Assembly (NCBI GenBank): GCA_905178155.1
Contig: CAJINV010000001.1
Span: 14,632,142-14,696,141 of the forward strand
Direction of reading: 5' to 3'
Length of the DNA stretch: 64,000 nt
DNA from: Amoebophrya sp. A120
Taxonomy: Eukaryota; Protista; Dinoflagellata
The notes beneath the pieces are model-generated. The model made no database searches. It saw only the letters and a list, made by a program, of their open reading frames with translations, and had not been told where the DNA came from. The position numbers and the translations under genes were made by a program. Of this stretch, positions 1 through 64,000 are shown piece after piece. Every line of letters starts with the position of its first letter. The stretch's first letter is position 1.

Positions 1-700
1 GCGATGCCTCTCCGGCTGGATTTCGTTCTGGGAACGCGCTGGCGATGCCTTTCCGCCTGGGTCTCTAGCCGGAAACACGCTGCCGCTGCCTTTCCGGCTG
101 TATTTCCTTCCAGCTAGAAAGGCACTGAGACGGCATTGCTAGCTGGATTCCCTGCTGGACACACACCGGGGCGGCGTCGCTGGCTGGATTTCTAGCTAGA
201 AACGCACTGAGACGGCGTCCCTAGGTGGGTTTCCAGCTAGAAATGCACTGAGACGGCGTCGCTAGCTAGATTCCCAAGCAGAAACGCACTGCGAAGGCGC
301 CTCTAGCCGAGTTTCCAGCTCGGCATGCGGTGAAAAGGCAACCATTAGGCCGCGGATGCATTTTCGCTGCGTCTCCGGCTGGATTTACTTTCAGCTAGAA
401 GACACGAACTGAGCAGGCATCTCCAGCCGAGCTCCCAGCTGGAAAAGCGTCGCGCGTGCATTTCCAATGCGTTCCCGGCTAGATTTCCTTCCAGCTGGAA
501 ATGCACGGAGGGGGCCTCTCTGGCTGGATTTCCAGCTAGGGACGCAAATGCTCTGTCTGAGAGGGCGTCTCTAGATCGATCTCCACCAGCTCGGTAGAAA
601 TGCCCTGGCGAGGCATTTCCGGCTGGGATGCGCTGCGGATGCGTTTTCAATGTGCTTCCGGCTGGGCTTCCTTGCAGCTGGAAACGCACTGCGGCACGCC
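1..700. repeat. Degenerate ~41-bp tandem satellite (consensus ~GGCTGGATTTCCAGCTAGAAACGCACTGAGACGGCGTCGCT), runs off the window start
   Basis: GCTGGATTT-like cores recur at ~14, 56, 95, 141, 182, 223, 264, 305 and onward with ~41-nt spacing; the core GCTGGATTTCCAGC is quasi-palindromic. Confidence 0.85.
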
Positions 701-869
701 AGCAGAAGCAGTGTCTTTCTCAGTTGATACCGAAAACGCCCGCGCGCCGTCGCGGCAGGTGAACTCTGTGAAAAATGTTCCTTCTAGCGCAAGTTTGCGA
801 TGTCACACCCAGCGGGCGAAGCTATTCGAATCTCGTATCAAACTAAACGAAGAGGGCTCGCTAATAACA

Positions 870-2060
870 CCCCCCAGCGGGCGCGCGCGAATCTCTGTCC
901 TGGCCGTGGTCGGCCAGAGGGAAGACCAAACTCGAAACCTGGAAGCCGACCAATCCAACACTACGGCCCACCCGCCCCAGCCCGCTTAGTATGTATAAAT
1001 ATCTGTCCTGGAGTTTCATGTCTTTGGCCGCAATCTAAAATGCTAGATCGCGATGTCGCCCTCCGGCGCGCGAGTATCTCTGTCCTGGCCGTGGTCGGCC
1101 AGAGGAAAGACAAACCCCGAAACCTGAAGAATGAAAGTCGGCCTATCCAGTACGGACCACCCCCAGCCCGCTACAGAATCTCTGTAGTCCTAGATTTTTT
1201 TTACAGTTCCTTGGCCGCAATCCAGGAAGCTAGATCATGAAAAGGCTTCGGTAGCGTGGCCCCCCCCCCGCCGAAAGTATCTCTGTCTTGGCCATGCTCC
1301 TGCTCGACCCGGGGAGGAAACGACGAAAAAACCCAACCAAGAAAGGCCCGGGTGGCTGGGTACTCAAGGAGACTGACCCGCCAGCGCATTGGTATCTCTG
1401 TCTTGGCCACGTTCGGACAGGGAAGCAGAAGACGGAAAGACCCGAAGCATAACCAGATGGATAAGGAAGCTTCCCAGCGCATTGCCCGGCATCTCTCTCC
1501 TGGCCGCCTTCGACTAGGGGAGAAAAAGGTGCAAAAGCCCGAAGGCCGTTCGACCGGAAAAGCAAAAGGACACCCCGCAGAGCGCATTGGTATCTCTGTC
1601 CTGGGCATCTTCGGAACGGCTGGGGGAGAAAAAGGCGCAAAAACCCAAATGCCGCTCGACTACGGAATAAGGAGCAAGGACACTCATCCCCCAGCTCAGT
1701 GGTGCCTCCGTTCTGGCCACGTTCGACCAGGGGAGAAAAGTCGAAAAGGCCAGATCATGAAAACTTTTTTTCGCTAGTCGGGCCCCCCAGCGCGCGAGTA
1801 CCTCTGTCCTGGCCGTGGTCGACCAGAAGGGCAAAAAACGCCAGAGCCCGAAGCCGACCTCCAGCCCGGTACTGAGACCTCCCGCCCCGCTTGCTATCCC
1901 TCTCCTGGAGTTGCAAGAGTCCCTCACTCGCATTATAGCAAATTCGGTCAAGCGATCTCGCTAAGTAATGAGGCCCCCTAGCGCGCGAGCATCTCTGTCC
2001 TCGCCATAGTCGGCCGGTGGGGGGCAAAGAATCTCCCATCCTGAACACCGACCAAGCCAA
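870..2060. repeat. Degenerate array of ~12 units (~90-115 bp) sharing the core ATCTCTGTCCTGGCCRYGKTCG
   Basis: Core found at ~891, 1001, 1076, 1179, 1279, 1394, 1491, 1591, 1706, 1800, 1896 and 1991; intervening sequences are partly related (A-rich tract, CCC(C)CAGCGCG upstream of the core). Confidence 0.8.
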
Positions 2061-3794
2061 GAATACGGAGAATCCCGAGCCTGCTTCATAGCTCTGCCTT
2101 TGAGCCGCTTCCTTCGGGGGCTGCGCGTTTTTGATACGCTAGCCCTGTATTTGCTCTTCTATTCGTGCCTGATTTACTCCTCGATGGCTTGCGACGTACT
2201 TATGTCGTTGGGCGCGCCGCTTCCGATCGTTTATTTCGAGTTCGGAACTCTGACGAACTTCGTGTTTCCAGATGGGCTGTCTGCTCAACAAAAGGTGGCC
2301 AACTTTCCACGCCATACATAAATAAAGCAAATTAATAGCGGTTTGCAAAAAAGTGCCCGAATTTCGTCAGCACCACCGTCGAGCCGAAGAGATTCCCGAC
2401 CAGGATCACGGGCGGATGCCGCAGCCGCTTTTTTTGTACTTGTAAAGGAAGCACTGCGCAGCTACTCCAACATGCTTTCTGACATACATACTATATTTAT
2501 CAACATCAAAAAAAAATCAAAAGCGCCAATCACACATCGGATACACTTCTTCTTCATCCTTGTTCTTGCTTCTTCTCAAGACGCAACATATAATTTGCGA
2601 CCCAACCTTCAACTTCATGTCGAGCGAGCTTCTTTGTCTTTGATATCAACGACGGGGATCCGCTTTTGTTGCGTGCGTGAACTACACAATTGACTTACTA
2701 ACTGACCACTTCCTTGCAAGTTGCTAGCACCAGTACGACCATTCATTTCGACAGGTAGATCTAGAACATGGAAATAATCCATAAAAAACAAGCAACCAGA
2801 CACAACAGGAACGCAAATCACCATCAATAGAAGAACGCAAACTGCTGAGCCGCCTGCTCCACGGACGGCGGCTCGATCTGTAGGTGCGCAGACGATGTGC
2901 GCGCTACGCTATCAGGCAAATCATCGGCGCGCAAAACTCGATGCCTGAACTTCACGGTCATGGAGTATAGGTATACACCACGTTAAAACTTGTGCGGTTT
3001 CTACGAACGGTTTCTAGACGGCAGGAAGACAATATAGAGCAAGCGTATTCGGTATTGTAGGCGCTTCTACGATGGAAAGACAAAGACAACTCTAATCGAC
3101 AATATTAAATAGAAAGATTGAAAGATTTACGACAAGGATGATGTAAGATTTTTTAGAACCAAACGATGATGTAACAATAACGGGTCGTGCTCGTGAAGTT
3201 GAAGCTTTCGCTTCACATGCTTCAAGCTGCGAGGGTTGCGCTCCAGAACTTTAGGAGTGCAACAATCAGAAAGTTTTCGGCTACAGTGCGTTCCTGTAAT
3301 AAGAGGGGAACGGGAACTCGGTAGTATCTACTACAGCTATGACAACCTCAACCACAAAAAAAACATAAAATCACGTGTCTAGTTGTCCAGGCCTTGGAAG
3401 CCAATGGCGTATCTGATGTACTGCCGAATTTCGGCGCACTTAGTGTTCTTATTCATCTGGAAGTTGCGTCCCACGGAAACTTCCTTCGCAATGCGCTCCA
3501 ATGACGGCTTCGAGTTGATCTGAGTTATTTGTTTTGTTGTTGAATTGCAACAAGTCTAGGGGTAGGGGTACTCAATAAATATATAAAAGACAGAAAATCA
3601 TACGTGGCTCACCATGCTACTCAACGCACACACATACTACGCGCTCTGGCTGGCACGATGTTGAGACCGACCGAGGGCTTGTTCCTGGTGGTCCATTAGA
3701 ATGAAACAACCCCCCGACGCGGCATCAACTAGTCGCCACCAGCAGAGCTCGACGAAACGCCACCCGCTCTAGTGGTGAACGGCGAATCAAAATA

Positions 3795-4260
3795 ATGCGC
3801 CGGGCTCAGGCACTAATTGGCGCGATGGGGAGAGTGGCAAGGGCGGCCTGAGGGTTCCGCACAATAAAAAGAGCCCACCGGGGTGTCTCTAAGTCCCCGC
3901 CACAGGCCGAAGCGCCGGCGACCCGAAGAACTACCTGCCATGCGGGTGGCTGGCAGACATGCCGAAGGGCCCTCGGCCAGCTCCGCACGAGAACGGATCA
4001 AAACTACACGCCAAATGTAGCCGCGTCCACGCCGATAGCTAGTGGGGTCGCCGCAGTTCTTTTGTCTTGCTGAGAGCAATCAAGGTCGCCACCCCCATCC
4101 AAACCGCGCGGGCTCCCTCGCAAGTTTTGCAGGCTCCCCTGCGAAATTTTGCAGCCGTCCGGCTGGTTTGACAACAAACGGCTTGCTGCACAAACATCGC
4201 CGGCAGATTGCAAACTGCCGGCCTCTTTTCGCGGCAGGTGTCAAAAAATAAAAAGTCGCC
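3795..4260. other. GC-rich insertion inside an intron of paralog A
   Basis: Abrupt compositional shift between the exons at 4429 and ~3770; no equivalent sequence in paralog B. Confidence 0.35.
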
Positions 4261-5249
4261 AAGTGAGAGCCTTCGTGATTGTCTGTGTCTGTGACCACCC
4301 CACTACAACACATTAATAGAAGTCGCAGACTACATCTACATCCCTTTCAATAAGAGACTCTACTCATCTGTCACGAAATATCAAGAAGGACGAGTGCGGC
4401 ACTGCTACAACGCACGCTGTAGACCTACCTGCTCTATCTCTGCACTGATTTTCATCTTGCTGAAATTTATTCCGAACACTGCGATCAGGTGGTCCCGGGC
4501 TCTCGGCTTGAACGTTTCCTTCCACTCCTCGGTCCCGCCACCCATCTGGAACCGCCTGCGCGCTTGGTTCGCAGTCTATTGAATTTTAATCTTATTTTTG
4601 CTTGAGCTTGAGGCGAAAGTCGCAATGAGATGTTTAATTTTGTTGAAGCTGTTGCTGAAAGAAACGTCGGCTCTGGTGAGGACAACCAACCAATCTGACC
4701 TACGCAAAGAAAAAGGGCGCGCCCTTCTCTATTTCGATTTCCGATACTTACAAAATCAAAACCATAGTTGGCACGTTGATTCAATCGCAGATAGTGATAG
4801 TACACGGAAGTACATCAAGATCAAATTACTTGCTGCTCTCTTCAAAAAGTAAGCACTTTTACGTTTTGCGTGGTCTCGAGATTTGCGATCCTCCCCTTCA
4901 GTCCCTTGACCGCTTTTTTCACGGACCGGATCTCTTCTGTGTTTTGTTTTGTCGTTTCTATCAGCCGTTCTGCCAGAGCCTCCAATTGCCCGATGCGATT
5001 CTCGAGACTGGTGATCGTTTGTGCTTGAGTTGTGTATGGAGGAGCAAAGGTGACCTTTAGTTTACCTATGAGCTGCAGCATCAATGCAAGCGCATGCTTG
5101 CCTCTTTTTTGCCTTCTTATGCTGAGAGGCTTTCAATCAAGGAGCGCGTCTATAGCAGAGGTTCCCTCGTCTTCACCCTACTCATACTCGAAAACCTCCA
5201 TAGTCGTGTTGCCTACGTGCTTAGCATTTTAATTATCTTAAATGCTAGC

Positions 5250-5377
5250 GCCGGATCTTACTTTTCACCGTTCTCGTGGTCAGGATCCTGGTTCCGTCCC
5301 ACTAGTCACCCACCCGGCCGGGCGGGTGAGAAGTGGGACGGCCACAAGAACTCGTCAGAATTTGTTACCCCGCTCTA
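5250..5377 (-). mobile_element. Putative DNA-transposon (hAT-like) terminus
   Basis: Reverse complement of 5361-5377 (TAGAGCGGGGTAACAAA) matches 35290-35306 (TAGAGCGGGGTCACAAA) at 16/17; both are followed inward by CCG.CCGGGTGG. Confidence 0.4.
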
Positions 5378-5934
5378 TAGCAGTGAGGCAGGTCGGTCGT
5401 GTAAAAAACGTGAGTAAATAAAATTAATTGCGTGCTCGCTTTTTCAGGCGAGCGAGTAACTGTTTACCATGCTGTCTATGTTCCTGAACGTAATGAAGTA
5501 GTTGGCGTCCAGTGTCGCAAGCGGTCGCCGCCGTGAACTGACGCAACGCCGCCCGTTTCCGCTATGAACCAACAGTAGACCTAGACGCGGTGAGTTACCA
5601 GAGGAACAGGAGCAAGCCGAGACTCACTATCGTCCCTGGTTTCAGAACGTAACTATACTACCGCCAACGAGCCTACGTAAATTGGTTTTGCTGTAATCTT
5701 AGGCGCAGAGACGGAAGAACGGGAAGACGAACTACGCAACAACAGGAGGGGTTGGGGGAGGGCCCTAAGATATCTAAACCCTAAAACTTCTCTGCTGCGT
5801 CGGCTTCTGGACCGGGATGGATGCCGCGAGTGACGGAGACGTGGAGGGAAAGAGGTGGCGGTGGAGGGAAGCCCGCAGCGGAGATGGAGAGGGGCGAAAC
5901 GCATACTCATGCATACTCATCCCACTATCATAGG

Positions 5935-6001
5935 GTCTGTTTAGTTTTAGTTCAGTTTCTCATAATGTCATTATGAGAAACTGAACTAAAACTAAACAGA
6001 C
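5935..6001. repeat. Perfect 33-bp inverted repeat with 1-nt loop
   Basis: GTCTGTTTAGTTTTAGTTCAGTTTCTCATAATG-T-CATTATGAGAAACTGAACTAAAACTAAACAGAC, with AGG on both flanks. Confidence 0.95.
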
Positions 6002-9000
6002 AGGCGGAGGGGGTGGAAACCAACCCGCTAGAAAAAATTGCTTGGTGCCAGTAGGGCCCGCGAAAAGAAAGACAGCAGGAACCAAATGAAGGACGAAGGT
6101 AAACGTAAAAAAAGCGCTAGCTCGGACCCTTCCAGGAGTGTACTTTTTTCAGGCTCAGTGCTTCCAGCGGTGCTGGGAACGTTCCGACCCTACACCTCAA
6201 GGCGCAAGCAGCAAGAGAGCTACGTACGTATGCGCACGCCCAAGCAAGCCGGTACGTATGCGCACGGCGAAGCAAGCCGGTCTGATGTGGACGCCTTCTC
6301 ATTTTCAACTATCAAAATCAAACATCCATAAAGTAGATAAATGCAAATGTAAATTGAAGTCCGACTTTCCTGGGCATATGTTTTTGTTTACACTTCGCAT
6401 TATTATTGTTGCGGGATCATGCTCACGCAGTTGATGCAGCTCATGTTTGTTTTTGCTTCAAGGTACATTGGTGGATAGAGCACCGTTTCTTTCCGCGAGT
6501 TCGAGCAGACCACCCAATTTTTCGATTTCCGCCTTGGCTTCTTGGAGTTTTTTTTGTGCGTCGTTTAATGCATAGGCATTAGCCAAACCGACCGCGAGCC
6601 CTGCCATTATATTTCTACTCCGCTTAATGTCAAAAATATGTGCCAAGTGCTTGTGGTTCTAAAGAGTAGACTTCCAGAGCTAAAACACTTTACGCTGACT
6701 TGTCTTCAGCGCCGACAAGCTGCGCTCTACAGCTTGAGCTTCATACTCTTGCTTATTTATTAGCTGCTACTTGCTTGCACTTTTTCTTTCCTTAGTAAGC
6801 ATTTTTTCGAAGGAAAAAACTTCTACACAACATCTAAGCATATCACAGTCACGCTCTTGAACTTGAGGCGAGGATCATCCCATGTGCTTGCAAAGTCCCA
6901 GAACAAGAGGAAGAGCAGCAAAGTCGGATCGGTATCAAAAAAAAGAATGAAAAACATGAAGGCGTCAAAAAATTATAAGCTAGCGAGAGGGAGCGTATGC
7001 AATTACATACAAAAACTCAGACACGACGAGCACGAGCATGACGATCATGACGATGACGAGTGCGAACGACCTCGAATTGCTAATGCGCTTGATCTTCAAG
7101 AGTGACTGAATCACCAGGGTGGCTGAGTCACCATGGCTGCCTCACCCACGAGGCTGGGTGTTCAATATCATATAATGCTTGGCACGGTAATTTGGGGCAG
7201 CGCCCGAGCTAGTAAAGTTATATCTGATGGGCAAGGACCGACGACTCATCCCACTGGAGTACACAGAAACAATCACGACCCATATTCCTTCGTCCTCTTC
7301 CCGCTAACGAACTGCCTCTCCACCTAGTAGGAGAGTCCTCTAATTATCTGTATATCATCCAACGGCGAAGTCAGTTTGCGTTGGGGGTGGCTGCGACAGA
7401 TTATATTACGACACGACAACGCGACAAAGTTGTTGTTTGTAATTAGTCCACGATAGCCATTTCTATTCGCATTCCTCATCAAGAAAGATAAACTGATCAA
7501 TAAGACGACGGTGTCTAGTTTATATTTATTTGTCCGAGAAGCACAAATAGAATCCTTTCTTCAATGTTTACAATGAGTGGCGTGTGCGTCATTTGCATGC
7601 ATATCAAAGGACTACACGTAGCTACTTACGTTCGTAGCAAAAGAATTGAGTCGGGTGGTCGCTTCTTCAGGCGAGCGAGTAGCAGAATTATCCAAGCTGC
7701 AATAGGTCGTGCCGGTCAGTGACTGATCTGCAAGCCAAATGCGGACTCCTTTGCTTAATGTGCCACGTTGGGAAGTCGAAGTGCCAAAATATACTGTCAG
7801 AGAGCAAACAACCCAGGTTCTGGCATCGTTTGGCAAGACGACACAGCATCACAATAAACGCAAAGTCTTTATGTTTATTTGGGATTTGTATGCAAGGCAG
7901 ATGAATTCACTGCGTCTTTAGAGATATATAGGAAAAAGTACAGGCGCAAGTCAGAAAATAAGAAGACGACATCATGAGCATCGTCGTGGTCTATCCTGCA
8001 CTGGGAGGGCGTGCAAGAGGTTTAGGGTCTTGCTCGAGGTTAAAATCCAAAGAAGAGCACGCTTAAGGAGGAGAGAGAGCGCGCTCGCTACTAGCGTCGT
8101 CTTTCATTCGCAAGAGAAGAGCCATAGATCTTCATGTCATTTGTGAGTCTATCGACGACCTCAGAGACTGAAAAAAGTCATTCCCCAGCATCAGCTGGGC
8201 ATGCGCTCGCGGAATCGTCATCCTGTCGACAACAAATAACGAAAACAGCACTGCACACGACATCTGACTCTCTCTCTCTCTTGTAGACCTAGACGAAACG
8301 CAGGAGCGAATATAATCTCTCATCTGTGCAAATACGTCTGTGCACTCGCGGCACCAATGGAGGTGCCAGCAGCATTGCAATGCATCAATAAAAACGAAGG
8401 CCATGTCTCCTAGCCTACGTTCCCGCCCCCCTCCCCTTGGCAATCGATATTAGCTCTGGCTCTGCAGCTCCCCGTCGCGCTTTTTCTTTTGTTGAGTTTA
8501 GTTGAGAGCTCTCTACTTCTAGTGTGATAATTCATTCCTCGATCAAACAACTGCAAGTGCTTGCAGAAAACGAAAAGTGCCTCCTCTTGCTCGTCTTGTT
8601 TTAGTGAAATAACACAATCTTCTCAGGTTTGAATTTGGTACAGTTAATCATAGACATTGTATAGAGAAACGGAAGCAAATAAGAATAACTTTCTTAATTA
8701 TGCTGAAACAAAACCATTGCTATTTTCGATATCTCTAGTCTTCTTCTTCTTGCTTATTTATCTCTACCACAGTTGTAAGTGCGTACTTTTTTCAAAATTG
8801 ATGCTGTAGCGACAGTAAGTAGGCAAGGTCCACTTGTTCGATTACAAAAGCTGTCGTTTCTTGGAGCATATTCATCTCCGCTCCTGGGGTAGAATTTCGC
8901 TTCCAACATTCGTTCATGTGATGTCGGTGAGCCGGTTGACAGCACTCCAGTAGCAACAGGACGCAGCTGAAATTGTGACAGGCTGCGAAGATGAAAATCC

Positions 9001-9207
9001 GTGCCGCAAACGTCGTGTACATTCATTGACAATTTTAGAGATATTAATGATAAAAAAATATATTATCAGTCGGCGAGAAACAAGATATGTACATTTGAAA
9101 CCAGCACATCCACAGAGAAAATGACAAGCAGGTGGGTCCGCAGCTACTTTTTCTGCCACCTCTAGTGAAGTGATAGGCAAATAAAGCGTAGAAAAAAATT
9201 GAAACTT

Positions 9208-12200
9208 CTACGGGGCTTGGTTCACGTGATCCATCCCCCTGAAGCCAATCTGCTTGCGGATGTGGTCTCGTATCATCTTACAATTAGTTTTTTCGTACTC
9301 CGCGGCGATGTTCCTGCCTGGGGTGACTTCTTTCGCGATTCGCCACAACCGGGGTTTGTCCTTGATCTGTAATACAATCGTACGAATGTTGTTTGCCACT
9401 GTTCTTGGTATTCGCTCCAGCTCCTTTTGGGGAACCACTATATTATCTTCTTCTTCGTCTGTAGTTGGTAGAACTGAATCTCAACCGAGTCTGCTTCTCC
9501 TACTCCAAACTTTCGACTTGAAATCGCGAAAATCAAATCATAAACATGATGATGATGATGTACCCAGCTGCGGGGTCTATACTGTAATTAAAAATTATCA
9601 GTGTTCCTGCGGTGCGCTGTCGCTATCTGATTGCACTTGATCAATGAGCACATAATGAAGCAAAAAATTGAAGTACGTTCTCGAGTTCAGTTGAAATTTT
9701 GTTCTTCGTGAAAGCCATGGAAAATTGCTCCTCCATGTATGACCTGGCACGGTCGCCGAATGTCGCTCTCCACGCCTCTGTGGTACCACCAAGATTTAAC
9801 CGTTTTTCTGCCATATCACGTTGCTGTGAAGTTGTTGTATCATTGATTAAAAGTACTTAGTTCGTCGCATCAACAACTCACCCCACGAACGTTTCGTCAA
9901 TGCTATGAATCTTATACACGACTGCGCATTTTCATCATTTGCACACGCACGCGGTCGCTAAGTAACGATAAGGCAAACGCTCCTCGACCTCGATGATGCA
10001 AGAGGAAGACGAGCAACAACATAATACAACGCTGGGCGTTTCCGGAAGTGGTATTTTTCATGAGAGAAGGAGCCCATGGCTGTGACCGTGCGTCAAAGGT
10101 GCTACATCTTTGCTGGACATAGTACGTTCCAAGATCATGGAACGAGCGGTGAGATATTAGAGAATCAGAAAAAATCCGTGTGAAGCAAAAACATAAGACA
10201 AGAATACGTGTCGGAGTGCGGAGAGAGTCTGAACTCTGGATTTCAACACGTTGAAGTCTCTTCGCAGTAAGCGGAGCTCTTGCCCGTGGTCAGCACGGAG
10301 GTCATCAAAACGCCCCTCGTGGCGTTCTTGCCTGTTTTCCAGCGCCGATAGGCGCCCCTCTAGTGCCACGATGACGGCGTCTTGGAGAACATATGCACCC
10401 AAAAACACACGACAACACTGACACTGTACTAGCTGTACGGATACACTATTCTTGCTGACGCTTGCGTATCGGTATCCTACGAAAAAACAAAGTGTTTACA
10501 GTTACACATTTACAGCCAATTCAGCGCCACAAATTTGTCTGCATGAGAGAGAAACCTTGCAACGCAGAAATCCTACGGGAATCAGAATCACGTACGAAGA
10601 AGGCTGCTAGAAAATAATGCATATCCGGCATGGGCATGACAGAGCTTGTTTGTCCTGCTTGTTAGCCTGAAAAGCAATGTCCTCTGTGTAACTGTAACAC
10701 TTCTTTCTTGCGATACTTCGTGCTGCGTTCTTATTCGAGGTGAAAAAAGTATGAACGTGGGGGCTTATGCTCATCTGGATCTTCTGTTGTGTAAATTTAG
10801 TCACGTGAATTATGCGCCGTCAATTGTTGCTCTTGCTGCGTTCGACTAGATATCATGACGCCGTCACAGCCTGACAGGACGAAGCTTGAGCTTTTTTGAT
10901 TTTATACAAAACAAAGGTACTATACATAGAGGGTTCGACGTTCAAGCAACGTCTGTCGCCCCCGCCGATCGCTTTCTCTTTAGTTCTCAACAAAGTCGTG
11001 ATCGCCATAATCAGACACTGAAGATTGTATTGTCACATCTGATATTAAAACTACAAAGAAACGTCGGTATGAATATTTTTTTTTTTTGACTTCGACCTCC
11101 ATGGGTGATATTCTTTATTTTTTCATCGTCCAGGTCCAGGCCCGGCGTCGCTGTAGTATCATACTACGAACCGCTTGCCGACACCAGCCATGCTCTTCAT
11201 CATCTCGATTATCTGTTTCTACGTGTCGTTTGCTTGTCGAACGCAGCGGCTTTTCGATTTTTCTATATAGAGGATTGAGTATCAACTCGTGTTGCTTTTG
11301 AGTTTGAGTGTTGCATTTGCATAATTGTTTTTTTTCACGTAGAGATGCCACCTCCGCACGGAGTTCCACCAGCTCCGTGGTCGTCTCGCCTTGCACCCTT
11401 TCCACGTCTTCCATGCGATCCCGCATTTCGCCCACTTCCTCGTCGATGTCGTCGCGTAGACGCGCAACATCGTTGCGTATATGCAAGTGCCGAATTCCCG
11501 CCCCTCCCCTTCAAAGTCAGCACATCGGGCGCTTTATTTGGATCAATCCCATCGGATTTTTCTTTTTGATCTTGGTCACACATCCGCACATAGTGACATC
11601 AGCGCAGATCATCTCTGCTGCAGGCAGTTCAAGCGACGCGACTGCAGGAAGCCTTGGCGCAGGAAAACGAATGCACCAGAGAGCCGCAACGAAAACACGG
11701 AGCAGGGCAAATCCCCTCATGATGAGTGGGTTTAGTTGCGAGCTGCCTTCTGCCACTGTGATTCTGATTTATTTCGCCCCAATATGTGGCCTATTTTGGT
11801 CGTTCTTTTATTTTGGGATTCGAACAAATTTGAACAATTCGCCAGAAGCAGTCGCGCTTCTAGAATTTAGTAGGGGGAGTTGCACTTTCTGGCAAATTTC
11901 CACGACCTGTGGGCTCGCCTGCGCCCAAGACTGCAATCCCTCTCGTGAAGGGGAGTGCGTCCACGGTATGGCGGTTGGCCTCTACACACAGCCTACCCAT
12001 CTTTGTTTGGCCTCGTTTCTAAAATCGGCGACTTCGCGAGGACGCTGAAGAGACGACGCGACCTCACGAGCATTTCCATTTTATTTGCAATTTTGCTGAT
12101 TACAAGCATAAGCAAAATCATTTTTAACAGCAGAGTGAATTTTTTCAGTCCGCCTAGACGGGAACCCCAAGGGCGAACTCGCTTATACCCAGCGAGGAAG

Positions 12201-12906
12201 GCGGCTCCCGGGTACCCCAGAAACGGGGTGGCTGTTATTTGTGCGCGCAGAGTGAAAACCTAATCTCAACTTGAGTTGCTTTTGCGCCTCTCCTCGCGGT
12301 TTGCTTCTTCCGCAATGCTTAAGAGGGCAATGCCAATGCTTAAGGGGCAAACCCTCTTACTTTGCCAGAGTGTGCATGGAAGTGCTCCTTTCTTTCGCTA
12401 AGCAGCGCGCATAGTGCCATTCTTTTCTTTCGCTATGCTTCTGACAAAGTAGGACCACTTTTTTTTATTCATCACAACAGTGCGCGCTCAAACCCCATGG
12501 ATTCGAGCAGCGGCTTGCTCGTCTGGGTTGTTCTTTTTCATCTTTTCTCACCGGCTTGCTCACGCACATGTTAGCAATGAGGAAACTAAATACGACTAGC
12601 TCTGGCGTGAGGCTACGCTTTTTGCTCTATGGGGGGAGCTACGAGCTGGCTTGATGGTGGCACGCCGCACGCGGGCAGCACATGATGCAGTGCTCGTCCG
12701 ACGCAGCATTTGAAAGTCAGAAAATACTTGCTGCTGCGCCAAGCGGTAAGAACAATAAAGTAAAAATTGAAAATTCATTGGGGCGCAGGTAAAATATGAA
12801 TAATCCGACGCGCTGATTGCGAGGAGGGGCAGGTGCATACGCAGGTCTCATATTTTGTGTTGCGGATCGCTACTGCGTTCAAGCCTCCAAGTAACGTCCC
12901 CGCCAT
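9208..12906 (-). CDS. Multi-exon coiled-coil protein with small C-terminal helical (HeH/Rho_N-like?) domain, paralog B
   Basis: Exons: last ~9460-9208 (QIKDKPRLWRIAKEVTPGRN...IRKQIGFRGMDH), 9823-9677 (147 nt, QRDMAEKRLNLGGTTEAWRATFGDRARSY...KISTELEN), 10380-10208 (DAVIVALEGRLSALENRQER...), ~11510-11340 (acidic coiled coil). The tentative start at 12906 (MAGTLLGGLNAVAIRN) resembles paralog A's start. The 5' exons are uncertain; an alternative start with a signal-peptide-like stretch lies at 11720. Confidence 0.65.
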
Positions 12907-14412
12907 TGCTTGTTGCTGCTGTTTCTCCTCACTGCTTCGTCTAGTTATCCACCTTTCGGCACAAACTACGACCCACACACTTTGACCTGGCTGCGAGAAG
13001 CACAAGCAACGACGTCCATATCTGAGCAGAGCGAGTTAGTTAATTACGAGCTTCGCAGGAGCGTTCTATATATCTGTAATATTGATGCGAGCCCGGCGAT
13101 AACCTTGTTTCACATTGCCCCACTGCCCCAGTGTCACTGGCTCCGTGGTTGTGGCGAACTTCCAGTTATAATTCTAAGAGTGCAAAAAAAAACCAGCTGC
13201 CGAAGTCGGGTTTTCTTGCTTTTTCACCATGTGAAAAGTGATAGATGGTAGATGAGGAGGTCAAAGTCTACGATCAAGGAGTTATTGGCAAACTACTTAC
13301 TACAACTAGTATGCATGTGTCGAAATGCTACAGCCGACGGTTACCATGGCGCGACTTTCTGCTGGGCAAAATACGAACGATCTCGATGAGTCTGTCAAGT
13401 CCACGACAACGACTCACGACCCTCCCGATACAAAGTAGTCGGCGAGGCAATAATACAATAGTTCCCACTTACTTACTCCGCGACTCGTGCGACCACGAGC
13501 GAAGCTGCGCCCGTTCTTTATTCCTCTTGATGGCTGGATATCGAATCGAGAAATAATATCTTCGGGACAGGAATTGTCTTTCGTCAGGAGTCTACTTACA
13601 ACTGTCATCATTGAGCAGGATATAGTTTCTTTTTTTTGCAAAGAGACACGACCCCGAGCGTTTCAGTTTCAGGAGCGAGCGCTCTCCGATCGTGTTTCGC
13701 CGCGGGTTGCGCACGTGTGCATCAATTGGTCGACACGACTAGAGCATCGATCGATGCTTGCGCCGCGTTGGTCATACAAATAAAATAAACTACAACGCCT
13801 GAACCCTATTAAACGAATCGAAGTTTCGTCGGAGAGACCCACTCCTCCTGCTTGGAATTGCATCGATTTGCACATACATCATGGACGCAACGAGCAGAGG
13901 CACAACTGCCTTTCTCTTTTTGCGCGACGTGATTCGCCATATATCTATCTTTTATTCTTTGTTAAACTCATTCGGACGTTCCTGGTCTTTGTTGGGTATT
14001 CTTGACGCGTCGTGCCTGTTTTTAGCTTTATCTTTGTGACGCTCCACAGTCAATCTCACACTGTAAACTAAACAAACAACACGGCCGTCTTCAAGTCTGA
14101 CGCTCCAGATTGTTAATACGTTCTTGAGGGACTTCAGCTACATATACAGGAAATCTATCTATCAGCAACAATATTAAGAAGAAAACAGACACTGAGACAA
14201 TTACTTAATCGAGTTTGTGATGAGTCGAGTTGACGTTGAGTAGGCAGAAGTAGCTGCAACATTACATTCGTATACACAGTGGAATAAGTAGGAGCTTCCG
14301 CGGACTTATCGTCTGTTGCTGGAATAGGAATTAGAATTACACTTTTCTTGAAGCTGGAATAGCTCCTGAGCTCGCTGTTGATATTGTAGCTTTTCAACTC
14401 ACTAGTTGCACA

Positions 14413-17400
14413 TCAGTGATAAATTGTACGTCCATTCTGCATCTTCCCTTTCGCAATCCAGTGTTGGATTTTCGTACACAGCGCAAAATGAGAATGGCAA
14501 TGGAATTCCTCCATGCCTCCACCTAGTTGTCGTGCCCTGTAGTACTCTAACAATGGCGTGACCTCCTTGTTGTATGCGACGAGTCTTGCCTGAATCTCGT
14601 GTGCCGTGTCGCCGGGCCTTTGCACAAGCGCCTCACCTAAAAGAAAATTTTAAGTCCAGTATACTATTTTCTTTTTTTATTACTACGTTCATTGTTCGTT
14701 GCGCACTATAGAAGCGCGGTCGTGGCTGCAGGTCTCGCAGCAGGGAGATGATCTATCATGCGCAACCGTTTTTAGCGAGATAAACAGAAAAACACTTCGC
14801 AGCTTCTACTTTGTCATGTCTCAGGAAGATTGAGAACTGCAACTGCACTTCACAGAATATGTCGAATGCATTTCATCATGAAGGTACCGGTGACGTCGTC
14901 GCGCATGTACTCTGGTCCCGCGGTAAGCGATTTTGGCGACAGTATCACAGAGCAAAACGGCTCGCATAGTATGGCGAAAATAAGGCCCTTGGGCTATACT
15001 ATAGATTGACTCATGATCATACCAGAGCCGAGAAGACATACAAAAAAAAATGGAAGACGAGAACGCACTCATCGTCCCAAATGCCTCTATAATGCCCGAC
15101 GCGATCACGACCACATGCACCTTACGAAAAAAGAGCAAGCTATGTGCCACTTTCTGAAACGCAATCTCTTCATCGTTTCTGCTTATCTATGTCTGGCACT
15201 GGCTTAAGTGTTTCGGCATGAAAATTCAGAGAAATGAACAATAAGTAGATGACATGAAAGGACGAGCCTCAGAAAAGGGCTACGTTGCAAACTACTACGC
15301 GACTCCTCTTCACTGGCCTAGGCGCCGCGTTTTTGTGGTACAGCCTGCCGGAACCCAGGTGTATCCACGTGCCCTGCATCCTCGCCGCGAGAACCTGGCA
15401 AAAGGTACCATCGTTTCTGACTCGGCAGTGAGAATGTTACACATTCGCACTATTTGCATGCAGATGCACATGGAGTTTTTGCATTCTTGGCGTTTTCTAG
15501 TCCGTTCAGGCACCACCTTAAACCTCTTCATGTTCAAACAAAATCAATCTTCCAAGTGCAACACTCACGAAAGAGAAAGACGAAAACCTAGGCGGCATCT
15601 ACCTCGTTGGCTGCCACGAGATTTATCACCGTGAGACTATCTCCGTTCTTGTCCAAGACTGCGCCAAGAGCCCGCGCTTGCCCGATTGAGCGCGGGAACC
15701 CATCTAGTACAAATCCCGTGTGTAGTTGCGACGTGGCGTCTTCTATTATGTGCGACGCCACAATGTCGGAAACTAAGCCTCCTTCGTCCACTTGTTGTTT
15801 GGCCCTGGTGAAATTTAATGCTTGTTTTTGGTTGAAAATCAATGTGCTCAGAAGAGCTAGAAAAAGATCAAGAAGCAATACAAATCAAATGCAGCTCATG
15901 GATAAGAGAGTTACAACAATAAAAGCATTTGAAGTAAACTACCTAAGACAACTAAAAAAAGAAAGCACTATGCTAAGAAATATTAAAATAGTTCCTGTTT
16001 TGAAATTAATTAATCCATTGCCTAGCCGCAAAATAATAGGAGCGACCAGCCAGATGACGCCGGCAACGTACGAGCACCTGTTCTGTTTCAGAAGTGCTGC
16101 AGTGAAATTACTTACGGCCGGAAATGAGCTTGCCCGCGATCATGCAGCCCAGCCCCTGCTATAAATCAACCTCAAGATGACGACTGAGGCCAGTAACTTC
16201 GGCCATGCGAAAATAACCATAACGCCTTTCCTTTGCGTTTGCACTTTTCAAAGAAATACCAATACAATAAAAATTCATTCTGCCGTTTAAACAAATAAGA
16301 ATACCGCTTTCCAGCAGGGGTCTTTGCTTTAACGGCTTGTCGGAGAGCATCGTGTGCAAAACCCCCTTAGCCACACAAGATAATCCTGCTTTTGCACTCG
16401 CGCTTGCATTTCTTTGCACACCCACACAACCACAGACGGAGGCTCAAATACAACACAATTAACAAAACATGCTTACTATGGGAATAAAGCGATTATTTTA
16501 TATGTAAATGTATAAATGAATGTGAATCATTCCTCCGCATCCGGCCTCCCTGATTATGAAGATTTGCATTACAATCCTCATCATCATCATCAAGAAGCAC
16601 AATTTGTGCAAGTCGGGAAAGCATGTGAATGGAAGGGCAAGGAACGCACGAACACGAAGTGAGAACAAATAGTCAGTCACAGCTTCGCATGAACAAGCAG
16701 AGCGCAAGAAACAAATCAAGGAAGGGATAAGGAAGAAGTAAAGTAGAGCTTCGGACACTGACATGCTGAAGGGGTAGCTACAATCTACTCGCTCTTGTGA
16801 TTGTGTTGTTCCAAAACGATCGAAGGTGAGCGGGAAGACTCCTCTCGCATCCTGCTGACTGATCCTAGAAGAGAAAGGTAAGAAGAGGAAGACGAAGAAG
16901 AAAAAACAAACAAAATTGACATGCTAACAAGAACCGCGGCACGCTTCATCGCCTCCCCCTGTGCAGCAGGCCACAGATGGCTGTCACGAAGAGAAGGTAG
17001 GTCAGGCGGACAACAAGGCGCCATCCCCATCGCCATTTTCTCTCGACTAGTACTTGTGATCGGGAGTGGCCCTGCGCCCCACAGGTTGATATGTAAGCGC
17101 GCCAAAAAAATTCAAGTACCCACCTGAACAGCTGCGCAGCAGAAGCGATTTTCCGGCAGCATGCAAACCAGTTCTCAAGGCCAAGTCCGAAAAGACGGGC
17201 CCACGCGTGCTAAACTACTAACTGTAACTTCATCTGGATCTGGACAAGGAATAAAAGGATAAAAAAAACTAAGTAGCACAACTATCAATCTACATCATCT
17301 AGAAAGGAAAGAGAGTGCGCGGCGTACGCCAAATAGCATCATGCGGAGCGATGATGAATGAACAAAAACAAATGGTAAACTCTTATCAAACCAGGGGCCC

Positions 17401-20400
17401 TGGAACGAGGCGCCCTGACCCGAGCTTCAGCGCCATAGCCGAAAGAGTAGAGAAAAGCAAAAGAAGCAGGAGGTCCTCATTTTTTCAACGTGCTGTAAAA
17501 ACATAGTTTTTTGCTTTAGATTTCGCATCGCCGACCCATTGTCAACCCATGAGCAACCCACCAGCGACCGACCAAGTCACCCACCCAATGACCAACCACA
17601 TGACTTACCAAATGACTCACCAAGTAACCAACGGACACTAATGCGGAAAAGGAGTTTGCGGTGGTAAGCCCTCTGGTAAATCTGCGACACCCATCTGAAG
17701 GGTCTCCGGTACAGCCCCTTCTTGCGGCGTCCGGCAACTCCGCCACAAATGGGTTGAAGGCTCTAGTAGATGATCCGCCGGCTCACCAACATGGAAAGCG
17801 TTGGAGATACGATCTGCGCGCAGGACAGGAGAACAGCCTGAGCCTGGGATCCGCCGCCCACGCCAGCCTTGCGTTGTGTGTTATCCATACATAAGCGCAA
17901 CAACCCGAAACGCAGAGGACGAGGGCGATGAACTATGATTATCTACTCGGAGCGAGGAAGGAAAATCCATCGCCCGGTGGCGTCCCATTTTCGTCCTGCC
18001 TCCTCGCTAAGTACGCGGAAACGGTGACCCTACCCCATGCTAGGGAGGAGAAGGAAGCGGAAAGCTGACACTCCCTGAATTACAGTCATTTTGTGACTGT
18101 GATACACAAAACCGACACGGGATCATGATATTAGTACTTATTAGAGTCCTCCAGCCAACATGATTATATGCATCACCAATACATAGGCCTGAGGACGCTA
18201 ACATACTGACTCGCAGCTTAGCTTCTCTTTCTACTTTCCAAATCGATTGCAATCGCGATCCCGGCAACGAACTTTCAGCTAAGAGAAGTCTCGCCCCCGA
18301 GTAGAGGCAAAGAAAAACATAAACACCTACAGAAACAGAAGTTCTATCGGATATTGATAAACATTCTTGAACTTTCGGACCCCCGCGCCCCCTTTGAATC
18401 TTCTCAAAAAAAACGAAGGGCGCGCCGGACATTCTTCTCAAGAGAAAAAGAGCGGGCGCGAGAAAGTTGAGGAATTATTAGCACGACCCACAGCATTTTT
18501 CGGATTCAACAAGGGGTCCGGGGACGCACTCCCATTTGTTTAGTAATATTTATCGACATCCGATTCAATATCATTATATTAGCCAGGAAGGTAATATGCA
18601 TCCATGAGCAAGCGCAGATCACTAAATACGGCATCAGGGGGGTTATGCTCACGATACACGCAGTCCCCAGTAATTACCACCGGAATGCGTAGACTTTGCG
18701 TCAACACCCGAATCGCCGCCCTGCGAGTGATGAATGCGAAAAGATTATTTTCCCCCATCGGCAACTTATGTATCATCAGCGTAACAACTGCGGGCGTGGG
18801 CATCAGGATCTTTGATCAATCTTGATCAACTGTCCGCGTCGGTGTCGCCATTTTTAATCTCGCGAGGACAAAAAATTGAATCAATTTCAACACTTTCAAA
18901 ATAAAAAAATAATGTATCTATTTATTAGTATTACGGTCTGCCTGACGCTGGAGCCCCGAATACGACGAAAACCCGACGGCCTGACGGACGACAGTTCACG
19001 GGTGGGGACAGTGCCACGCGTCGCAGGTGCCGGTCTACTAAAGCTGCTGCTATTCGTTCAACCTTGGTGTAGCTGCTGCCTTTCCTCTCTTTCGTCGCAC
19101 CGCTCTGCGGGAGGGGAAGGTGGCGGTTCATTTGGTCGAAGCAAGAATGAAGCAACTGCTTTAGTTGTTTTCGCCTTTGCTGCAAAAACTGCCAGTTTCG
19201 GAACGCAGACAGGACTCTGGCTTTCCTTTTCTGCCGCGCAAGCCGGCGGAGGTGTACGGAAAGCACCCTAGCTCGATAGAGCGCGCCAAGGTGAACAAGT
19301 TCTAGTCGCGACCGCGGTTTTCCGATTTGATCTTGTTCTTGACCGAGGTAAAGCCCCTTGCAGATGAAATGGAATTTCAATTGGTGCAAGTTGTATGAGG
19401 GAAGGCGTCCGGACAGAACCGCGTACCTGGCAAGGACAAGGAGTTGGAGTTTCCAAGCACGCCAGATGTCTCCAAGCTGCTTTCTCATGCGACGGCGTCG
19501 ACCACGGACCAGGAGCAGGTGAATCCTCAGAAGACTTAGTCGGCAATAAATCACACACAACATCAATTCCTTCGTCCGCCATGCAGTGTGCCCCTCCTCA
19601 ATAGTGGTTCTCCTTGTTTTTTCCGCGACTCGCATCCTGAGTCCGCTCAAGTAGTTCTTGAAGAGGTATGTGAGCACGACGCGACGAAAGGCAACCGCAA
19701 TCCGAGCGCTTCTGTATCTCTTCGCCCGAATGTTCCGTAGCTGGCGAGAAAGAACTACTTTGGCCATCATCACGCCCGTAAATGCGGCAATGTTCTTGAT
19801 GCGGAGTTGCCGTTGCCTGAAGACCACGCTTCTCATTTGCAACGCGGTCACTCTGCGACTATGAGCAAACCGCACGAGGTGCATGTACAGCATTGTTCGC
19901 TGCAGCCATCGCCGATAACGCAGCTCACGAAGCGTAGTTGCTCGCTTGATCCGAACGCTTTTCAATAGCGACGAGATTTTCAGCTTCAACTGCGCAACCC
20001 GAACGAAAGCGTCAAGTAGCCGTAAAGCTCGGTCTCGTCGTAGAGCCCCAACCCATTTTCTCATGGCGATCTGGAGACTCAAGTTTCGCTCGCACTGAAG
20101 CCGTCGCCGGTCTTGGAGCCAACTGCTGCACCGCAAGAGGAGCAAGTGCAGGAGCCAGAACATCAAAAAGGCGCTTGCCAGCGCAGAACCGACGGGCACG
20201 GCCACGGATATGATATACTCGACCACACGATCCTCAATAATTCCTGCAACATGGACACCGAACCGAGCTTGCTCCAATATACGTTGTGCTCGTGCATCTT
20301 CACCTTGGGATTCGTGGCCCCTTGCGATTCGTGGCATTCTTTGCCCGGCGCGGGAGATGTCACCCGGACTGGAGGTGGTAGTGGAGGTAGTTCGCTTCAG

Positions 20401-22592
20401 AAATTCCTCATCTGCATCTGGCCCTAGGAGTTGGGGAACAACAGGGCGGTTCCTGCTCAGAATTTCTGGTCTAGGTGTTGCCGCACCAGAACTTTTATTT
20501 GTACCAGCAGGAACAGCTTCTACTTCACCTCCAAGTGGTCCTGCAGCTTGGCCCTCCGGACTGATTATCGCATCGTAATTTTGTGGAATCCTCTTTGGGT
20601 TAGTGTTCTTTCTCCGAGTAGATGGCGACGGCGTTCTTTCGTTATGCGTTGTAAAATTCACGTCAAAAGCACTCGCGTTTTGCACCGCAAGGGCGAAGTC
20701 CAGATCGTTTTGGCTGCTGTGCTGGTTGGTCGAATTCAGAACGCTGGTGTAGTTAACACTGTTGGAGGAGGTCGATGTAGCGAAATCTGCACCAGAAGGA
20801 TGCGCAGGTGGAACGATCGCAGCTCCTGCTGTTGTTTCTTCATTTCGCTTATTTATTCCAGCACAACCACGAGATCTAGAAGGAGAATCACTGCCGTAGT
20901 TCGCCGCTACTTTACTACCAACACCCATTCCGAAGATCGGATCGTCGGACCCAGCTTCTCCTTCAATTCGGCGTTTTCTTATGCGGTTTTCACGGTCTGC
21001 TGCTGCTGCGTCTTCGCGGATCGCGTTCGGATTGATGAGCATTTGCAGGGGCGAAAAGGAGTCCAGGCCGGAAGTTGGTTCTGTCGTGTGTTGAGGATGT
21101 AGTCGTCGACGTCGTGTATGTCTCGGATTATACTAGCGCCTCAGTCACAGTCATTCAGGGTGAGCGAAAAGGGAAAAGATTTCGCGCAATGAATTAAGGA
21201 TAGGATTCTTTGCAACATCAACATCTTCTAAGTACTATAGTTATATTACAAAAATCACACTGTACCATCCAGAAACAATATCTTGGGGTCGGCGATGAGC
21301 TCAAGCGCAACTCGTATTGGTGTTCCTGTTTGATGCAGCCGGTGGAGTTCAGGCACCTGCACCTCGACGCTGTCGTCTTCTACATCTACTGAAAAACCAA
21401 AACCACTTTGCCCGCCTGCCTCTACAACTGGTGTAGTAGCTTCTAACAGGAACCGCGACGAGAACGAGAGTCCAGCAGTTTGCGAAAGTCCGTGTCCAGC
21501 AGGCCAGACCCCGTTTTCGTGCAGCTGCAGACCCGAACAAAAAAACAAGTCGTGGTGAACTACAAGCACGGTTTCTTCTCCTTCATGGTTCCTAGGAAGA
21601 TCTTCCGGCCCCCTCACCGAGTCCGCTGACGGCCGAGCAGCAGCACTACAACTGTTACTAGCCGGATAACCACGGTCCCCCGCATAGTTGTTCTGCTTTG
21701 CGTAAGCACTTCTACCCCCCGCACGCGCACTGCTCTCCTGCAACTGCTTATCATTTGAGGAATTCGTAAGAAGAAGTGGCTCTGGTGTCGCAAAGGGACA
21801 AGTTGCAGCATGGAGCCGGACGACGCATGGCAGCTTACACAGGTTGCGAGGAGCATCTCGCTCAACCACGTCGATAGAGCTGTAGTGTTGGTGGAAAAAG
21901 CAGACGCGAGTGTCTGTTTCACGTGCTTGTCCAGCTCCAATTGCGTTATTTGATGAACTCGGTCGGGGTGTGGCTGTGGCTGCAGTCCATAACGCGCAGG
22001 GACGACATACGTGCTCGTGCACCTGGACGAAGGGGTCACTGTACACCAGTGTGGACCGGCGGGCGGCCTTACGACGGCGTTTGCCGACTCCTTGATTGTG
22101 ATGGTGCACTTGATGGTAGTCCTGCGTGCTCGCAGTGCGCCAGAGCAATGGGTACCACGCAAGATCGGCGCTAAGGCCAGGTACCAGCTGCTGCTGCTGC
22201 TGCTGGTTGTGGTTGTAGTTCACGTGCAGGACCAAAGCTCGTCCATCTTCATCAACACTCTTGTTGACTTCATCATCTCGAGCTTGACCGAACTCAAATG
22301 GAAATGCTTTGTCACCGGTGGGCGCGCGGTCACCGCGCGCCTCTTCTGACCATTGCCAGTGCCCCAGAGCCGTCCCCGCGTCGTCTGCCACAGAGCCGCC
22401 CCCGAGGAGAGAACTAGGCATGCCAGTAGTGAACTCCTCGCTCCAAGGCTCGTCCCATACGGATTGGACTACCTCCGCCAATGCGTTCACGGCCGCCGTC
22501 GCCGCTTCAGGTAGGCTAATTCCGAAGTGCTTCTGGCAGTCCTCGTTCGCCTGCAGAAGCAGCGCTCCTGCCATCAAAATGGGCCAGGCCAT
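14413..22592 (-). CDS. Chimeric multi-exon protein: N-terminal hydrophobic leader, ABCG Walker-B fragment, basic Trp-repeat (Sfi1/IQ-like) region, divergent adenylate kinase domain
   Basis: GT-AG introns 21081-21265 (ILFLD-E-PTSGLDSFS), 18721-18934 (FGAPASGRP-AAIRVLTQSLRIPVVITGD), 15395-15602 and 14637-14887. ADK exons: 15804-15603 (GGLVSD...GFVLDGFPRSIGQA), 15394-15320 (RMQGTWIHLGSGRLYH), ~14936-14888 (PKSLTAGPEYMRDDVTG), 14636-14413 (EALVQRPGD...RLVAYNKEVTPLLEYY). Splicing between ~18650 and 15805 is unresolved. Confidence 0.75.
17545..17632. repeat. Degenerate 12-bp minisatellite (ACCAMATGACYC-like) inside the large ADK intron
   Basis: ACCAAGTCACCC/ACCCAATGACCA/ACCACATGACTT/ACCAAATGACTC units. 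Confidence 0.6.
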
Positions 22593-23150
22593 GATTTTAT
22601 ATTTTTTTTTCGATTTTTTGCGAAAAGCCAAACAGTAATTTTCGTACGATTTTAGCTACGAACTGGAACTGCAACAATGCACTATCAATTACTTATCTCA
22701 TGTTAAAGAAACGCATCAACATGGCTACGACGTGACTCAAGCTTCTAGTATAATTGCTCTGACACCCAGGTGGGCTCTCGGCTGCATCGAGCGATCTCCT
22801 GCAAACGACCCAAAATACGAAACGAAGGAAATAACATATCGCGTGACCCGGACGAAGAAAGTCTACGAGTGTCAACTTAGAAACAACAACCCTCTCCGAA
22901 TTCGATCGAACAAGAAAACGCTGATGCAATTGCAATTCCACGTTAGTCTTAGTATCCAATTATCTAATATTGATGCTCAGCGATTAATATAGAACGATTT
23001 TTGCAATTGCTGCTATGAATTTGAGTGCGCGCGCCACAACGATTGTACGATCCCCTCAGCAAGTGCAAGATCAAACTACGTACCAATATTAAAAATGTCT
23101 CAATACTATTTATCTTTGACTTTGCGGTCATGAGGTTGCATTTGCAAACA

Positions 23151-24000
23151 CTAACACGCAAGGACAAACCAGAAAACAGTCGCCCTCGCGGGGGCTTTTA
23201 TCAGTGCAACACCCGCATCGCGGTGCTGACGCTGAGGCTGACCAAGAGAAAAAGTGCATTCCCACATGCTGCATACACTCCAGCAGCCATATTTAATCAG
23301 TCTGCGGCGGCGCGGCCGCGAGGGCGCGACCAGCGTTGCCCAACCCGACGCGTGGCAAGCTTCCGGACCGGCCGGCTCGCTCGGACTCTCACTCTTCACT
23401 GAAGCTGCCAATCCCACAAAATGGGGTGGCCGCGCACTGCATCCGGCGGCAACCTGGTCCCGGGGGGGGCGAAACGCCGAACGACGGCGCAGGGCCTGAG
23501 CGGACGGACCGGGCGCGTTCTCCCAACGAACGCACCAAGCCACGCGGCCCCTGCTGCCGGTGGGCCCTGATTTGGCGCCCCGGTCGGAGGGCGCAGGGCC
23601 TGCCGGCCCTGCCGCTTCACTTCTGTGCGTGGGGGGGGAGAGGCGCCGGCGCTCGGGGAAGATCTCCGAAGTCAGCGCGCCAAGGTGGCGCGCGGGCCGC
23701 TCTTCCTGAAGCAGCCGGAACTCTTCTTGCAGATCAATCTTTCGCGAGTTCCCCCCTCAATACCGGCCGCCACGACGAACCTGCTCCCGCGCCTCTGTGT
23801 GTCCTCGGGGGCCGCAGAGCCAATACATAGGGCAGGGCGGCTGCGAATCCGACAGCGAGCCGCGGCGCTTCCCTGAAACTCCAACTGAGGCAAAGCCGAA
23901 CCGGGATAGGCAGGCGAAGGGCCTCGGGCTCGGGCGGGAGTGTATCTATTCTTGCTCTGCACGTAGGCCCAACATTGTTTCGCTCTGTACGTAGGCCATT
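23151..24000 (-). pseudogene. GC-rich decayed third copy of the three-exon family (G-psi)
   Basis: 23782-23735 encodes RFVVAAGIEGGTRERL, an ungapped match to G1 RFVIVPESGGLTPEKL and G2 QFVITAEVGGITHEDV. 23291-23251 encodes YGCWSVCSMWECTF, matching G2 VGCFGLFSVWKEGF. It sits downstream of block X exactly as G2 does. Confidence 0.6.
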
Positions 24001-24098
24001 TTCTAGTGATGTTTTTGACCTGTCTGCATCGGAGCAGAAGGTCTTGCCCGACTTGAATTAAAATTCTGCGCCGGCCAACAACTTTGACTGAATAACGC

Positions 24099-24460
24099 GA
24101 ACGCCATGATGTAGAGACAACTTGCGCTACTTTTCGCTCGATTTCCATACTAGTCGCCTTTTTGCGCTCGATTCCGACGAAGTCGATGCACGACATGGGG
24201 AAAACGCAATCACCTCTCATTCTTCTTGTCATGATAGATCTCGTCCGGATTATGTATCTCTTGATGACTTTTTGGATCGAAAGTACGAGCAGCACGCTGG
24301 AAAATAGCGCCTTATTAACTGTAATTAAAAATCTAGAAGTCGAAACACGGCATTTGATTCCAGCTCTCAACGTGCTCTCACGACGAGTGGTGCTAAGTAG
24401 GATACTTGCTCCTCATAGCAGCATATACCAAGAATTAAAATTTGCTCTTGATGTTCTACA
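24099..24460. repeat. Non-coding block X, copy 1 (upstream of G-psi)
   Basis: Aligns with 34933-35289, e.g. TTTCCATACTAGTCGCCTTTTTGCGC.CGATTCCGACGAAGTCGATGCACGAC and CACGGCATTTGATTCCAGCTCTCAA. Confidence 0.9.
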
Positions 24461-25394
24461 TCCGTCGCTAAACGAACCTATTTGTGTTTGGTGGTCTGCG
24501 TGTCTGTGCAGTGAACGAGGCACGTCGGGTTTCCTGTACTTTATGTTTGTAATTGCAATTGGCAAGCAGAATAAAGTACGTGAACGCGCCCGGACCCTCG
24601 AAAGACAAAGCCGAAAGACAGCCTATTCCGCTCAAACCTAAGCGGTATTGCGTTGGGCCCTCAACTCAGCGAGTCCGAATTTTACATCCTAATCCTGGTA
24701 TTGCTTGTCGTTTGAAACAGAAACTCAAGTCTGACATTTTACGCGACTCGGGTCTCCTCCCGCGGATCTATCTTTATCTTGGCAGCGGGCGTGGACCCTC
24801 TGTTTCTGTAGCATCACAAGCTGTAAATTCTAGTACATTTTCCAACAGCAAATTCGAACAAAAAAAGCTGTGCTTTTCAATTTAGAGACAGCTTTCTGCT
24901 TGTGCTTGTTTTGATTTTCGCTCATGATTTACAACGCACGCGATCAGAGGCACTAACTCTAAGTGAATTTTTCCGCGCTTCGGAATTACAACGAAAGCGA
25001 AAGGGAAAGCGAACGCGAAGACGGAGAAGATACAGACATATTAGAGAGTACGTAGTCACTGGATACAAAAAACGGATAAACATTTTATCGCGATATTTAC
25101 ATTTATTTCTTTGCACTGATTATCTGATCATCATCATCTACTGCAGGGAGGTGTGTTCGACGACGTGGAGACCTTTTTTGAGAAGATTCCGAAGGAAAAA
25201 GAAAGGATACGACCGATACATCTAGCACTAGATACAGTTCACCTTCCTTGTCTCGTCATACTTCATTCGGTGTGTTCCTGTAGGGTCTCGCGATGACAAT
25301 GAAAATATTTCGGTAACGAGGAAGATGCGAAACAATGTAGACGGGACGAATAAGCCACCTCTTGCTCTTGTTTGTCTTCATCCTGTCGACTGTA

Positions 25395-27951
25395 TCAGCT
25401 CCTTCTGCTTGCGTGCGATTGCGGCGTCCGGAAAGAAAGGCTGTCCTCCTGCTCATTCTCGACGGCGCGGCTAGCTGCATTCCGATTTTCATCGTTGACG
25501 CCATCTTCGGACTCTGACGACCGCGGGTACCAACCATCGTAACCGTGGGCTGTCCGCCAGGCTTGTCTTTGCGCAGCGGAAGCAGCCTTTTGCTTCTTCC
25601 TCGTGGAGAAAGCCGAATGGTACGACTTCAGACTACTGTAAGATGGCCGCCCCCTGCGTCGCTCGTAGTGGTGAAGCTCCTCACTTTCGTAACCCTCATC
25701 CGATGTGTCCCCGAACGGTAAATCGTGCACCTTCCACATTTCGGCTACATCGTCCCAGTTCACGTTCCACGGCGTTCTCGGTTTCTTGTCTCGGATCCAG
25801 TTCTTCCAGTATGTTTCAAACTCTTTTCGAATGTTGCCGAACTTGTCCAGAGCCTGGACATCGTGATCGGTACCAATACTGCGGACCAGCTCGCGCAGGG
25901 GAGCAATCGTCTCCGGGAAATGGTTGCACTGGAATCCCAACTTCGTAAACTCGTCCTGAAAGAACTGCAGGTCGTCCGCAACACTCCGCAGGTCGTTCTG
26001 CAGCCGTTGTTTCACACGTCCTATCACGCAAGCAATTTCCTGGAGGAGGTCATTGGTCGTGACGCTGGACCCGAGGTGAAAAAATCGCGCGGAAATTCCA
26101 ATCTGTCGCCCTAGCACGGGAACGAAAGTAGCCCTGATTTCCGCCATGGCACTCAGGTTCTCAACTCGGAACGGGTTTGTGATGGTCTCGCAAAAATCAC
26201 GAATAAGGTTCTTGTCGTCAGCAGCTGCTCCAAAAGTGTCGCCATCCTCAAACTTCTGGTCCTGCTCCAGCTGATCGCACGTCCGCATGACATCGCGCAC
26301 CACAAGCTTCAAGATGGCTCTTGCTGTTGTGTTGAAGTTGGTCGCAAAATAATTGACCCAAGAACGTGATCGCGAAAATGCTAAATTGTCAATAAATATA
26401 AATCATATTTTGCACGTCCACGCAGCACCACAGCATTGAGTTTCCTATTCCTTTTCCTATGTTGGTGTCGTATAATCATAAACTGTTGCAGGTGCTGACG
26501 AAGAACAAAGACAAAACGCCCGGATATTTGTCAACCATAAAATGTATCGACTATTGACGCAAAATGCTTCTGAATCTGCGAGAAGACCACGACGCAGCGC
26601 CATCACAAGCAGCACACAACTCATCAACATCAATAAACGAAAGATACCCTCTGGGAATGGGTCTCGGCCACTGGACAGAGTCAGCCGGCCATCCTGACCC
26701 CGGGTCCGCCAACCAGTCACGAGCCCGAAATTTCCCCATTCGTCCTTCAAAAGGGTCTCGGTCAGCCACTCCGCGTATTCCTGCGCGTTCATTTCTGCAG
26801 CAGCGATTATCGCTTCGTAGATGCCCTCGCGCTCACCTTCTTGATGGTGCTGTGGGGCAAAAGCAGGATTAAAGCACAGGAGGTCTTTCAAAAGCTCCCG
26901 AGCGAATTGCTTTCTGTGGTGTGTGAAGCGGAAACACTTACCGCCGGTCTCAGCCTCGTGTTTTATCCACTCGGACTGCGGCAGCTCGAATACGGCACGA
27001 ACGATGTTCCAGTAGTTCTCCCAGCGCTCAAAGGGCTCGCTGTACCCCATGCAGTTCCTGGTGCGGTACATGCGCATGCTCATCGTTCTCTCGCAGTTCT
27101 GCTCTTTGGTGGTGTTCTCCAGACTCAAACGAAAGAACATATTTTCGTCGCACGGTACACATCCACCAGCAACTACATTCGGTAAGAACGCATACAGCCC
27201 GTCGTAGAGAAAGCTCCGCGCTTGTTCCAGGGTCAAGTCGTAGAGGGTCCCTGCAAGGTTTTCGTGTACGTGTCTGAGTTTGAGAGCGGCTGCATTAAAA
27301 TTCAGACTCTTGTTATCTTCGTGAAACAATATCATCTTTAAAAAAAAGGGATATGGTGCCCTTCAACAAAAAAGTTAAAGTACCATGATCACCATGACGA
27401 TCTTCGCCATAATTCACCAGAAGATTGCGGTCTATCCACTCTTCAGCGATCACACCGGCGGGGCACTGGAGTTTTTCCGGTGTCAACCCACCGCTTTCCG
27501 GCACAATCACAAAGCGGAGGGCGCAACCCTCACCAGGTGGAATGTCATCGTCTGGATCTAGGAAACCAACATCCGGATTCGACGAGCTGGATGCCTTCGA
27601 CGCACGATCGCCACCGGTCGTGTGAAACCCTTCGAATTCCATGCCCTCTTCCACCTCCACAGCCTCTTCTTCACTAGCACTTGGTGTCGCAGCAGCTCCA
27701 TCCTTTACAGCCAGCCACTTTACCCGGTGAAGCGGCGGAAGTTTCTGCGATTCATCAAAGAAGCACGAGATGAACTCCAGCGCATTGAGGTGCTTGACCC
27801 GAAAAATCCTGGTGCTGTCGATGCACTTCATCACGCTGTGCCCCGCTAAGTTGAAAATGCGAATCTTTCGCTCGTGCGTTACACAGGCGGTCGCGGGCGC
27901 ACTGCTTGTTGCAGGCAACGTCGGGCAAGCCGGCTTCTTTGGAGACGGCAT
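25395..27951 (-). CDS. Unknown three-exon protein G1 (~699 aa) with ubiquitin-like-looking N-terminal header
   Basis: Exons 27951-27384, 27250-26648 and 26323-25395 joined by phase-1 GT-AG introns give 2100 nt in frame; all three exons align with G2. Confidence 0.8.
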
Positions 27952-28411
27952 CGTTTCTCTTTCTACTACTTAGCTGCTCTGGTACTACGGTTTCCCATTT
28001 TTCCTTTTCTCAGACTGCTTGCCAAACTTCATGACGTAAACGATACATAGCGACTGCATGCTTGCGACGTTTTCTAGAGTCTCTAATCGGGTGATGAAAC
28101 ACCATGGCGCTCTTCTGCGTGCTCATCTCGTAGTTGTAATGTACTTGTATCTTCTGCGTCGACATCGAAGTGGAAATCGTATATAAAGTACTTAATTCAA
28201 TTCATCACACCAACCCACTCAGCGTTGCTCTTCCGCTCTTCTGAGCTCGAGCTCCCTCGAAGTCGACAAGCGTGCCTTGACAAAGTAGAGCTAGAGACTT
28301 AGATCTCCAGAACGCGGCGAAGTAGAGATTTCACTTCTCATCGCTGCGCGCCCCTCCCTCGATTAATTTGCCCACGGCCCACACGCCGGGAAACTTACTT
28401 GCCTTCGGGAC

Positions 28412-28850
28412 GGATCAATAAATAACCCGAGCGTAAAACGAGTAGCGTGCCTCCTTCCTAATACATAGCAACCTAGTACCGGACACACGACAAAGACAAA
28501 GTCGAAGACAAACACGCACTGGCACTCGCTCCAGTCCCAGAAGAATAAACCCGAAACGAAGATACTTCGTTCGGAGTGGTCTCTGTCTCGTCTGTTCCAA
28601 TTTTATCATCGTCCTTCAACGTCGTGCTCCAGCTCCATCAAAACGCAGGATCATGCTAGACGGGAAATGCAGACCATGAGCCGACGGCACAGGAACCGGA
28701 GCCCCCCGCGCCAAATAATTGCTGCCACGCACAACAACACTCAGCAATCTTGCCGTCGCAGCGCGCCTTCGCAACGGCAATAAATGCCGCCGGAGATGAC
28801 ACAACACGGGCCAAGCGGGACGGGCTTTGCAGGTGGCCGGCGCCAAACTA
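28412..28850. repeat. Non-coding block Y, copy 1
   Basis: Aligns with 35834-36260 (GGATCAATAAATAACC.GAGCGTAAAACGAGTAGCGTGCCTCC...), ~90% identical by eye over the first ~250 bp. Confidence 0.9.
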
Positions 28851-28964
28851 ACACCAGGAAACTCATCTTGTAGCTGTAATTGTATCTGCGACATCGAAGC
28901 TCACACGAATAGTTTGGAGAGCATGAAGAAAATCGTGCCCTGAAGCATGAAGAAAACCAAAGTT

Positions 28965-29035
28965 TCGCAAGTCACTGCGCATTCATCAGGAGCAGGCACG
29001 GCCTGGACTCCTGATGAGCGTGCAGCGGCTTGCGA
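28965..29035. repeat. Imperfect 28-bp inverted repeat with inner CAGGC/GCCTG stem
   Basis: Arms 28965-28992 and 29008-29035 match at 23/28; all 5 differences are transitions. Confidence 0.85.
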
Positions 29036-29199
29036 CCTGTAAGTAACTTTGTTTCATCGGCTCACAAAAATCTTTGACAACCACAACTATCTGCACTTAC
29101 ATAATAAATGATCAGCGCTCACCATCAATCCGCTCAGCCTCACTCTGCCGCTCTTCTAAGCTCAAGCTCCGTCCATCGAAGTCGACGAGGGTGACTACG

Positions 29200-30335
29200 A
29201 CACAAAGTCGCTCGCTACGCGCCCCTGAGCTTGTCCATCTCCGTATCATATGCAACGTTAAGAAAAGGAAACGGGTTTTGTTTTTTGTTCATATTCCGCT
29301 CGCGCTCGGCTGGACAGAAATCAGCAACGCGACTAGGTACAAACGTGGGCCGCACCCACGCGCCGGGCAGCATGGCAGGAAGGCGCGCCACCCGGGGTGG
29401 CCACAATGACGAAGGGGCCCCCGACCGCCAAAAAGTTTCTGCGGCCCTGCAAAAGCGCCTCCGTGCGATCTTCGCGCTTCGGGCCCCGGCCTAGCCAATG
29501 GCGCTACTACTGGCCGACGGCAAAGAACACAGAGCGCGCCGCCCAAAACGGGCAAGCAACGCAGGCGGCAGGCGCAACGCAACGCCCGGCAAATCGCCAG
29601 GCGCCCGCGACACGAGGCGGGAAGCGCAACAACAAGCCAACCAGTCGCCCAGCAAAGGCCCCGGCGGTCTTGCCGGAAGCCGGGGCGCGAGGGCCACCAG
29701 GCAGGCGCCGGATACGCCCCGGCATAGCGCCAAACCTACGCGGGCCCGGCAGCGCTCCACAGACAAGGGGGCCCGCTGCGGCGCGCTCTTTGTTTGCGGC
29801 GCGCGAATTATTGCCAGGCTGATGCCCGCCGCCTGTATCTCATGCCTGTCGCGCAAAGTCCTCCGAACACCTAGCAAGTCGGGCGCGCGTTTGCTAGTAG
29901 TGGCCACCAATACTCCTAGTCCTGCCCGCTCCCGCAATGCCGGCGCCTGGCGGCGCGCAGGAGCATTTGCGTTCCGCGGCGGGGCCTTCGACGAAAGTAG
30001 ACGAATCAGGTGCAGGTGGCGCCGAGAAAAATAAGTAGTCCAATGAGTTCTGTTGAAGGCGCCGCCCCTGTGGCCGTGGTCGCGGAGGTTTTGCGCGCGT
30101 CCTCTTGGTCTAGGAGCTTGCAGAGGATTACTTTCCGAGTTTTCGCGTCGGGCCGCTCGTCCCTGCCTGATCGGGAGAGGGGCCCCACGCACGGACGAAG
30201 CTGGCGATCAATTGCGGCCCTTCCTCGCCAAGATCTCCCATATTGCACGCAACCCTTATGCCAGCTCCTTCGCGAATGGTCCGGCGGGCGAAAATTGCCA
30301 TCCTGAAAGGTCGGCGGTCATCTTGCGCTAAGTTC
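29200..30335 (-). pseudogene. GC-rich decayed gene Z, copy 1
   Basis: 30200-30335 aligns with 36830-36975; one minus-strand frame gives FQDGNFRPPDHSRRSWHKGCVQYGRSWRG vs FHERNFRPPNRQCGSWREARTQSGRSWRN, followed later by DQED vs DDED. Confidence 0.5.
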
Positions 30336-30427
30336 ACCTCAATGTGAATGCCGGGGAATATCAGTCTATGTATCTATGTGTTGACGAGTATTTGAATTTG
30401 ACAAAACGAACAACACGTCGGTCGCAG

Positions 30428-30900
30428 CACAGGCCCGAAGGTATTTCGGTTTTTGGGCCTGTTCTTCTTCGCATTTGTTCGCCTCAAGCAACTTTCCCCC
30501 CCGACCTGAATCTTCACTCTTTTGAGCAAAAGACCTACAACTTGCTTGCTGGCGGTTGGCATAGGCCCGCCGGTATTTCGGTTTTTGGGTCATTTTTTTG
30601 TCGCAATTTGATACCTTGCTCAAGTTCTTCCCCCGCTCTGAATCTGCATGCTTCCGACAGAATCCTTCAGAAGTTATGTTCCGCCGGCCTGCACAGGCCC
30701 GACGGTATTTCGGTTTTTGGCCCTTTTCTTCTTCGCATTTGTTCGCCTCAAGAAACTTTCCCCCCCGACCTGAATCTTCACTCTTTTGAGCGAAAGACTC
30801 ACAAGTTGCTTGCTGGCGGTCTGCACAGGCCCCACGGTATTTCGGTTTTTGGGTCCTTTTTGTGTCGCAATTTTTTCCCTTGCATGCTCAAGCTCTTCCC
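30428..30900. repeat. 132-bp tandem repeat, ~3.6 units in A-B-A-B (264-bp) higher-order arrangement
   Basis: CA(C/T)AGGCCC...GGTATTTCGGTTTTTGG units start at 30428, 30560, 30692 and 30824; units 1 and 3, and 2 and 4, are the closer pairs. Confidence 0.9.
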
Positions 30901-32143
30901 TGGGCCTGGTATTTCGCTTGTTGAATTCTTGTCCACCGTACCACGTAGTTTTCTTTTCGCTCACAATTCCCACGGATCCAGAGCCGATGCACAGCAGAAG
31001 GGAATTTTGTTCTCTCAACATAATCACTATGGTAGATCTCTATCTCCTGCCTTTCCTGATCACGCGTACGAGCACCACGCTCAAAAGCAGAACCGTTCTC
31101 ACAGTGTTTCAAAACCTTTTGTAGACGCTGTAATGATTGAGTACTTACTACTACTATCATGACAAGAGAGCTCTTCCCAGCAACTTTTTTGCCCTGGCCC
31201 TCTGCGGAACAACAAAGGTGTTGCCAAGTTTCATCGGCCTGCTTTTTTTCATGCGCTTCAACACCGAACCGTACACCACATTCATACATTTTTCACTCTT
31301 GTCGGTCGGCAACATACTTCTCAGAAGCAGAACACGATAGAGCCACAACGACACTCCAACCCAAGCAGACGCCATACATACATTACAAGATGCGTCGATT
31401 CATCTGGTGTTACTAGCGCATTTTTTTTTGTTTCACGTGTTATTTCAATTCACATATATTGACTGGAGGCGCTCGTCCGTATTGTTATTCTGTTCGATTT
31501 TGGAGCCCGTTCGACTTTGGTACTGGGGTCGGTTTCTCAGTTGATAGATTAGTATCTATTGTGCGATGACATCTCCGCGTTGTTCGATGTTCCGTGGCGA
31601 AGCAACACCTCTCTGGTTCTACATTATACAAAAACCTACTGGCATAAAGGGTTATACTTTTTATCTCAAGGCCAAACAGTCCGGATCCCAGGGATACATT
31701 ATAAATCCAGAACCAACGGCGCTGACACTCTCATATCAATTTTCTTAGTTACAAGTTTGTTAAAGTTGACGAGCGAAACGGAAACAACAATCACTGACAG
31801 CGAATTCTTGCTCGGCGTGGCGATACTCGACACAAAGGTTTGCTTTCGAAAGAATAAACGGTCGAGCTAGCATACCAATGTTAATACTCGTTCTTGCGTC
31901 ACTGCACCTGAGGCCCACCCAGCTGAGTGACACGTAGATCTTCTCCGAGCCACCTGCGCCTATCTATCTCTTATGCCTGTAGGAGGTAGGCGCATACTTT
32001 GTGGCAGATAAGCAACAACTCAAATACAGCTATCGTTCTCAATTTCCAGCAGAAGTTGTTCTAGTTGTAAGTACTGCGTCTACCAAGTAATTAGAAGTTT
32101 GACGTATGAGACTCATGCACAGCGTTCTTCTTCACGGCTGCGC

Positions 32144-34782
32144 TCATCTCCCCTCCTGCGAATCAGGTGTCCGGAACAGGGCATCGGATGGCTCCTGACT
32201 ATCACGTCTGGTAGCACGGTGGAGGTCGGGCTTCGGTTTCTTCCTCCCGTGCACCCACTCGTAGCGCTCGCTGCTCATGGAAAGCCGCTTTCTCGGCGAG
32301 TTGCTTTTACTGCGCTCCGACTTGGCCGAGGCATAGGACTTCAACGAGCTGCGGTTGGAACTCGGCTGGATAAACCTGCCGTCCGGGCCGATAAATTGCT
32401 CCGCGTCCTTTTCGGGTGTGTCGCCGTCCGCCAAGTCGTGCACCTTCCACATCTCCTTGATGTCGGACAGGTTCAGTTCCCAGGCCATTCTCGGACGCTT
32501 CGAGCTGATCCACTTCTTCAGCTCATCTTCAAAATCCTGACGAATGCAGAGTTCGTCTAGCGCGTCGACGTCGTGATCCAAGCCGATGCGTTTCGCCAAG
32601 TTTCGGAGAGAATCGATGGTTTCTGCGAACAAGGCAGTGCAATCGAAATCGCGCTTCACAAATTCGTCCCGAAAAAGCTGGAGATCGTCCGCAATATGAC
32701 GAAAATCGCGCTGCAGTCGTGTTTTTATTCCCCGGATGATGCGGGCCACCTCTTGCAGAACGTCCTTGGTTTCGTTCGTCGTGCCGCGAATGAGAAAACC
32801 GTCGATCAGCCCAAACTCCTCCGTGACCCTTGGCTGCACAAAACGCGTTTTGAGTTGCAGTGTGGTTGCCATGTCCTTCACACGGAAAAGTTTGTGCGTA
32901 ATGGTGTCGCAGAAGTTGTGGAGCGCGCTGTCACCAGCTGCAGCTCCCCCTTGTTCCGCGTTTTCGTTCAGTACATCCCGCTTCCGCAGAATGTCCGCGA
33001 CGATCACCTTGACATGACCTGTGGTGAGCGTTGTGTATGTCGTGTTGGCAGTCATTGATATTACTATTAGATTGCGTCGATTTGAATTTTTTGATTCTTT
33101 TATTTGTATGTTGTTCTTGTTACTATTCCACTACAATAATTCTTGAGGTCCAAGTTGTGCCCCGTGGTGTCATCAGTAGCAGTAACACTCACAGACACGA
33201 CACTTAAGAAAATTGGCGCTCACAAGAGCCACGTGTTTGATTTTACAACATCAGTTAAATTGGCGTGAGGCTACAAAGAGGAAAAGCAAGAACCCTCTAT
33301 ACTAGGTAGTCACTTGCTACTTACCTTTGTGGTGCGGCATGAGGGTATCTCGCGGAAGATCGAATCCTTCCTTCCATACACTAAAAAGTCCGAAGCACCC
33401 AACCGGCTCATCCTCGAGAAAAACGCGGCTTTTCACCCAGGCGCCGTATTCTGGAATGGTCAGATTTGCCGCTTCCACGACAGCGACGCACATGCGGTCG
33501 TCCTGCTCCACGCTTGGAACGCGTTGCTCGGTGTCTCCCGGGAGCGCCATGTCGAATAAATCCGGCTTGAAGTACATGAGGTCGTCAAACAGCTCCCTGG
33601 CGAAGGGTTCGCGATGGCGGTGAATACTGAAGCACGTGCCCCCGCTTTCGCGTTCGTACTTGAGCCACTCCGATGCAGGTAGTTCCCAAACGGCGTGAAT
33701 CAGGCTCCAGAAGCAATCCCAGCGCTCTACGGGTTCGCCGTAACCAAACACGTCCAAACAATACTTCTTTCCCGTCCGGCGCAAAGTAGAACCCTGAGAA
33801 AGCAGCGAGTCCCGCTTGTCTCCTTGCGAAGGATTACTATCACAGGGCACACATAGTCCCTTGATCTCGTCGGGCAGCGCGATGAAGACACCGTCGTACA
33901 ACAAACTCCGTGATTGCTGGAGTGTCAGAGATCGCAAGGGCAAGGATTCACCGTTACCACCTGCAAATGCAACACATATATTTTTCTTTAATAAAGTGAT
34001 AGTATCACTTTCAATTTTTTGGTGGCGGAGATGGTACACAACAAAACCTCTGGTCGACGTATGCTATGGGTCTACATCTGTGTCGTCTGACCAGACAAGA
34101 ACTCATATTTTAATTACTTATCACCCTCCCCCTCGTCTTCGTGGCCGCAAAATAAAGGGTCAGGGTGTACATATTCATCGAAAAACAATTGCAATTTATG
34201 AAAACAAAGACGAAGTCATAATCTATGATCAAAAAACATAAGGAGCAACAAAACCAAAGCGGTTGCAGTATGTTGGCGAGCATCAAAGTCCATGTCCACA
34301 TGATCGAAAAACGCTCTCTCATCAGTACCTCGTCCTTCTCCTTGTGTCTCGGTCTCGCCGCCGTAGTACCTCGGGCGCCCAAAAACTAGGCGGCACAGAT
34401 ACTTGTAGTAGTTCTCGTTGGGTCGACGCTGCACATCCTCATGCGTTATCCCACCGACTTCCGCGGTAATTACAAACTGAAACACAAAACGATCAACATC
34501 AGGAATTTCACTCTCCGGCTCGAGAAAAGCTGGCTCGTCATCGCTCAATGCGGCTGCATCGTCGACCACCAGCCATTTGACCCTGTGCAGTGGCGGAAGC
34601 TTTTGACTGCTGTCAAAAAAATCTCCGATGATCCCCAGCGTCGACAGGTGTTGGACCTTGCGCACCTTCGTCGTGTCGATACGTTTTTCAATACGCAGCG
34701 CGGACAGGTTTTGCACTTTGATTGTGCGCATTGTCTGTGCGAATTCATCGACCTGCCGTCGTGCGGCTCCTGGGCTCGACAT
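32144..34782 (-). CDS. Unknown three-exon protein G2 (~654 aa), paralog of G1
   Basis: Exons 34782-34329, 33960-33325 and 33018-32144 joined by phase-1 GT-AG introns (G|GTACTG...TTGCAG|; G|GTAAGT...CACAG|) give 1965 nt in frame. Motifs shared with G1: FFD.SQKLPPLHRVKWL, LTL.Q.RS.LYDG, ERW..YW/FW, ADDLQ.F.DEF, EMWKVHDL. Confidence 0.8.
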
Positions 34783-34932
34783 TTGAACTCTATGTATCTA
34801 TATATTTGATGACGTTGTACTTGGAGTCTCAATCTTCCAAGATGAAGTTGACGTAGATCCTCGACCTCGTCTGACGCTACATGAATAAAAACTGTGCCCT
34901 TCTACTTCTGAGTGTGAAAAGCGCCCGAAGCG

Positions 34933-35289
34933 GAACGCCGTGATGTGGAGACAATTTCCATACTAGTCGCCTTTTTGCGCACGATTCCGACGAAGTCGAT
35001 GCACGACTACATGCGGAAAACTCACTCATCTCTCCTTCTTGTCGTTATGATAGAAGATCTCGATCAGACTATCTCTTGACTCTCCTGATCGCAAGTACGA
35101 GTAGCAGCCTCGAAAGAAGTACGCCCTTTTCCACTGTGTTTCAAAGTGGGGAGGTCGAAGCACGGCATTTGATTCCAGCTCTCAATGTGATCTCACAAGT
35201 GGTGCTAAACCTAAAGATACTTGCACCTTACAAGCACAACATTGACATTCTATACCAAGAAAAAGAATTAGAGTTTTCTGTTCTATACC
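34933..35289. repeat. Non-coding block X, copy 2 (immediately 5' of G2)
   Basis: Aligns with 24099-24460; homology stops at the hAT-like end at 35290. Confidence 0.9.
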
Positions 35290-35480
35290 TAGAGCGGGGT
35301 CACAAACTCATTCGTTAACTCCCCACCGGAGTTACGGACCAACCGACCGGGTGGTCCCGAACTCCGGTGCCCCAAATGTTGCTTTACGTATTTGGCGAGC
35401 CCCAGAACCGGGAACAACCCGGAATAAAGTGTTATCGCCAGAACCGGGGACAGCGCGGTCATCACTGCTACCAGCACCTC
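35290..35480 (+). mobile_element. Putative DNA-transposon (hAT-like) terminus and subterminal repeats
   Basis: TAGAGCGGGGTCACAAA terminus shared with 5361-5377; repeated CCAGAACCGGG motifs at ~35402 and ~35438; truncates block X. Confidence 0.4.
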
Positions 35481-35833
35481 ATCAATCAATGAGTGAATGA
35501 AAAACTACATAATTGGGTGAGCCGGTCATATCCGTGCGATGACGAGGGAAAACAGAAAAACTGCGTCCCTTTGCACTTTAGCAGATCGAGACCACTTCAG
35601 AGACACAGAGAGACACATCGACGTTATTTGAGGCAAGAGAAGATCAACACAACCATGGGCCTCTTGGATCTTCGCAAATCAAATCTGGGATCGATTTTCG
35701 CAGCATAATCGCAACCGGACGACATAGTAAAAAATGCAAACGAAATCAATCTTCGCGACGAAGATAAAGATCGAGGGCTATCACGACGGCACCAGATCTT
35801 TATCTTTATCTTTTGTTAGTGTGGGTGTTTTCG

Positions 35834-36260
35834 GGATCAATAAATAACCAGAGCGTAAAACGAGTAGCGTGCCTCCTTTCATAGCAACCTAGTAGCGGAC
35901 ACACGACAGTGAAAAAGTCGAAGACAAACACGCACTGGCTCTGGCACTCGCTCCAGTCCAAGAAAAATAAACTCGAAACTAAGCTACTTCGTTCGGAGTC
36001 TCGGTCTCGTCTGTTCCAGTTTTATCATCGTGTTCCAGCTCCATCAAAACGCAGGATCATGCTAGAGGGGAAAAGCAGACCATGTTGAGCCGACGGCACC
36101 GGCGCCGGAGCCCCCGCGCGCCAAATCGCTGCCACGCGCAGCATCAATCAACAGTCTTGTCTTCGACGCGGCGCGCCGTCGCAACGGCAATAAATGCCGC
36201 CGGGAACGACACGACACGACCCAAGCGGGAGGGGCTTTGCAGGCGGCCGGCGCGAAGCAC
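35834..36260. repeat. Non-coding block Y, copy 2
   Basis: Aligns with 28412-28850. Confidence 0.9.
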
Positions 36261-36299
36261 CAGATAGCGAAAGCCCGGAAGGCGCCCCGCGCGCCGTGC

Positions 36300-36975
36300 A
36301 ACGCCAGTTGCCTTGCGGCGGCCGCCTCCGCCTCAGCAGGACAAGGCGAGGCGCGACATCGAGCGGCGGCCGCGCCCTCAAATAGGTGGCGCGAGATTTA
36401 TGCCCCAAGGCCCGCAGACGCTCCGCAGTCAGAAGATCCGGGCGGTCGCCGTTTCCTTGTATTTCTTCCATGTCATCATTGAGCCACTGCTACTGTTGCC
36501 TTAGGTCGTTTGCGCAACAGGCGATGGCAGGCTTTCGCGTCGAAATGGAAATCCTCCGTCTCGTCGGTATTTTCCTCGCTGCTCAGCGTCAGCATGTCGA
36601 GGAAGTCACTGCTGAGAGGGACAGCCTGTGATTTGTTTGGCAGTAGCCAGCACATCTTCATCATCTACACGACGAGCGACACGCGCCGGGATGTCGCGCC
36701 TGTTCCTGCTGATCGTCTTTGACTTGGACGCACTTGCCGGCCCCGGCCCGGTCCGGATCCTCCTTGGACGCAAGGCGGATCCTGCACCTTGCCGGCCCCG
36801 GCCCGGTTGCGCGGGCTTGCCTGGCCTGAACCTGATTGGTGGCCGCGCTGCGATATTTCGCCAGGATCTTCCCGATTGTGTGCGAGCCTCGCGCCAGCTC
36901 CCACACTGACGGTTCGGCGGCCGGAAGTTGCGCTCGTGAAAGGCCGACGGATGCCCATCTTGCGCTAACCTCGGT
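36300..36975 (-). pseudogene. GC-rich decayed gene Z, copy 2
   Basis: Homologous to the 30000-30335 part of copy 1 at DNA and residual protein level; same position relative to block Y. Confidence 0.5.
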
Positions 36976-37072
36976 TCAAAACGAGACTTCAAGCCGGCCT
37001 CCTTGTTTAAACCACTTCATAATATGGTTGGAGTATTTAATTAAGTGAAAATACCCGGCTGTGACCGCCTAT

Positions 37073-37127
37073 ACGCTCACTCACGCGTAACGTCATAGGC
37101 CCTATGACGTTACGCGTGAGTGAGCGT
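37073..37127. repeat. Perfect 27-bp inverted repeat with 1-nt loop
   Basis: ACGCTCACTCACGCGTAACGTCATAGG-C-CCTATGACGTTACGCGTGAGTGAGCGT. Confidence 0.95.
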
Positions 37128-37913
37128 CTTTCTCGCCTTCGACAAATAAGTTCTCAATTAAGTTGCAAAGACGACGTCATCTCGTTACATTCTGCGCTCC
37201 ACCTGGGGCCGGCGGCCTCACCAGCGTCACAATCGTCATAACCGTCCGGCGTCCTCCGCCGTGCACTCACTTTCACTCGTCGCCCTCCCTAGAAGCAAAA
37301 AAGAGCCTCGTCTCTTTTAGAAGGATAGCTTTGCTCTTTCGAAAGGCTTCGACACTGGCTGCAATGATAATGAAGCTACCGTGTGAGCTAACTCGCAGAA
37401 TGCTTTGGCTATGAGAAAGCTCTCATTTTCTTGTTTGTTCTCAGAGTTTTTTGGTTTCACTTTTGCGTCAAATTTATTGTATTGTAGTCGTCCTCCTCGC
37501 TTCAGTTTCACCAAATACCAGCATCAAATTTATAGACATGATGAAGTAGAAAAAGAGAAACTCAGGGCTGCAAATAACAGATGTCATGTTTTTACTCGCA
37601 ACCCAATCTAAGATGAAACTAGATTCCGTCAAAAATTGATACAATGTGAAAACGTAAATTATTGAAAATATCATGTAGTTGCCAAGCATCTGAAACCGTC
37701 ATACGCATACCCCATCTTCAAACAATATGTATCCAAAACGACCAAATTTCATAACTTTTGAAGCGACACCATTGAGTACCGTCACCGTTGGCTTTAGAAG
37801 TACAGAGACAGACTAAAAAATCTTTGCAACTGAAACAAAAAACTTGTAGTTGTACGGTGAAAAATGTTAATAAGGCCAAAAAAAAACAAAACACTTCAAC
37901 CAACTCGCAACAC

Positions 37914-38069
37914 CCAACCAACTACCCGACCCCAACCAACTACCCGACCCCAACCAACTCCACGACCCCAACCAACTCCACGACCCCAACCAACTCCGCG
38001 ACCCCAACCAACTCCGTGACCTCAACCAACTCCGCGACCTCAACCAACTCCGCGACCTCAACCAACTCC
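37914..38069. repeat. 18-bp minisatellite (CCAACCAACTCCGCGACC), ~9 units
   Basis: Read directly; variants change progressively along the array. Confidence 0.95.
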
Positions 38070-38091
38070 GGGGCCGCGACCTCTGGCGGAA

Positions 38092-38265
38092 ATCCTGCAA
38101 CTTCGCATCCTGCAGCTTCGCATCCTGCAGCTTCGCATCCTGCAACTTCGCATCCTGCAACTTCGCATCCTGCAACTTCGCATCCTGCAACTTCGCATCC
38201 TGCAACTTCGCATCCTGCAACTTCGCATCCTGCAACTTCGCATCCTGCAACTTCGCATCCTGCAA
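38092..38265. repeat. 15-bp minisatellite (ATCCTGCAACTTCGC), ~11.5 near-perfect units
   Basis: Read directly; two adjacent units share an A>G variant. Confidence 0.95.
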
Positions 38266-38370
38266 TCATCCTGCCCCATAATTTCCTGCCCCCAACTGCC
38301 CCCCTCCCCCAATACGCCCGCCCCGAGGTAGGGTCGCCAGAATACCTCTGCTAAAAACCGCGCTGCGGAA

Positions 38371-38559
38371 AAAAACAGGCGCGGCAAAAGAAAATAGTCA
38401 ATAAGAACCACTCCCCACGACTGCGTCGTGGGGCAAGCATTGTATTTGTTCTTCCCGTCGATTGTGAAAGAAGAAAGAACTTCACTGCCGCACCGGAAAA
38501 CAAGGAGTGAGATCTGCGCACAACGAAAAACAGGCGCGGCAAAAGAAAATAGTCAATAA
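38371..38559. repeat. 34-bp perfect direct repeat flanking a 121-bp segment that contains a 9-bp hairpin
   Basis: AAAAACAGGCGCGGCAAAAGAAAATAGTCAATAA at 38371-38404 and 38526-38559; CCCCACGAC-TGC-GTCGTGGGG at 38413-38433. Confidence 0.9.
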
Positions 38560-40285
38560 ATATAAAGAAAGGGCGGCGGGCCGCTCTAGGGCAGGGCCTC
38601 CGGGACCGCCCGGCGGGCCGCGGGCGCGCCCGCCTGCACTTCGGGTGGCCAATTGCCGCCCGATCGAGCCGAAATCGCGGGGCCCCGCGCGCCCGCCCTT
38701 GCATTGGTCCAAGCAGGAACGAAAGGCCTTGGGCGTGCGCGTGGGGCATGCAAGGGGCGCGCGAGGTGATAGGAAAGGCGGAACAAGTTGCCGCGCGGCC
38801 GCTTCGACAATGGCGCCCGGGGGCGGCGCGCGCCCAATCGGATGCCCAGGCAAAGGGGGCGGGAACATCAGACAGGAAGAGATGGCGCGGCGGGCAATGC
38901 AGAAGAGGGAAGGGGCGGCATGCCCGGGCGCCCGTCCTTCCGCGGCCTTTTGCAGCATCCACGCAAAGAAGCAAAAACCTTACCAAGCTGCGCGGATTCG
39001 TTTGCCTTTGTCCGTTGTCAAATACCAGAAGGCCGGGGCCCCTTCCTTCCTTGGGGTGGGTGCGCGGCAAAAAGAGAAGGGGCCGATGGGCGCCCGCTTG
39101 CCTGCGTGCCAACCTAGGCCCGTGCGCGGCAAAGTACCGAGATGCGGCGGCTACGCGCTTTCCCCGCGGCCAAAGGGATGGGCCCCCGGGTATTTCCGCT
39201 GTGCGAGGGTGGTTGCCCGGGCGAAGGCGGCGCGCTTGCGGATTAGTAAGCTTGGCGCCCCCCGCCCCGGCAAGGCGGGCGGGCCGGGCCCACTTTGTTG
39301 CTTGGGCTCACCTCATTAGATGGCCAGCATGGGTCGGCGCGCGTGCGATCCAAAGAAACAGGCTGGCGCCAGACAAACCACGGACCGACGCCCGGGCCCA
39401 TCCGGCCCTGACTGGGGTGCGAAGAAGGGGGGCGCCACCGAAGCCCGCCGCGAAAATAAAAAAAGGGCCGAGCGGCGCTAGCTTTAAACCACGGCGGCAG
39501 GGGGGGGATTGGGGCTTTCGTATGCGCCGCGCCGTCTGGGGGCGGGGGGCTAGCGAACCAACTCGGGCCCCCCGCCTTCGTTCCTTCCTTCGGACCCGGC
39601 CCGCCGCCCGGTCGATATCTGGCCCACCACTGGCCTCCACCCCCCGCCTTTGGTTCGTTTGTTGCCAAAGGAGACCCTGACCACTTCCATCCCCCCCCGC
39701 CCGCGCGCATGGCGCCCCAAGCCCGGCGGGCCGGTCCGTGCGTCGCCCACTAGGGAAGGCAGGGGGCCCCCGCTTCACGCCCTTCCGCCCGCTAGCTAGG
39801 GGAAACACAGACGGCCCCATCCCCAAGGAAGCTTTGCCGCAAAAGGCCGCGAACACAGGGGGCCCCCCCGCCCCGCCCCCGCCCCTCTCAATGGCGAGGC
39901 GGGCGGCCCCCGCCAATCCCCGTGGTAGCGCAGGGGGCCCCAGCTTCGCACCCTCTCAGCCGCGCCAAGGAACACAGGGGGCCCCCGCCCCCCAGCCAAC
40001 TTCCTCCCGCCGGCCCTTCTCCTCCACCCGCCGGGGGGCCCCGCCCCGTTCGGTCGGTCGCTCGCTTGGGAAGGCAGGGAGCCTTTGCTTCGCACCCGCC
40101 CACCCGCTAGAGGGAAAGCAGGGGGCCACCACCACCCGCCCTTGCGGGCGCAGGCCACGAACGCAGGGGGCCCCCGCCCCTCTCCGTGGTTAAACAGAGG
40201 GCCCGCCCCACCAAGCCCCTGCGGTAACACTGGGGTGCCCCGCCCGCCCCCCAACCTTCCCCCGCCCCGCTCTCTAGCTAGGGGC
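38560..40285. other. Extremely GC-rich tract with internal ~320-bp degenerate duplication (from ~39730 vs from ~40050)
   Basis: GGGAAGGCAGGG...GCTTC...CCCGCTAG...GAAC.CAGGGGGCCCCC occurs twice; the overlapping ORFs are Arg/Pro/Gly/Ala-rich in all frames. Confidence 0.6.
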
Positions 40286-40925
40286 TTTTGTGGTGGGGCG
40301 GTCTTGTTACACCTGGAAGAGTTAGCTACGTGATGCGAGTTCCTAGTGTTAAGTTCGTTACACGGAGGCCAGGACTAGTAGAAGAATGCAGTTGGTGTTC
40401 TATAACGTTTGATACACAAGTCGCTCATTGTTTGTATTCTTCTTCTTGGTAAAAATATCTTCTCTAAAGCCAGCGATGTAGTCATGGCCACGACTCTGCG
40501 AAAGGTTCAGTTCTATTTCTAATATTCAAGAAAGTGACAAAGTTAGTAGACTAAGTTTCGTACTAGTTTGCGTTTAGAGTCAGAGCACAAACGAAAAGTA
40601 CAAGGAAAAGCAGAAATTGAAAACTCGAAAATGAAGCATGGGTATCAACGTCAACCATTCGTCATGATGCCTCTCAGTTTCAACAAAAAGCACAGCTCCT
40701 TACTTTGTCTTTGTCATGCGGAGAACCACTTCCTGCTGCGAGTACGACACGCAGTTTGTAAAAATGCAACCACAACCAGTGCTACAGGATTTCTCTGTGC
40801 GGACAAAACAGTTACAGACAAACAACTAGCTGTACGTACTGCAGACCGTGAATCGACTCCGACTGTTGATGAATCTATCACCGTGCAAGAAAATGCAGCT
40901 CGTTGCAAAAAACCTTATAAATTTT

Positions 40926-43900
40926 TCACGTCTCCATGTCGATCCCAAATTTCTTCGCTAAGTAGTTGCGCAAGGGTTCCCAACCGCCACCGACGCGCAC
41001 CAACGTGTTCTTTCCCCGACTGCGCAGCTGGACCGTGGGGTCGATGTCGCAGAGCGTTTCGCGCAGCCCAAACCGGTACATGCCCTGGCTCAGCTTCTGC
41101 ACGTGCAGCTCCACGCCGGGATTTTTTTCGCGACAACCCAAAATGCAGTCGTAAATGGCATGGTCCACGGGATCGTCGCTCTCGTCTGGCCGAAACATGG
41201 ACAGAGCCGGCGCCACCACGGGACTGCTTGCCCCGTTCAATTCCGAAACGGACGGGGGGCCGAGAGGAGACGCGGCCGCTGCTGGTTCGTCAGATTTGTA
41301 GTTGGTTTCCAGGTAGAGTTTTAACTGCTGTTGTTGCGTGTTTGTCAGCGGGATTCCCGTCTGCCACAAATTGAACAAATAGTTCGCCAACTCCGGACGG
41401 ATCAGCTGCTGCTGCACCGGACCAAGTCGGGAGGCAGATGGAGTCAGTTTCAAGGACGAAGAAGTAGATGACACAGAGGTTGTAGCTAGTCTACTCTGAA
41501 AACTGAGAGGCGCGACAGCTGTGCTGCCCTTGACTTGATGACTCGCGAACGCGGGTGCAGAGGCCGTCGCTATTCCGGGGGCCGGCAACTGAAAACGAAC
41601 AGTGTTGCCGGTCTTCTGATGGGTGGCAGCAGTTTCGGTGGTCGCAACTTCATCCTCCTCGCGGACATCTGGTGCCGATGGCAAGGAAGGAACTTCTTTC
41701 TCTCCTGCTGGTGCTGCGGCAACCACGCCGCTGCCCTTGACAACGCCACGACCAATGGTAGCGTTATTCAGTGTTTCCTTGACCCTGCTACCGACCGCTG
41801 CGAGCGCGGCGCTGGAGGCCCGGGGGAGTGTAATGGAACTTGCCTGCGCCAGAGATGCCGGCGCTTTCAGCCCACTTGCGTTCTTCTTCGTCTCCGCGGT
41901 GGTTGTTGGTGCTTGCTGCTGACCAGCCCGAGAAGACGGTGCAGAAGACGCAACAACCGTGGTTGATGAGGTCGGTAAAGCAGTCTGGGCGGTGAACAAA
42001 ACCGGCGAGGTAGCAGCACTGGTAATTGCACTGGTCTTGGTTTCGACCGTTCTCAAAAGCGGATGAAAAGTGTTGCTTTCATCCCCTTCGTCGGCAACGG
42101 ATGATACTCCGGTGCCATGTGCGCAAACCGCAGCTCCCGGCGCAACTACAACGGGTACCGGTTTTTGATTCGTTTTCGCGTCGTCCCCGCCGCTTTGGCT
42201 TATTTGATCCTTTTCGTCCTTCCCTTGGCTTCCGCCTCCAAAAAAGGAAGACATCGCAGTTGCCAAAAACCCCTGCTTCGATGATCCGGCCGCGGTCTTC
42301 TTCTCGACGATGTGGTGGTCCTCGTGAGCAGCCTCATCACTTTCGATGATCGGCACAGCGCTGGAGGTCGGAACAACGGCACTGGTGGGAGCTTCTGCGT
42401 AGTACATGAGAGGAGGTTGCTGCTGTTGCTGCAGTCCTTGCAATTTTGGGTCTTCAGCGCTGTAGTGGACTCCAGCAGTTCCATCTTCTGCTTTTGTCGG
42501 TGTGGCGACAGCAGCGGCTTTTTCCTCGGTTTTCTGGCAGTTCACCTCCATCTCCTCGAGCTTGTTCTTCCAATCCTGATTCATTTCCTTAAATTGCCGA
42601 TTGTATTTTCCGAAGAAGCTCCCAGGGCTCATCGCGCCTAGACTCACGCTCGCTTCGTCATTCGCATTTTCCGACTTGGATGCAGTTGCAGATGCACCCT
42701 GCTCAGAGTTGCGAGCTGAGGAATTGAGTGGTTGTCGTGAAGAAGTAGTAGATGTGCAACCACGTTCATCCTTATCTCCTGTTGCTGCGTCTACGCATGC
42801 TGTGCTGCCGTCAACTACAATCGCGGGGGCTGCAGTTTTTTCGTCTTCCTGCTTCGCTGGTGAGGAAGAGGAACGCAGCCTCGCGCTTCCGCTTGTTGCC
42901 AGGTGCAGTGGCGGGATTTTTGACAGCGTTACCGCCGGCAACGCGACTTTTGTCGACAGTGACCCGGTGGTCATCAGATTTTTAGACTTGTGCCGAATCG
43001 TTGCCGACAGCTTGAACGGCTTAAGCGCATGCGAGTACTGCGTGAGGCTGGCGCCTTGTTCAGCCTTTTCAACCTCTGGTTCCGTCCTCGAGGCCGATCG
43101 GGGTAACGAGATTTCCCGTGGTTTCTCAACAGATGCAGGCTTTTCATCTTGTTCCTTCTCCTTCAGTTGCATGCCCTGCGGCCGCAGATGAAGGTTACTA
43201 GATGGCATGCCGTGGCCTTCGTCCTTTCCTACTGGCACTTCACTTTCTTCTTCGAGACCACCGTTCTTACCAGCAATCCGACTTTTCAAACCAAGCACCG
43301 GGGAAACGTCGCGGTAATCTCTGAAATTCATGCGCGTAAGCCGAGTGAGCGAGGTATCTCTGATCTGAAGGTGCGGAAACGCAGTCTTCTTACCCCGAAG
43401 CAAGCCCTTCAACGAGCTACCTTGCTGGTTGTAGTTAGGTGAGGACGCACTCCGGATCACCGCGGGCTGTGGCTGTTCTTGCTGTGTCGTGGTTTCAGGC
43501 CCCGATTTTTCTACGACAATCTGCTTGTTCGCTGGAGAAGCGCCGCCCACCTTCTTGCCTTTCGGTTTCGGGCTGGCACTGCGTCGTGCTGCGGGTGATA
43601 CACTTCTACTTGCTGGAGCTTGTTTGTTCTTCACCCTGACGACACTAACTGTCGTTGACAGCGCACCTTTATTCTTGACTAAGGTTGAAGCAGCGGAGCT
43701 TTTTGCAACAGCGCTTGGCAGAACTCCTTCGCTCGTCGTGCCCATTGTTCCTGAGGAGCGTAGCCCGTTAGACCAATTTTCAATCGCGACGTGCACGGGC
43801 AGCGGCGGCGTCATCACCGACGTGGTCACGGGAAGTTGTCCTTTCAACCTGCTCCCGGCCGTGTGTCGGGTCGTTGCCGCGGGCAGTGGAGGCGTTTGGC

Positions 43901-46900
43901 AGCGGCCGGTAGAAGGCGCAGAGGTCGTGGTCTTCGAAACGGTCACGCTTCCGCTTACGGCCGACAAGAGTCGACCCACGGTGTTGGCAAATGTTGGAAG
44001 GCGCGAAGAAAAGCCGACCGCACCAGAAGACGCGCTTCGATTTCCGATTGGAGTTTCCGAACTTTTCACAACGTGATCGACGCACTTCTTCAGTTTATTC
44101 TCGGTTGCAGCAGCGACGCCCACATTTGCCTCCGCGACATCTGTGGCTGGTGCAGTCTCGAAGGCACTGCCTGGCGTGACGGCCAGAGCAGCCGTGCTTG
44201 CACGGGTCTTCTGCTCAGGTGTACGAGGCGTGCTCATTGCTGGTGGTGGTTGATTTGTCGTGGGCACCTTAATATTTGCAGCGTTATTTGCCACAAACTG
44301 TTTCGATGTTGACGTGACTGCGACCGCAACCCCGGGTGCAGGAAATGGTTGGAGCAGAAAGCTTGGCACGCTCACTGCCCGCGTCAACCCAGCCGCCGTC
44401 GGGCGGGTGATTCCGATCGTGTTTCGCGACAGAAGGGCTGGAGCCTGCGTCATGCTGCGAGGTTGCACTGCGGCTGCTGTCGGAAGAACAGCCGGCTTGA
44501 GAACAGAAGCACTGCCCAAACTGTACCGCGGCCAAGCCCCTGCTCGTTGTTCTGCTGAATTGTGGTTCATCTGCCAAACGCGAACGGGCTCCGCAAGAGC
44601 CGGTTGCAATTTCTTCGCGGTGGTCACAACGCTGGAAGGGCGTAGTTTGTTGTTGAAATTGTTATCAAACGGCGCACTGCCTCGAACTGGCGGCGTGAAG
44701 TCTCCGCGTCGCCCGCTCGCCACGGCAGAGTACGGATCTTCTACAAACAGAAAGGCGCTGCTGGCGTCAGTCCCACGTAAGGCATTCGCTGGGGCGAGAT
44801 ACGTCGGCTTCACTCCGCTACCTGAACTTCCCTTCGCAGCGAGTGTGGATGCATGATGATGTTGGTCGTGTTTCCTTGCGTTTTCTCCGTCCGCAAGGAC
44901 CTTATTCCTGTTAGTTTTGCCAGCTTGCGTTGCTAAAACTGGTGAGCAGGGCGACGGCGCGCGTTTCGGCGACTGACTTTTCATCAGCGCACCGCCATGT
45001 TGTCGCCCCGCGGCTGGACTCCGCGTACCCATCTTCCTTGACCGTGCCGGTGATAAGTTATTGCTAGTTCCATGGTCGTGCTGGCGGGCAGCAACAGGCG
45101 AAGTTGAGGTGTTCTGCTTGAACTTCTTTGTCGACGTTGTCAATTGTTCGTCTGCCAGCTTCATGCTGACGTCCATAACGGGATTGCTGGGCGAGGTACT
45201 ACTCGACGAACATGCGAGGACCTGCGACTGCGAGGACACGTGAAAGAGCACGTTGCTGCTCAACGTTTCCGGCGCCTCAGCATTGATCTCTCTGCTGTTT
45301 CGGCGAATCTGCTCCACGACCTGGGACTGCTCCCCTTGATCTTGTTCCTCGCCAGCATGTCGATCATCATGCACGGGTTCTCCATAGTCATGACCATTTT
45401 CTAAAAATGCTCCTCCATGACCGCAACTTTCGTCGCCCTCTTCCCCAAGAAGAACGCGGGCGGAAGAACCTACACCTGGTGTGGGCGAGCACCAAGAGCT
45501 GCTGAGGCTTTTGCTTGGCTCTCCTTCCCGAACCTTGTCGTTAGCGTTAGCTGGACTGCAGCTCCAGTTGTCGTGATTCTGGGTACAACTAGTTCTCGAC
45601 GCTAGGATTGAATTTCCAATCTGAATCTCATTTACTCCCGCGACCATGCGCTGCCCCTGCTCGCACCCTACCGCCGCAGCTATTTTGAACGGCTTCAGCT
45701 CGAAGTGCTTTGAGAGCTCGAACGAGGGCGACACCAGCTGCTTTAGCGGTGCTGGGCTGGTACTCCGGCTGAAGGAGGTATTGACCGCCAAAGTAACGGG
45801 ACTCAAATCCAACCTCGGCACCCGAAGGCTTGTGGGTCGCTCCCCGGTTTTGTTCTCGTACTGAAAGTGCCGTGCGTTATTTTCGCAGGTGTCCAATGGC
45901 GTCAAAATTGTTTGCGGAGGAACTGGGACCTCCTGCGCGCTAATCCGATTCTCAGCTGACGTTCCCCCAGACACTTCACCTGCGCCAGCCGCAAGAGCGT
46001 CACATGGCACCGCAAATTGCTGCGTTTCGCTCGTCGAACCGTTGTCGGCAGGAGAGTGCGAGCTGCTTCCAATGTAGTAGTGCTCGGCTCGCTCCTTGGT
46101 TCGCAAGAGATCGGTGATCACTACGCCGTCGAATTCCTGCGTCACCGTTCCCGTAGGTGATGCTTCTGGATCGTTATTTGCAGCTGCTGCATTTCCATTT
46201 ATTGAAGACGCAGGATCCACCTCCTCGTGCTCCTGCGGCGCAGGCAGCACCGGGACGCGATCTCCAGCAACACGATATCTCGATGCTGTGCTAGACACCG
46301 GGCGGGAGTTGTCGATAGTGTCAAGGCCGAAAATGGTTCCGTAGTCGTTCTCATCGATTGTGGTGTACGAGCTCTTGGGCTCGGCGCGCACGAACTCCTG
46401 CTGGTACTTTCTCGTCGTCTCTACTGTGGCAAAAACTGCTGTAGCCGCGTGTTCGTCGGCAGCAGATTCAGCGGCTTCGTCTTGTTCCGCAAATGACTCC
46501 GATTGGTCCACTACAATCTGAAGGTGCGGCTGTTCTAGTTGCTCGTTAATATCTGCGGTGCAACTCAATTCTCCGACGACAACATCGTGGGACACATCTT
46601 GCTCACCAGCTGCATCTTCGGCAAAAACTGCGACCTTTCCTGTTGCCGGGCTCGCAAGATCTTGCCGCTCACCACAAGCTTCCGGTGCATCCGGCTCGCC
46701 GTCCTCGTCGACCGCCACCGCCTCATCAAACAAGTTACCATCTTGATGGGGGGTATTCGTGGTTTGATCTTCCGTCTTTAAAGGAGAGTCAGTCTTCGAC
46801 TTGCTCGCGCCCTGCTGAGCGAGCAGAACCGGCGTCTGACGCGTCACCGCCACCGCGGGACCCACTCTTGCGCGAGCTTTGTTCGCAGCGGGTTTCTTCG

Positions 46901-49572
46901 CTTTCAGTGTCTGCGGCGAAGGTTTGCCGTTGCGGGTCAGCTCATACAGATCTGCCGTGCTTGTCCGTCGGGAGCCGGACGCCGCATCGCGAGATAATGC
47001 TGGATGAGTGACGTTCTTCGACGTAGCATCCGCTGTTGGTGACACTCCAGTGAGCGTTTGTAGGTACTCCATGTCTGCTTGTCGAAGTTTCGAAACAACG
47101 GGCTGATAGGAGGCGAGAAGGCCGCCGAGATGCTCTGCGGACTTCTTCAGTTGCCCACCTTCGCGCTCGGCTGCGTGATTGGAGTTTGGCGCTTTTGCGG
47201 GCGACGGAGAGCGCTTGTTCACTCCTTGCTTTCCGGGCGATCTGCTGGAGGACTCTGCTCTACTAACAGAAGTGGGTCGACCTGACGGCCGTACCGATGA
47301 AGCCTTTTTCCCTGAAGGAGTACCACTTCCTGGTGCTGCACCATTCGTGTTTGATGGATGGTGGCCCCTTTTGGGTGGAGGCGATCTCGAAGCAGCCGTA
47401 ACACTTGAGACCAAAGAACTGCCACCGCGCTTATTCGTTGGCGAGGCAACGGCCGGCGAGGCTTGTGGCGACCTGGAAGTTGTCGACGCGGGGCGCGAGG
47501 AGCTTCTTGTCGAAGCACCACGCTTCGAAGCTGCGCTGCTGGAGCTGGCGGTGGTGACCACTGATGTCGACATATTCTTCCCGACTTGCCTAACGGTCGC
47601 AGAGGACGACGGTCCGGCTCCCTTCCGGCCCTTCGCGCCTCCCTTCCCGCGCGCTTTGACAGGCTGCAGCTGCGAAGACGATGATGAAGAAGCAAACCGC
47701 CTGCCTCCTTTTCCAGCTTCCGTAGTAATGGTGACGGTAACGCTAGGGGTATCATCTACGTCAGGCTGCTCGTCGACTGCAACTGGAACGTTATCATCGA
47801 GTGCCTCGCCTCGCGACGCTGGGGCTGGCTCATTTTCAGAAATGGGAGCAGGTGCGACTGGAGCAACCGCCCCTTCTTGTTCTTGTGTCGCTGCTGCGTC
47901 ACCAGTTGAGGACTTGGACTGCAGTTGCGACGAGGCCGGGGAACACATCTCCGGTTCCATTACGAACCGTACCCGTCTTTTGTCATTCTCGTCGAGACAC
48001 TCGTCGGACGAGCAGGAAGCTCCTTGCTGTTAGTTTTATATGGTGTTGCAAATTAATACAACTTGTACTAGCAGCTCCTCTATTAATTCATCTGCTTGTT
48101 GTCGATACAGTTAAACGGGATCATCCACATCTTCATCAGGATCAGCAGGAATTGCAATGCAAATGGCTGCATGGGAGTCGAGGAACCAAAAAAACAATAA
48201 ATAAAAGCGAAAGCGCAAAGGCACAGCGGCATAGTTTCTACTTACGTTCTGCATCTCCGCTGGAACGGGTGCGCTAGACCTAGACGCCGGCGCCTCATCT
48301 GAAGAATGCATCAACAAGTCCGCTTCAGTGAGCAGCGGAATCAATTCCACGTCATTTGTTTCATTACCATTTCCCGCCTCAAGCAGAAGGTTCTCGTGCA
48401 TTTTTCTCTCCGCGGCAGCGACTTCTGCAAGCAGCGTTGTTGGTAGATCGGTGTTTTGCACTGTGCAGCTTCCCGGGGGAGTCATGTCCTCATCTTCGCT
48501 CCTGGCGGCGCCGACTCTTGCAACTGCGACCTCCGCGCGCCGTGCTCCCTGCAATGATGTGCAGCTTGCATTTTTCGGGTCAGCTTCGACTTGCAACTCG
48601 AACTCGAACTCGTCCTGTTCCGCCCTGCTAAGTCCGCTCGCGTCTACTTCCACCTGTTCCGCTTGAACGACGTTGTCATCAACCACAGACGGGGACGGGT
48701 TGGAATTTGTCCTCATCGTGGCTTTCGCAACCCACGCCGGTTTGGCGCGGGAAGGGCTGTCTTCTTGATCATGATCATCTGCGTGTTTTACTTCACCTCC
48801 AGAACCAGAACTGCTACCAGCTGCAGCAGCAGACCGAAACGGAAGCTGCAAGAGCGCTGCACTACTCGTCACAGCTGCGGAGTCAAGAGCATCCACTTCA
48901 GGCGCATTCTCAGCGCAGGTTGCGTAGGATTCCGTCGTGCCTGCAGAGCAAGTCAGGTGCTCGTAGTCCTGTGCGCTCAGGATAGAATCCAGCGCCTCCT
49001 GCTCGGCAGCGTTGTAGCCAACTGCCGCAACCAGAAGGTCTTGGACCTGTTCGCGCGGTGGCAAAAGACCGAGATGAATAACCTGACGCTCGTCTGTTGT
49101 ATTCGGTCTTCTTTGTTCAACGGCACCGCCTCGTAGAAAGTTATTTTCCTCGCTGGAAGTCAACGGCATCGCGGGGGGCTGGCGGTCTGCGGCGCTAAAC
49201 GGGTCCAAATTTTCGTCCGTGTCTTCCACCTTTTCGGAAAGGCGTCCGGGAACCGCTTCTACGGCGCCATGCTGATTAGTTCCTGCTGATGCTTCAAGTT
49301 TTGATGTGTTCTCTGATGTCGTCTCCCGCCCGGGATTCGCTGCGTCGCTGCACTGCTCGGCCTGGTGTATTTTTCAGTTGTGTTTCAACACAAGGACAGC
49401 ACAGATCTTCTGACTAGGTGCAGTTACTTTTTACGTTGTCGACAACTCGTCCCTGATAGAAGGAATCAAAATGACATAGTGAAATATTGAAGAGTCTTAC
49501 CCGCGATGGTCTGCTTGGGCTTTGTATTCGTTCCTGCAGGAGTAATGGCGGCGGTATGCCTTCGCAGCTCAT
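40926..49572 (-). CDS. ~2,762-aa low-complexity protein with C-terminal GAS2-related (GAR) microtubule-binding domain
   Basis: Exons 49572-49501, 49361-48246 and 48026-40926 joined by phase-0 GTAAG...CAG introns; C-terminus VQKLSQGMYRFG...TLVRVGGGWEPLRNYL is the GAR signature. Confidence 0.85.
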
Positions 49573-51017
49573 AACTTTTTGAATCTTTCAGCTCCTACCG
49601 CCAATGATCTACTGTGAAGTTGAAGTTGGCTCGAGCTCATATGTTGAGCGCAACGAGGTGAAAATGAAGCTCAATCGTCGGGTTAAAGCCGTGACACAAA
49701 AATCTTCAGCTCGTGTTCAACAAGCTTATCCTCAACGAGAATAGCAATAGGAGCGATAACCCAATAAAACATAAACAAAGGCGAGTAAATTACTCGCGTA
49801 GATCCAGTGGACTGCGTATATTAAGGCGCAGGAGCTACTGTAGCTAAACAAAAAACACAACTGTTGTGCGAATGCGCATATCTCTATCCGCGTCAGAAAA
49901 TACCGCTACCCTCTACGCCCCCAGACAAATAAAATCAAGAAAAAAAAGAACGCAATCGCAAAAAGAAAAAGCCTGCCACCTGGTATAGTACTAAAATGAA
50001 AAACGTGATTCTGATTTACTCAACTTTCCTTCGGCTGCGCCTTCGCATAACCGTCCACGAACCCTGGCACCGAACCACTTGCGCATCATGACGAAGAGCA
50101 CTTCTACATGCGGACGTGCTACGTAAACTTATGGCGTGGTTTCACGAGGAGGAGGACACGAGATTATTATAGAGATCTGATGAAAAGACGACAGTTCGAC
50201 GACAATGTAGTTGAGTTCTGACCACGATGCAGCGTTTCAACCGATTTCTCATCTTTATGTGGTTCATCAGCAAATTCTTCCACTTCATTCCTGCTATCTT
50301 GACTCCAGATCGACGTAGCCACAGGCTGGAGATGGAACGGAAAGATGACACGCAAATAGCATCTAAGTAGACGATTTACGAACTGGGTACTTATTGTGAG
50401 GCGAAGGCGAACCTGTTCTTGAGCTTGACACTGCAGTACCATCAAGGTTTTGTTTGTCTCTTCATCATGGTGGAGGCATGAAAACGAAAATCGTCCTCGA
50501 TCTTATGTTCCATCTGCGACAATACTTATTGCTACGGCAACGAGTCCGGGTATTGGTCACATGCAGTTCTTCACAGCGGTTGTAAATTCAACAGTGGCTG
50601 CGATGACACATTTTTCGCAATAACCTCCTGACTCATCTTCTCCCGAAGCGGCAGACAGACTCTATACAAATAGAATAGATCCCACCGCCCCGGTAAAATT
50701 TGCCTTCGCAGAAGTGTCAACATGACATGAGTAAACTCATCAGTGTTGTGTACTTCTGAAGTCATCAGCAATGTGTGCGTACGGCTACGGCCGTTAAAAA
50801 ACATCATGCCATAATATGATGCATCGTGGTCAAATTTCATTCAAGGTAACTTCAGTCACTAAGAGAGGCAGAGACTGCGAGGATGTTGTATTTGACTCAT
50901 TACTGTGTGAAAAAACTCCCACGATCATACAGGAAATAATACTACATAGGTCGATCTTAGTCCTTGCGTAACATTTTCACATTTCAGGAAGATTTAAGTT
51001 TCCTCAAATCACTATTC

Positions 51018-53514
51018 TCACTTGCTTGTACTTGTTTCTCGAACGGTAGTGGGTATCTGGGGTTGGGAGGTCCGTTCACCGGGTTTTTTCTTTTTCGGCA
51101 CGATGGCGCGTTGTCGCTCCGACGCGTCACTGCGATTTCCCGTGCCTACTCCGCGCGAATCGAAGCTTTCCGTGCCGTCGAACTCGGCGCTATCGACTGC
51201 CGGAAGATTGTTCTCATCTCCAGGCCGGGGACGCGTTGCTACCGCGTTGGTAGTTTCCGTGGCGCGCCGCATGTGCTGCGTCGCCTGCGCGGATAGGTCT
51301 CGCTCGTGCATCATCAATCCCAGCGCCGGCCGCGATTTTGGAGCTTGTCGCGGGGCACGCGGCACCAGCTCGTCCAGCACGTACCGATCTTGGTTTAGCC
51401 GCGAAAAGTCTTTGAGCGTGAGCACCGGTTCCCCTCTGTCGTTGCGCGTTGGCACTTTCTTCGACGATGAAGATGATTTTTTTACTCTTGTTGGACCGCC
51501 GCCTTTATTCGCAGGGGACGCTGTCCGGCTCCGCGGCGAACTTCCATCGTCGTCCCGAGGACCGGGGGCCAGCAATAAAGGCGTGCTCTCGGTTAGGTTT
51601 TCGATTTGATTATTAGGCCCGCCTTCTCTTCGTGCCTCCTGCTGCTCCCCGTCGTAATTCTCTTCCTTTTCCTGCGCACCCTCTACTTCTCCGACGTCGT
51701 AGCCGAAAAATTGCCAGAAATAGTCCATGGCCCCCAGTTCGGCTTCCACGTGGCTCGGATCGAACTTTTTGTCCAAATACTGTCCTTTCTTGTAGATGCA
51801 GCGGTCCGTCCGGGGACGAAACCGATGCTCGCGCTCGTGCTCCTCCACCCAATCGTCGCCGACGTCCTTGTCGTTTACCTTCATGCTGTCGTTCTCTCGG
51901 AGCTCCTCTTTCATGTCCACAAGCCGCTGGTCCGCCTCCGGGTTCTTTCGCCGTTTCGGGGACTCCAAAAACCGGCCCCGGTAAAAAACGACCTGGTCGC
52001 GCCGGACAAGGTCGGGGCGGTCCCTGTGAAGTTTCGACATGATTCGTTTTTGTCTTTTTTTCATATCACCGTTTGTACTGTATACTCACACTTCTCCTCT
52101 GATCATGTACTCGAAAAATTGAATTTGTATTTGAATAAAAACTTAAACAGTGCGCATGGTTATTCTTATTTGTCGTTGCCCCCTCAGCAGCACGCTCGAA
52201 AACCTCTACAGCGAAAATTAAGTACCCAGGGTCCATTCGCATCAATTCCTCCCGGAAGTCTGACGCATCGCGGTCTTCCGCTGCCATCCACCCGATTTCC
52301 TTCAACTGCCTCTTCTTTCTCCTCTGCTCGAGGTTGGGTCTCTCCTCGCCCTGCTCCCAGGCCGCGAACCACTCCCACAGCGGAGTACCGTCGACTGTGG
52401 TGTCCTGCGACACGTGCTCCGCCTCGGCCTTGGCCACCTCCGGGTCCCGCTGCCACAGGTCCCAGAGCGCGTTCAGATAGCCCTCGTCGGCGTTATCGGT
52501 TGACAGGGTTTCGTCCTCTAATTTTCGCCCCTCCGCCTCCTCCGTGTAGTACGCCCATTGCTTCAAGGCCTCCCAACGCTCCGCGACGGTGGCGGCCGCG
52601 TTATCCAGCATGGTCGGCTCGCCCTCCTTTCCGGCCCCGAAATACCGGTAGTAGGCTGCGCGAAACTGCTCGCGGACGTCGTCCTGCTCGGACACCAGCA
52701 GTTTCCACCGCTTGTGCACGAGCACCGACGCTAGGGAAAGCGAAATCGCGAAGGCGTGCTTCACCATGCCGAGGAAGGGCAATTTCAAAGGATTGGTGCA
52801 CATGGACATTATGCCACCACTCGTGAAGATCGTCCAGAAGAGGCAGCTGAAGCATATCGCCGGCACCTGAATCCAATGAATAACGTAGTTGCAATTGGCC
52901 GCACAGCAGTTGATTAGGCTGGAAGCTGCGTTAGCGGCCGCCTCGTCTTCCGTTCGGTTCCAGAAAAACCGTATCATCCAGACCGAGATAAAAATCCACC
53001 CGATGAAGTCCACGAGGATCGCCACGATACCGTAATTCCCTCCCGCTGTCGCGCAGCCTTTGAAAAAGTAGATGATTCCCGGCGTCCACGGGACTCCGTC
53101 GAATATTGTCGCCACTGTGACATTTCCATTCAAGTCGCGGTCAAGGCTCTGCTGGCCAGTGGCTGGGTCCGTTTTCGATTTCCATACATCGTATTCGTCG
53201 ATGATGATCGGTATTCTGGGTGGTAAAAACCACACCAAGCACAGAGTAAGCAGGTTGCATGCCTGCAGCCAGACGATGATGCGCGGAAAACACCTCCTCA
53301 ATTTTCCTCCATACTCCAGTGCCCTCTCCTCCGGACCTGGCTCCACTGCCGGTGGCGCGTTGTGGTCATCGTCCGCTCCGGCGCCTACCGCCGTTGCGTA
53401 AATGGGAGCACCGAGGAGAGACCGTGATCGCTCCGACGCTTGCTGTGCGGAACTGCGGCGGGCCCGGTAGTGCAGCTGCTGCCCAGTAGCATTGTAACTC
53501 CTGGACGAGGACAT
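51018..53514 (-). CDS. ~764-aa membrane protein (about 4 TM helices, long charged C-terminal tail), function unknown
   Basis: Two ORFs joined in frame by GT-AG intron 52024-52225 (MDPG|DRPDL); hydrophobic segments in exon 1. Confidence 0.75.
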
Positions 53515-54749
53515 CGGCCTGCGCGCGCGACAGCGAGCTCCGCCGCTCTGGTACTCGTTCTTGTCGAGTGTTACGCGGCTTCTAATATCCCAAGTTTCAC
53601 CATGTTGCTAGACAATATCGTAAAGAGTACCCTGCTAATATATATATAAACCAACAACTACCGTGAGGACATTAAAGTGAGATAGCCACGATTCTACTCG
53701 TGTTCATGCACGAGTCGTGAAACAAAAATCATCTGAAATAGAAATGTGAAAAAGCACGACAACTAGACCAACCTATTGCAATGTCAAAACTATGCGGGAG
53801 ATCCTGTGCTGCTCGATAAAAACCATTCATTCGCATTGTCATGCTGCTTTAGCTTTTTCGCTTGCATGTTGATCGTTGTTGTCGGAAGAATTTTCATTTT
53901 GATTTACTGCATGCAACTGCGAACCTTCACACTTGCTGTGGTCGAGAAAAAATATTTCAACTTGCTGATGCTTGGCCGATATGCCAAGCCTAAGCTCAAG
54001 CATCGGCAACATCGACATGACTTTCAAGTACCTACTAGTGAAGATAATTCAATTCGTCCGACGCGCTACTCGATGTAGCACCGCAACAAAATGAGTGCGT
54101 CATAGACGATCTAGATCCGGTTCCGGCATAATTGGCATCCAAACTAGAGCAAATCTACCAGATCCGATGCGCTTTTCATCTATGTCAACATTTTCGCCGA
54201 CAAGCACAACCGATGAGGACCTCCAAGATGTATCAATCATTTTGTTCATCCACCGAGACACAAGCGATCACAAGGAGAAACAAACCGAGAAGGATGAGCG
54301 GCCTTAGGCTCGAAGTAGATAAACAATGGACCGAAAACTCAAGGCCGTGTCAGACGAACCTTTCTTTGTTGTTTCGGAACCGAATCAAGGAGTCACTGTG
54401 TGTAGCGCTTCTAGGACCGAGATGGAGCTTTGCTCATCTTCCACGGTAGGTCGAGATCAAGTACAACTCAAAGGTACATACAAAACCACAGTCATTTCTT
54501 ATTCTTTTCTACAACTCCGTGTAATAGTTCCTTCCCTTTGATTTTTCATATTCTTGTTCGTACACAAACACAATCTACAACATTTTTCGGTCATTTTGGT
54601 TCTTGATCGGTGAAACGGGGAGCTTTTTGTGGTTTCCATAGTATGATTATCGGCCTTGATTGGGAACGAATCAAAAGGTAATTTTTCAAAATTGTGAACA
54701 TCATTCAAAATGAAGAGAAACTACTACTTACACCGTCGGAATGGCAGGT

Positions 54750-57113
54750 CTACACCCTAGCTGTTACTATCTGCCCGGGTGCTGAGGAGTCATCGCCGTT
54801 GCGTCTGACATTCTGCAAATTTAAGCCTCCCGTCCTCGCTCGCTCCAGCCGGCGGCCGCGCATGATCTCCGCGATACGCTGCTTCCGGGCTTCGTCCCTT
54901 GCTTTCTTGTCCGAGTCTGTTTCTAGCGAAGGACGGGCATTAGCTACTCTCGCCCCTGTCGACGAAGCATCATGATTTGGATTTGTTCCGCCAGTTGCCG
55001 CCGATGCTGCCCGTGTCGACTCGTCGGGAACAGAAGAAGATGATGCCACGTGGGGTGACATCGGGGTAGAAGTAGATGCTGTGCTTGTACTAGTCAACAC
55101 GGCGGACGACCTTCGCGCGACCATGGGTCGCGAGGATTTTCGCGATGCCCGCCTTGTTGTTCCAGCAATAGCCTTGCTTTTTGTCTCGCCCCGAGCGGCC
55201 GCCAAAACCGTTGTAGTGCTGCCTCCGTGAGTTTCATCGTTATTCTGAGACGAGAACAATAACTGGTGCGGTCGTGGCCCACTCACAGCGGACATGTGCA
55301 GCTCCTGCTCCGCCGGGTTGACGTGAATACCGCTAGTTCGCGTTCCCGGCGAAAGTGGAGTATTTTCATTTTTTTGCTCAACATCAGCATCACGCAGATC
55401 GCGGCCAACTTCGTCCTCCGTCACGGCAGGAGTGTTCGATGCAGTTGCACGAAGCACCGGTCGACTAGAATCATCGCTTCTAGCCGCGAATCTTTGTGTT
55501 GGTTCATTCTGGTCGCCAAAAAAAGTAACGCTCTCGCGACGCAAATGCGCTGGCAAGTAGTTTTCAGCGACGATCTGCTCGTCTTCGTTCAGCTCCTGCG
55601 ACAACATTCCAGTGCGGCTATCCACTGGCTGCCCGTAAAACTTCCCGTTCAAGGATGCCGGCACTGTAGCTGTAGACCCCGCATTTCTATTGGATTGCGG
55701 TGCTGTCGTTGCACTCGGCTGAAACGAGTTTATTTCAGAACCAGCAGATTCTATCCGTCTACTCCGCTGTTGCGGGGTGCTCGGATAGGCAAAGAACGCA
55801 CTCGGTGAGCGGCTGTTGCTACTTTGCGACGTACCACCCAGGCTTGTTGAGCGAGAAATCATAGACTGCGCACCTGTTCCAGTTTTACGGCTGAATGCTG
55901 AAGCTGTAGGCTCTCCAACAGCACTCCCCAGCGTTTTCCGTCGCCCTGCGCCTGCGGCAGCTGCTTTGCTCGCCGCCCATAGCGCGGCCAGTGACTGACT
56001 TTGACCATGAGCAGTGTAATTATCGGCTGTGTAATCCGGAGCTGCACCCGCCTGTTCTGCTTGCTGTGCGTTTGAGATGGGGCCAGTGCCGCTCTCCGAC
56101 ACAACGCCGGCAACCGTCATTCTCCTAGCAGGCGTGCCGGGAGGGGGCCCAACCCTGACCTGGTTCCTGTTGCAGGAGGAACTGTTTCCCGGCGTCGTAC
56201 AGGGAGATCGAGAGCCGCTAGTCACGGATGCACTGCCATGCGACCCTAGGCGGGATCTCAAGCACGGCAAAACGGCTTCCTTGGAGCTAAGTCTGGTGCT
56301 TCTTTGTGCTGGCGTGGTACTTGGCGATAATGATCCTGTGGCAGAAGTGGCCGCACCATGTGAGGCTCGTGCCGGTGCCTCCGATTGCTGTAATTGAGCA
56401 AGCTGTTGCTGTTGCTGTTGCTCCGGATGTCGATCATCAACCATTAGTTCAATCTCCTCTGGAGTCGTCGCGATCTCGCCAGGGCGGCAGCGCGTGTCAG
56501 GCGGAACTTTAGATGACGGGGGTACATAAACGACGACACCAGTGCTCGAGGATGGTGGCATCGATGACGATGAAGATGGGTCTCCTGACGCAGATGCATG
56601 CAGTTGCGAGGCAACTCCGGATTCGACTCCGTCTGCAATAAACTGTCCGCTTCCTCCACTGCTACTGTCAGCGGCAGGCTGGTTCCCGCCGCTGCCGTCC
56701 TGCCTTTGGTCAAGCGTCAGAAAACTGATCAGCGACTCCAGATTTTCTTCCAGGTGTCTGTTCGCCGTCCTGCGCTTTTCCGTCGCGCTCTGTTCGCGTT
56801 TCCGCTGATCGCGAACTTCGTGAAAGCGGGCCGAAAACGACTGAGACTGACGATGGGCACTGTCGAAAGTGTTCCTGCGCCGGATGTCGCTCGTGCGATG
56901 TTGAGTCAGTTCCTCCGTTCCACCACTTTGGCTAGAGGACGGGGGGGCCGCCCAGACAATATCCGAAGAAGTTGGCGAACGGCTCCTGGATCCGACGGTA
57001 AAGCCTAAAGCACATCCAAGACGATGACATGCAAAGAAGACCAAGACCTGCAGAACAGCCGAAATCGCCTGGACGCGGCAGGAGCAGGCACCTCTGTGCA
57101 CTTTGATCGCCAT
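54750..57113 (-). CDS. ~787-aa Ser/Ala/Thr-rich disordered protein with putative signal peptide
   Basis: Single long ORF from ATG 57113; hydrophobic AISAVLQVLVFFAC...ALG near the N-terminus. Confidence 0.7.
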   Translation of the reverse strand: MAIKVHRGACSCRVQAISAVLQVLVFFACHRLGCALGFTVGSRSRSPTSSDIVWAAPPSSSQSGGTEELTQHRTSDIRRRNTFDSAHRQSQSFSARFHEVRDQRKREQSATEKRRTANRHLEENLESLISFLTLDQRQDGSGGNQPAADSSSGGSGQFIADGVESGVASQLHASASGDPSSSSSMPPSSSTGVVVYVPPSSKVPPDTRCRPGEIATTPEEIELMVDDRHPEQQQQQQLAQLQQSEAPARASHGAATSATGSLSPSTTPAQRSTRLSSKEAVLPCLRSRLGSHGSASVTSGSRSPCTTPGNSSSCNRNQVRVGPPPGTPARRMTVAGVVSESGTGPISNAQQAEQAGAAPDYTADNYTAHGQSQSLAALWAASKAAAAGAGRRKTLGSAVGEPTASAFSRKTGTGAQSMISRSTSLGGTSQSSNSRSPSAFFAYPSTPQQRSRRIESAGSEINSFQPSATTAPQSNRNAGSTATVPASLNGKFYGQPVDSRTGMLSQELNEDEQIVAENYLPAHLRRESVTFFGDQNEPTQRFAARSDDSSRPVLRATASNTPAVTEDEVGRDLRDADVEQKNENTPLSPGTRTSGIHVNPAEQELHMSAVSGPRPHQLLFSSQNNDETHGGSTTTVLAAARGETKSKAIAGTTRRASRKSSRPMVARRSSAVLTSTSTASTSTPMSPHVASSSSVPDESTRAASAATGGTNPNHDASSTGARVANARPSLETDSDKKARDEARKQRIAEIMRGRRLERARTGGLNLQNVRRNGDDSSAPGQIVTARV

Positions 57114-58211
57114 TCTTCTCAGTGTGATAAAAGGTGTAAAGGTGCCCAATGCGATTGTTCAGGTGGTGGCTGAAAGAAACGTGCAGAAACGGTGCAACTC
57201 ACAGCTTACGCAGCTGTGACGAGTATACATCATACTTATTCAAAGCTGTGCATTCTTTGAAGAACTTACTATTTCCTAGTCTTTGCATTTTGCGAACGGT
57301 GCCGTCGAGCGAAAGCTAAACGATTGAGGTTCGACAGCAGGAATAGGAAGAAATTGTATGTTGTTTGGATGGTTTGCAAATCGATGCGTAAGCAGAAGAA
57401 CAACAAGAAAAGACGAAAACACAACTCAAAAATGCACCACGCAAAGAGAAAGGAAAAAATCACGAATGGTATCTCCGCGTCGAACACGGAAACTACATCA
57501 AAACACTTCGCGGTGCGAGTGCAAGGACTCAACAACGGAGCCTGATCATGAGACAGCTCTCTAGCTCCAGTGCCAGGATGTTTTGAAGTCAGCTGCTGCT
57601 TCGATTCCTTCGCTTTATTTTGTCGTCTGCTTTCATCGAAATAATTTTCATTCAGATCTTCTTCTTTCATTCACTTCCGTAGAACCCTAACCCGGCAGGT
57701 GACATAAGCTGGCCGCCGCTAATAAATCGTCTCTCCAAGAACAAGAAGTCCTTGGTGTCGTTCATTACTGTTGCATCCGCTTTCGCACTCCTAGTGGGGC
57801 TGGAGAGTTTTCCTTTTCCTCGTCCTGCCGCACATGCAGTAAACGCGCTTTTCTGTCCGAGTTCATTTTTTCAATGGTCCATGATCTGCTTCTACGCTGG
57901 CCGAGATGTACAGCCCGGCGTTCCGAGCTCATTCGCAGAGCACGTCGCCGTCATTGTGCTGTAGAAGTAGACGTACTAGCTAGCACATAACAACCACGAC
58001 GCAGCGCTGCAGCTCCCTGAAGATTGACAACTTCAGAAGTCGCGTAGCGATCATACGATGCGAAGCTCGCGTGTAATCGTCAGCGTTTATCCACCTGGGA
58101 TACATTTGTGGGCCGTCCTGTGCTCTCCACCGTGGCGCCAGCGAGGAATCAGATCCAAGTAAGCTGCAGCTGCCACAAAGCGCCACACGGGAGGATCGGT
58201 TCGTTTTGTCA

Positions 58212-61052
58212 TTATGTTGTCGTCACAGCTCCTTCACCTTCTCCACTTTCCTTTGACCTCCTATTAATCCGCACGACGAACCGGTACAGGTAGATGCAGC
58301 CGAAAAGCGCGGCCGAAAGCAGAACAAATGCGAAAATGAGAAGGTCCACCGAGTAGTTCCCAAACTCGTCGCGCAAGGCGCCGACCGTCGGGCCGCCAAA
58401 AGTCTTCACCAGGCACTCCACGGTCTCGAAACAGCCGAACGCCGTGGCGAGGTGGAGAGTCGTGAGGGGAACTAGCGACTTCAACACCGTCGGCTCGATC
58501 CCGGACACGAGCATCAACGCGAAGATCGGTAACTCCACCGGGTTCCAGGCGAACGCGAACCAAAGGTAGGAAAACGCCATCAAAAACGCACAGAAAATCA
58601 GCAGAGAGAGGGATACGATTTTCAGTTTCCGGGAAAGCGCACCAGCGCGCAGCCGTGATGAAAACGACCCTGCTTTGGTCTCATCCGTGCTTGAAGTTGC
58701 GGTTGATGATGATGTCGCTTCTGTATCGTTTTCTTGGAGTCGCAAAAAGAAAATGCCGACCAGGATGGGAATCGCTACGCCACCGCTCGATTGCAGTCCC
58801 GCCAGGTAACCGGCGTCGAGAAGCGACAAATTGTACTGCGTCGCGAAGAAATCCACGTCCACATGTCCGAACAGTCGGCGGCTCGCCGAGAAAGCGCCGT
58901 GGAAGATCAGCACACACCAGAAGCCGTCGGAACCCGCATAAAACTGTCGCCACCACTCGATTTGGCTCTGTGTATTTTCCGGATTGTTATCGGATGGGCC
59001 AGCACTGTCGGGCGGGTAACTACTGATCATACCGCTTCCAATTTCGAAAACTGCTGGATTAATTTCGGCCGACTCATCGTGCGTTGAGAGAGTTGCTCCA
59101 GCTGCCGTAGTCTGATAAAACTTCTGCTCCTGGTTTGGTCCAGGTGCGGATTGAGATGCGCTGGCTGGTGGTGGCATGCTAATGCCAGTCCCGGCAATTC
59201 GCTCATTTGCACGACCTCCCCGCGCTGTGGACGAAGATGATGAGGACTCCGCTGAATCTGAAATCTGACGACCAGAAACCGGGCCCTCGGGTGGCTTACC
59301 TGCTCCTGATACGGACACTTTGGCGTCTAGTCTATCGGAGCTCGGTCTTCTTGAGTCCGTTTTCGGTCTGCCTCCAGCCGGTTCTGCTGGGTAGAACAAA
59401 ACGGGAACAGTGTGCATATCCTCGCTTTCTCGGCGTTGGAGCTGAAATTTCATAGTGAGTTTCCGTGGTAAAGAGTTTATTTTTATTTCCTGTAGTCGTG
59501 CTGAAACGAAACCTCTCGAGACGGGAATGCACCAGCATACTCAAAAAAATAAAAACTGCGCCGTCGCAAAAACATATAGAAAAATTGTTTAAACTTCCTG
59601 CAGCATGTAAATCAAATTTTCATCTTGCTCTTGCTTGGTTAATAAATATAAATGTAAACCTGCGTATACCGTTCGCGCCACCAAGTTTGTGGGGTGATTG
59701 GAGATCGTTGCGCCAGCGAGAGAGGGTGACGAGGTTGCTGACGCCGCGGAGCCAGCGGAGCAACAAGATTTAGGTGTTAGCAGTGGTCGTTTCAACACGT
59801 CTCGTATCGATCCCGTCGACCGATCGATTCTGTTGCTGGTAGCGTCAGCACTATTCGAGCTTGTCTGCCGCGAAAACGTAAACGACGGCGGAATCGGCGG
59901 GAGCGCGGTCGTCGGTGTTGGCCCCTTGTTGCGACTCATTTCTACATCTTCTCCGCTGCCATCTTCTCTCTTTATTGCGCCCCCGGGGGCTCCTGTCTCT
60001 ACAACTTCTCCACTGCTTCCAGTCGCAGCAAGCCGAAGGGCAGTGGTGCCGACTCCCGCGTCTGCTTCCTGACTCACTTCTCGATAGTACATGAGTTTTG
60101 GCGACAATTGTTGGTGTAAGCTGTGCCTTCCCATGCCGCTCAATCCACCAGCCTCGGCGCCTGCGGGCGCGAACGCGCGGTCCATGCCGAGTTCCTCCTG
60201 GTATCGGTATGCCAACAGGCCGACGACCAGCGAAAATCCGCAAGCAGCCCAGGCGACGAACAGTGCGGCGCAGTACTCGCCGTGAAAATAGTCTGTCACC
60301 GGAACCGCGAGCGACGTCGCCATCGTATTTGACACTGCGTGAACCAGCTCGCTGATTCCCAGCGCGAGGGCGAGACAGCGCCGCCGCGCAGCGGCGTTGC
60401 TCGCGATGGTTTTTCTCTCCAAGGCAGCCGCAGACTCGGGATCTTCCTCGGCATTTTGTTGTGTCGACCAGGAAGTGTCAGCACTTGCCGTTGGTACCTT
60501 GTCTTTGCCGGTTTGTTGGAAAAACGCGTTGGCCAGAATCGCGGAGGACATAAGCGCGATGCAGCCCTCGCCAGATCCACTGACAAACCGCCCGACGAAG
60601 AGCAGCGGAAAGCAATTCCAGAAGGTCGCACAGGCAAAGATGAGCTGCCCAGAGAAGGTGATGCAGAGAAACAGCAGACAAACCGAAGCCGGGCGGTACA
60701 AATTGTCCACCAAAACCCCAGCAAAGAGCGGAATAATCAGGTTCGGACTGGTATACGTGGTCTGCAGGAGGCCCCAGTAGGTACCATCTATCCGCGGGCT
60801 CCATCTTTCGTCGGCAGAAAAGAACGGCTTCAACCCGTCTAGCTGCTGCGAATAGTGAACCCCAACGGGTAGAAAACAGGCTACCGCAATGGATCCCGCC
60901 TTCTCGTATAATGGCCAAAATCTCTCGTATAGGTCCTGGGCGAACTTGCTGCCGGTTCCTCGGGCTTGCTCTTGTGCTTGTCCGGTGCCGGTCGAAGGCG
61001 CCGAGAGCAAAGGCTCTTGTCGGCTGTCAATCGCACTCGTCATACTGAACAT
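58212..61052 (-). CDS. Major facilitator superfamily transporter (MFSD1-like), ~870 aa
   Basis: YTSPNLIIPLFAGVLVD and LLFVGRFVSGSGEG motifs; two TM bundles; probable intron 59442-59669 (ACG|GTATAC...TTTCAG|CTC); EPLL near the N-terminus resembles a dileucine sorting motif. Confidence 0.85.
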
Positions 61053-62163
61053 GCTGATTCATCCATATTACCCTGATGAAGAGTAACTTTCGACTCGTGG
61101 TTCTGGCGGTACTACACACGAAACACACGATGAAACTTACCTAATCAAAACTCTTTCACACTGCCATAAAAAGCCGCTCCCCTGAGACGATTCCCTAGTG
61201 TTTCAGCAAGTATTTCGCTCGTGGTTCCTTTACGTTTACGTGTGTCGTCCATGCCAAACAATAAATCTCGTCGATTGGTTTTGTTCGTGATTGAACTTGG
61301 TCGTCCTTGTAGTTATTTACTAGTTTCTGGATTGCTCCTCTGCACAACTGTAGTTAGACCTTAGGTGTCACTTTATTTCTCTCCTTCGCACTCATCTTCC
61401 GGCCCCGGCCGTGATCCACCTTGTTCATCAGCTGAGCAAATTGAATTTCTCGTAGTAGAAGTTCTACTTGTACTTCCGCGATGAGCCTGCGCAATACTTG
61501 TGATCGTCATTTTTGAGTCAGGGAGTGGCCACGGCCTTCGCAATGGATGTGGAAATGGCTTCTCTTGCAAGAAAAAACTTCTGCTCTCAAACCTCAAAAA
61601 AATCGATCTGGCTCGTCAGTGCTGCCATACATAGCTCTCCAAAAACGCGGCCCGTGATCTTCTGGTGCACCATCGTGACTGAAAACAAACTGAAGTTTCT
61701 CGAGCTGAGAGAAAAAAGGTCTGGCGCCAGTCAAATGTTGTATCAACAGTTGTGCTGGGCCTGTCGTGGCTCCATGGCTTTTTGACAGCTTAGAACGGCG
61801 CAACGTGGTAATGCGCGCCCTCTGCTGGTGTTCCTTATTTTCACATGTAGTTATCACACATCATCGGGTCCTACTGCACATCGCCAGCACGTTGGGGCTC
61901 ACGTTCAAGATGTTGAACGACGACTGGCATAAGGAGGGTCATGAAGGAGGTTCTTTGGCTGTTTGCCATATGCTTTTATCTTCACGTGGGCCACTCTCGA
62001 GGGTAGTACTGGGTCAGGAAAAAAATAAACATGATGTAAAAGGGCTACTTTCCGGGGGTGATACAGCGAAAGGCACGGTTCCATTCATGAGTAAAAACAC
62101 TGCTTCAACATGGTGTCGTCAGCCTGCTCGACGTCTGTCCTACCAAAATCACGAAAAACTTCA

Positions 62164-63480
62164 TCACAGCTTTGACATGGTTTCCGGTTTGTCGATTTTG
62201 GTGTTACTGTGCAGCCATTCCCCGGTACCCGCAAAAATGTCCTTCTCGAAGAATGCGTCGATTTCCGCGGTTGACTTGAAGTTCACCGTGTCCATGTTTG
62301 CCACCTTTATCGGTGGGAGTGCCATCTCCTGGTCTTTCAGGTTCTCTGGCACCAGTTCCACCGACACGCTCGGATTGACTTCCGGGGAGATAGACTGGGC
62401 GAAGGTGAGAAAATCTTCGTACTTCAGCTGCTTCAGGAACGCGATTGACCTCTCCCGCCGGTCGAAGTCGTTCGTTCGTTCCCGCACCTCGTTCCAGTGC
62501 TCGGCAAACTCGTCGGAGAGTTTCTTGGGTTTCTCCTCCAACTGCACCACGAGAGCTTGCCTGTACTCGTCGAACAGCGCCTCGGTGATGTGACTTGCCT
62601 TCTCTTCCTCGCCGGCCGGTGCCGGAGTTGTATCTTTATTGCTCTCTGCACTAGAAGCCGGGACAAAGTACTCCGTTTGCATCAACTTGCAGAAGTCGAG
62701 TATTCTCTGCGTGCAGACACTCGGAGCGACCTCGGATTGGACGAGGTAAAGGACTTCGGTTTTCTGCGCGTTTTTTACCGCTTGGCTAGCGACGATGTAG
62801 CCGAGCTGCTGCTTGGTGCGCAGCTCGTCGAAGAATTTCTGGGAAACGATCTGGGCGTAGAGACTGGTCTTCATCCAGGTTTCAACACTGGTCTTTCCCA
62901 CCTGGAGGGACAAAATCGAACTTCCGTTCGTCTCGTCCGGGTTGGTCCCAACGAGGCGCATGCCCACGGCCTTGCCCGGTTTCAGGAAAAACGTCGACAT
63001 CGGAGCAATGTGGTCCGACACGGGCGTCGTGCGGCTCTTGGGCGAGAACGTCCCGTTACTTTTTGCTGTCCCGTTACTTTTTGAACTGCTACTCGATGGT
63101 GCAGATGGCGTTAGAGTGCGATTCAGAAAATCCTTCACTAATGCGTCCTTCACCTCTGGCTTTGACAGGTTTCCCATCGCAAGACCTTCGACGTGCACGT
63201 CGTCAAAAACTTTTTCCTGGATGTCGGTCAGGTCCTCGCGCTTCAGCTTCACCAATATCGCAAGCTTCTCACCGAACGTCCGGTGGTTCTTGGTCATCAC
63301 GCGATTTCTCCAGGAAAGCGCCTGCTCGTAGGGCTGGCGTTTCAGACTCGCGTTCAGCAGATCCCGGTGGAAGCGCTCGTAAACCAAGTCGAAGGTTTTC
63401 TGGTTCACCTCGCCGCCCTGGGCGATGCGATCAGAGACCGCGGCCAGGAGCACATTCAACTTGTCATCGTAGCCAGCGAC
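62164..63480 (-). CDS. Insulin-degrading enzyme/pitrilysin-like M16A peptidase, last exon (5' part outside window)
   Basis: Acceptor TTTTACTAG|GTC GCT GGC TAC GAT GAC AAG (VAGYDDKL); FFDELRTKQQLGYIV and HVEGLAMGNL motifs of the M16 C-terminal half. Confidence 0.9.
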   Translation of the reverse strand, partial: VAGYDDKLNVLLAAVSDRIAQGGEVNQKTFDLVYERFHRDLLNASLKRQPYEQALSWRNRVMTKNHRTFGEKLAILVKLKREDLTDIQEKVFDDVHVEGLAMGNLSKPEVKDALVKDFLNRTLTPSAPSSSSSKSNGTAKSNGTFSPKSRTTPVSDHIAPMSTFFLKPGKAVGMRLVGTNPDETNGSSILSLQVGKTSVETWMKTSLYAQIVSQKFFDELRTKQQLGYIVASQAVKNAQKTEVLYLVQSEVAPSVCTQRILDFCKLMQTEYFVPASSAESNKDTTPAPAGEEEKASHITEALFDEYRQALVVQLEEKPKKLSDEFAEHWNEVRERTNDFDRRERSIAFLKQLKYEDFLTFAQSISPEVNPSVSVELVPENLKDQEMALPPIKVANMDTVNFKSTAEIDAFFEKDIFAGTGEWLHSNTKIDKPETMSKL

Positions 63481-63658
63481 CTAGTAAAATCATTTTCATA
63501 TATTTTGTTTCACTTGCATCAACATCAATTATCAAAAAGAGGGTCATATTAGACCGACGCTGCGCTGGTGGCGGCGAGCGCCCGCATCCAAGCACAGCTC
63601 AATCTCTACCATGACTAGTTATAAGTCAGAAAACCCATTATTTAATAGTATCCCGCAA

Positions 63659-63845
63659 TAAAAACGAACAATAGAAACGAAAAACGAAAACGAACAATGA
63701 AAACGAAAAACGAAAACAAAGAATGGAAACGAAAAACGAAAACAAAGAATGGAAACGAAAAACGAAAACAAAGAATGGAAACGAAAAACGAAAACAAAGA
63801 ATGAAAACAAAAAACGAAAACAAAGAAACGAAAAACAACAACAAT
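63659..63845. repeat. A-rich 26-bp minisatellite (GAATGGAAACGAAAAACGAAAACAAA) in the peptidase intron
   Basis: GAATG at 63721, 63747, 63773 and 63799. Confidence 0.9.
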
Positions 63846-63883
63846 GGAATGCAGACAAAGCGCCCAAGCTTCTAAGCGGCGAC

Positions 63884-64000
63884 GCCTCGAAACGATGAGG
63901 CCTCGAAACGCCGAAGGAAGCAGCGAAGCCTCGAAGCAGCGAAGCCTCGAAACAGCGAAGCCTCGAAGCAGCGAAGCCTCGAAGCAGCGGAGCCCCGAAG
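63884..64000. repeat. 16-bp minisatellite (GCCTCGAAGCAGCGAA), runs off the window end
   Basis: Units at 63928, 63944, 63960 and 63976. Confidence 0.9.

Follow-up and report, generated by a model that had tools for sequence, protein, structure and literature searches.

Structure and transcription of the chimeric gene

The minus strand of the window, the 64-kb stretch of DNA analysed here from the marine parasitic dinoflagellate Amoebophrya sp. A120, carries a gene of eight exons (Table 1). Their exact translation equals P0003, a protein of 1,374 aa deposited as 'unnamed protein product, Amoebophrya sp. A120'. The minus-strand open reading frame 21255-22655 has the C-terminal end RVALELIADPKILFLD, followed by GTV-stop; EPTSGLDSFSPLQM lies within the open reading frame 18931-21132, and the spliced frame runs on into it from RVALELIADPKILFLD across a GT..AG intron of 185 nt (21265 to 21081, minus strand), which interrupts a GAA codon after the G. 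The original prediction had described these open reading frames, the intron and the joined frame correctly, as the exact P0003 translation confirmed. In a codon-frame scan, the model frame was the best one in 5 of 8 segments, the exceptions being the linker and the two neck segments; the training set was small and differed from these in composition, so the scan carries no weight here.

Table 1 Features of the chimeric gene (window positions)
Feature	Position	Strand	Details
Orphan N-terminal region, 5' part of exon 1	21314..22592	minus	P0003 residues 1-427
Start of ABCG piece, Walker B VALELIADPKILFLD	21266..21313	minus	matches P0004 1025-1039; 5' junction 21313/21314
Donor-inherited GT-AG intron, 185 nt	21081..21265	minus	151/177 aligned letters equal the L001 intron
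ABCG D-loop EPTSGLDSF and deletion joint	21037..21080	minus	alignment to P0004 and L001
Rest of ABCG piece: low-complexity linker following the donor nucleotide-binding domain	20341..21036	minus	3' junction 20341-20337
Linker with predicted membrane helix	20107..20340	minus	helix residues ~731-760, window 20217-20130
Arg/Leu-rich repeat region, like the post-motor (neck) region of myosin P0005	18966..20106	minus	
Adenylate-kinase-like domain, end of exon 2 and exons 3-8	14413..18965	minus	residues 1147-1343
Exons 3-8	18719-18658, 16343-16305, 15804-15603, 15394-15320, 14936-14888, 14636-14413	minus	window and deposited model
Intron 3, non-canonical GT..CT, introner-type, 2,314 nt	16344..18657	minus	terminal inverted repeat of ~20 nt
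MITE-like element inside intron 3, 215 nt	18348-18562		18-nt inverted ends, 2-nt direct repeat

Read contigs from 4 of the 11 listed runs were compared with positions 16500-23500; X9, one of three raw RNA runs, contributed 0 reads and so is no test. The stretch 21081-21265 was skipped (join 21080/21266, CT..AC) in contigs of X3 and X6 and unskipped in the DNA-type run X1, and the same was observed for 18720-18933. Depth in X3 and X6 was zero across 16968-18137 and beyond 23052; given this zero intron and upstream depth, both runs behave like RNA. They represent two samples of one study, and their RNA status is presumed from an automatic guess, as none of the listed holders of the sequence is registered as RNA. 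A contig of 3,220 nt from X6 covers 22177-21266, 21080-18934 and 18719-18658, crossing both ABCG junctions, the internal deletion and two introns, and its loose end equals window 16314-16343, i.e. the next kinase exon. The two transcript checks proposed beforehand therefore gave positive results: the 21080/21266 join is present in X3 and X6 contigs, and a transcript, in the form of this short-read contig, links the ABCG hinge to the adenylate kinase exons. RNA-type contigs extend to exon 4 at most, exons 5-8 being known from the deposited model alone; all read evidence consists of short-read contigs, and X1 is possibly the source of the window itself. With the RNA type of X3 and X6 presumed, one transcript and one frame unite parts of unrelated origin, and the gene is expressed and intact.

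Outside the ABCG-derived piece, the parts of the protein differ widely in the relatives that they have. P0003 itself was the sole match to its N-terminal 466 aa among 1.84 billion representatives; residues 3-14 are hydrophobic and predicted, by hydropathy alone, to be signal-peptide-like. The chance of a 427-codon open frame is about 7e-8. Over the predicted membrane helix of the linker, Kyte-Doolittle 19-residue windows reach 2.08, and no relatives of the linker (20107-20340) were found. P0003 residues 768-1148 align to the post-motor region of the myosin P0005 (33% over 389 aa, pairwise E 3e-32), and the match is collinear: its score is 352, whereas none of 4 x 200 block-order shuffles scored above 228. 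The homology is confined to that region: Myosin_head is absent from P0003, and neither P0003 nor P0005 contains a strict IQ motif. A search of the neck region against proteins of 403-1283 aa returned 0 of 7,994 candidates. A protein atlas gave no usable match to residues 1-427 or 690-1145, a result that counts neither for nor against relatives.

The kinase domain was recognised by Pfam ADK (E 5.4e-31) and by comparison with yeast adenylate kinase (PDB 1aky, E 3.5e-33). Its closest known counterparts are the long-type adenylate kinases with a LID, such as the yeast enzyme: the whole domain aligns, and GFPR, the AMP-site arginine and the two C-terminal arginines are kept. Unlike yeast adenylate kinase, it is preceded in the protein by a predicted membrane helix and by a myosin-like region, to which it is fused. 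The P-loop Lys is replaced by Arg (R1157), the next Gly by Pro (P1158), the LID Arg by Thr (T1268) and a conserved Asp by Gly (G1309). These four residues are absent from their positions in the best 120 of 1,279 relatives; in this set, whose members are fairly related, K and R stand at the positions of R1157 and T1268 in 120 of 120 sequences. Lys13 and Arg123 affect kcat most in E. coli adenylate kinase, according to the accessible part of PMC11313852; we equated them with the chimera residues by motif through the yeast alignment. Judged by these substitutions, the domain is likely to be catalytically dead. No close kinase donor was found among the best 120 of 1,279 relatives (proteins up to 754 aa), where identity reached 47% at most. 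Between two kinase exons, the intron 15319 to 14937 (minus strand), taken from the deposited model, is a second non-canonical one and has AG..CG borders with a short direct repeat.

Elsewhere in the 64-kb window, a three-ORF orphan cassette is present twice on the minus strand (25398-27969 and 32147-34797; 33-39% amino-acid identity), in surroundings that contain duplicated non-coding blocks (28412-28846/35834-36256 and 24141-24413/34954-35228) and GC-rich islands. The cassettes gave no Pfam match above cut-off and no PHROGs match (0 of 8 proteins searched). Perfect palindromes with a 1-nt loop lie at 5935-6001 and 37073-37127, with arms of 33 and 27 nt, respectively. The minus strand also carries a low-complexity ORF of 2,367 codons with a GAS2 domain at its end (40926-48029), an MFS transporter (59589-61058) and the C-terminal part of an M16 peptidase (62164-63480). 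Repeat arrays, both tandem and dispersed, occupy 1-2050, 37860-38310 and 63635-64000; their units measure 41, ~100, 15, 18, 13 and 8 nt.

An ABCG-derived piece and its intron

The ABCG-derived piece extends from 21313 to 20341 (minus strand) and measures ~975 bp, or 262 aa. P0003 residues 428-689 align to residues 1025-1333 of P0004, with 218 of 252 residues identical, which confirms the ABCG origin proposed for this region; 27 of the first 28 aligned residues are shared, so the likeness is not due to chance. The size first given, ~30 aa and ~280 bp, was an underestimate, since ABCG sequence resumes after a deletion and runs to 20341. Those ~30 residues are the conserved part, and the remainder is the low-complexity linker of the donor, in which 191 of 223 residues are identical to P0004 and 623 of 718 DNA columns to the related locus L001 (87%, gaps counted).

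P0004, recovered by a search with P0002, is a 1,974-aa ABCG protein with the same A120 label, encoded on another contig. It carries the complete ABC_tran and ABC2_membrane set (Pfam) and belongs to the ABCG half transporters, as do human ABCG1 and ABCG2 and plant ABCG25. Compared with these, the chimera retains the Walker B and D-loop letters only. Walker A, the signature, the H-loop and the ABC2 membrane domain are all missing from P0003, which has no ABC Pfam match; the chimera therefore cannot be a transporter.

The rest of P0004 could not be credibly aligned anywhere in the 64-kb window. This agrees with the statement in the original prediction that no Walker A, signature or ABC membrane domain lies nearby, and it also argues against an ABCG gene that decayed in place, for which additional ABCG exons close by had been named as the telltale sign, or a retrocopy, having fused with its neighbours. 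The internal deletion of the piece does resemble those of decaying copies. The homology nevertheless breaks off sharply in mid-exon on both sides, the intron is kept, and the deleted stretch is not a donor exon, all of which speaks against these origins. Both origins are largely refuted, and we regard them as scarcely credible.

A metagenome scan gave 42 pattern matches, which were reduced to two loci, L001 and L002. L001 is a complete ABCG locus; its protein is only 91-92% identical to P0004, so that L001 represents a relative of the donor and not the donor itself. It contains an intron of 186 nt at the same codon position as the 185-nt intron of the window, 151 of 177 aligned letters being identical, and no intron-less form of the piece was found in X1 DNA. 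A homologous intron at the same position in this relative indicates that the copy was made from DNA, as had been proposed. The expectation that a donor gene with an intron at this place would be found was thus borne out as to the intron but not as to the locus, which is a relative. L001 and L002 share an accession prefix, and L002 is ~98.8-100% identical to the window, as against the 91-92% of L001 to P0004; a mixed assembly, a mosaic genome or a second ABCG paralogue are candidate readings of this contrast.

DNA depth in X1 was approximately doubled across the ABCG piece; the second copy present in this run has two non-synonymous letters, and both yield P0004 residues. An intact parent gene therefore exists elsewhere, as the full-length P0004 on the other contig and as the second X1 copy. 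The doubled stretch also raises the question of an assembly artefact, in which a collapsed repeat would have fused unrelated contigs via the ABCG piece. Such an error could be suspected because the evidence consists of short-read contigs, because X1 fragments into small unitigs over the two-copy stretch and because L002 starts at 19360, leaving the junctions outside its coverage. It is nonetheless highly improbable: differences from the donor are spread over the entire window copy, which also has a deletion of its own; a single RNA-type contig, from a different sample, bridges the complete join; and the A120 assembly had been cut where Nanopore reads flagged junctions (PMC7789003, in the part of the article available).

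The deletion within the piece replaced 57 donor residues, including the H-loop, by 2 residues, a net in-frame loss of 55 aa. Since the lost stretch sits inside a single donor exon, exon skipping or a retrocopy was excluded as its origin. Two 12-nt repeats in the donor, 168 nt apart and matching at 9 of 12 letters, bracket the deleted stretch; a match of at least 9/12 was found at 163 of 160,599 comparable donor positions, for a 12-letter window picked after seeing the data. From these repeats we infer that the deletion may have arisen by slippage or repair between short repeats. The piece has a dS of ~0.10 to L001, and identity is 33% for the myosin part and at most 47% to any listed match for the kinase; these differing divergences indicate that the parts of the gene differ in age.

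Junctions and proposed mode of insertion

The ABCG homology begins abruptly at 21313 and stops at 20341-20337, in mid-exon at both ends. Upstream of 21313 the donor continues as the ABC signature, both in L001 and in a loose end of an X3 contig at 21313. In X1, contigs run across both junctions and reach 47 letters (5' junction) and 142 letters (3' junction) into the ABCG sequence. The original prediction had the splice sites of the intron join two unrelated reading frames; this had to be revised, as ABCG sequence flanks the intron on either side and the true junctions are exonic, at 21313/21314 and ~20337-20341, each passing directly from coding to coding sequence. Excising 21313-20337 keeps the flanks in frame, which a 3' end at 20341 would not, and the alignment prefers 20337 over 20341 by just one mismatch and three matches. 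With flanks that remain in frame without it, the piece resembles a segment inserted into a single older exon, a reading that is plausible rather than proven. Protein and metagenome searches found no pre-insertion allele or orthologue, so the insertion into an older gene is inferred.

No microhomology was visible at the outer junctions. The longest word shared between the junction windows was 4 nt in direct and 5 nt in inverted orientation, against a chance median of 5, and neither terminal inverted repeats nor a target-site duplication rose above chance at the junctions. A near-tandem duplication of ~17 nt lies just past the 3' junction (20335-20302, minus strand), possibly as a repair scar. 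Helitrons begin with TC, end in a hairpin followed by CTRR and insert in AT. The ends of the piece do not look like this, and of seven hairpin-plus-CTRR sites in 12000-26000 none lay within 1.5 kb of a junction. DNA depth showed the flanks to be single-copy over 18606-20243 and 21414-23500 (90% likeness).

Transposable elements are nevertheless present at the locus. Intron 3, whose join is implied by loose ends of X3 and X6 contigs, has an inverted-repeat motif that fits the A120 introner motif given in the available text of PMC7789003; its 2.3 kb are long compared with the median intron of this genome, 247 nt. The MITE-like element inside it reached an X1 depth of up to 1,629, indicating high copy number, and is absent from L002, so that it appears to have inserted into the introner recently. 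As originally proposed, the ABCG piece could have been captured and carried here by a Helitron or a Pack-type TIR element; its ends would since have decayed or would lie farther out. The DNA-level copy with its intron and the TIR elements active at this locus would suit such a carrier, and Pack-TIRs take up gene pieces through template switching (PMC8277862, from the part available). The junctions themselves, directly coding-to-coding, without terminal repeats, a target-site duplication, a Helitron-like end or a multi-copy flank, make this origin unlikely; the word 'Helitron' is also missing from the main text of PMC7789003.

We consider it probable that ectopic repair placed a copy of a middle part of an ABCG gene, in frame and with its intron, into an exon belonging to an orphan gene that was older and already composite, where it is a passenger. 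A DNA break would have occurred in the host exon, and the ABCG gene on another contig would have served as the repair template, by way of end joining or ectopic synthesis. The 55 codons may have been lost in a jump from one imperfect repeat to the other, while copying or afterwards. Both ends of the piece would have landed in frame, and for this reason, we propose, the host gene survived. The host was probably composite beforehand, with its orphan N-terminus, membrane helix, old copy of a myosin neck and decayed kinase, and the ABCG piece is a probable passenger without transporter activity.

Selective constraint and relation to known chimeric genes

Over 249 codons, the ABCG piece showed a dS of 0.099 and a dN of 0.079 to L001; the ratio of 0.80 (bootstrap 0.46-1.47) is indistinguishable from neutral. 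L002 matches the window over 19360-12717 at 98.8-100%, with 8 amino-acid differences in the kinase exons (pN/pS ~0.68), including L1202 and V1203, both invariant in the best 120 of 1,279 relatives. The kinase exons (15804-14413) differ from L002 at 14 of 651 letters, compared with 10 of 3,637 in introns 2-7 (Fisher P 1.4e-6), and this excess affects synonymous and non-synonymous sites alike; a haplotype patch, conversion by a paralogue or selection are candidate readings. In-frame indels were dropped as proof of selection, because 3 of the 4 gaps in the intron likewise had lengths divisible by three.

These values raise the possibility of a transcribed pseudogene or proto-gene at this locus, compatible with the same DNA origin, whose protein is idle and whose frame has stayed open through luck and youth. 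The near-neutral ABCG piece and the kinase changes relative to L002 are consistent with it, as is the alteration of 10 of 43 invariant kinase columns; intron indels that are often multiples of three weaken the argument from in-frame indels in the same direction. Other observations argue against an idle protein. The old myosin-like and kinase parts and the 427-codon N-terminus contain no stop and no frameshift, and kinase columns are retained in a graded manner (33 of 43 invariant, 63 of 90 conserved and 26 of 100 variable ones). None of the 11 indels relative to L002 is exonic, a weak point (P ~0.11). On balance, an idle protein is the less probable reading.

Retention of the ABCG piece for a role of its own, for example in binding the donor transporter or its partners, is quite improbable. 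Its native frame and splice sites are preserved, and it carries 25 chimera-specific amino-acid changes, compared with 10 and 6 in the two donors. Those changes, however, include the donor stem branch and so cannot be polarised; just 28 folded-domain residues are left, the remainder being low-complexity linker, and there is no signal of purifying selection. From its sequence, the product is predicted to span the membrane once; the ABCG linker would form a disordered spacer on one side, and a basic helical region together with a non-catalytic nucleotide-binding fold would lie on the other.

Collectively, these data describe a genuine chimeric gene of several sources, of a kind already known in flies and plants. 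Three marks of a DNA-level chimeric gene were found: an intact parent, a kept parental intron, and one transcript in one frame. For a fourth, selection on the new protein or a function of it, the values are the near-neutral dN/dS of the ABCG piece and the pN/pS of ~0.68 in the kinase exons. For a basal dinoflagellate it is unusually well documented, with the donor, the common intron, the breakpoints, the internal deletion and the splice all visible. A Pfam label such as adenylate kinase on gene models of this type may mislead. Neither this gene nor any chimeric gene of Amoebophrya was described in the papers listed by a literature search with little coverage of subscription journals. In PMC7789003, as far as its text was available, 'chimer' refers to assembly checks alone, and the three gene ids are absent from the supplementary files available for PMC6176090 (10 files) and PMC9478091 (5 files).

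Strain-specific genes make up 54% in A120 (PMC7789003, available text), and this locus points to a concrete mechanism by which some of the many unexplained ones in Amoebophrya may have arisen. As a tentative extension, which we hold to be doubtful, a real share of strain-specific orphan genes in this genus might stem from the serial in-frame accretion, into long permissive exons, of intron-bearing DNA pieces taken from distant genes. If so, the succession of orphan sequence, ABCG piece, membrane helix, myosin neck and dead kinase would preserve this accretion layer by layer.

Among known systems, Pack-TIR elements (including Pack-MULEs) and Helitrons also capture gene pieces at the DNA level via template switching, often giving chimeric transcripts, according to the accessible part of PMC8277862. 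Unlike their cargo, the A120 piece lacks element arms, a target-site duplication and flanks of high copy number, and it is ~4x the median Pack-TIR cargo of 224 bp given in that source. The Drosophila gene Hun, as described in the available part of PMC1463047, offers a parallel to the A120 gene: illegitimate recombination put a partial gene copy at a distant site, where it became attached to unrelated sequence and is expressed. Hun keeps the 5' part of its donor and recruited intergenic DNA, whereas here an internal, non-functional piece lies in mid-protein, and at least three sources, differing in age, can be recognised in the A120 gene. The tinkering loci of Drosophila (10.64898/2026.08.09.743762, in the part available) consist of dispersed gene fragments shorter than 2 kb in which non-coding donor sequence is retained; as is the case here, these are transcribed anew and, in chimeric proto-genes, are able to form one chimeric protein. 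Their fragments cluster in transposon-rich hubs that were defined genome-wide, whereas a single gene with transposon-free junctions is described here. If serial accretion holds true in Amoebophrya, it would be a protist counterpart to these tinkering loci, giving the parasite new membrane proteins.

Follow-up and report, generated by a model that had tools for sequence, protein, structure and literature searches.

5mC deamination, RIP and APOBEC are the familiar cases of silencing-linked mutation, and they push junk DNA towards A+T; RIP uses the RID/DIM-2 methyltransferase before meiosis. GC-biased gene conversion (gBGC) depends little on neighbouring bases. We set beside these and other systems five GC-rich tracts in a 64,000-nt stretch of the Amoebophrya sp. 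A120 genome, hereafter the window (contig CAJINV010000001.1, positions 14,632,142 to 14,696,141). As described in the accessible text of PMC7296669 and PMC3318451, RIP is like the tracts in being a strand-symmetric, context-dependent change of composition with sharp edges in duplicated or repeated DNA. Unlike RIP, which is set off by duplication, hits both copies and makes little else than C:G to T:A transitions within a dinucleotide context, the tracts lean towards G+C; they are not transition-only, their copies are near equilibrium and show no burst, single-copy tracts are affected and several repeats are spared.

5-hydroxymethyluracil (hmU) systems share with the tracts the dinoflagellate lineage and a preference for repeats and for intronic and intergenic targets (PMC11572971; preprint 10.1101/2023.11.30.569493, both as excerpted); here, tract 5 is multi-copy and intronic, and tracts 1-4 are likely a dead paralog and a decayed duplicate. 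According to the same excerpts, hmU marks and silences repeats in Amphidinium carterae (PMC11572971), its peak motif in that species is GTTGTTGTTG (10.1101/2023.11.30.569493), and for C. cohnii a preference for TA/TC is cited (PMC11572971); the contexts most depleted in the tracts, G-T and T-C, overlap the reported GTT motif and the TA/TC preference. In the available portion of PMC11071213, hmU has no sequence motif in Breviolum minutum, and that of PMC11804724 has enzymatic T oxidation raising T/A substitutions in mouse cells. In contrast to the tracts, the hmU literature in these portions reports silencing, and neither mutation nor GC gain. The genome of the hmU-rich A. carterae has 44.8% GC and 56% repeats, and its genes 54.6% GC (PMC11572971, in part); a repeat-rich genome less GC-rich than its genes counts against an hmU-driven gain of GC. 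The terms Amoebophrya and Syndiniales are absent from the main text of PMC11572971 and of the preprint as available, the accessible parts of PMC12695648, PMC12584245, PMC12005148, PMC6313786 and PMC12114471 mention neither hmU nor GC-rich tracts in Amoebophrya, and no report of hmU or of a TET/JBP enzyme in Amoebophrya was found in the open-access text searched.

Three further likenesses are partial. In Leishmania, the excerpted PMC5282726 calls loci that carry base J GC-rich, as the tracts are, but claims no mutational cause and describes hmU-only loci as T-rich. gBGC tracts are short and GC-rich, gain G/C through transitions and transversions alike, tend to a high equilibrium GC and damage redundant sequence (PMC9099904 for part of this); the present tracts differ from them in a strong, tract-specific neighbour dependence and in that the adjacent introns and GC3 are not raised. 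Tract 5 resembles the non-canonical introns and introner elements of Amoebophrya, being part of a repeated intron without GT-AG ends. Introner elements possess a terminal inverted repeat of 8-20 nt and a direct repeat of 3-5 nt, whereas the intron of tract 5 measures 2.5 kb (against a mean of 120-240 nt), has no clear terminal inverted repeat and contains satellites; the comparison concerns tract 5 only (PMC7789003, in the sections at hand).

The tracts and their surroundings

A sequence-only reading had described the tracts as sharply bounded and far richer in GC than their flanks, with the surviving A/T in runs, and both descriptions were confirmed. The GC contents of tracts 1-5 are 0.693, 0.656, 0.685, 0.676 and 0.706 (thus 0.66-0.71), as opposed to 0.494 in the non-tract DNA of 21001-38560, and across 100-nt edges GC rises from 0.40-0.57 to 0.57-0.75. 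The AA/TT odds ratio is 1.86 in the tracts and 1.20 in the flanks, which reflects the clustering of the remaining A/T in runs; the GT/AC ratio is 0.63 versus 0.96. A 3-state Markov segmentation, for which the tracts themselves were the training set, delimited 23304-23938, 29347-30317, 36089-36415, 36735-36965 and 38274-40301, together with a weaker sixth tract at 3798-4238. The features of the locus are:

23304..23938, minus strand: tract 1, GC 0.70, likely dead A/B paralog running from exon 1 into exon 2
23941..23949: TGTATCTAT motif, bordering tract 1
24080..24460: block U1, ordinary GC, paralogs U3 (34915-35290) and U2 (31040-31113)
24696..28021, minus strand: gene A, exons 28021-27383, 27249-26648 and 26323-24696, about 700 aa, spliced RNA-like contigs
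28400..28848: Z1, within duplicated unit Y1, under RNA-like contig 28372-29075
29347..30317: tract 2, GC 0.66, single-copy, at the opposite end of unit Y1
31394..34870, minus strand: gene B, exons 34870-34327, 33958-33323 and 33016-31394, about 655 aa
36089..36415: tract 3, GC 0.70, continuing Z2 (35826-36088), a Z1 paralog
36735..36965: tract 4, GC 0.69, paralogous to the end of tract 2
37865..40378, minus strand: non-canonical intron, 2514 nt, plus-strand ends TG..AG
38560..40285: tract 5, GC 0.71, dispersed multi-copy repeat

Elsewhere in the window, repeats have a GC content of 0.50-0.57, and neither the U blocks, the Z ends nor the tandem repeats are GC-enriched despite their duplication. 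The introns of the A/B region neighbouring the tracts are at 0.37-0.41, and the GC3 of genes A and B (0.58-0.69) lies inside the host range of 0.53-0.71. An Rfam search gave no family near the gathering score; two miRNA matches on a 15-nt satellite were weak, far under that score, and were rejected. Within the window, neither RY-space alignment nor directional DNA scoring turned up an ancestor of tract 1 or tract 5, or of the greater part of tract 2.

The sequence itself is authentic. Short-read-type contigs of run X1, which may be the assembly's own read set and hence not independent, showed 0 differences over 22200-28657, 28631-30491 and 36037-37906, and X1 and X2 together showed 0 differences in three listed own-copy pieces of tract 5, whose own-copy cover is listed only up to 39420. 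An RNA-like contig from another sample and study matched 36424-36985 with 0 differences, and an indel-prone X7 contig matched 29495-29689 with 0 substitutions. Errors of base calling or polishing in long reads, provoked by modified DNA, are hence hardly credible as the source: although X1 may be the assembly's own reads, these contigs effectively refute them for tracts 1-4, and the short-read check proposed earlier against such an artefact came out clean there and in the listed parts of tract 5. Tracts 1-4 have single-copy depth in the contigs. No listed run is recorded as RNA; the contigs called "RNA-like" cannot rank expression, and their low depth over the tracts was not counted as evidence of silence.

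Depletion of T after G or C

The tracts share a compositional signature. In all five, and on either strand, T/(T+C) is 0.15-0.33 after G/C and 0.31-0.55 after A/T. The log2 odds of T are -1.5 for the 5' neighbour and -0.58 for the 3' neighbour; 360 context-free simulations, which served as the control for the 5' value, gave -0.10 to +0.03 (sd 0.11-0.16). Comparing G with A neighbours, the effect is -1.70 +/- 0.17, and with homopolymer runs removed it is -0.74 in the tracts versus +0.45 to +0.69 in the desert and genes. Neither the live genes, nor the introns, nor the 15-kb gene desert show the signature, the neighbour effect in the desert being just -0.21; a context-free fixation bias acting on the ordinary spectrum of this genome should therefore not create it. 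A context-dependent model fitted the trinucleotides with a deviance of 75-84, as opposed to 348-368 for a context-free one, and ranked the 5' contexts G>C>A>T, with C highest or near highest on the 3' side. In leave-one-out k-mer tests, unrelated tracts shared the signature, clearly in four of the five and weakly in tract 1. The signature is thus common to both strands and context-specific, and plain GC enrichment does not yield it. Composition is unable to separate T>C from T>G.

Origins of the tracts and differences between copies

Genes A and B are spliced and apparently expressed. Gene A is of ordinary composition and belongs to an orphan family; gene B is 33-39% identical to it, and exon 3 of gene B shares 69% identity with a protein of Amoebophrya sp. 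A120, the one match among 1144 candidates. Protein searches with longer forms (0 of 2930 candidates) and with gene A exon 2 (0 of 1474) were negative, no Pfam family exceeded the cut-off for the five A/B exon ORFs (13 proteins scanned), no relatives of gene B exon 3 were confirmed in the viral contigs collection, and the leads of an Atlas search with the homologue were all sub-threshold.

Judged from the sequence, these genes probably have a dead paralog in tract 1. It resembles them on the minus strand in a single frame with one stop, and scored 27.3 bits against exons 1-2, a value reached by 0 of 250 Markov nulls and the best of ten tract/strand tests; other scorings were marginal, and plain tblastn found no A/B match. 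That the first tract keeps motifs of G1/G2 (taken as genes A/B), as had been claimed, is borne out by this score. The blocks are 62 codons apart, compared with 46 and 58 in the spliced genes, leaving no room for intron 1. U1 lies upstream of tract 1 in the same arrangement as U3 upstream of gene B, with collinearity between tract 1 and gene B in both the upstream block and the 5' motif. Among the four exact plus-strand matches of TGTATCTAT in the window (18913, 23941, 30369 and 34793), the one at 34793 is 11 nt ahead of the gene B start codon and the one at 30369 just outside tract 2. With ten tests allowed for, none of tracts 2-5 was significantly similar to A/B (best p 0.036). On the plus strand, tract 1 also matched exon 2 (PCCRWALIW...GLPA); this pairing reached 31-34 bits under one set of conditions and 20.7 bits when a null resembling the tracts was used (p 0.16), and we rejected it as probable chance, an illustration of how easily matches of this kind arise.

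Tracts 2-4 belong to a single duplicated unit: tracts 3 and 4 align with the upstream unit at 28634-28848 and 30221-30347, the latter interval being the end of tract 2. Two tracts had been read as copies of a decayed gene Z; the copying stands, and plain protein comparison gave no support for a protein-coding Z. Tract 3 is continuous with paralogous DNA of ordinary GC, and G/C rises along the alignment. Both Z1 and tract 3 carry the signature over 168 nt, the Z1 part (28681-28848) having a GC of 0.64. This part of Z1 lies under an RNA-like contig, which counts against the reading favoured below; tract 4 is also covered by an RNA-like contig.

Tract 5 is a multi-copy repeat in a non-canonical intron, not a dead gene. 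The joint 37864-40379 was present in RNA-like contigs of two runs (X3 and X4) from one sample, and the 2514-nt intron appears to lie in the 3' UTR of a GAS2-domain gene (40926-47960). It holds 18-nt and 15-nt satellites besides tract 5, parts of it are multi-copy, as expected of a repeated non-canonical intron, and internal repeats of ~45 nt occupy 39690-40270 of the tract. Of 40 inverted pairs, the 25 longest include none with its arms exactly at the intron ends; a pair 22 nt long and 77% alike lies at 37902-37923 / 40320-40341. The other copies of tract 5 listed are about 85-94% alike. A motif scan of the metagenome contigs collection with tract 5 gave 0 matches, and tracts 1-4 did not match tract 5 on alignment.

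The direction of change was sought in the differences between copies. Between Z1 and tract 3, 13 of the 17 A/T-G/C (W/S) differences point towards G/C (p 0.049), and 4/11 outside the tract; between tracts 2 and 4, 12/15 do so in tract 4 (p 0.035). The split is 10 transitions and 3 transversions W>S versus 3 and 1 S>W in the former pair, and 9 and 3 versus 3 and 0 in the latter (small numbers). The transition share is not significantly higher in the tract pairs (25/32) than in control pairs (39/65; p 0.11), and a non-tract pair, U1>U3, is also one-sided (19/29, p 0.14). In tract 1, 35 of 51 changes are W>S, a proportion that the saturation of this tract makes expected by chance from a 69% GC sequence, with blocks anchored by hand; 17 of them are transversions and 18 transitions, and the earlier claim of mainly A>G/T>C changes was not confirmed. 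Consensus-polarised spectra of internal and tandem repeats were set aside, being biased by the choice of anchor and by saturation.

The copies of tract 5 differ at 126 places, by 65 transitions and 61 transversions (ts/tv about 1.1), 39 of the latter W/S, and the unpolarised differences are balanced (51 W>S versus 53 S>W). Variation is about twice as frequent at W as at S sites (51/271 versus 53/590, p 7e-5). Changes polarised by the majority were 12 in each direction; decay towards a GC of 0.45-0.46 predicts about 28-29% W>S, as compared with the 12/24 observed (p about 0.02). From the 63 rows of differences examined for context, the unambiguous transitions had G/C 5' of T in 15 of 27 cases, in line with the background of T (0.54) and short of the 0.81 (p 0.002) or 0.72 (p 0.08) that ongoing context-specific T>C change predicts; 8 of the 9 unambiguous W/S transversions adjoin a T run and may be slippage. 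The composition of the tracts is strongly context-dependent, whereas the differences between tract-5 copies are not. Since these differences are symmetric and lack a 5' preference, they do not represent a RIP-like burst of T>C, and the T>C-dominated spectrum proposed in the sequence-only reading is not supported. Its wider proposal, A/T-to-G/C hypermutation of duplicated or silenced DNA, keeps the strand-symmetric, context-specific loss of T and its setting in a likely dead paralog, a decayed duplicate and a repeat, and loses the dominance of T>C.

A proposed pressure on thymine and its rivals

We tentatively favour a local, strand-symmetric A/T-to-G/C pressure on repeat and likely dead-gene DNA, acting most likely via modified T in silenced DNA. 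The tracts would be silenced and the pressure mutational, acting in place. Silenced DNA would carry modified thymine, possibly 5-hydroxymethyluracil or a derivative, and mispairing or excision repair of the modified base would produce T>C as well as T>G. T would be removed mainly after G/C, along with A on the other strand; a T beside a new G/C would become the next target, until only A/T runs would remain. The outcome would be a slow shift of the equilibrium to near 0.7, as opposed to a one-round, RIP-like burst. A stricter "reverse RIP", in which an enzyme marks T after G/C in silenced copies and repeats and mispairing or repair of this mark turns the T into C or G, leaving dead duplicates and mobile DNA for good as GC-rich tracts in a mutagenic defence, seems to us improbable.

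Among the alternatives, gBGC, as a known driver of local GC (reviewed in PMC9099904, as excerpted), is unlikely, though a live rival. Allelic hot spots or ectopic conversion would fix A/T-to-G/C changes in narrow tracts while slippage renews the A/T runs, and would also help to destroy redundant copies. The tract sizes (0.2-2 kb), the common W>S transversions, the more variable W sites and absent 5' preference among tract-5 copies, and a locus consisting of a tandem array with a multi-copy tract 5 all fit. However, a context-free bias should give the desert value (-0.2), not -1.5, the introns and GC3 of genes A/B between the tracts are not raised, and for tracts 1 and 2, which have single-copy depth, the contigs offer no near-identical partner. 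Slightly less probable, and also a live rival, is that the tracts are intrinsically GC-rich elements, inserted or selected, the likeness of tract 1 to A/B being old or partly chance. GC-rich TEs exist (PMC9099904), non-canonical introns differ in GC content (Farhat et al., PMC7789003; both from partial text), and the unpolarised copy differences are symmetric; the homology of tract 1 is marginal in several scorings, and chance matches of similar z occur in other tracts. A GC-rich TE was one counter-explanation named in the sequence-only reading, and it bears on tract 5, itself a dispersed repeat in a non-canonical intron and the only multi-copy tract of the five. Tracts 1-4, by contrast, are unlike tract 5 and of single-copy depth, yet share its k-mer signature; the continuity of tract 3 with its ordinary-GC paralog, the collinearity of tract 1 with gene B's upstream region and the lack of an Rfam family near the gathering score also speak against such elements.

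ADAR disfavours a 5' G. Reverse transcription of hyper-edited RNA (A-to-I, U-to-C) would account for a tract 1 apparently without intron 1, but we regard it as very unlikely: T is lost on both strands, the most mutable context of the A strand (against a coding baseline) is G-A-C, the opposite of the ADAR preference, tract 1 keeps upstream sequence paralogous to that of gene B, and transversions are frequent.

If the favoured pressure on modified thymine is real, it would drive dead copies towards G+C in the small genome of a dinoflagellate, the opposite of the familiar direction. The pattern of GC-ward T loss on dead DNA is not described in the open-access literature that we searched, and neither is a thymine-based mutagenic genome defence, should that be what the tracts record. 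Such tracts give rise to long ORFs that are spurious, and they make pseudogenes hard to recognise by homology. The loss of T after G/C is a simple statistic that allows a genome-wide scan and comparison with hmU maps. Thymine modification in dinoflagellates has posed the question of its function since the 1970s, and the tracts, if the reading is true, would be a long-term, testable consequence of it.

Neighbour signature of the GC-rich tracts

Five tracts had a GC content of 0.66-0.71; their flanks stood at 0.49 and host coding DNA at 0.56.

23304-23938, tract 1
29347-30317, tract 2
36089-36415, tract 3
36735-36965, tract 4
38560-40285, tract 5

When trained on the tracts, a Markov segmentation recovered all five with sharp edges, and in the GC-rich coding patches tested in the same way the coding model was preferred over the tract model. 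The analysis drew on the window, reads aligned to it and published papers. Contigs of sequencing run X1 showed 0 differences from the window over 22200-28657, 28631-30491 and 36037-37906 (depth 21-25), and three own-copy pieces listed for tract 5 were identical in X1 and X2, two runs of one sample that are possibly the assembly's own reads. A different sample supplied an RNA-like contig that also matched 36424-36985; over part of tract 2, run X7 gave an indel-prone contig free of substitutions. The tracts noticed in the sequence-only reading are real, and their signature is more specific than that reading could show.

The ratio T/(T+C) was unchanged after A or T in the tracts vs comparison DNA (ATT, 0.54 vs 0.51; TTG, 0.53 vs 0.51) and had collapsed after G or C (GTC, 0.16 vs 0.55; CTC, 0.21 vs 0.61; GTA, 0.12 vs 0.36), a loss present on both strands. 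The neighbour effect was lopsided, with log2 values of -1.5 at position -1, -0.46 to -0.74 at -2 to -4, -0.58 at +1 and +0.26 at +2; context-free simulations of W>S change (W, A/T; S, G/C) gave about -0.1 +/- 0.16, or nearer zero, at -1. From tract 1 to tract 5 the values were -0.73, -1.44, -1.70, -1.46 and -1.89. Seventy 650-nt windows elsewhere had a mean of -0.11 (sd 0.37) and a minimum of -1.04, so that tract 1 alone falls within their range. The signature persisted without homopolymer runs and in a G-versus-A comparison. Forward models gave deviances of 75-84 with context vs 348-368 without it, with the 5' order G>C>A>T, and T>C and T>G fitted equally well.

A sixth, weaker tract at 3798-4238, added by the segmentation and outside the range of the sequence-only reading, carried the same signature (GC 0.62; log2 odds -1.05). 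The stretch between tracts 3 and 4 (36416-36734; GC 0.55; +0.23) was without it and may have been inserted later or been protected.

Genes A and B and decayed or probably dead copies

Two live orphan paralogs were delimited with RNA-like contigs of runs X3 and X4, which represent one sample.

28021-24696, minus strand, gene A, three exons, spliced by RNA-like contigs of X3 and X4
34870-31394, minus strand, gene B, three exons, spliced by RNA-like contigs of X3 and X4

Their products (about 650-700 aa) are 33-39% identical, and canonical GT-AG introns stand at matching positions. No known family was found for A or B. In character the window resembles syndinian dinoflagellate DNA; the sole database relative of this local family was a protein of Amoebophrya sp. 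A120 that shares 69% identity with exon 3 of gene B. A further close paralog of gene B elsewhere is indicated by contigs confined to 32406-32857, where depth is doubled and both contig ends are loose. The long ORFs of the window lay on the minus strand, and its Pfam matches above cut-off were GAS2 and peptidase M16, an MFS match falling just under. Neutral background leaned towards AT (GC 0.37-0.41 in introns, 0.43-0.44 in UTRs and 0.47 in the gene-poor desert). Positions 2400-18900, about 16 kb at GC ~0.46-0.47, held no convincing gene, which is unusual for a compact parasite genome.

The minus strand of tract 1 aligned to the end of exon 1 and scored 27.3 bits, more than any of 250 tract-like nulls (mutated-codon model, best of ten tests). 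In this match, RFVVAAGIEGGTRERL against RFVIVPESGGLTPEKL and QFVITAEVGGITHEDV, the E>G, K>R and H>R changes proposed from sequence were indeed visible. The alignment ran on in frame to an exon-2-like block, leaving no room for intron 1, and the likely dead copy at 23304-23938 seems to be without this intron, which is present in both live genes; this would mean either that the copy lost it or that the copy diverged before the intron was gained. A paralogous block of ordinary GC (24080-24460 and 34915-35290) and the motif TGTATCTAT stand upstream of both tract 1 and gene B, a position that agrees with homology. Since tblastn and DNA alignment found no homology of tract 1 to genes A and B, and chance matches of similar size arise, support for tract 1 as a likely dead paralog is only moderate.

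Tracts 2-4 are pieces of two copies of one decayed unit: 28400-28848 aligned with 35826-36258, and 30221-30347 with 36854-36984. An RNA-like contig without a long ORF covered 28372-29075, possibly a non-coding transcript or a dead-gene remnant.

Tract 5 and the direction of change

Tract 5 is a dispersed repeat, with bin depths of 59-126 over 38684-40585 vs ~24 in single-copy DNA, and is contained in an intron.

37865-40378, non-canonical intron (without GT-AG ends) of 2514 nt, defined by RNA-like contigs

This intron, we infer, belongs to the 3' UTR of a gene with a GAS2 domain (2344 aa). It contains satellites of 18 and 15 nt, and a 34-nt sequence is directly repeated without mismatch at 38371 and 38526. 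At its edge, a short sequence (40344-40380) that recurs at other loci in loose ends of X4 and X7 is a candidate for the motif that terminates a repeated intron. Other repeats comprised two degenerate tandem arrays at 1-2100 (GC 0.57; units of 41 nt, followed by units of roughly 100 nt) in which the signature was mild (G vs A, -1.28), a short repeat of high copy number at 35320-35500, with a depth of 290 at 35346, and a tandem repeat of 132 nt at 30427-30900 (bin depth 159), the last two of roughly ordinary GC.

At sites common to genes A and B, G/C occupied 35 of 51 W sites in tract 1, 18 by transition and 17 by transversion, and A/T occupied 12 of 48 S sites, counts that are saturated and come from blocks anchored by hand. 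From 28400-28848 to tract 3, 13 of 17 W/S differences were to G/C (10 transitions), compared with 4 of 11 immediately beyond the tract (p 0.053, Fisher test); from the end of tract 2 to tract 4 they numbered 12 of 15. Copies of tract 5 (38560-39420, X1) differed at 126 places (65 transitions, 39 W/S transversions, 14 C/G and 8 A/T), with 51 W>S vs 53 S>W. Among the 63 rows listed (one ambiguous row dropped, four GC-neutral), those with at least two contigs gave 12 changes in each direction, W>S and S>W, which fits an equilibrium of ~0.68 and not decay to 0.45-0.46 (p ~0.02), the rooting by majority being weak. By eye, two loose ends departed from the window in opposite ways: one copy was AT-richer, with 8 W>S changes towards the window (4 being transversions) against 1, and another was GC-richer (4 vs 1).

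Origin of the tracts

The tracts had been attributed to localised AT->GC hypermutation, a reverse of RIP. In composition they somewhat resemble inverted RIP but lack its defining features. A RIP-like, T>C-only spectrum was not supported, transversions being common in tract 1 and W>S and S>W counts nearly equal among tract-5 copies. The genome-defence part of the proposal was not supported either, and a thymine-based mutagenic defence appears unlikely.

With a neutral background that leans towards AT, drift towards the host mean cannot yield a GC of 0.70. A single GC-rich element family cannot explain the tracts, as unrelated tracts have a common signature. Plain biased gene conversion would multiply all contexts alike, so that a neighbour effect specific to the tracts is not expected, and adjacent introns and GC3 were left untouched; it could have made the tracts if context-dependent repair were added. 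Because none of these explanations in its simple form accounts for the tracts, our tentative preference, at somewhat less than even chances, is for mutation pressure acting locally on T in silenced DNA. Two features of recent tract-5 differences among the 63 rows listed count against it: no 5' preference was seen (15 of 27 unambiguous transitions), and T runs adjoin 8 of the 9 transversions that were unambiguous.

For such a pressure, modified T would be a natural candidate for the mark in a dinoflagellate lineage. Mispairing of modified T would give T>C, and its excision followed by translesion synthesis would give T>G. In A. carterae, repeats carry 5-hydroxymethyluracil (hmU) as a mark (PMC11572971), for which a preprint describes a GTT-rich motif (10.1101/2023.11.30.569493), and in mouse cells T oxidation leads to more T/A substitutions (PMC11804724). 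Counting against modified T, hmU is without a motif in B. minutum (PMC11071213), and the repeat-rich A. carterae genome is lower in GC than its genes (PMC11572971). No evidence of hmU in Amoebophrya was found in the open-access literature. The tracts would represent a change of composition that goes with silencing or with repeats.
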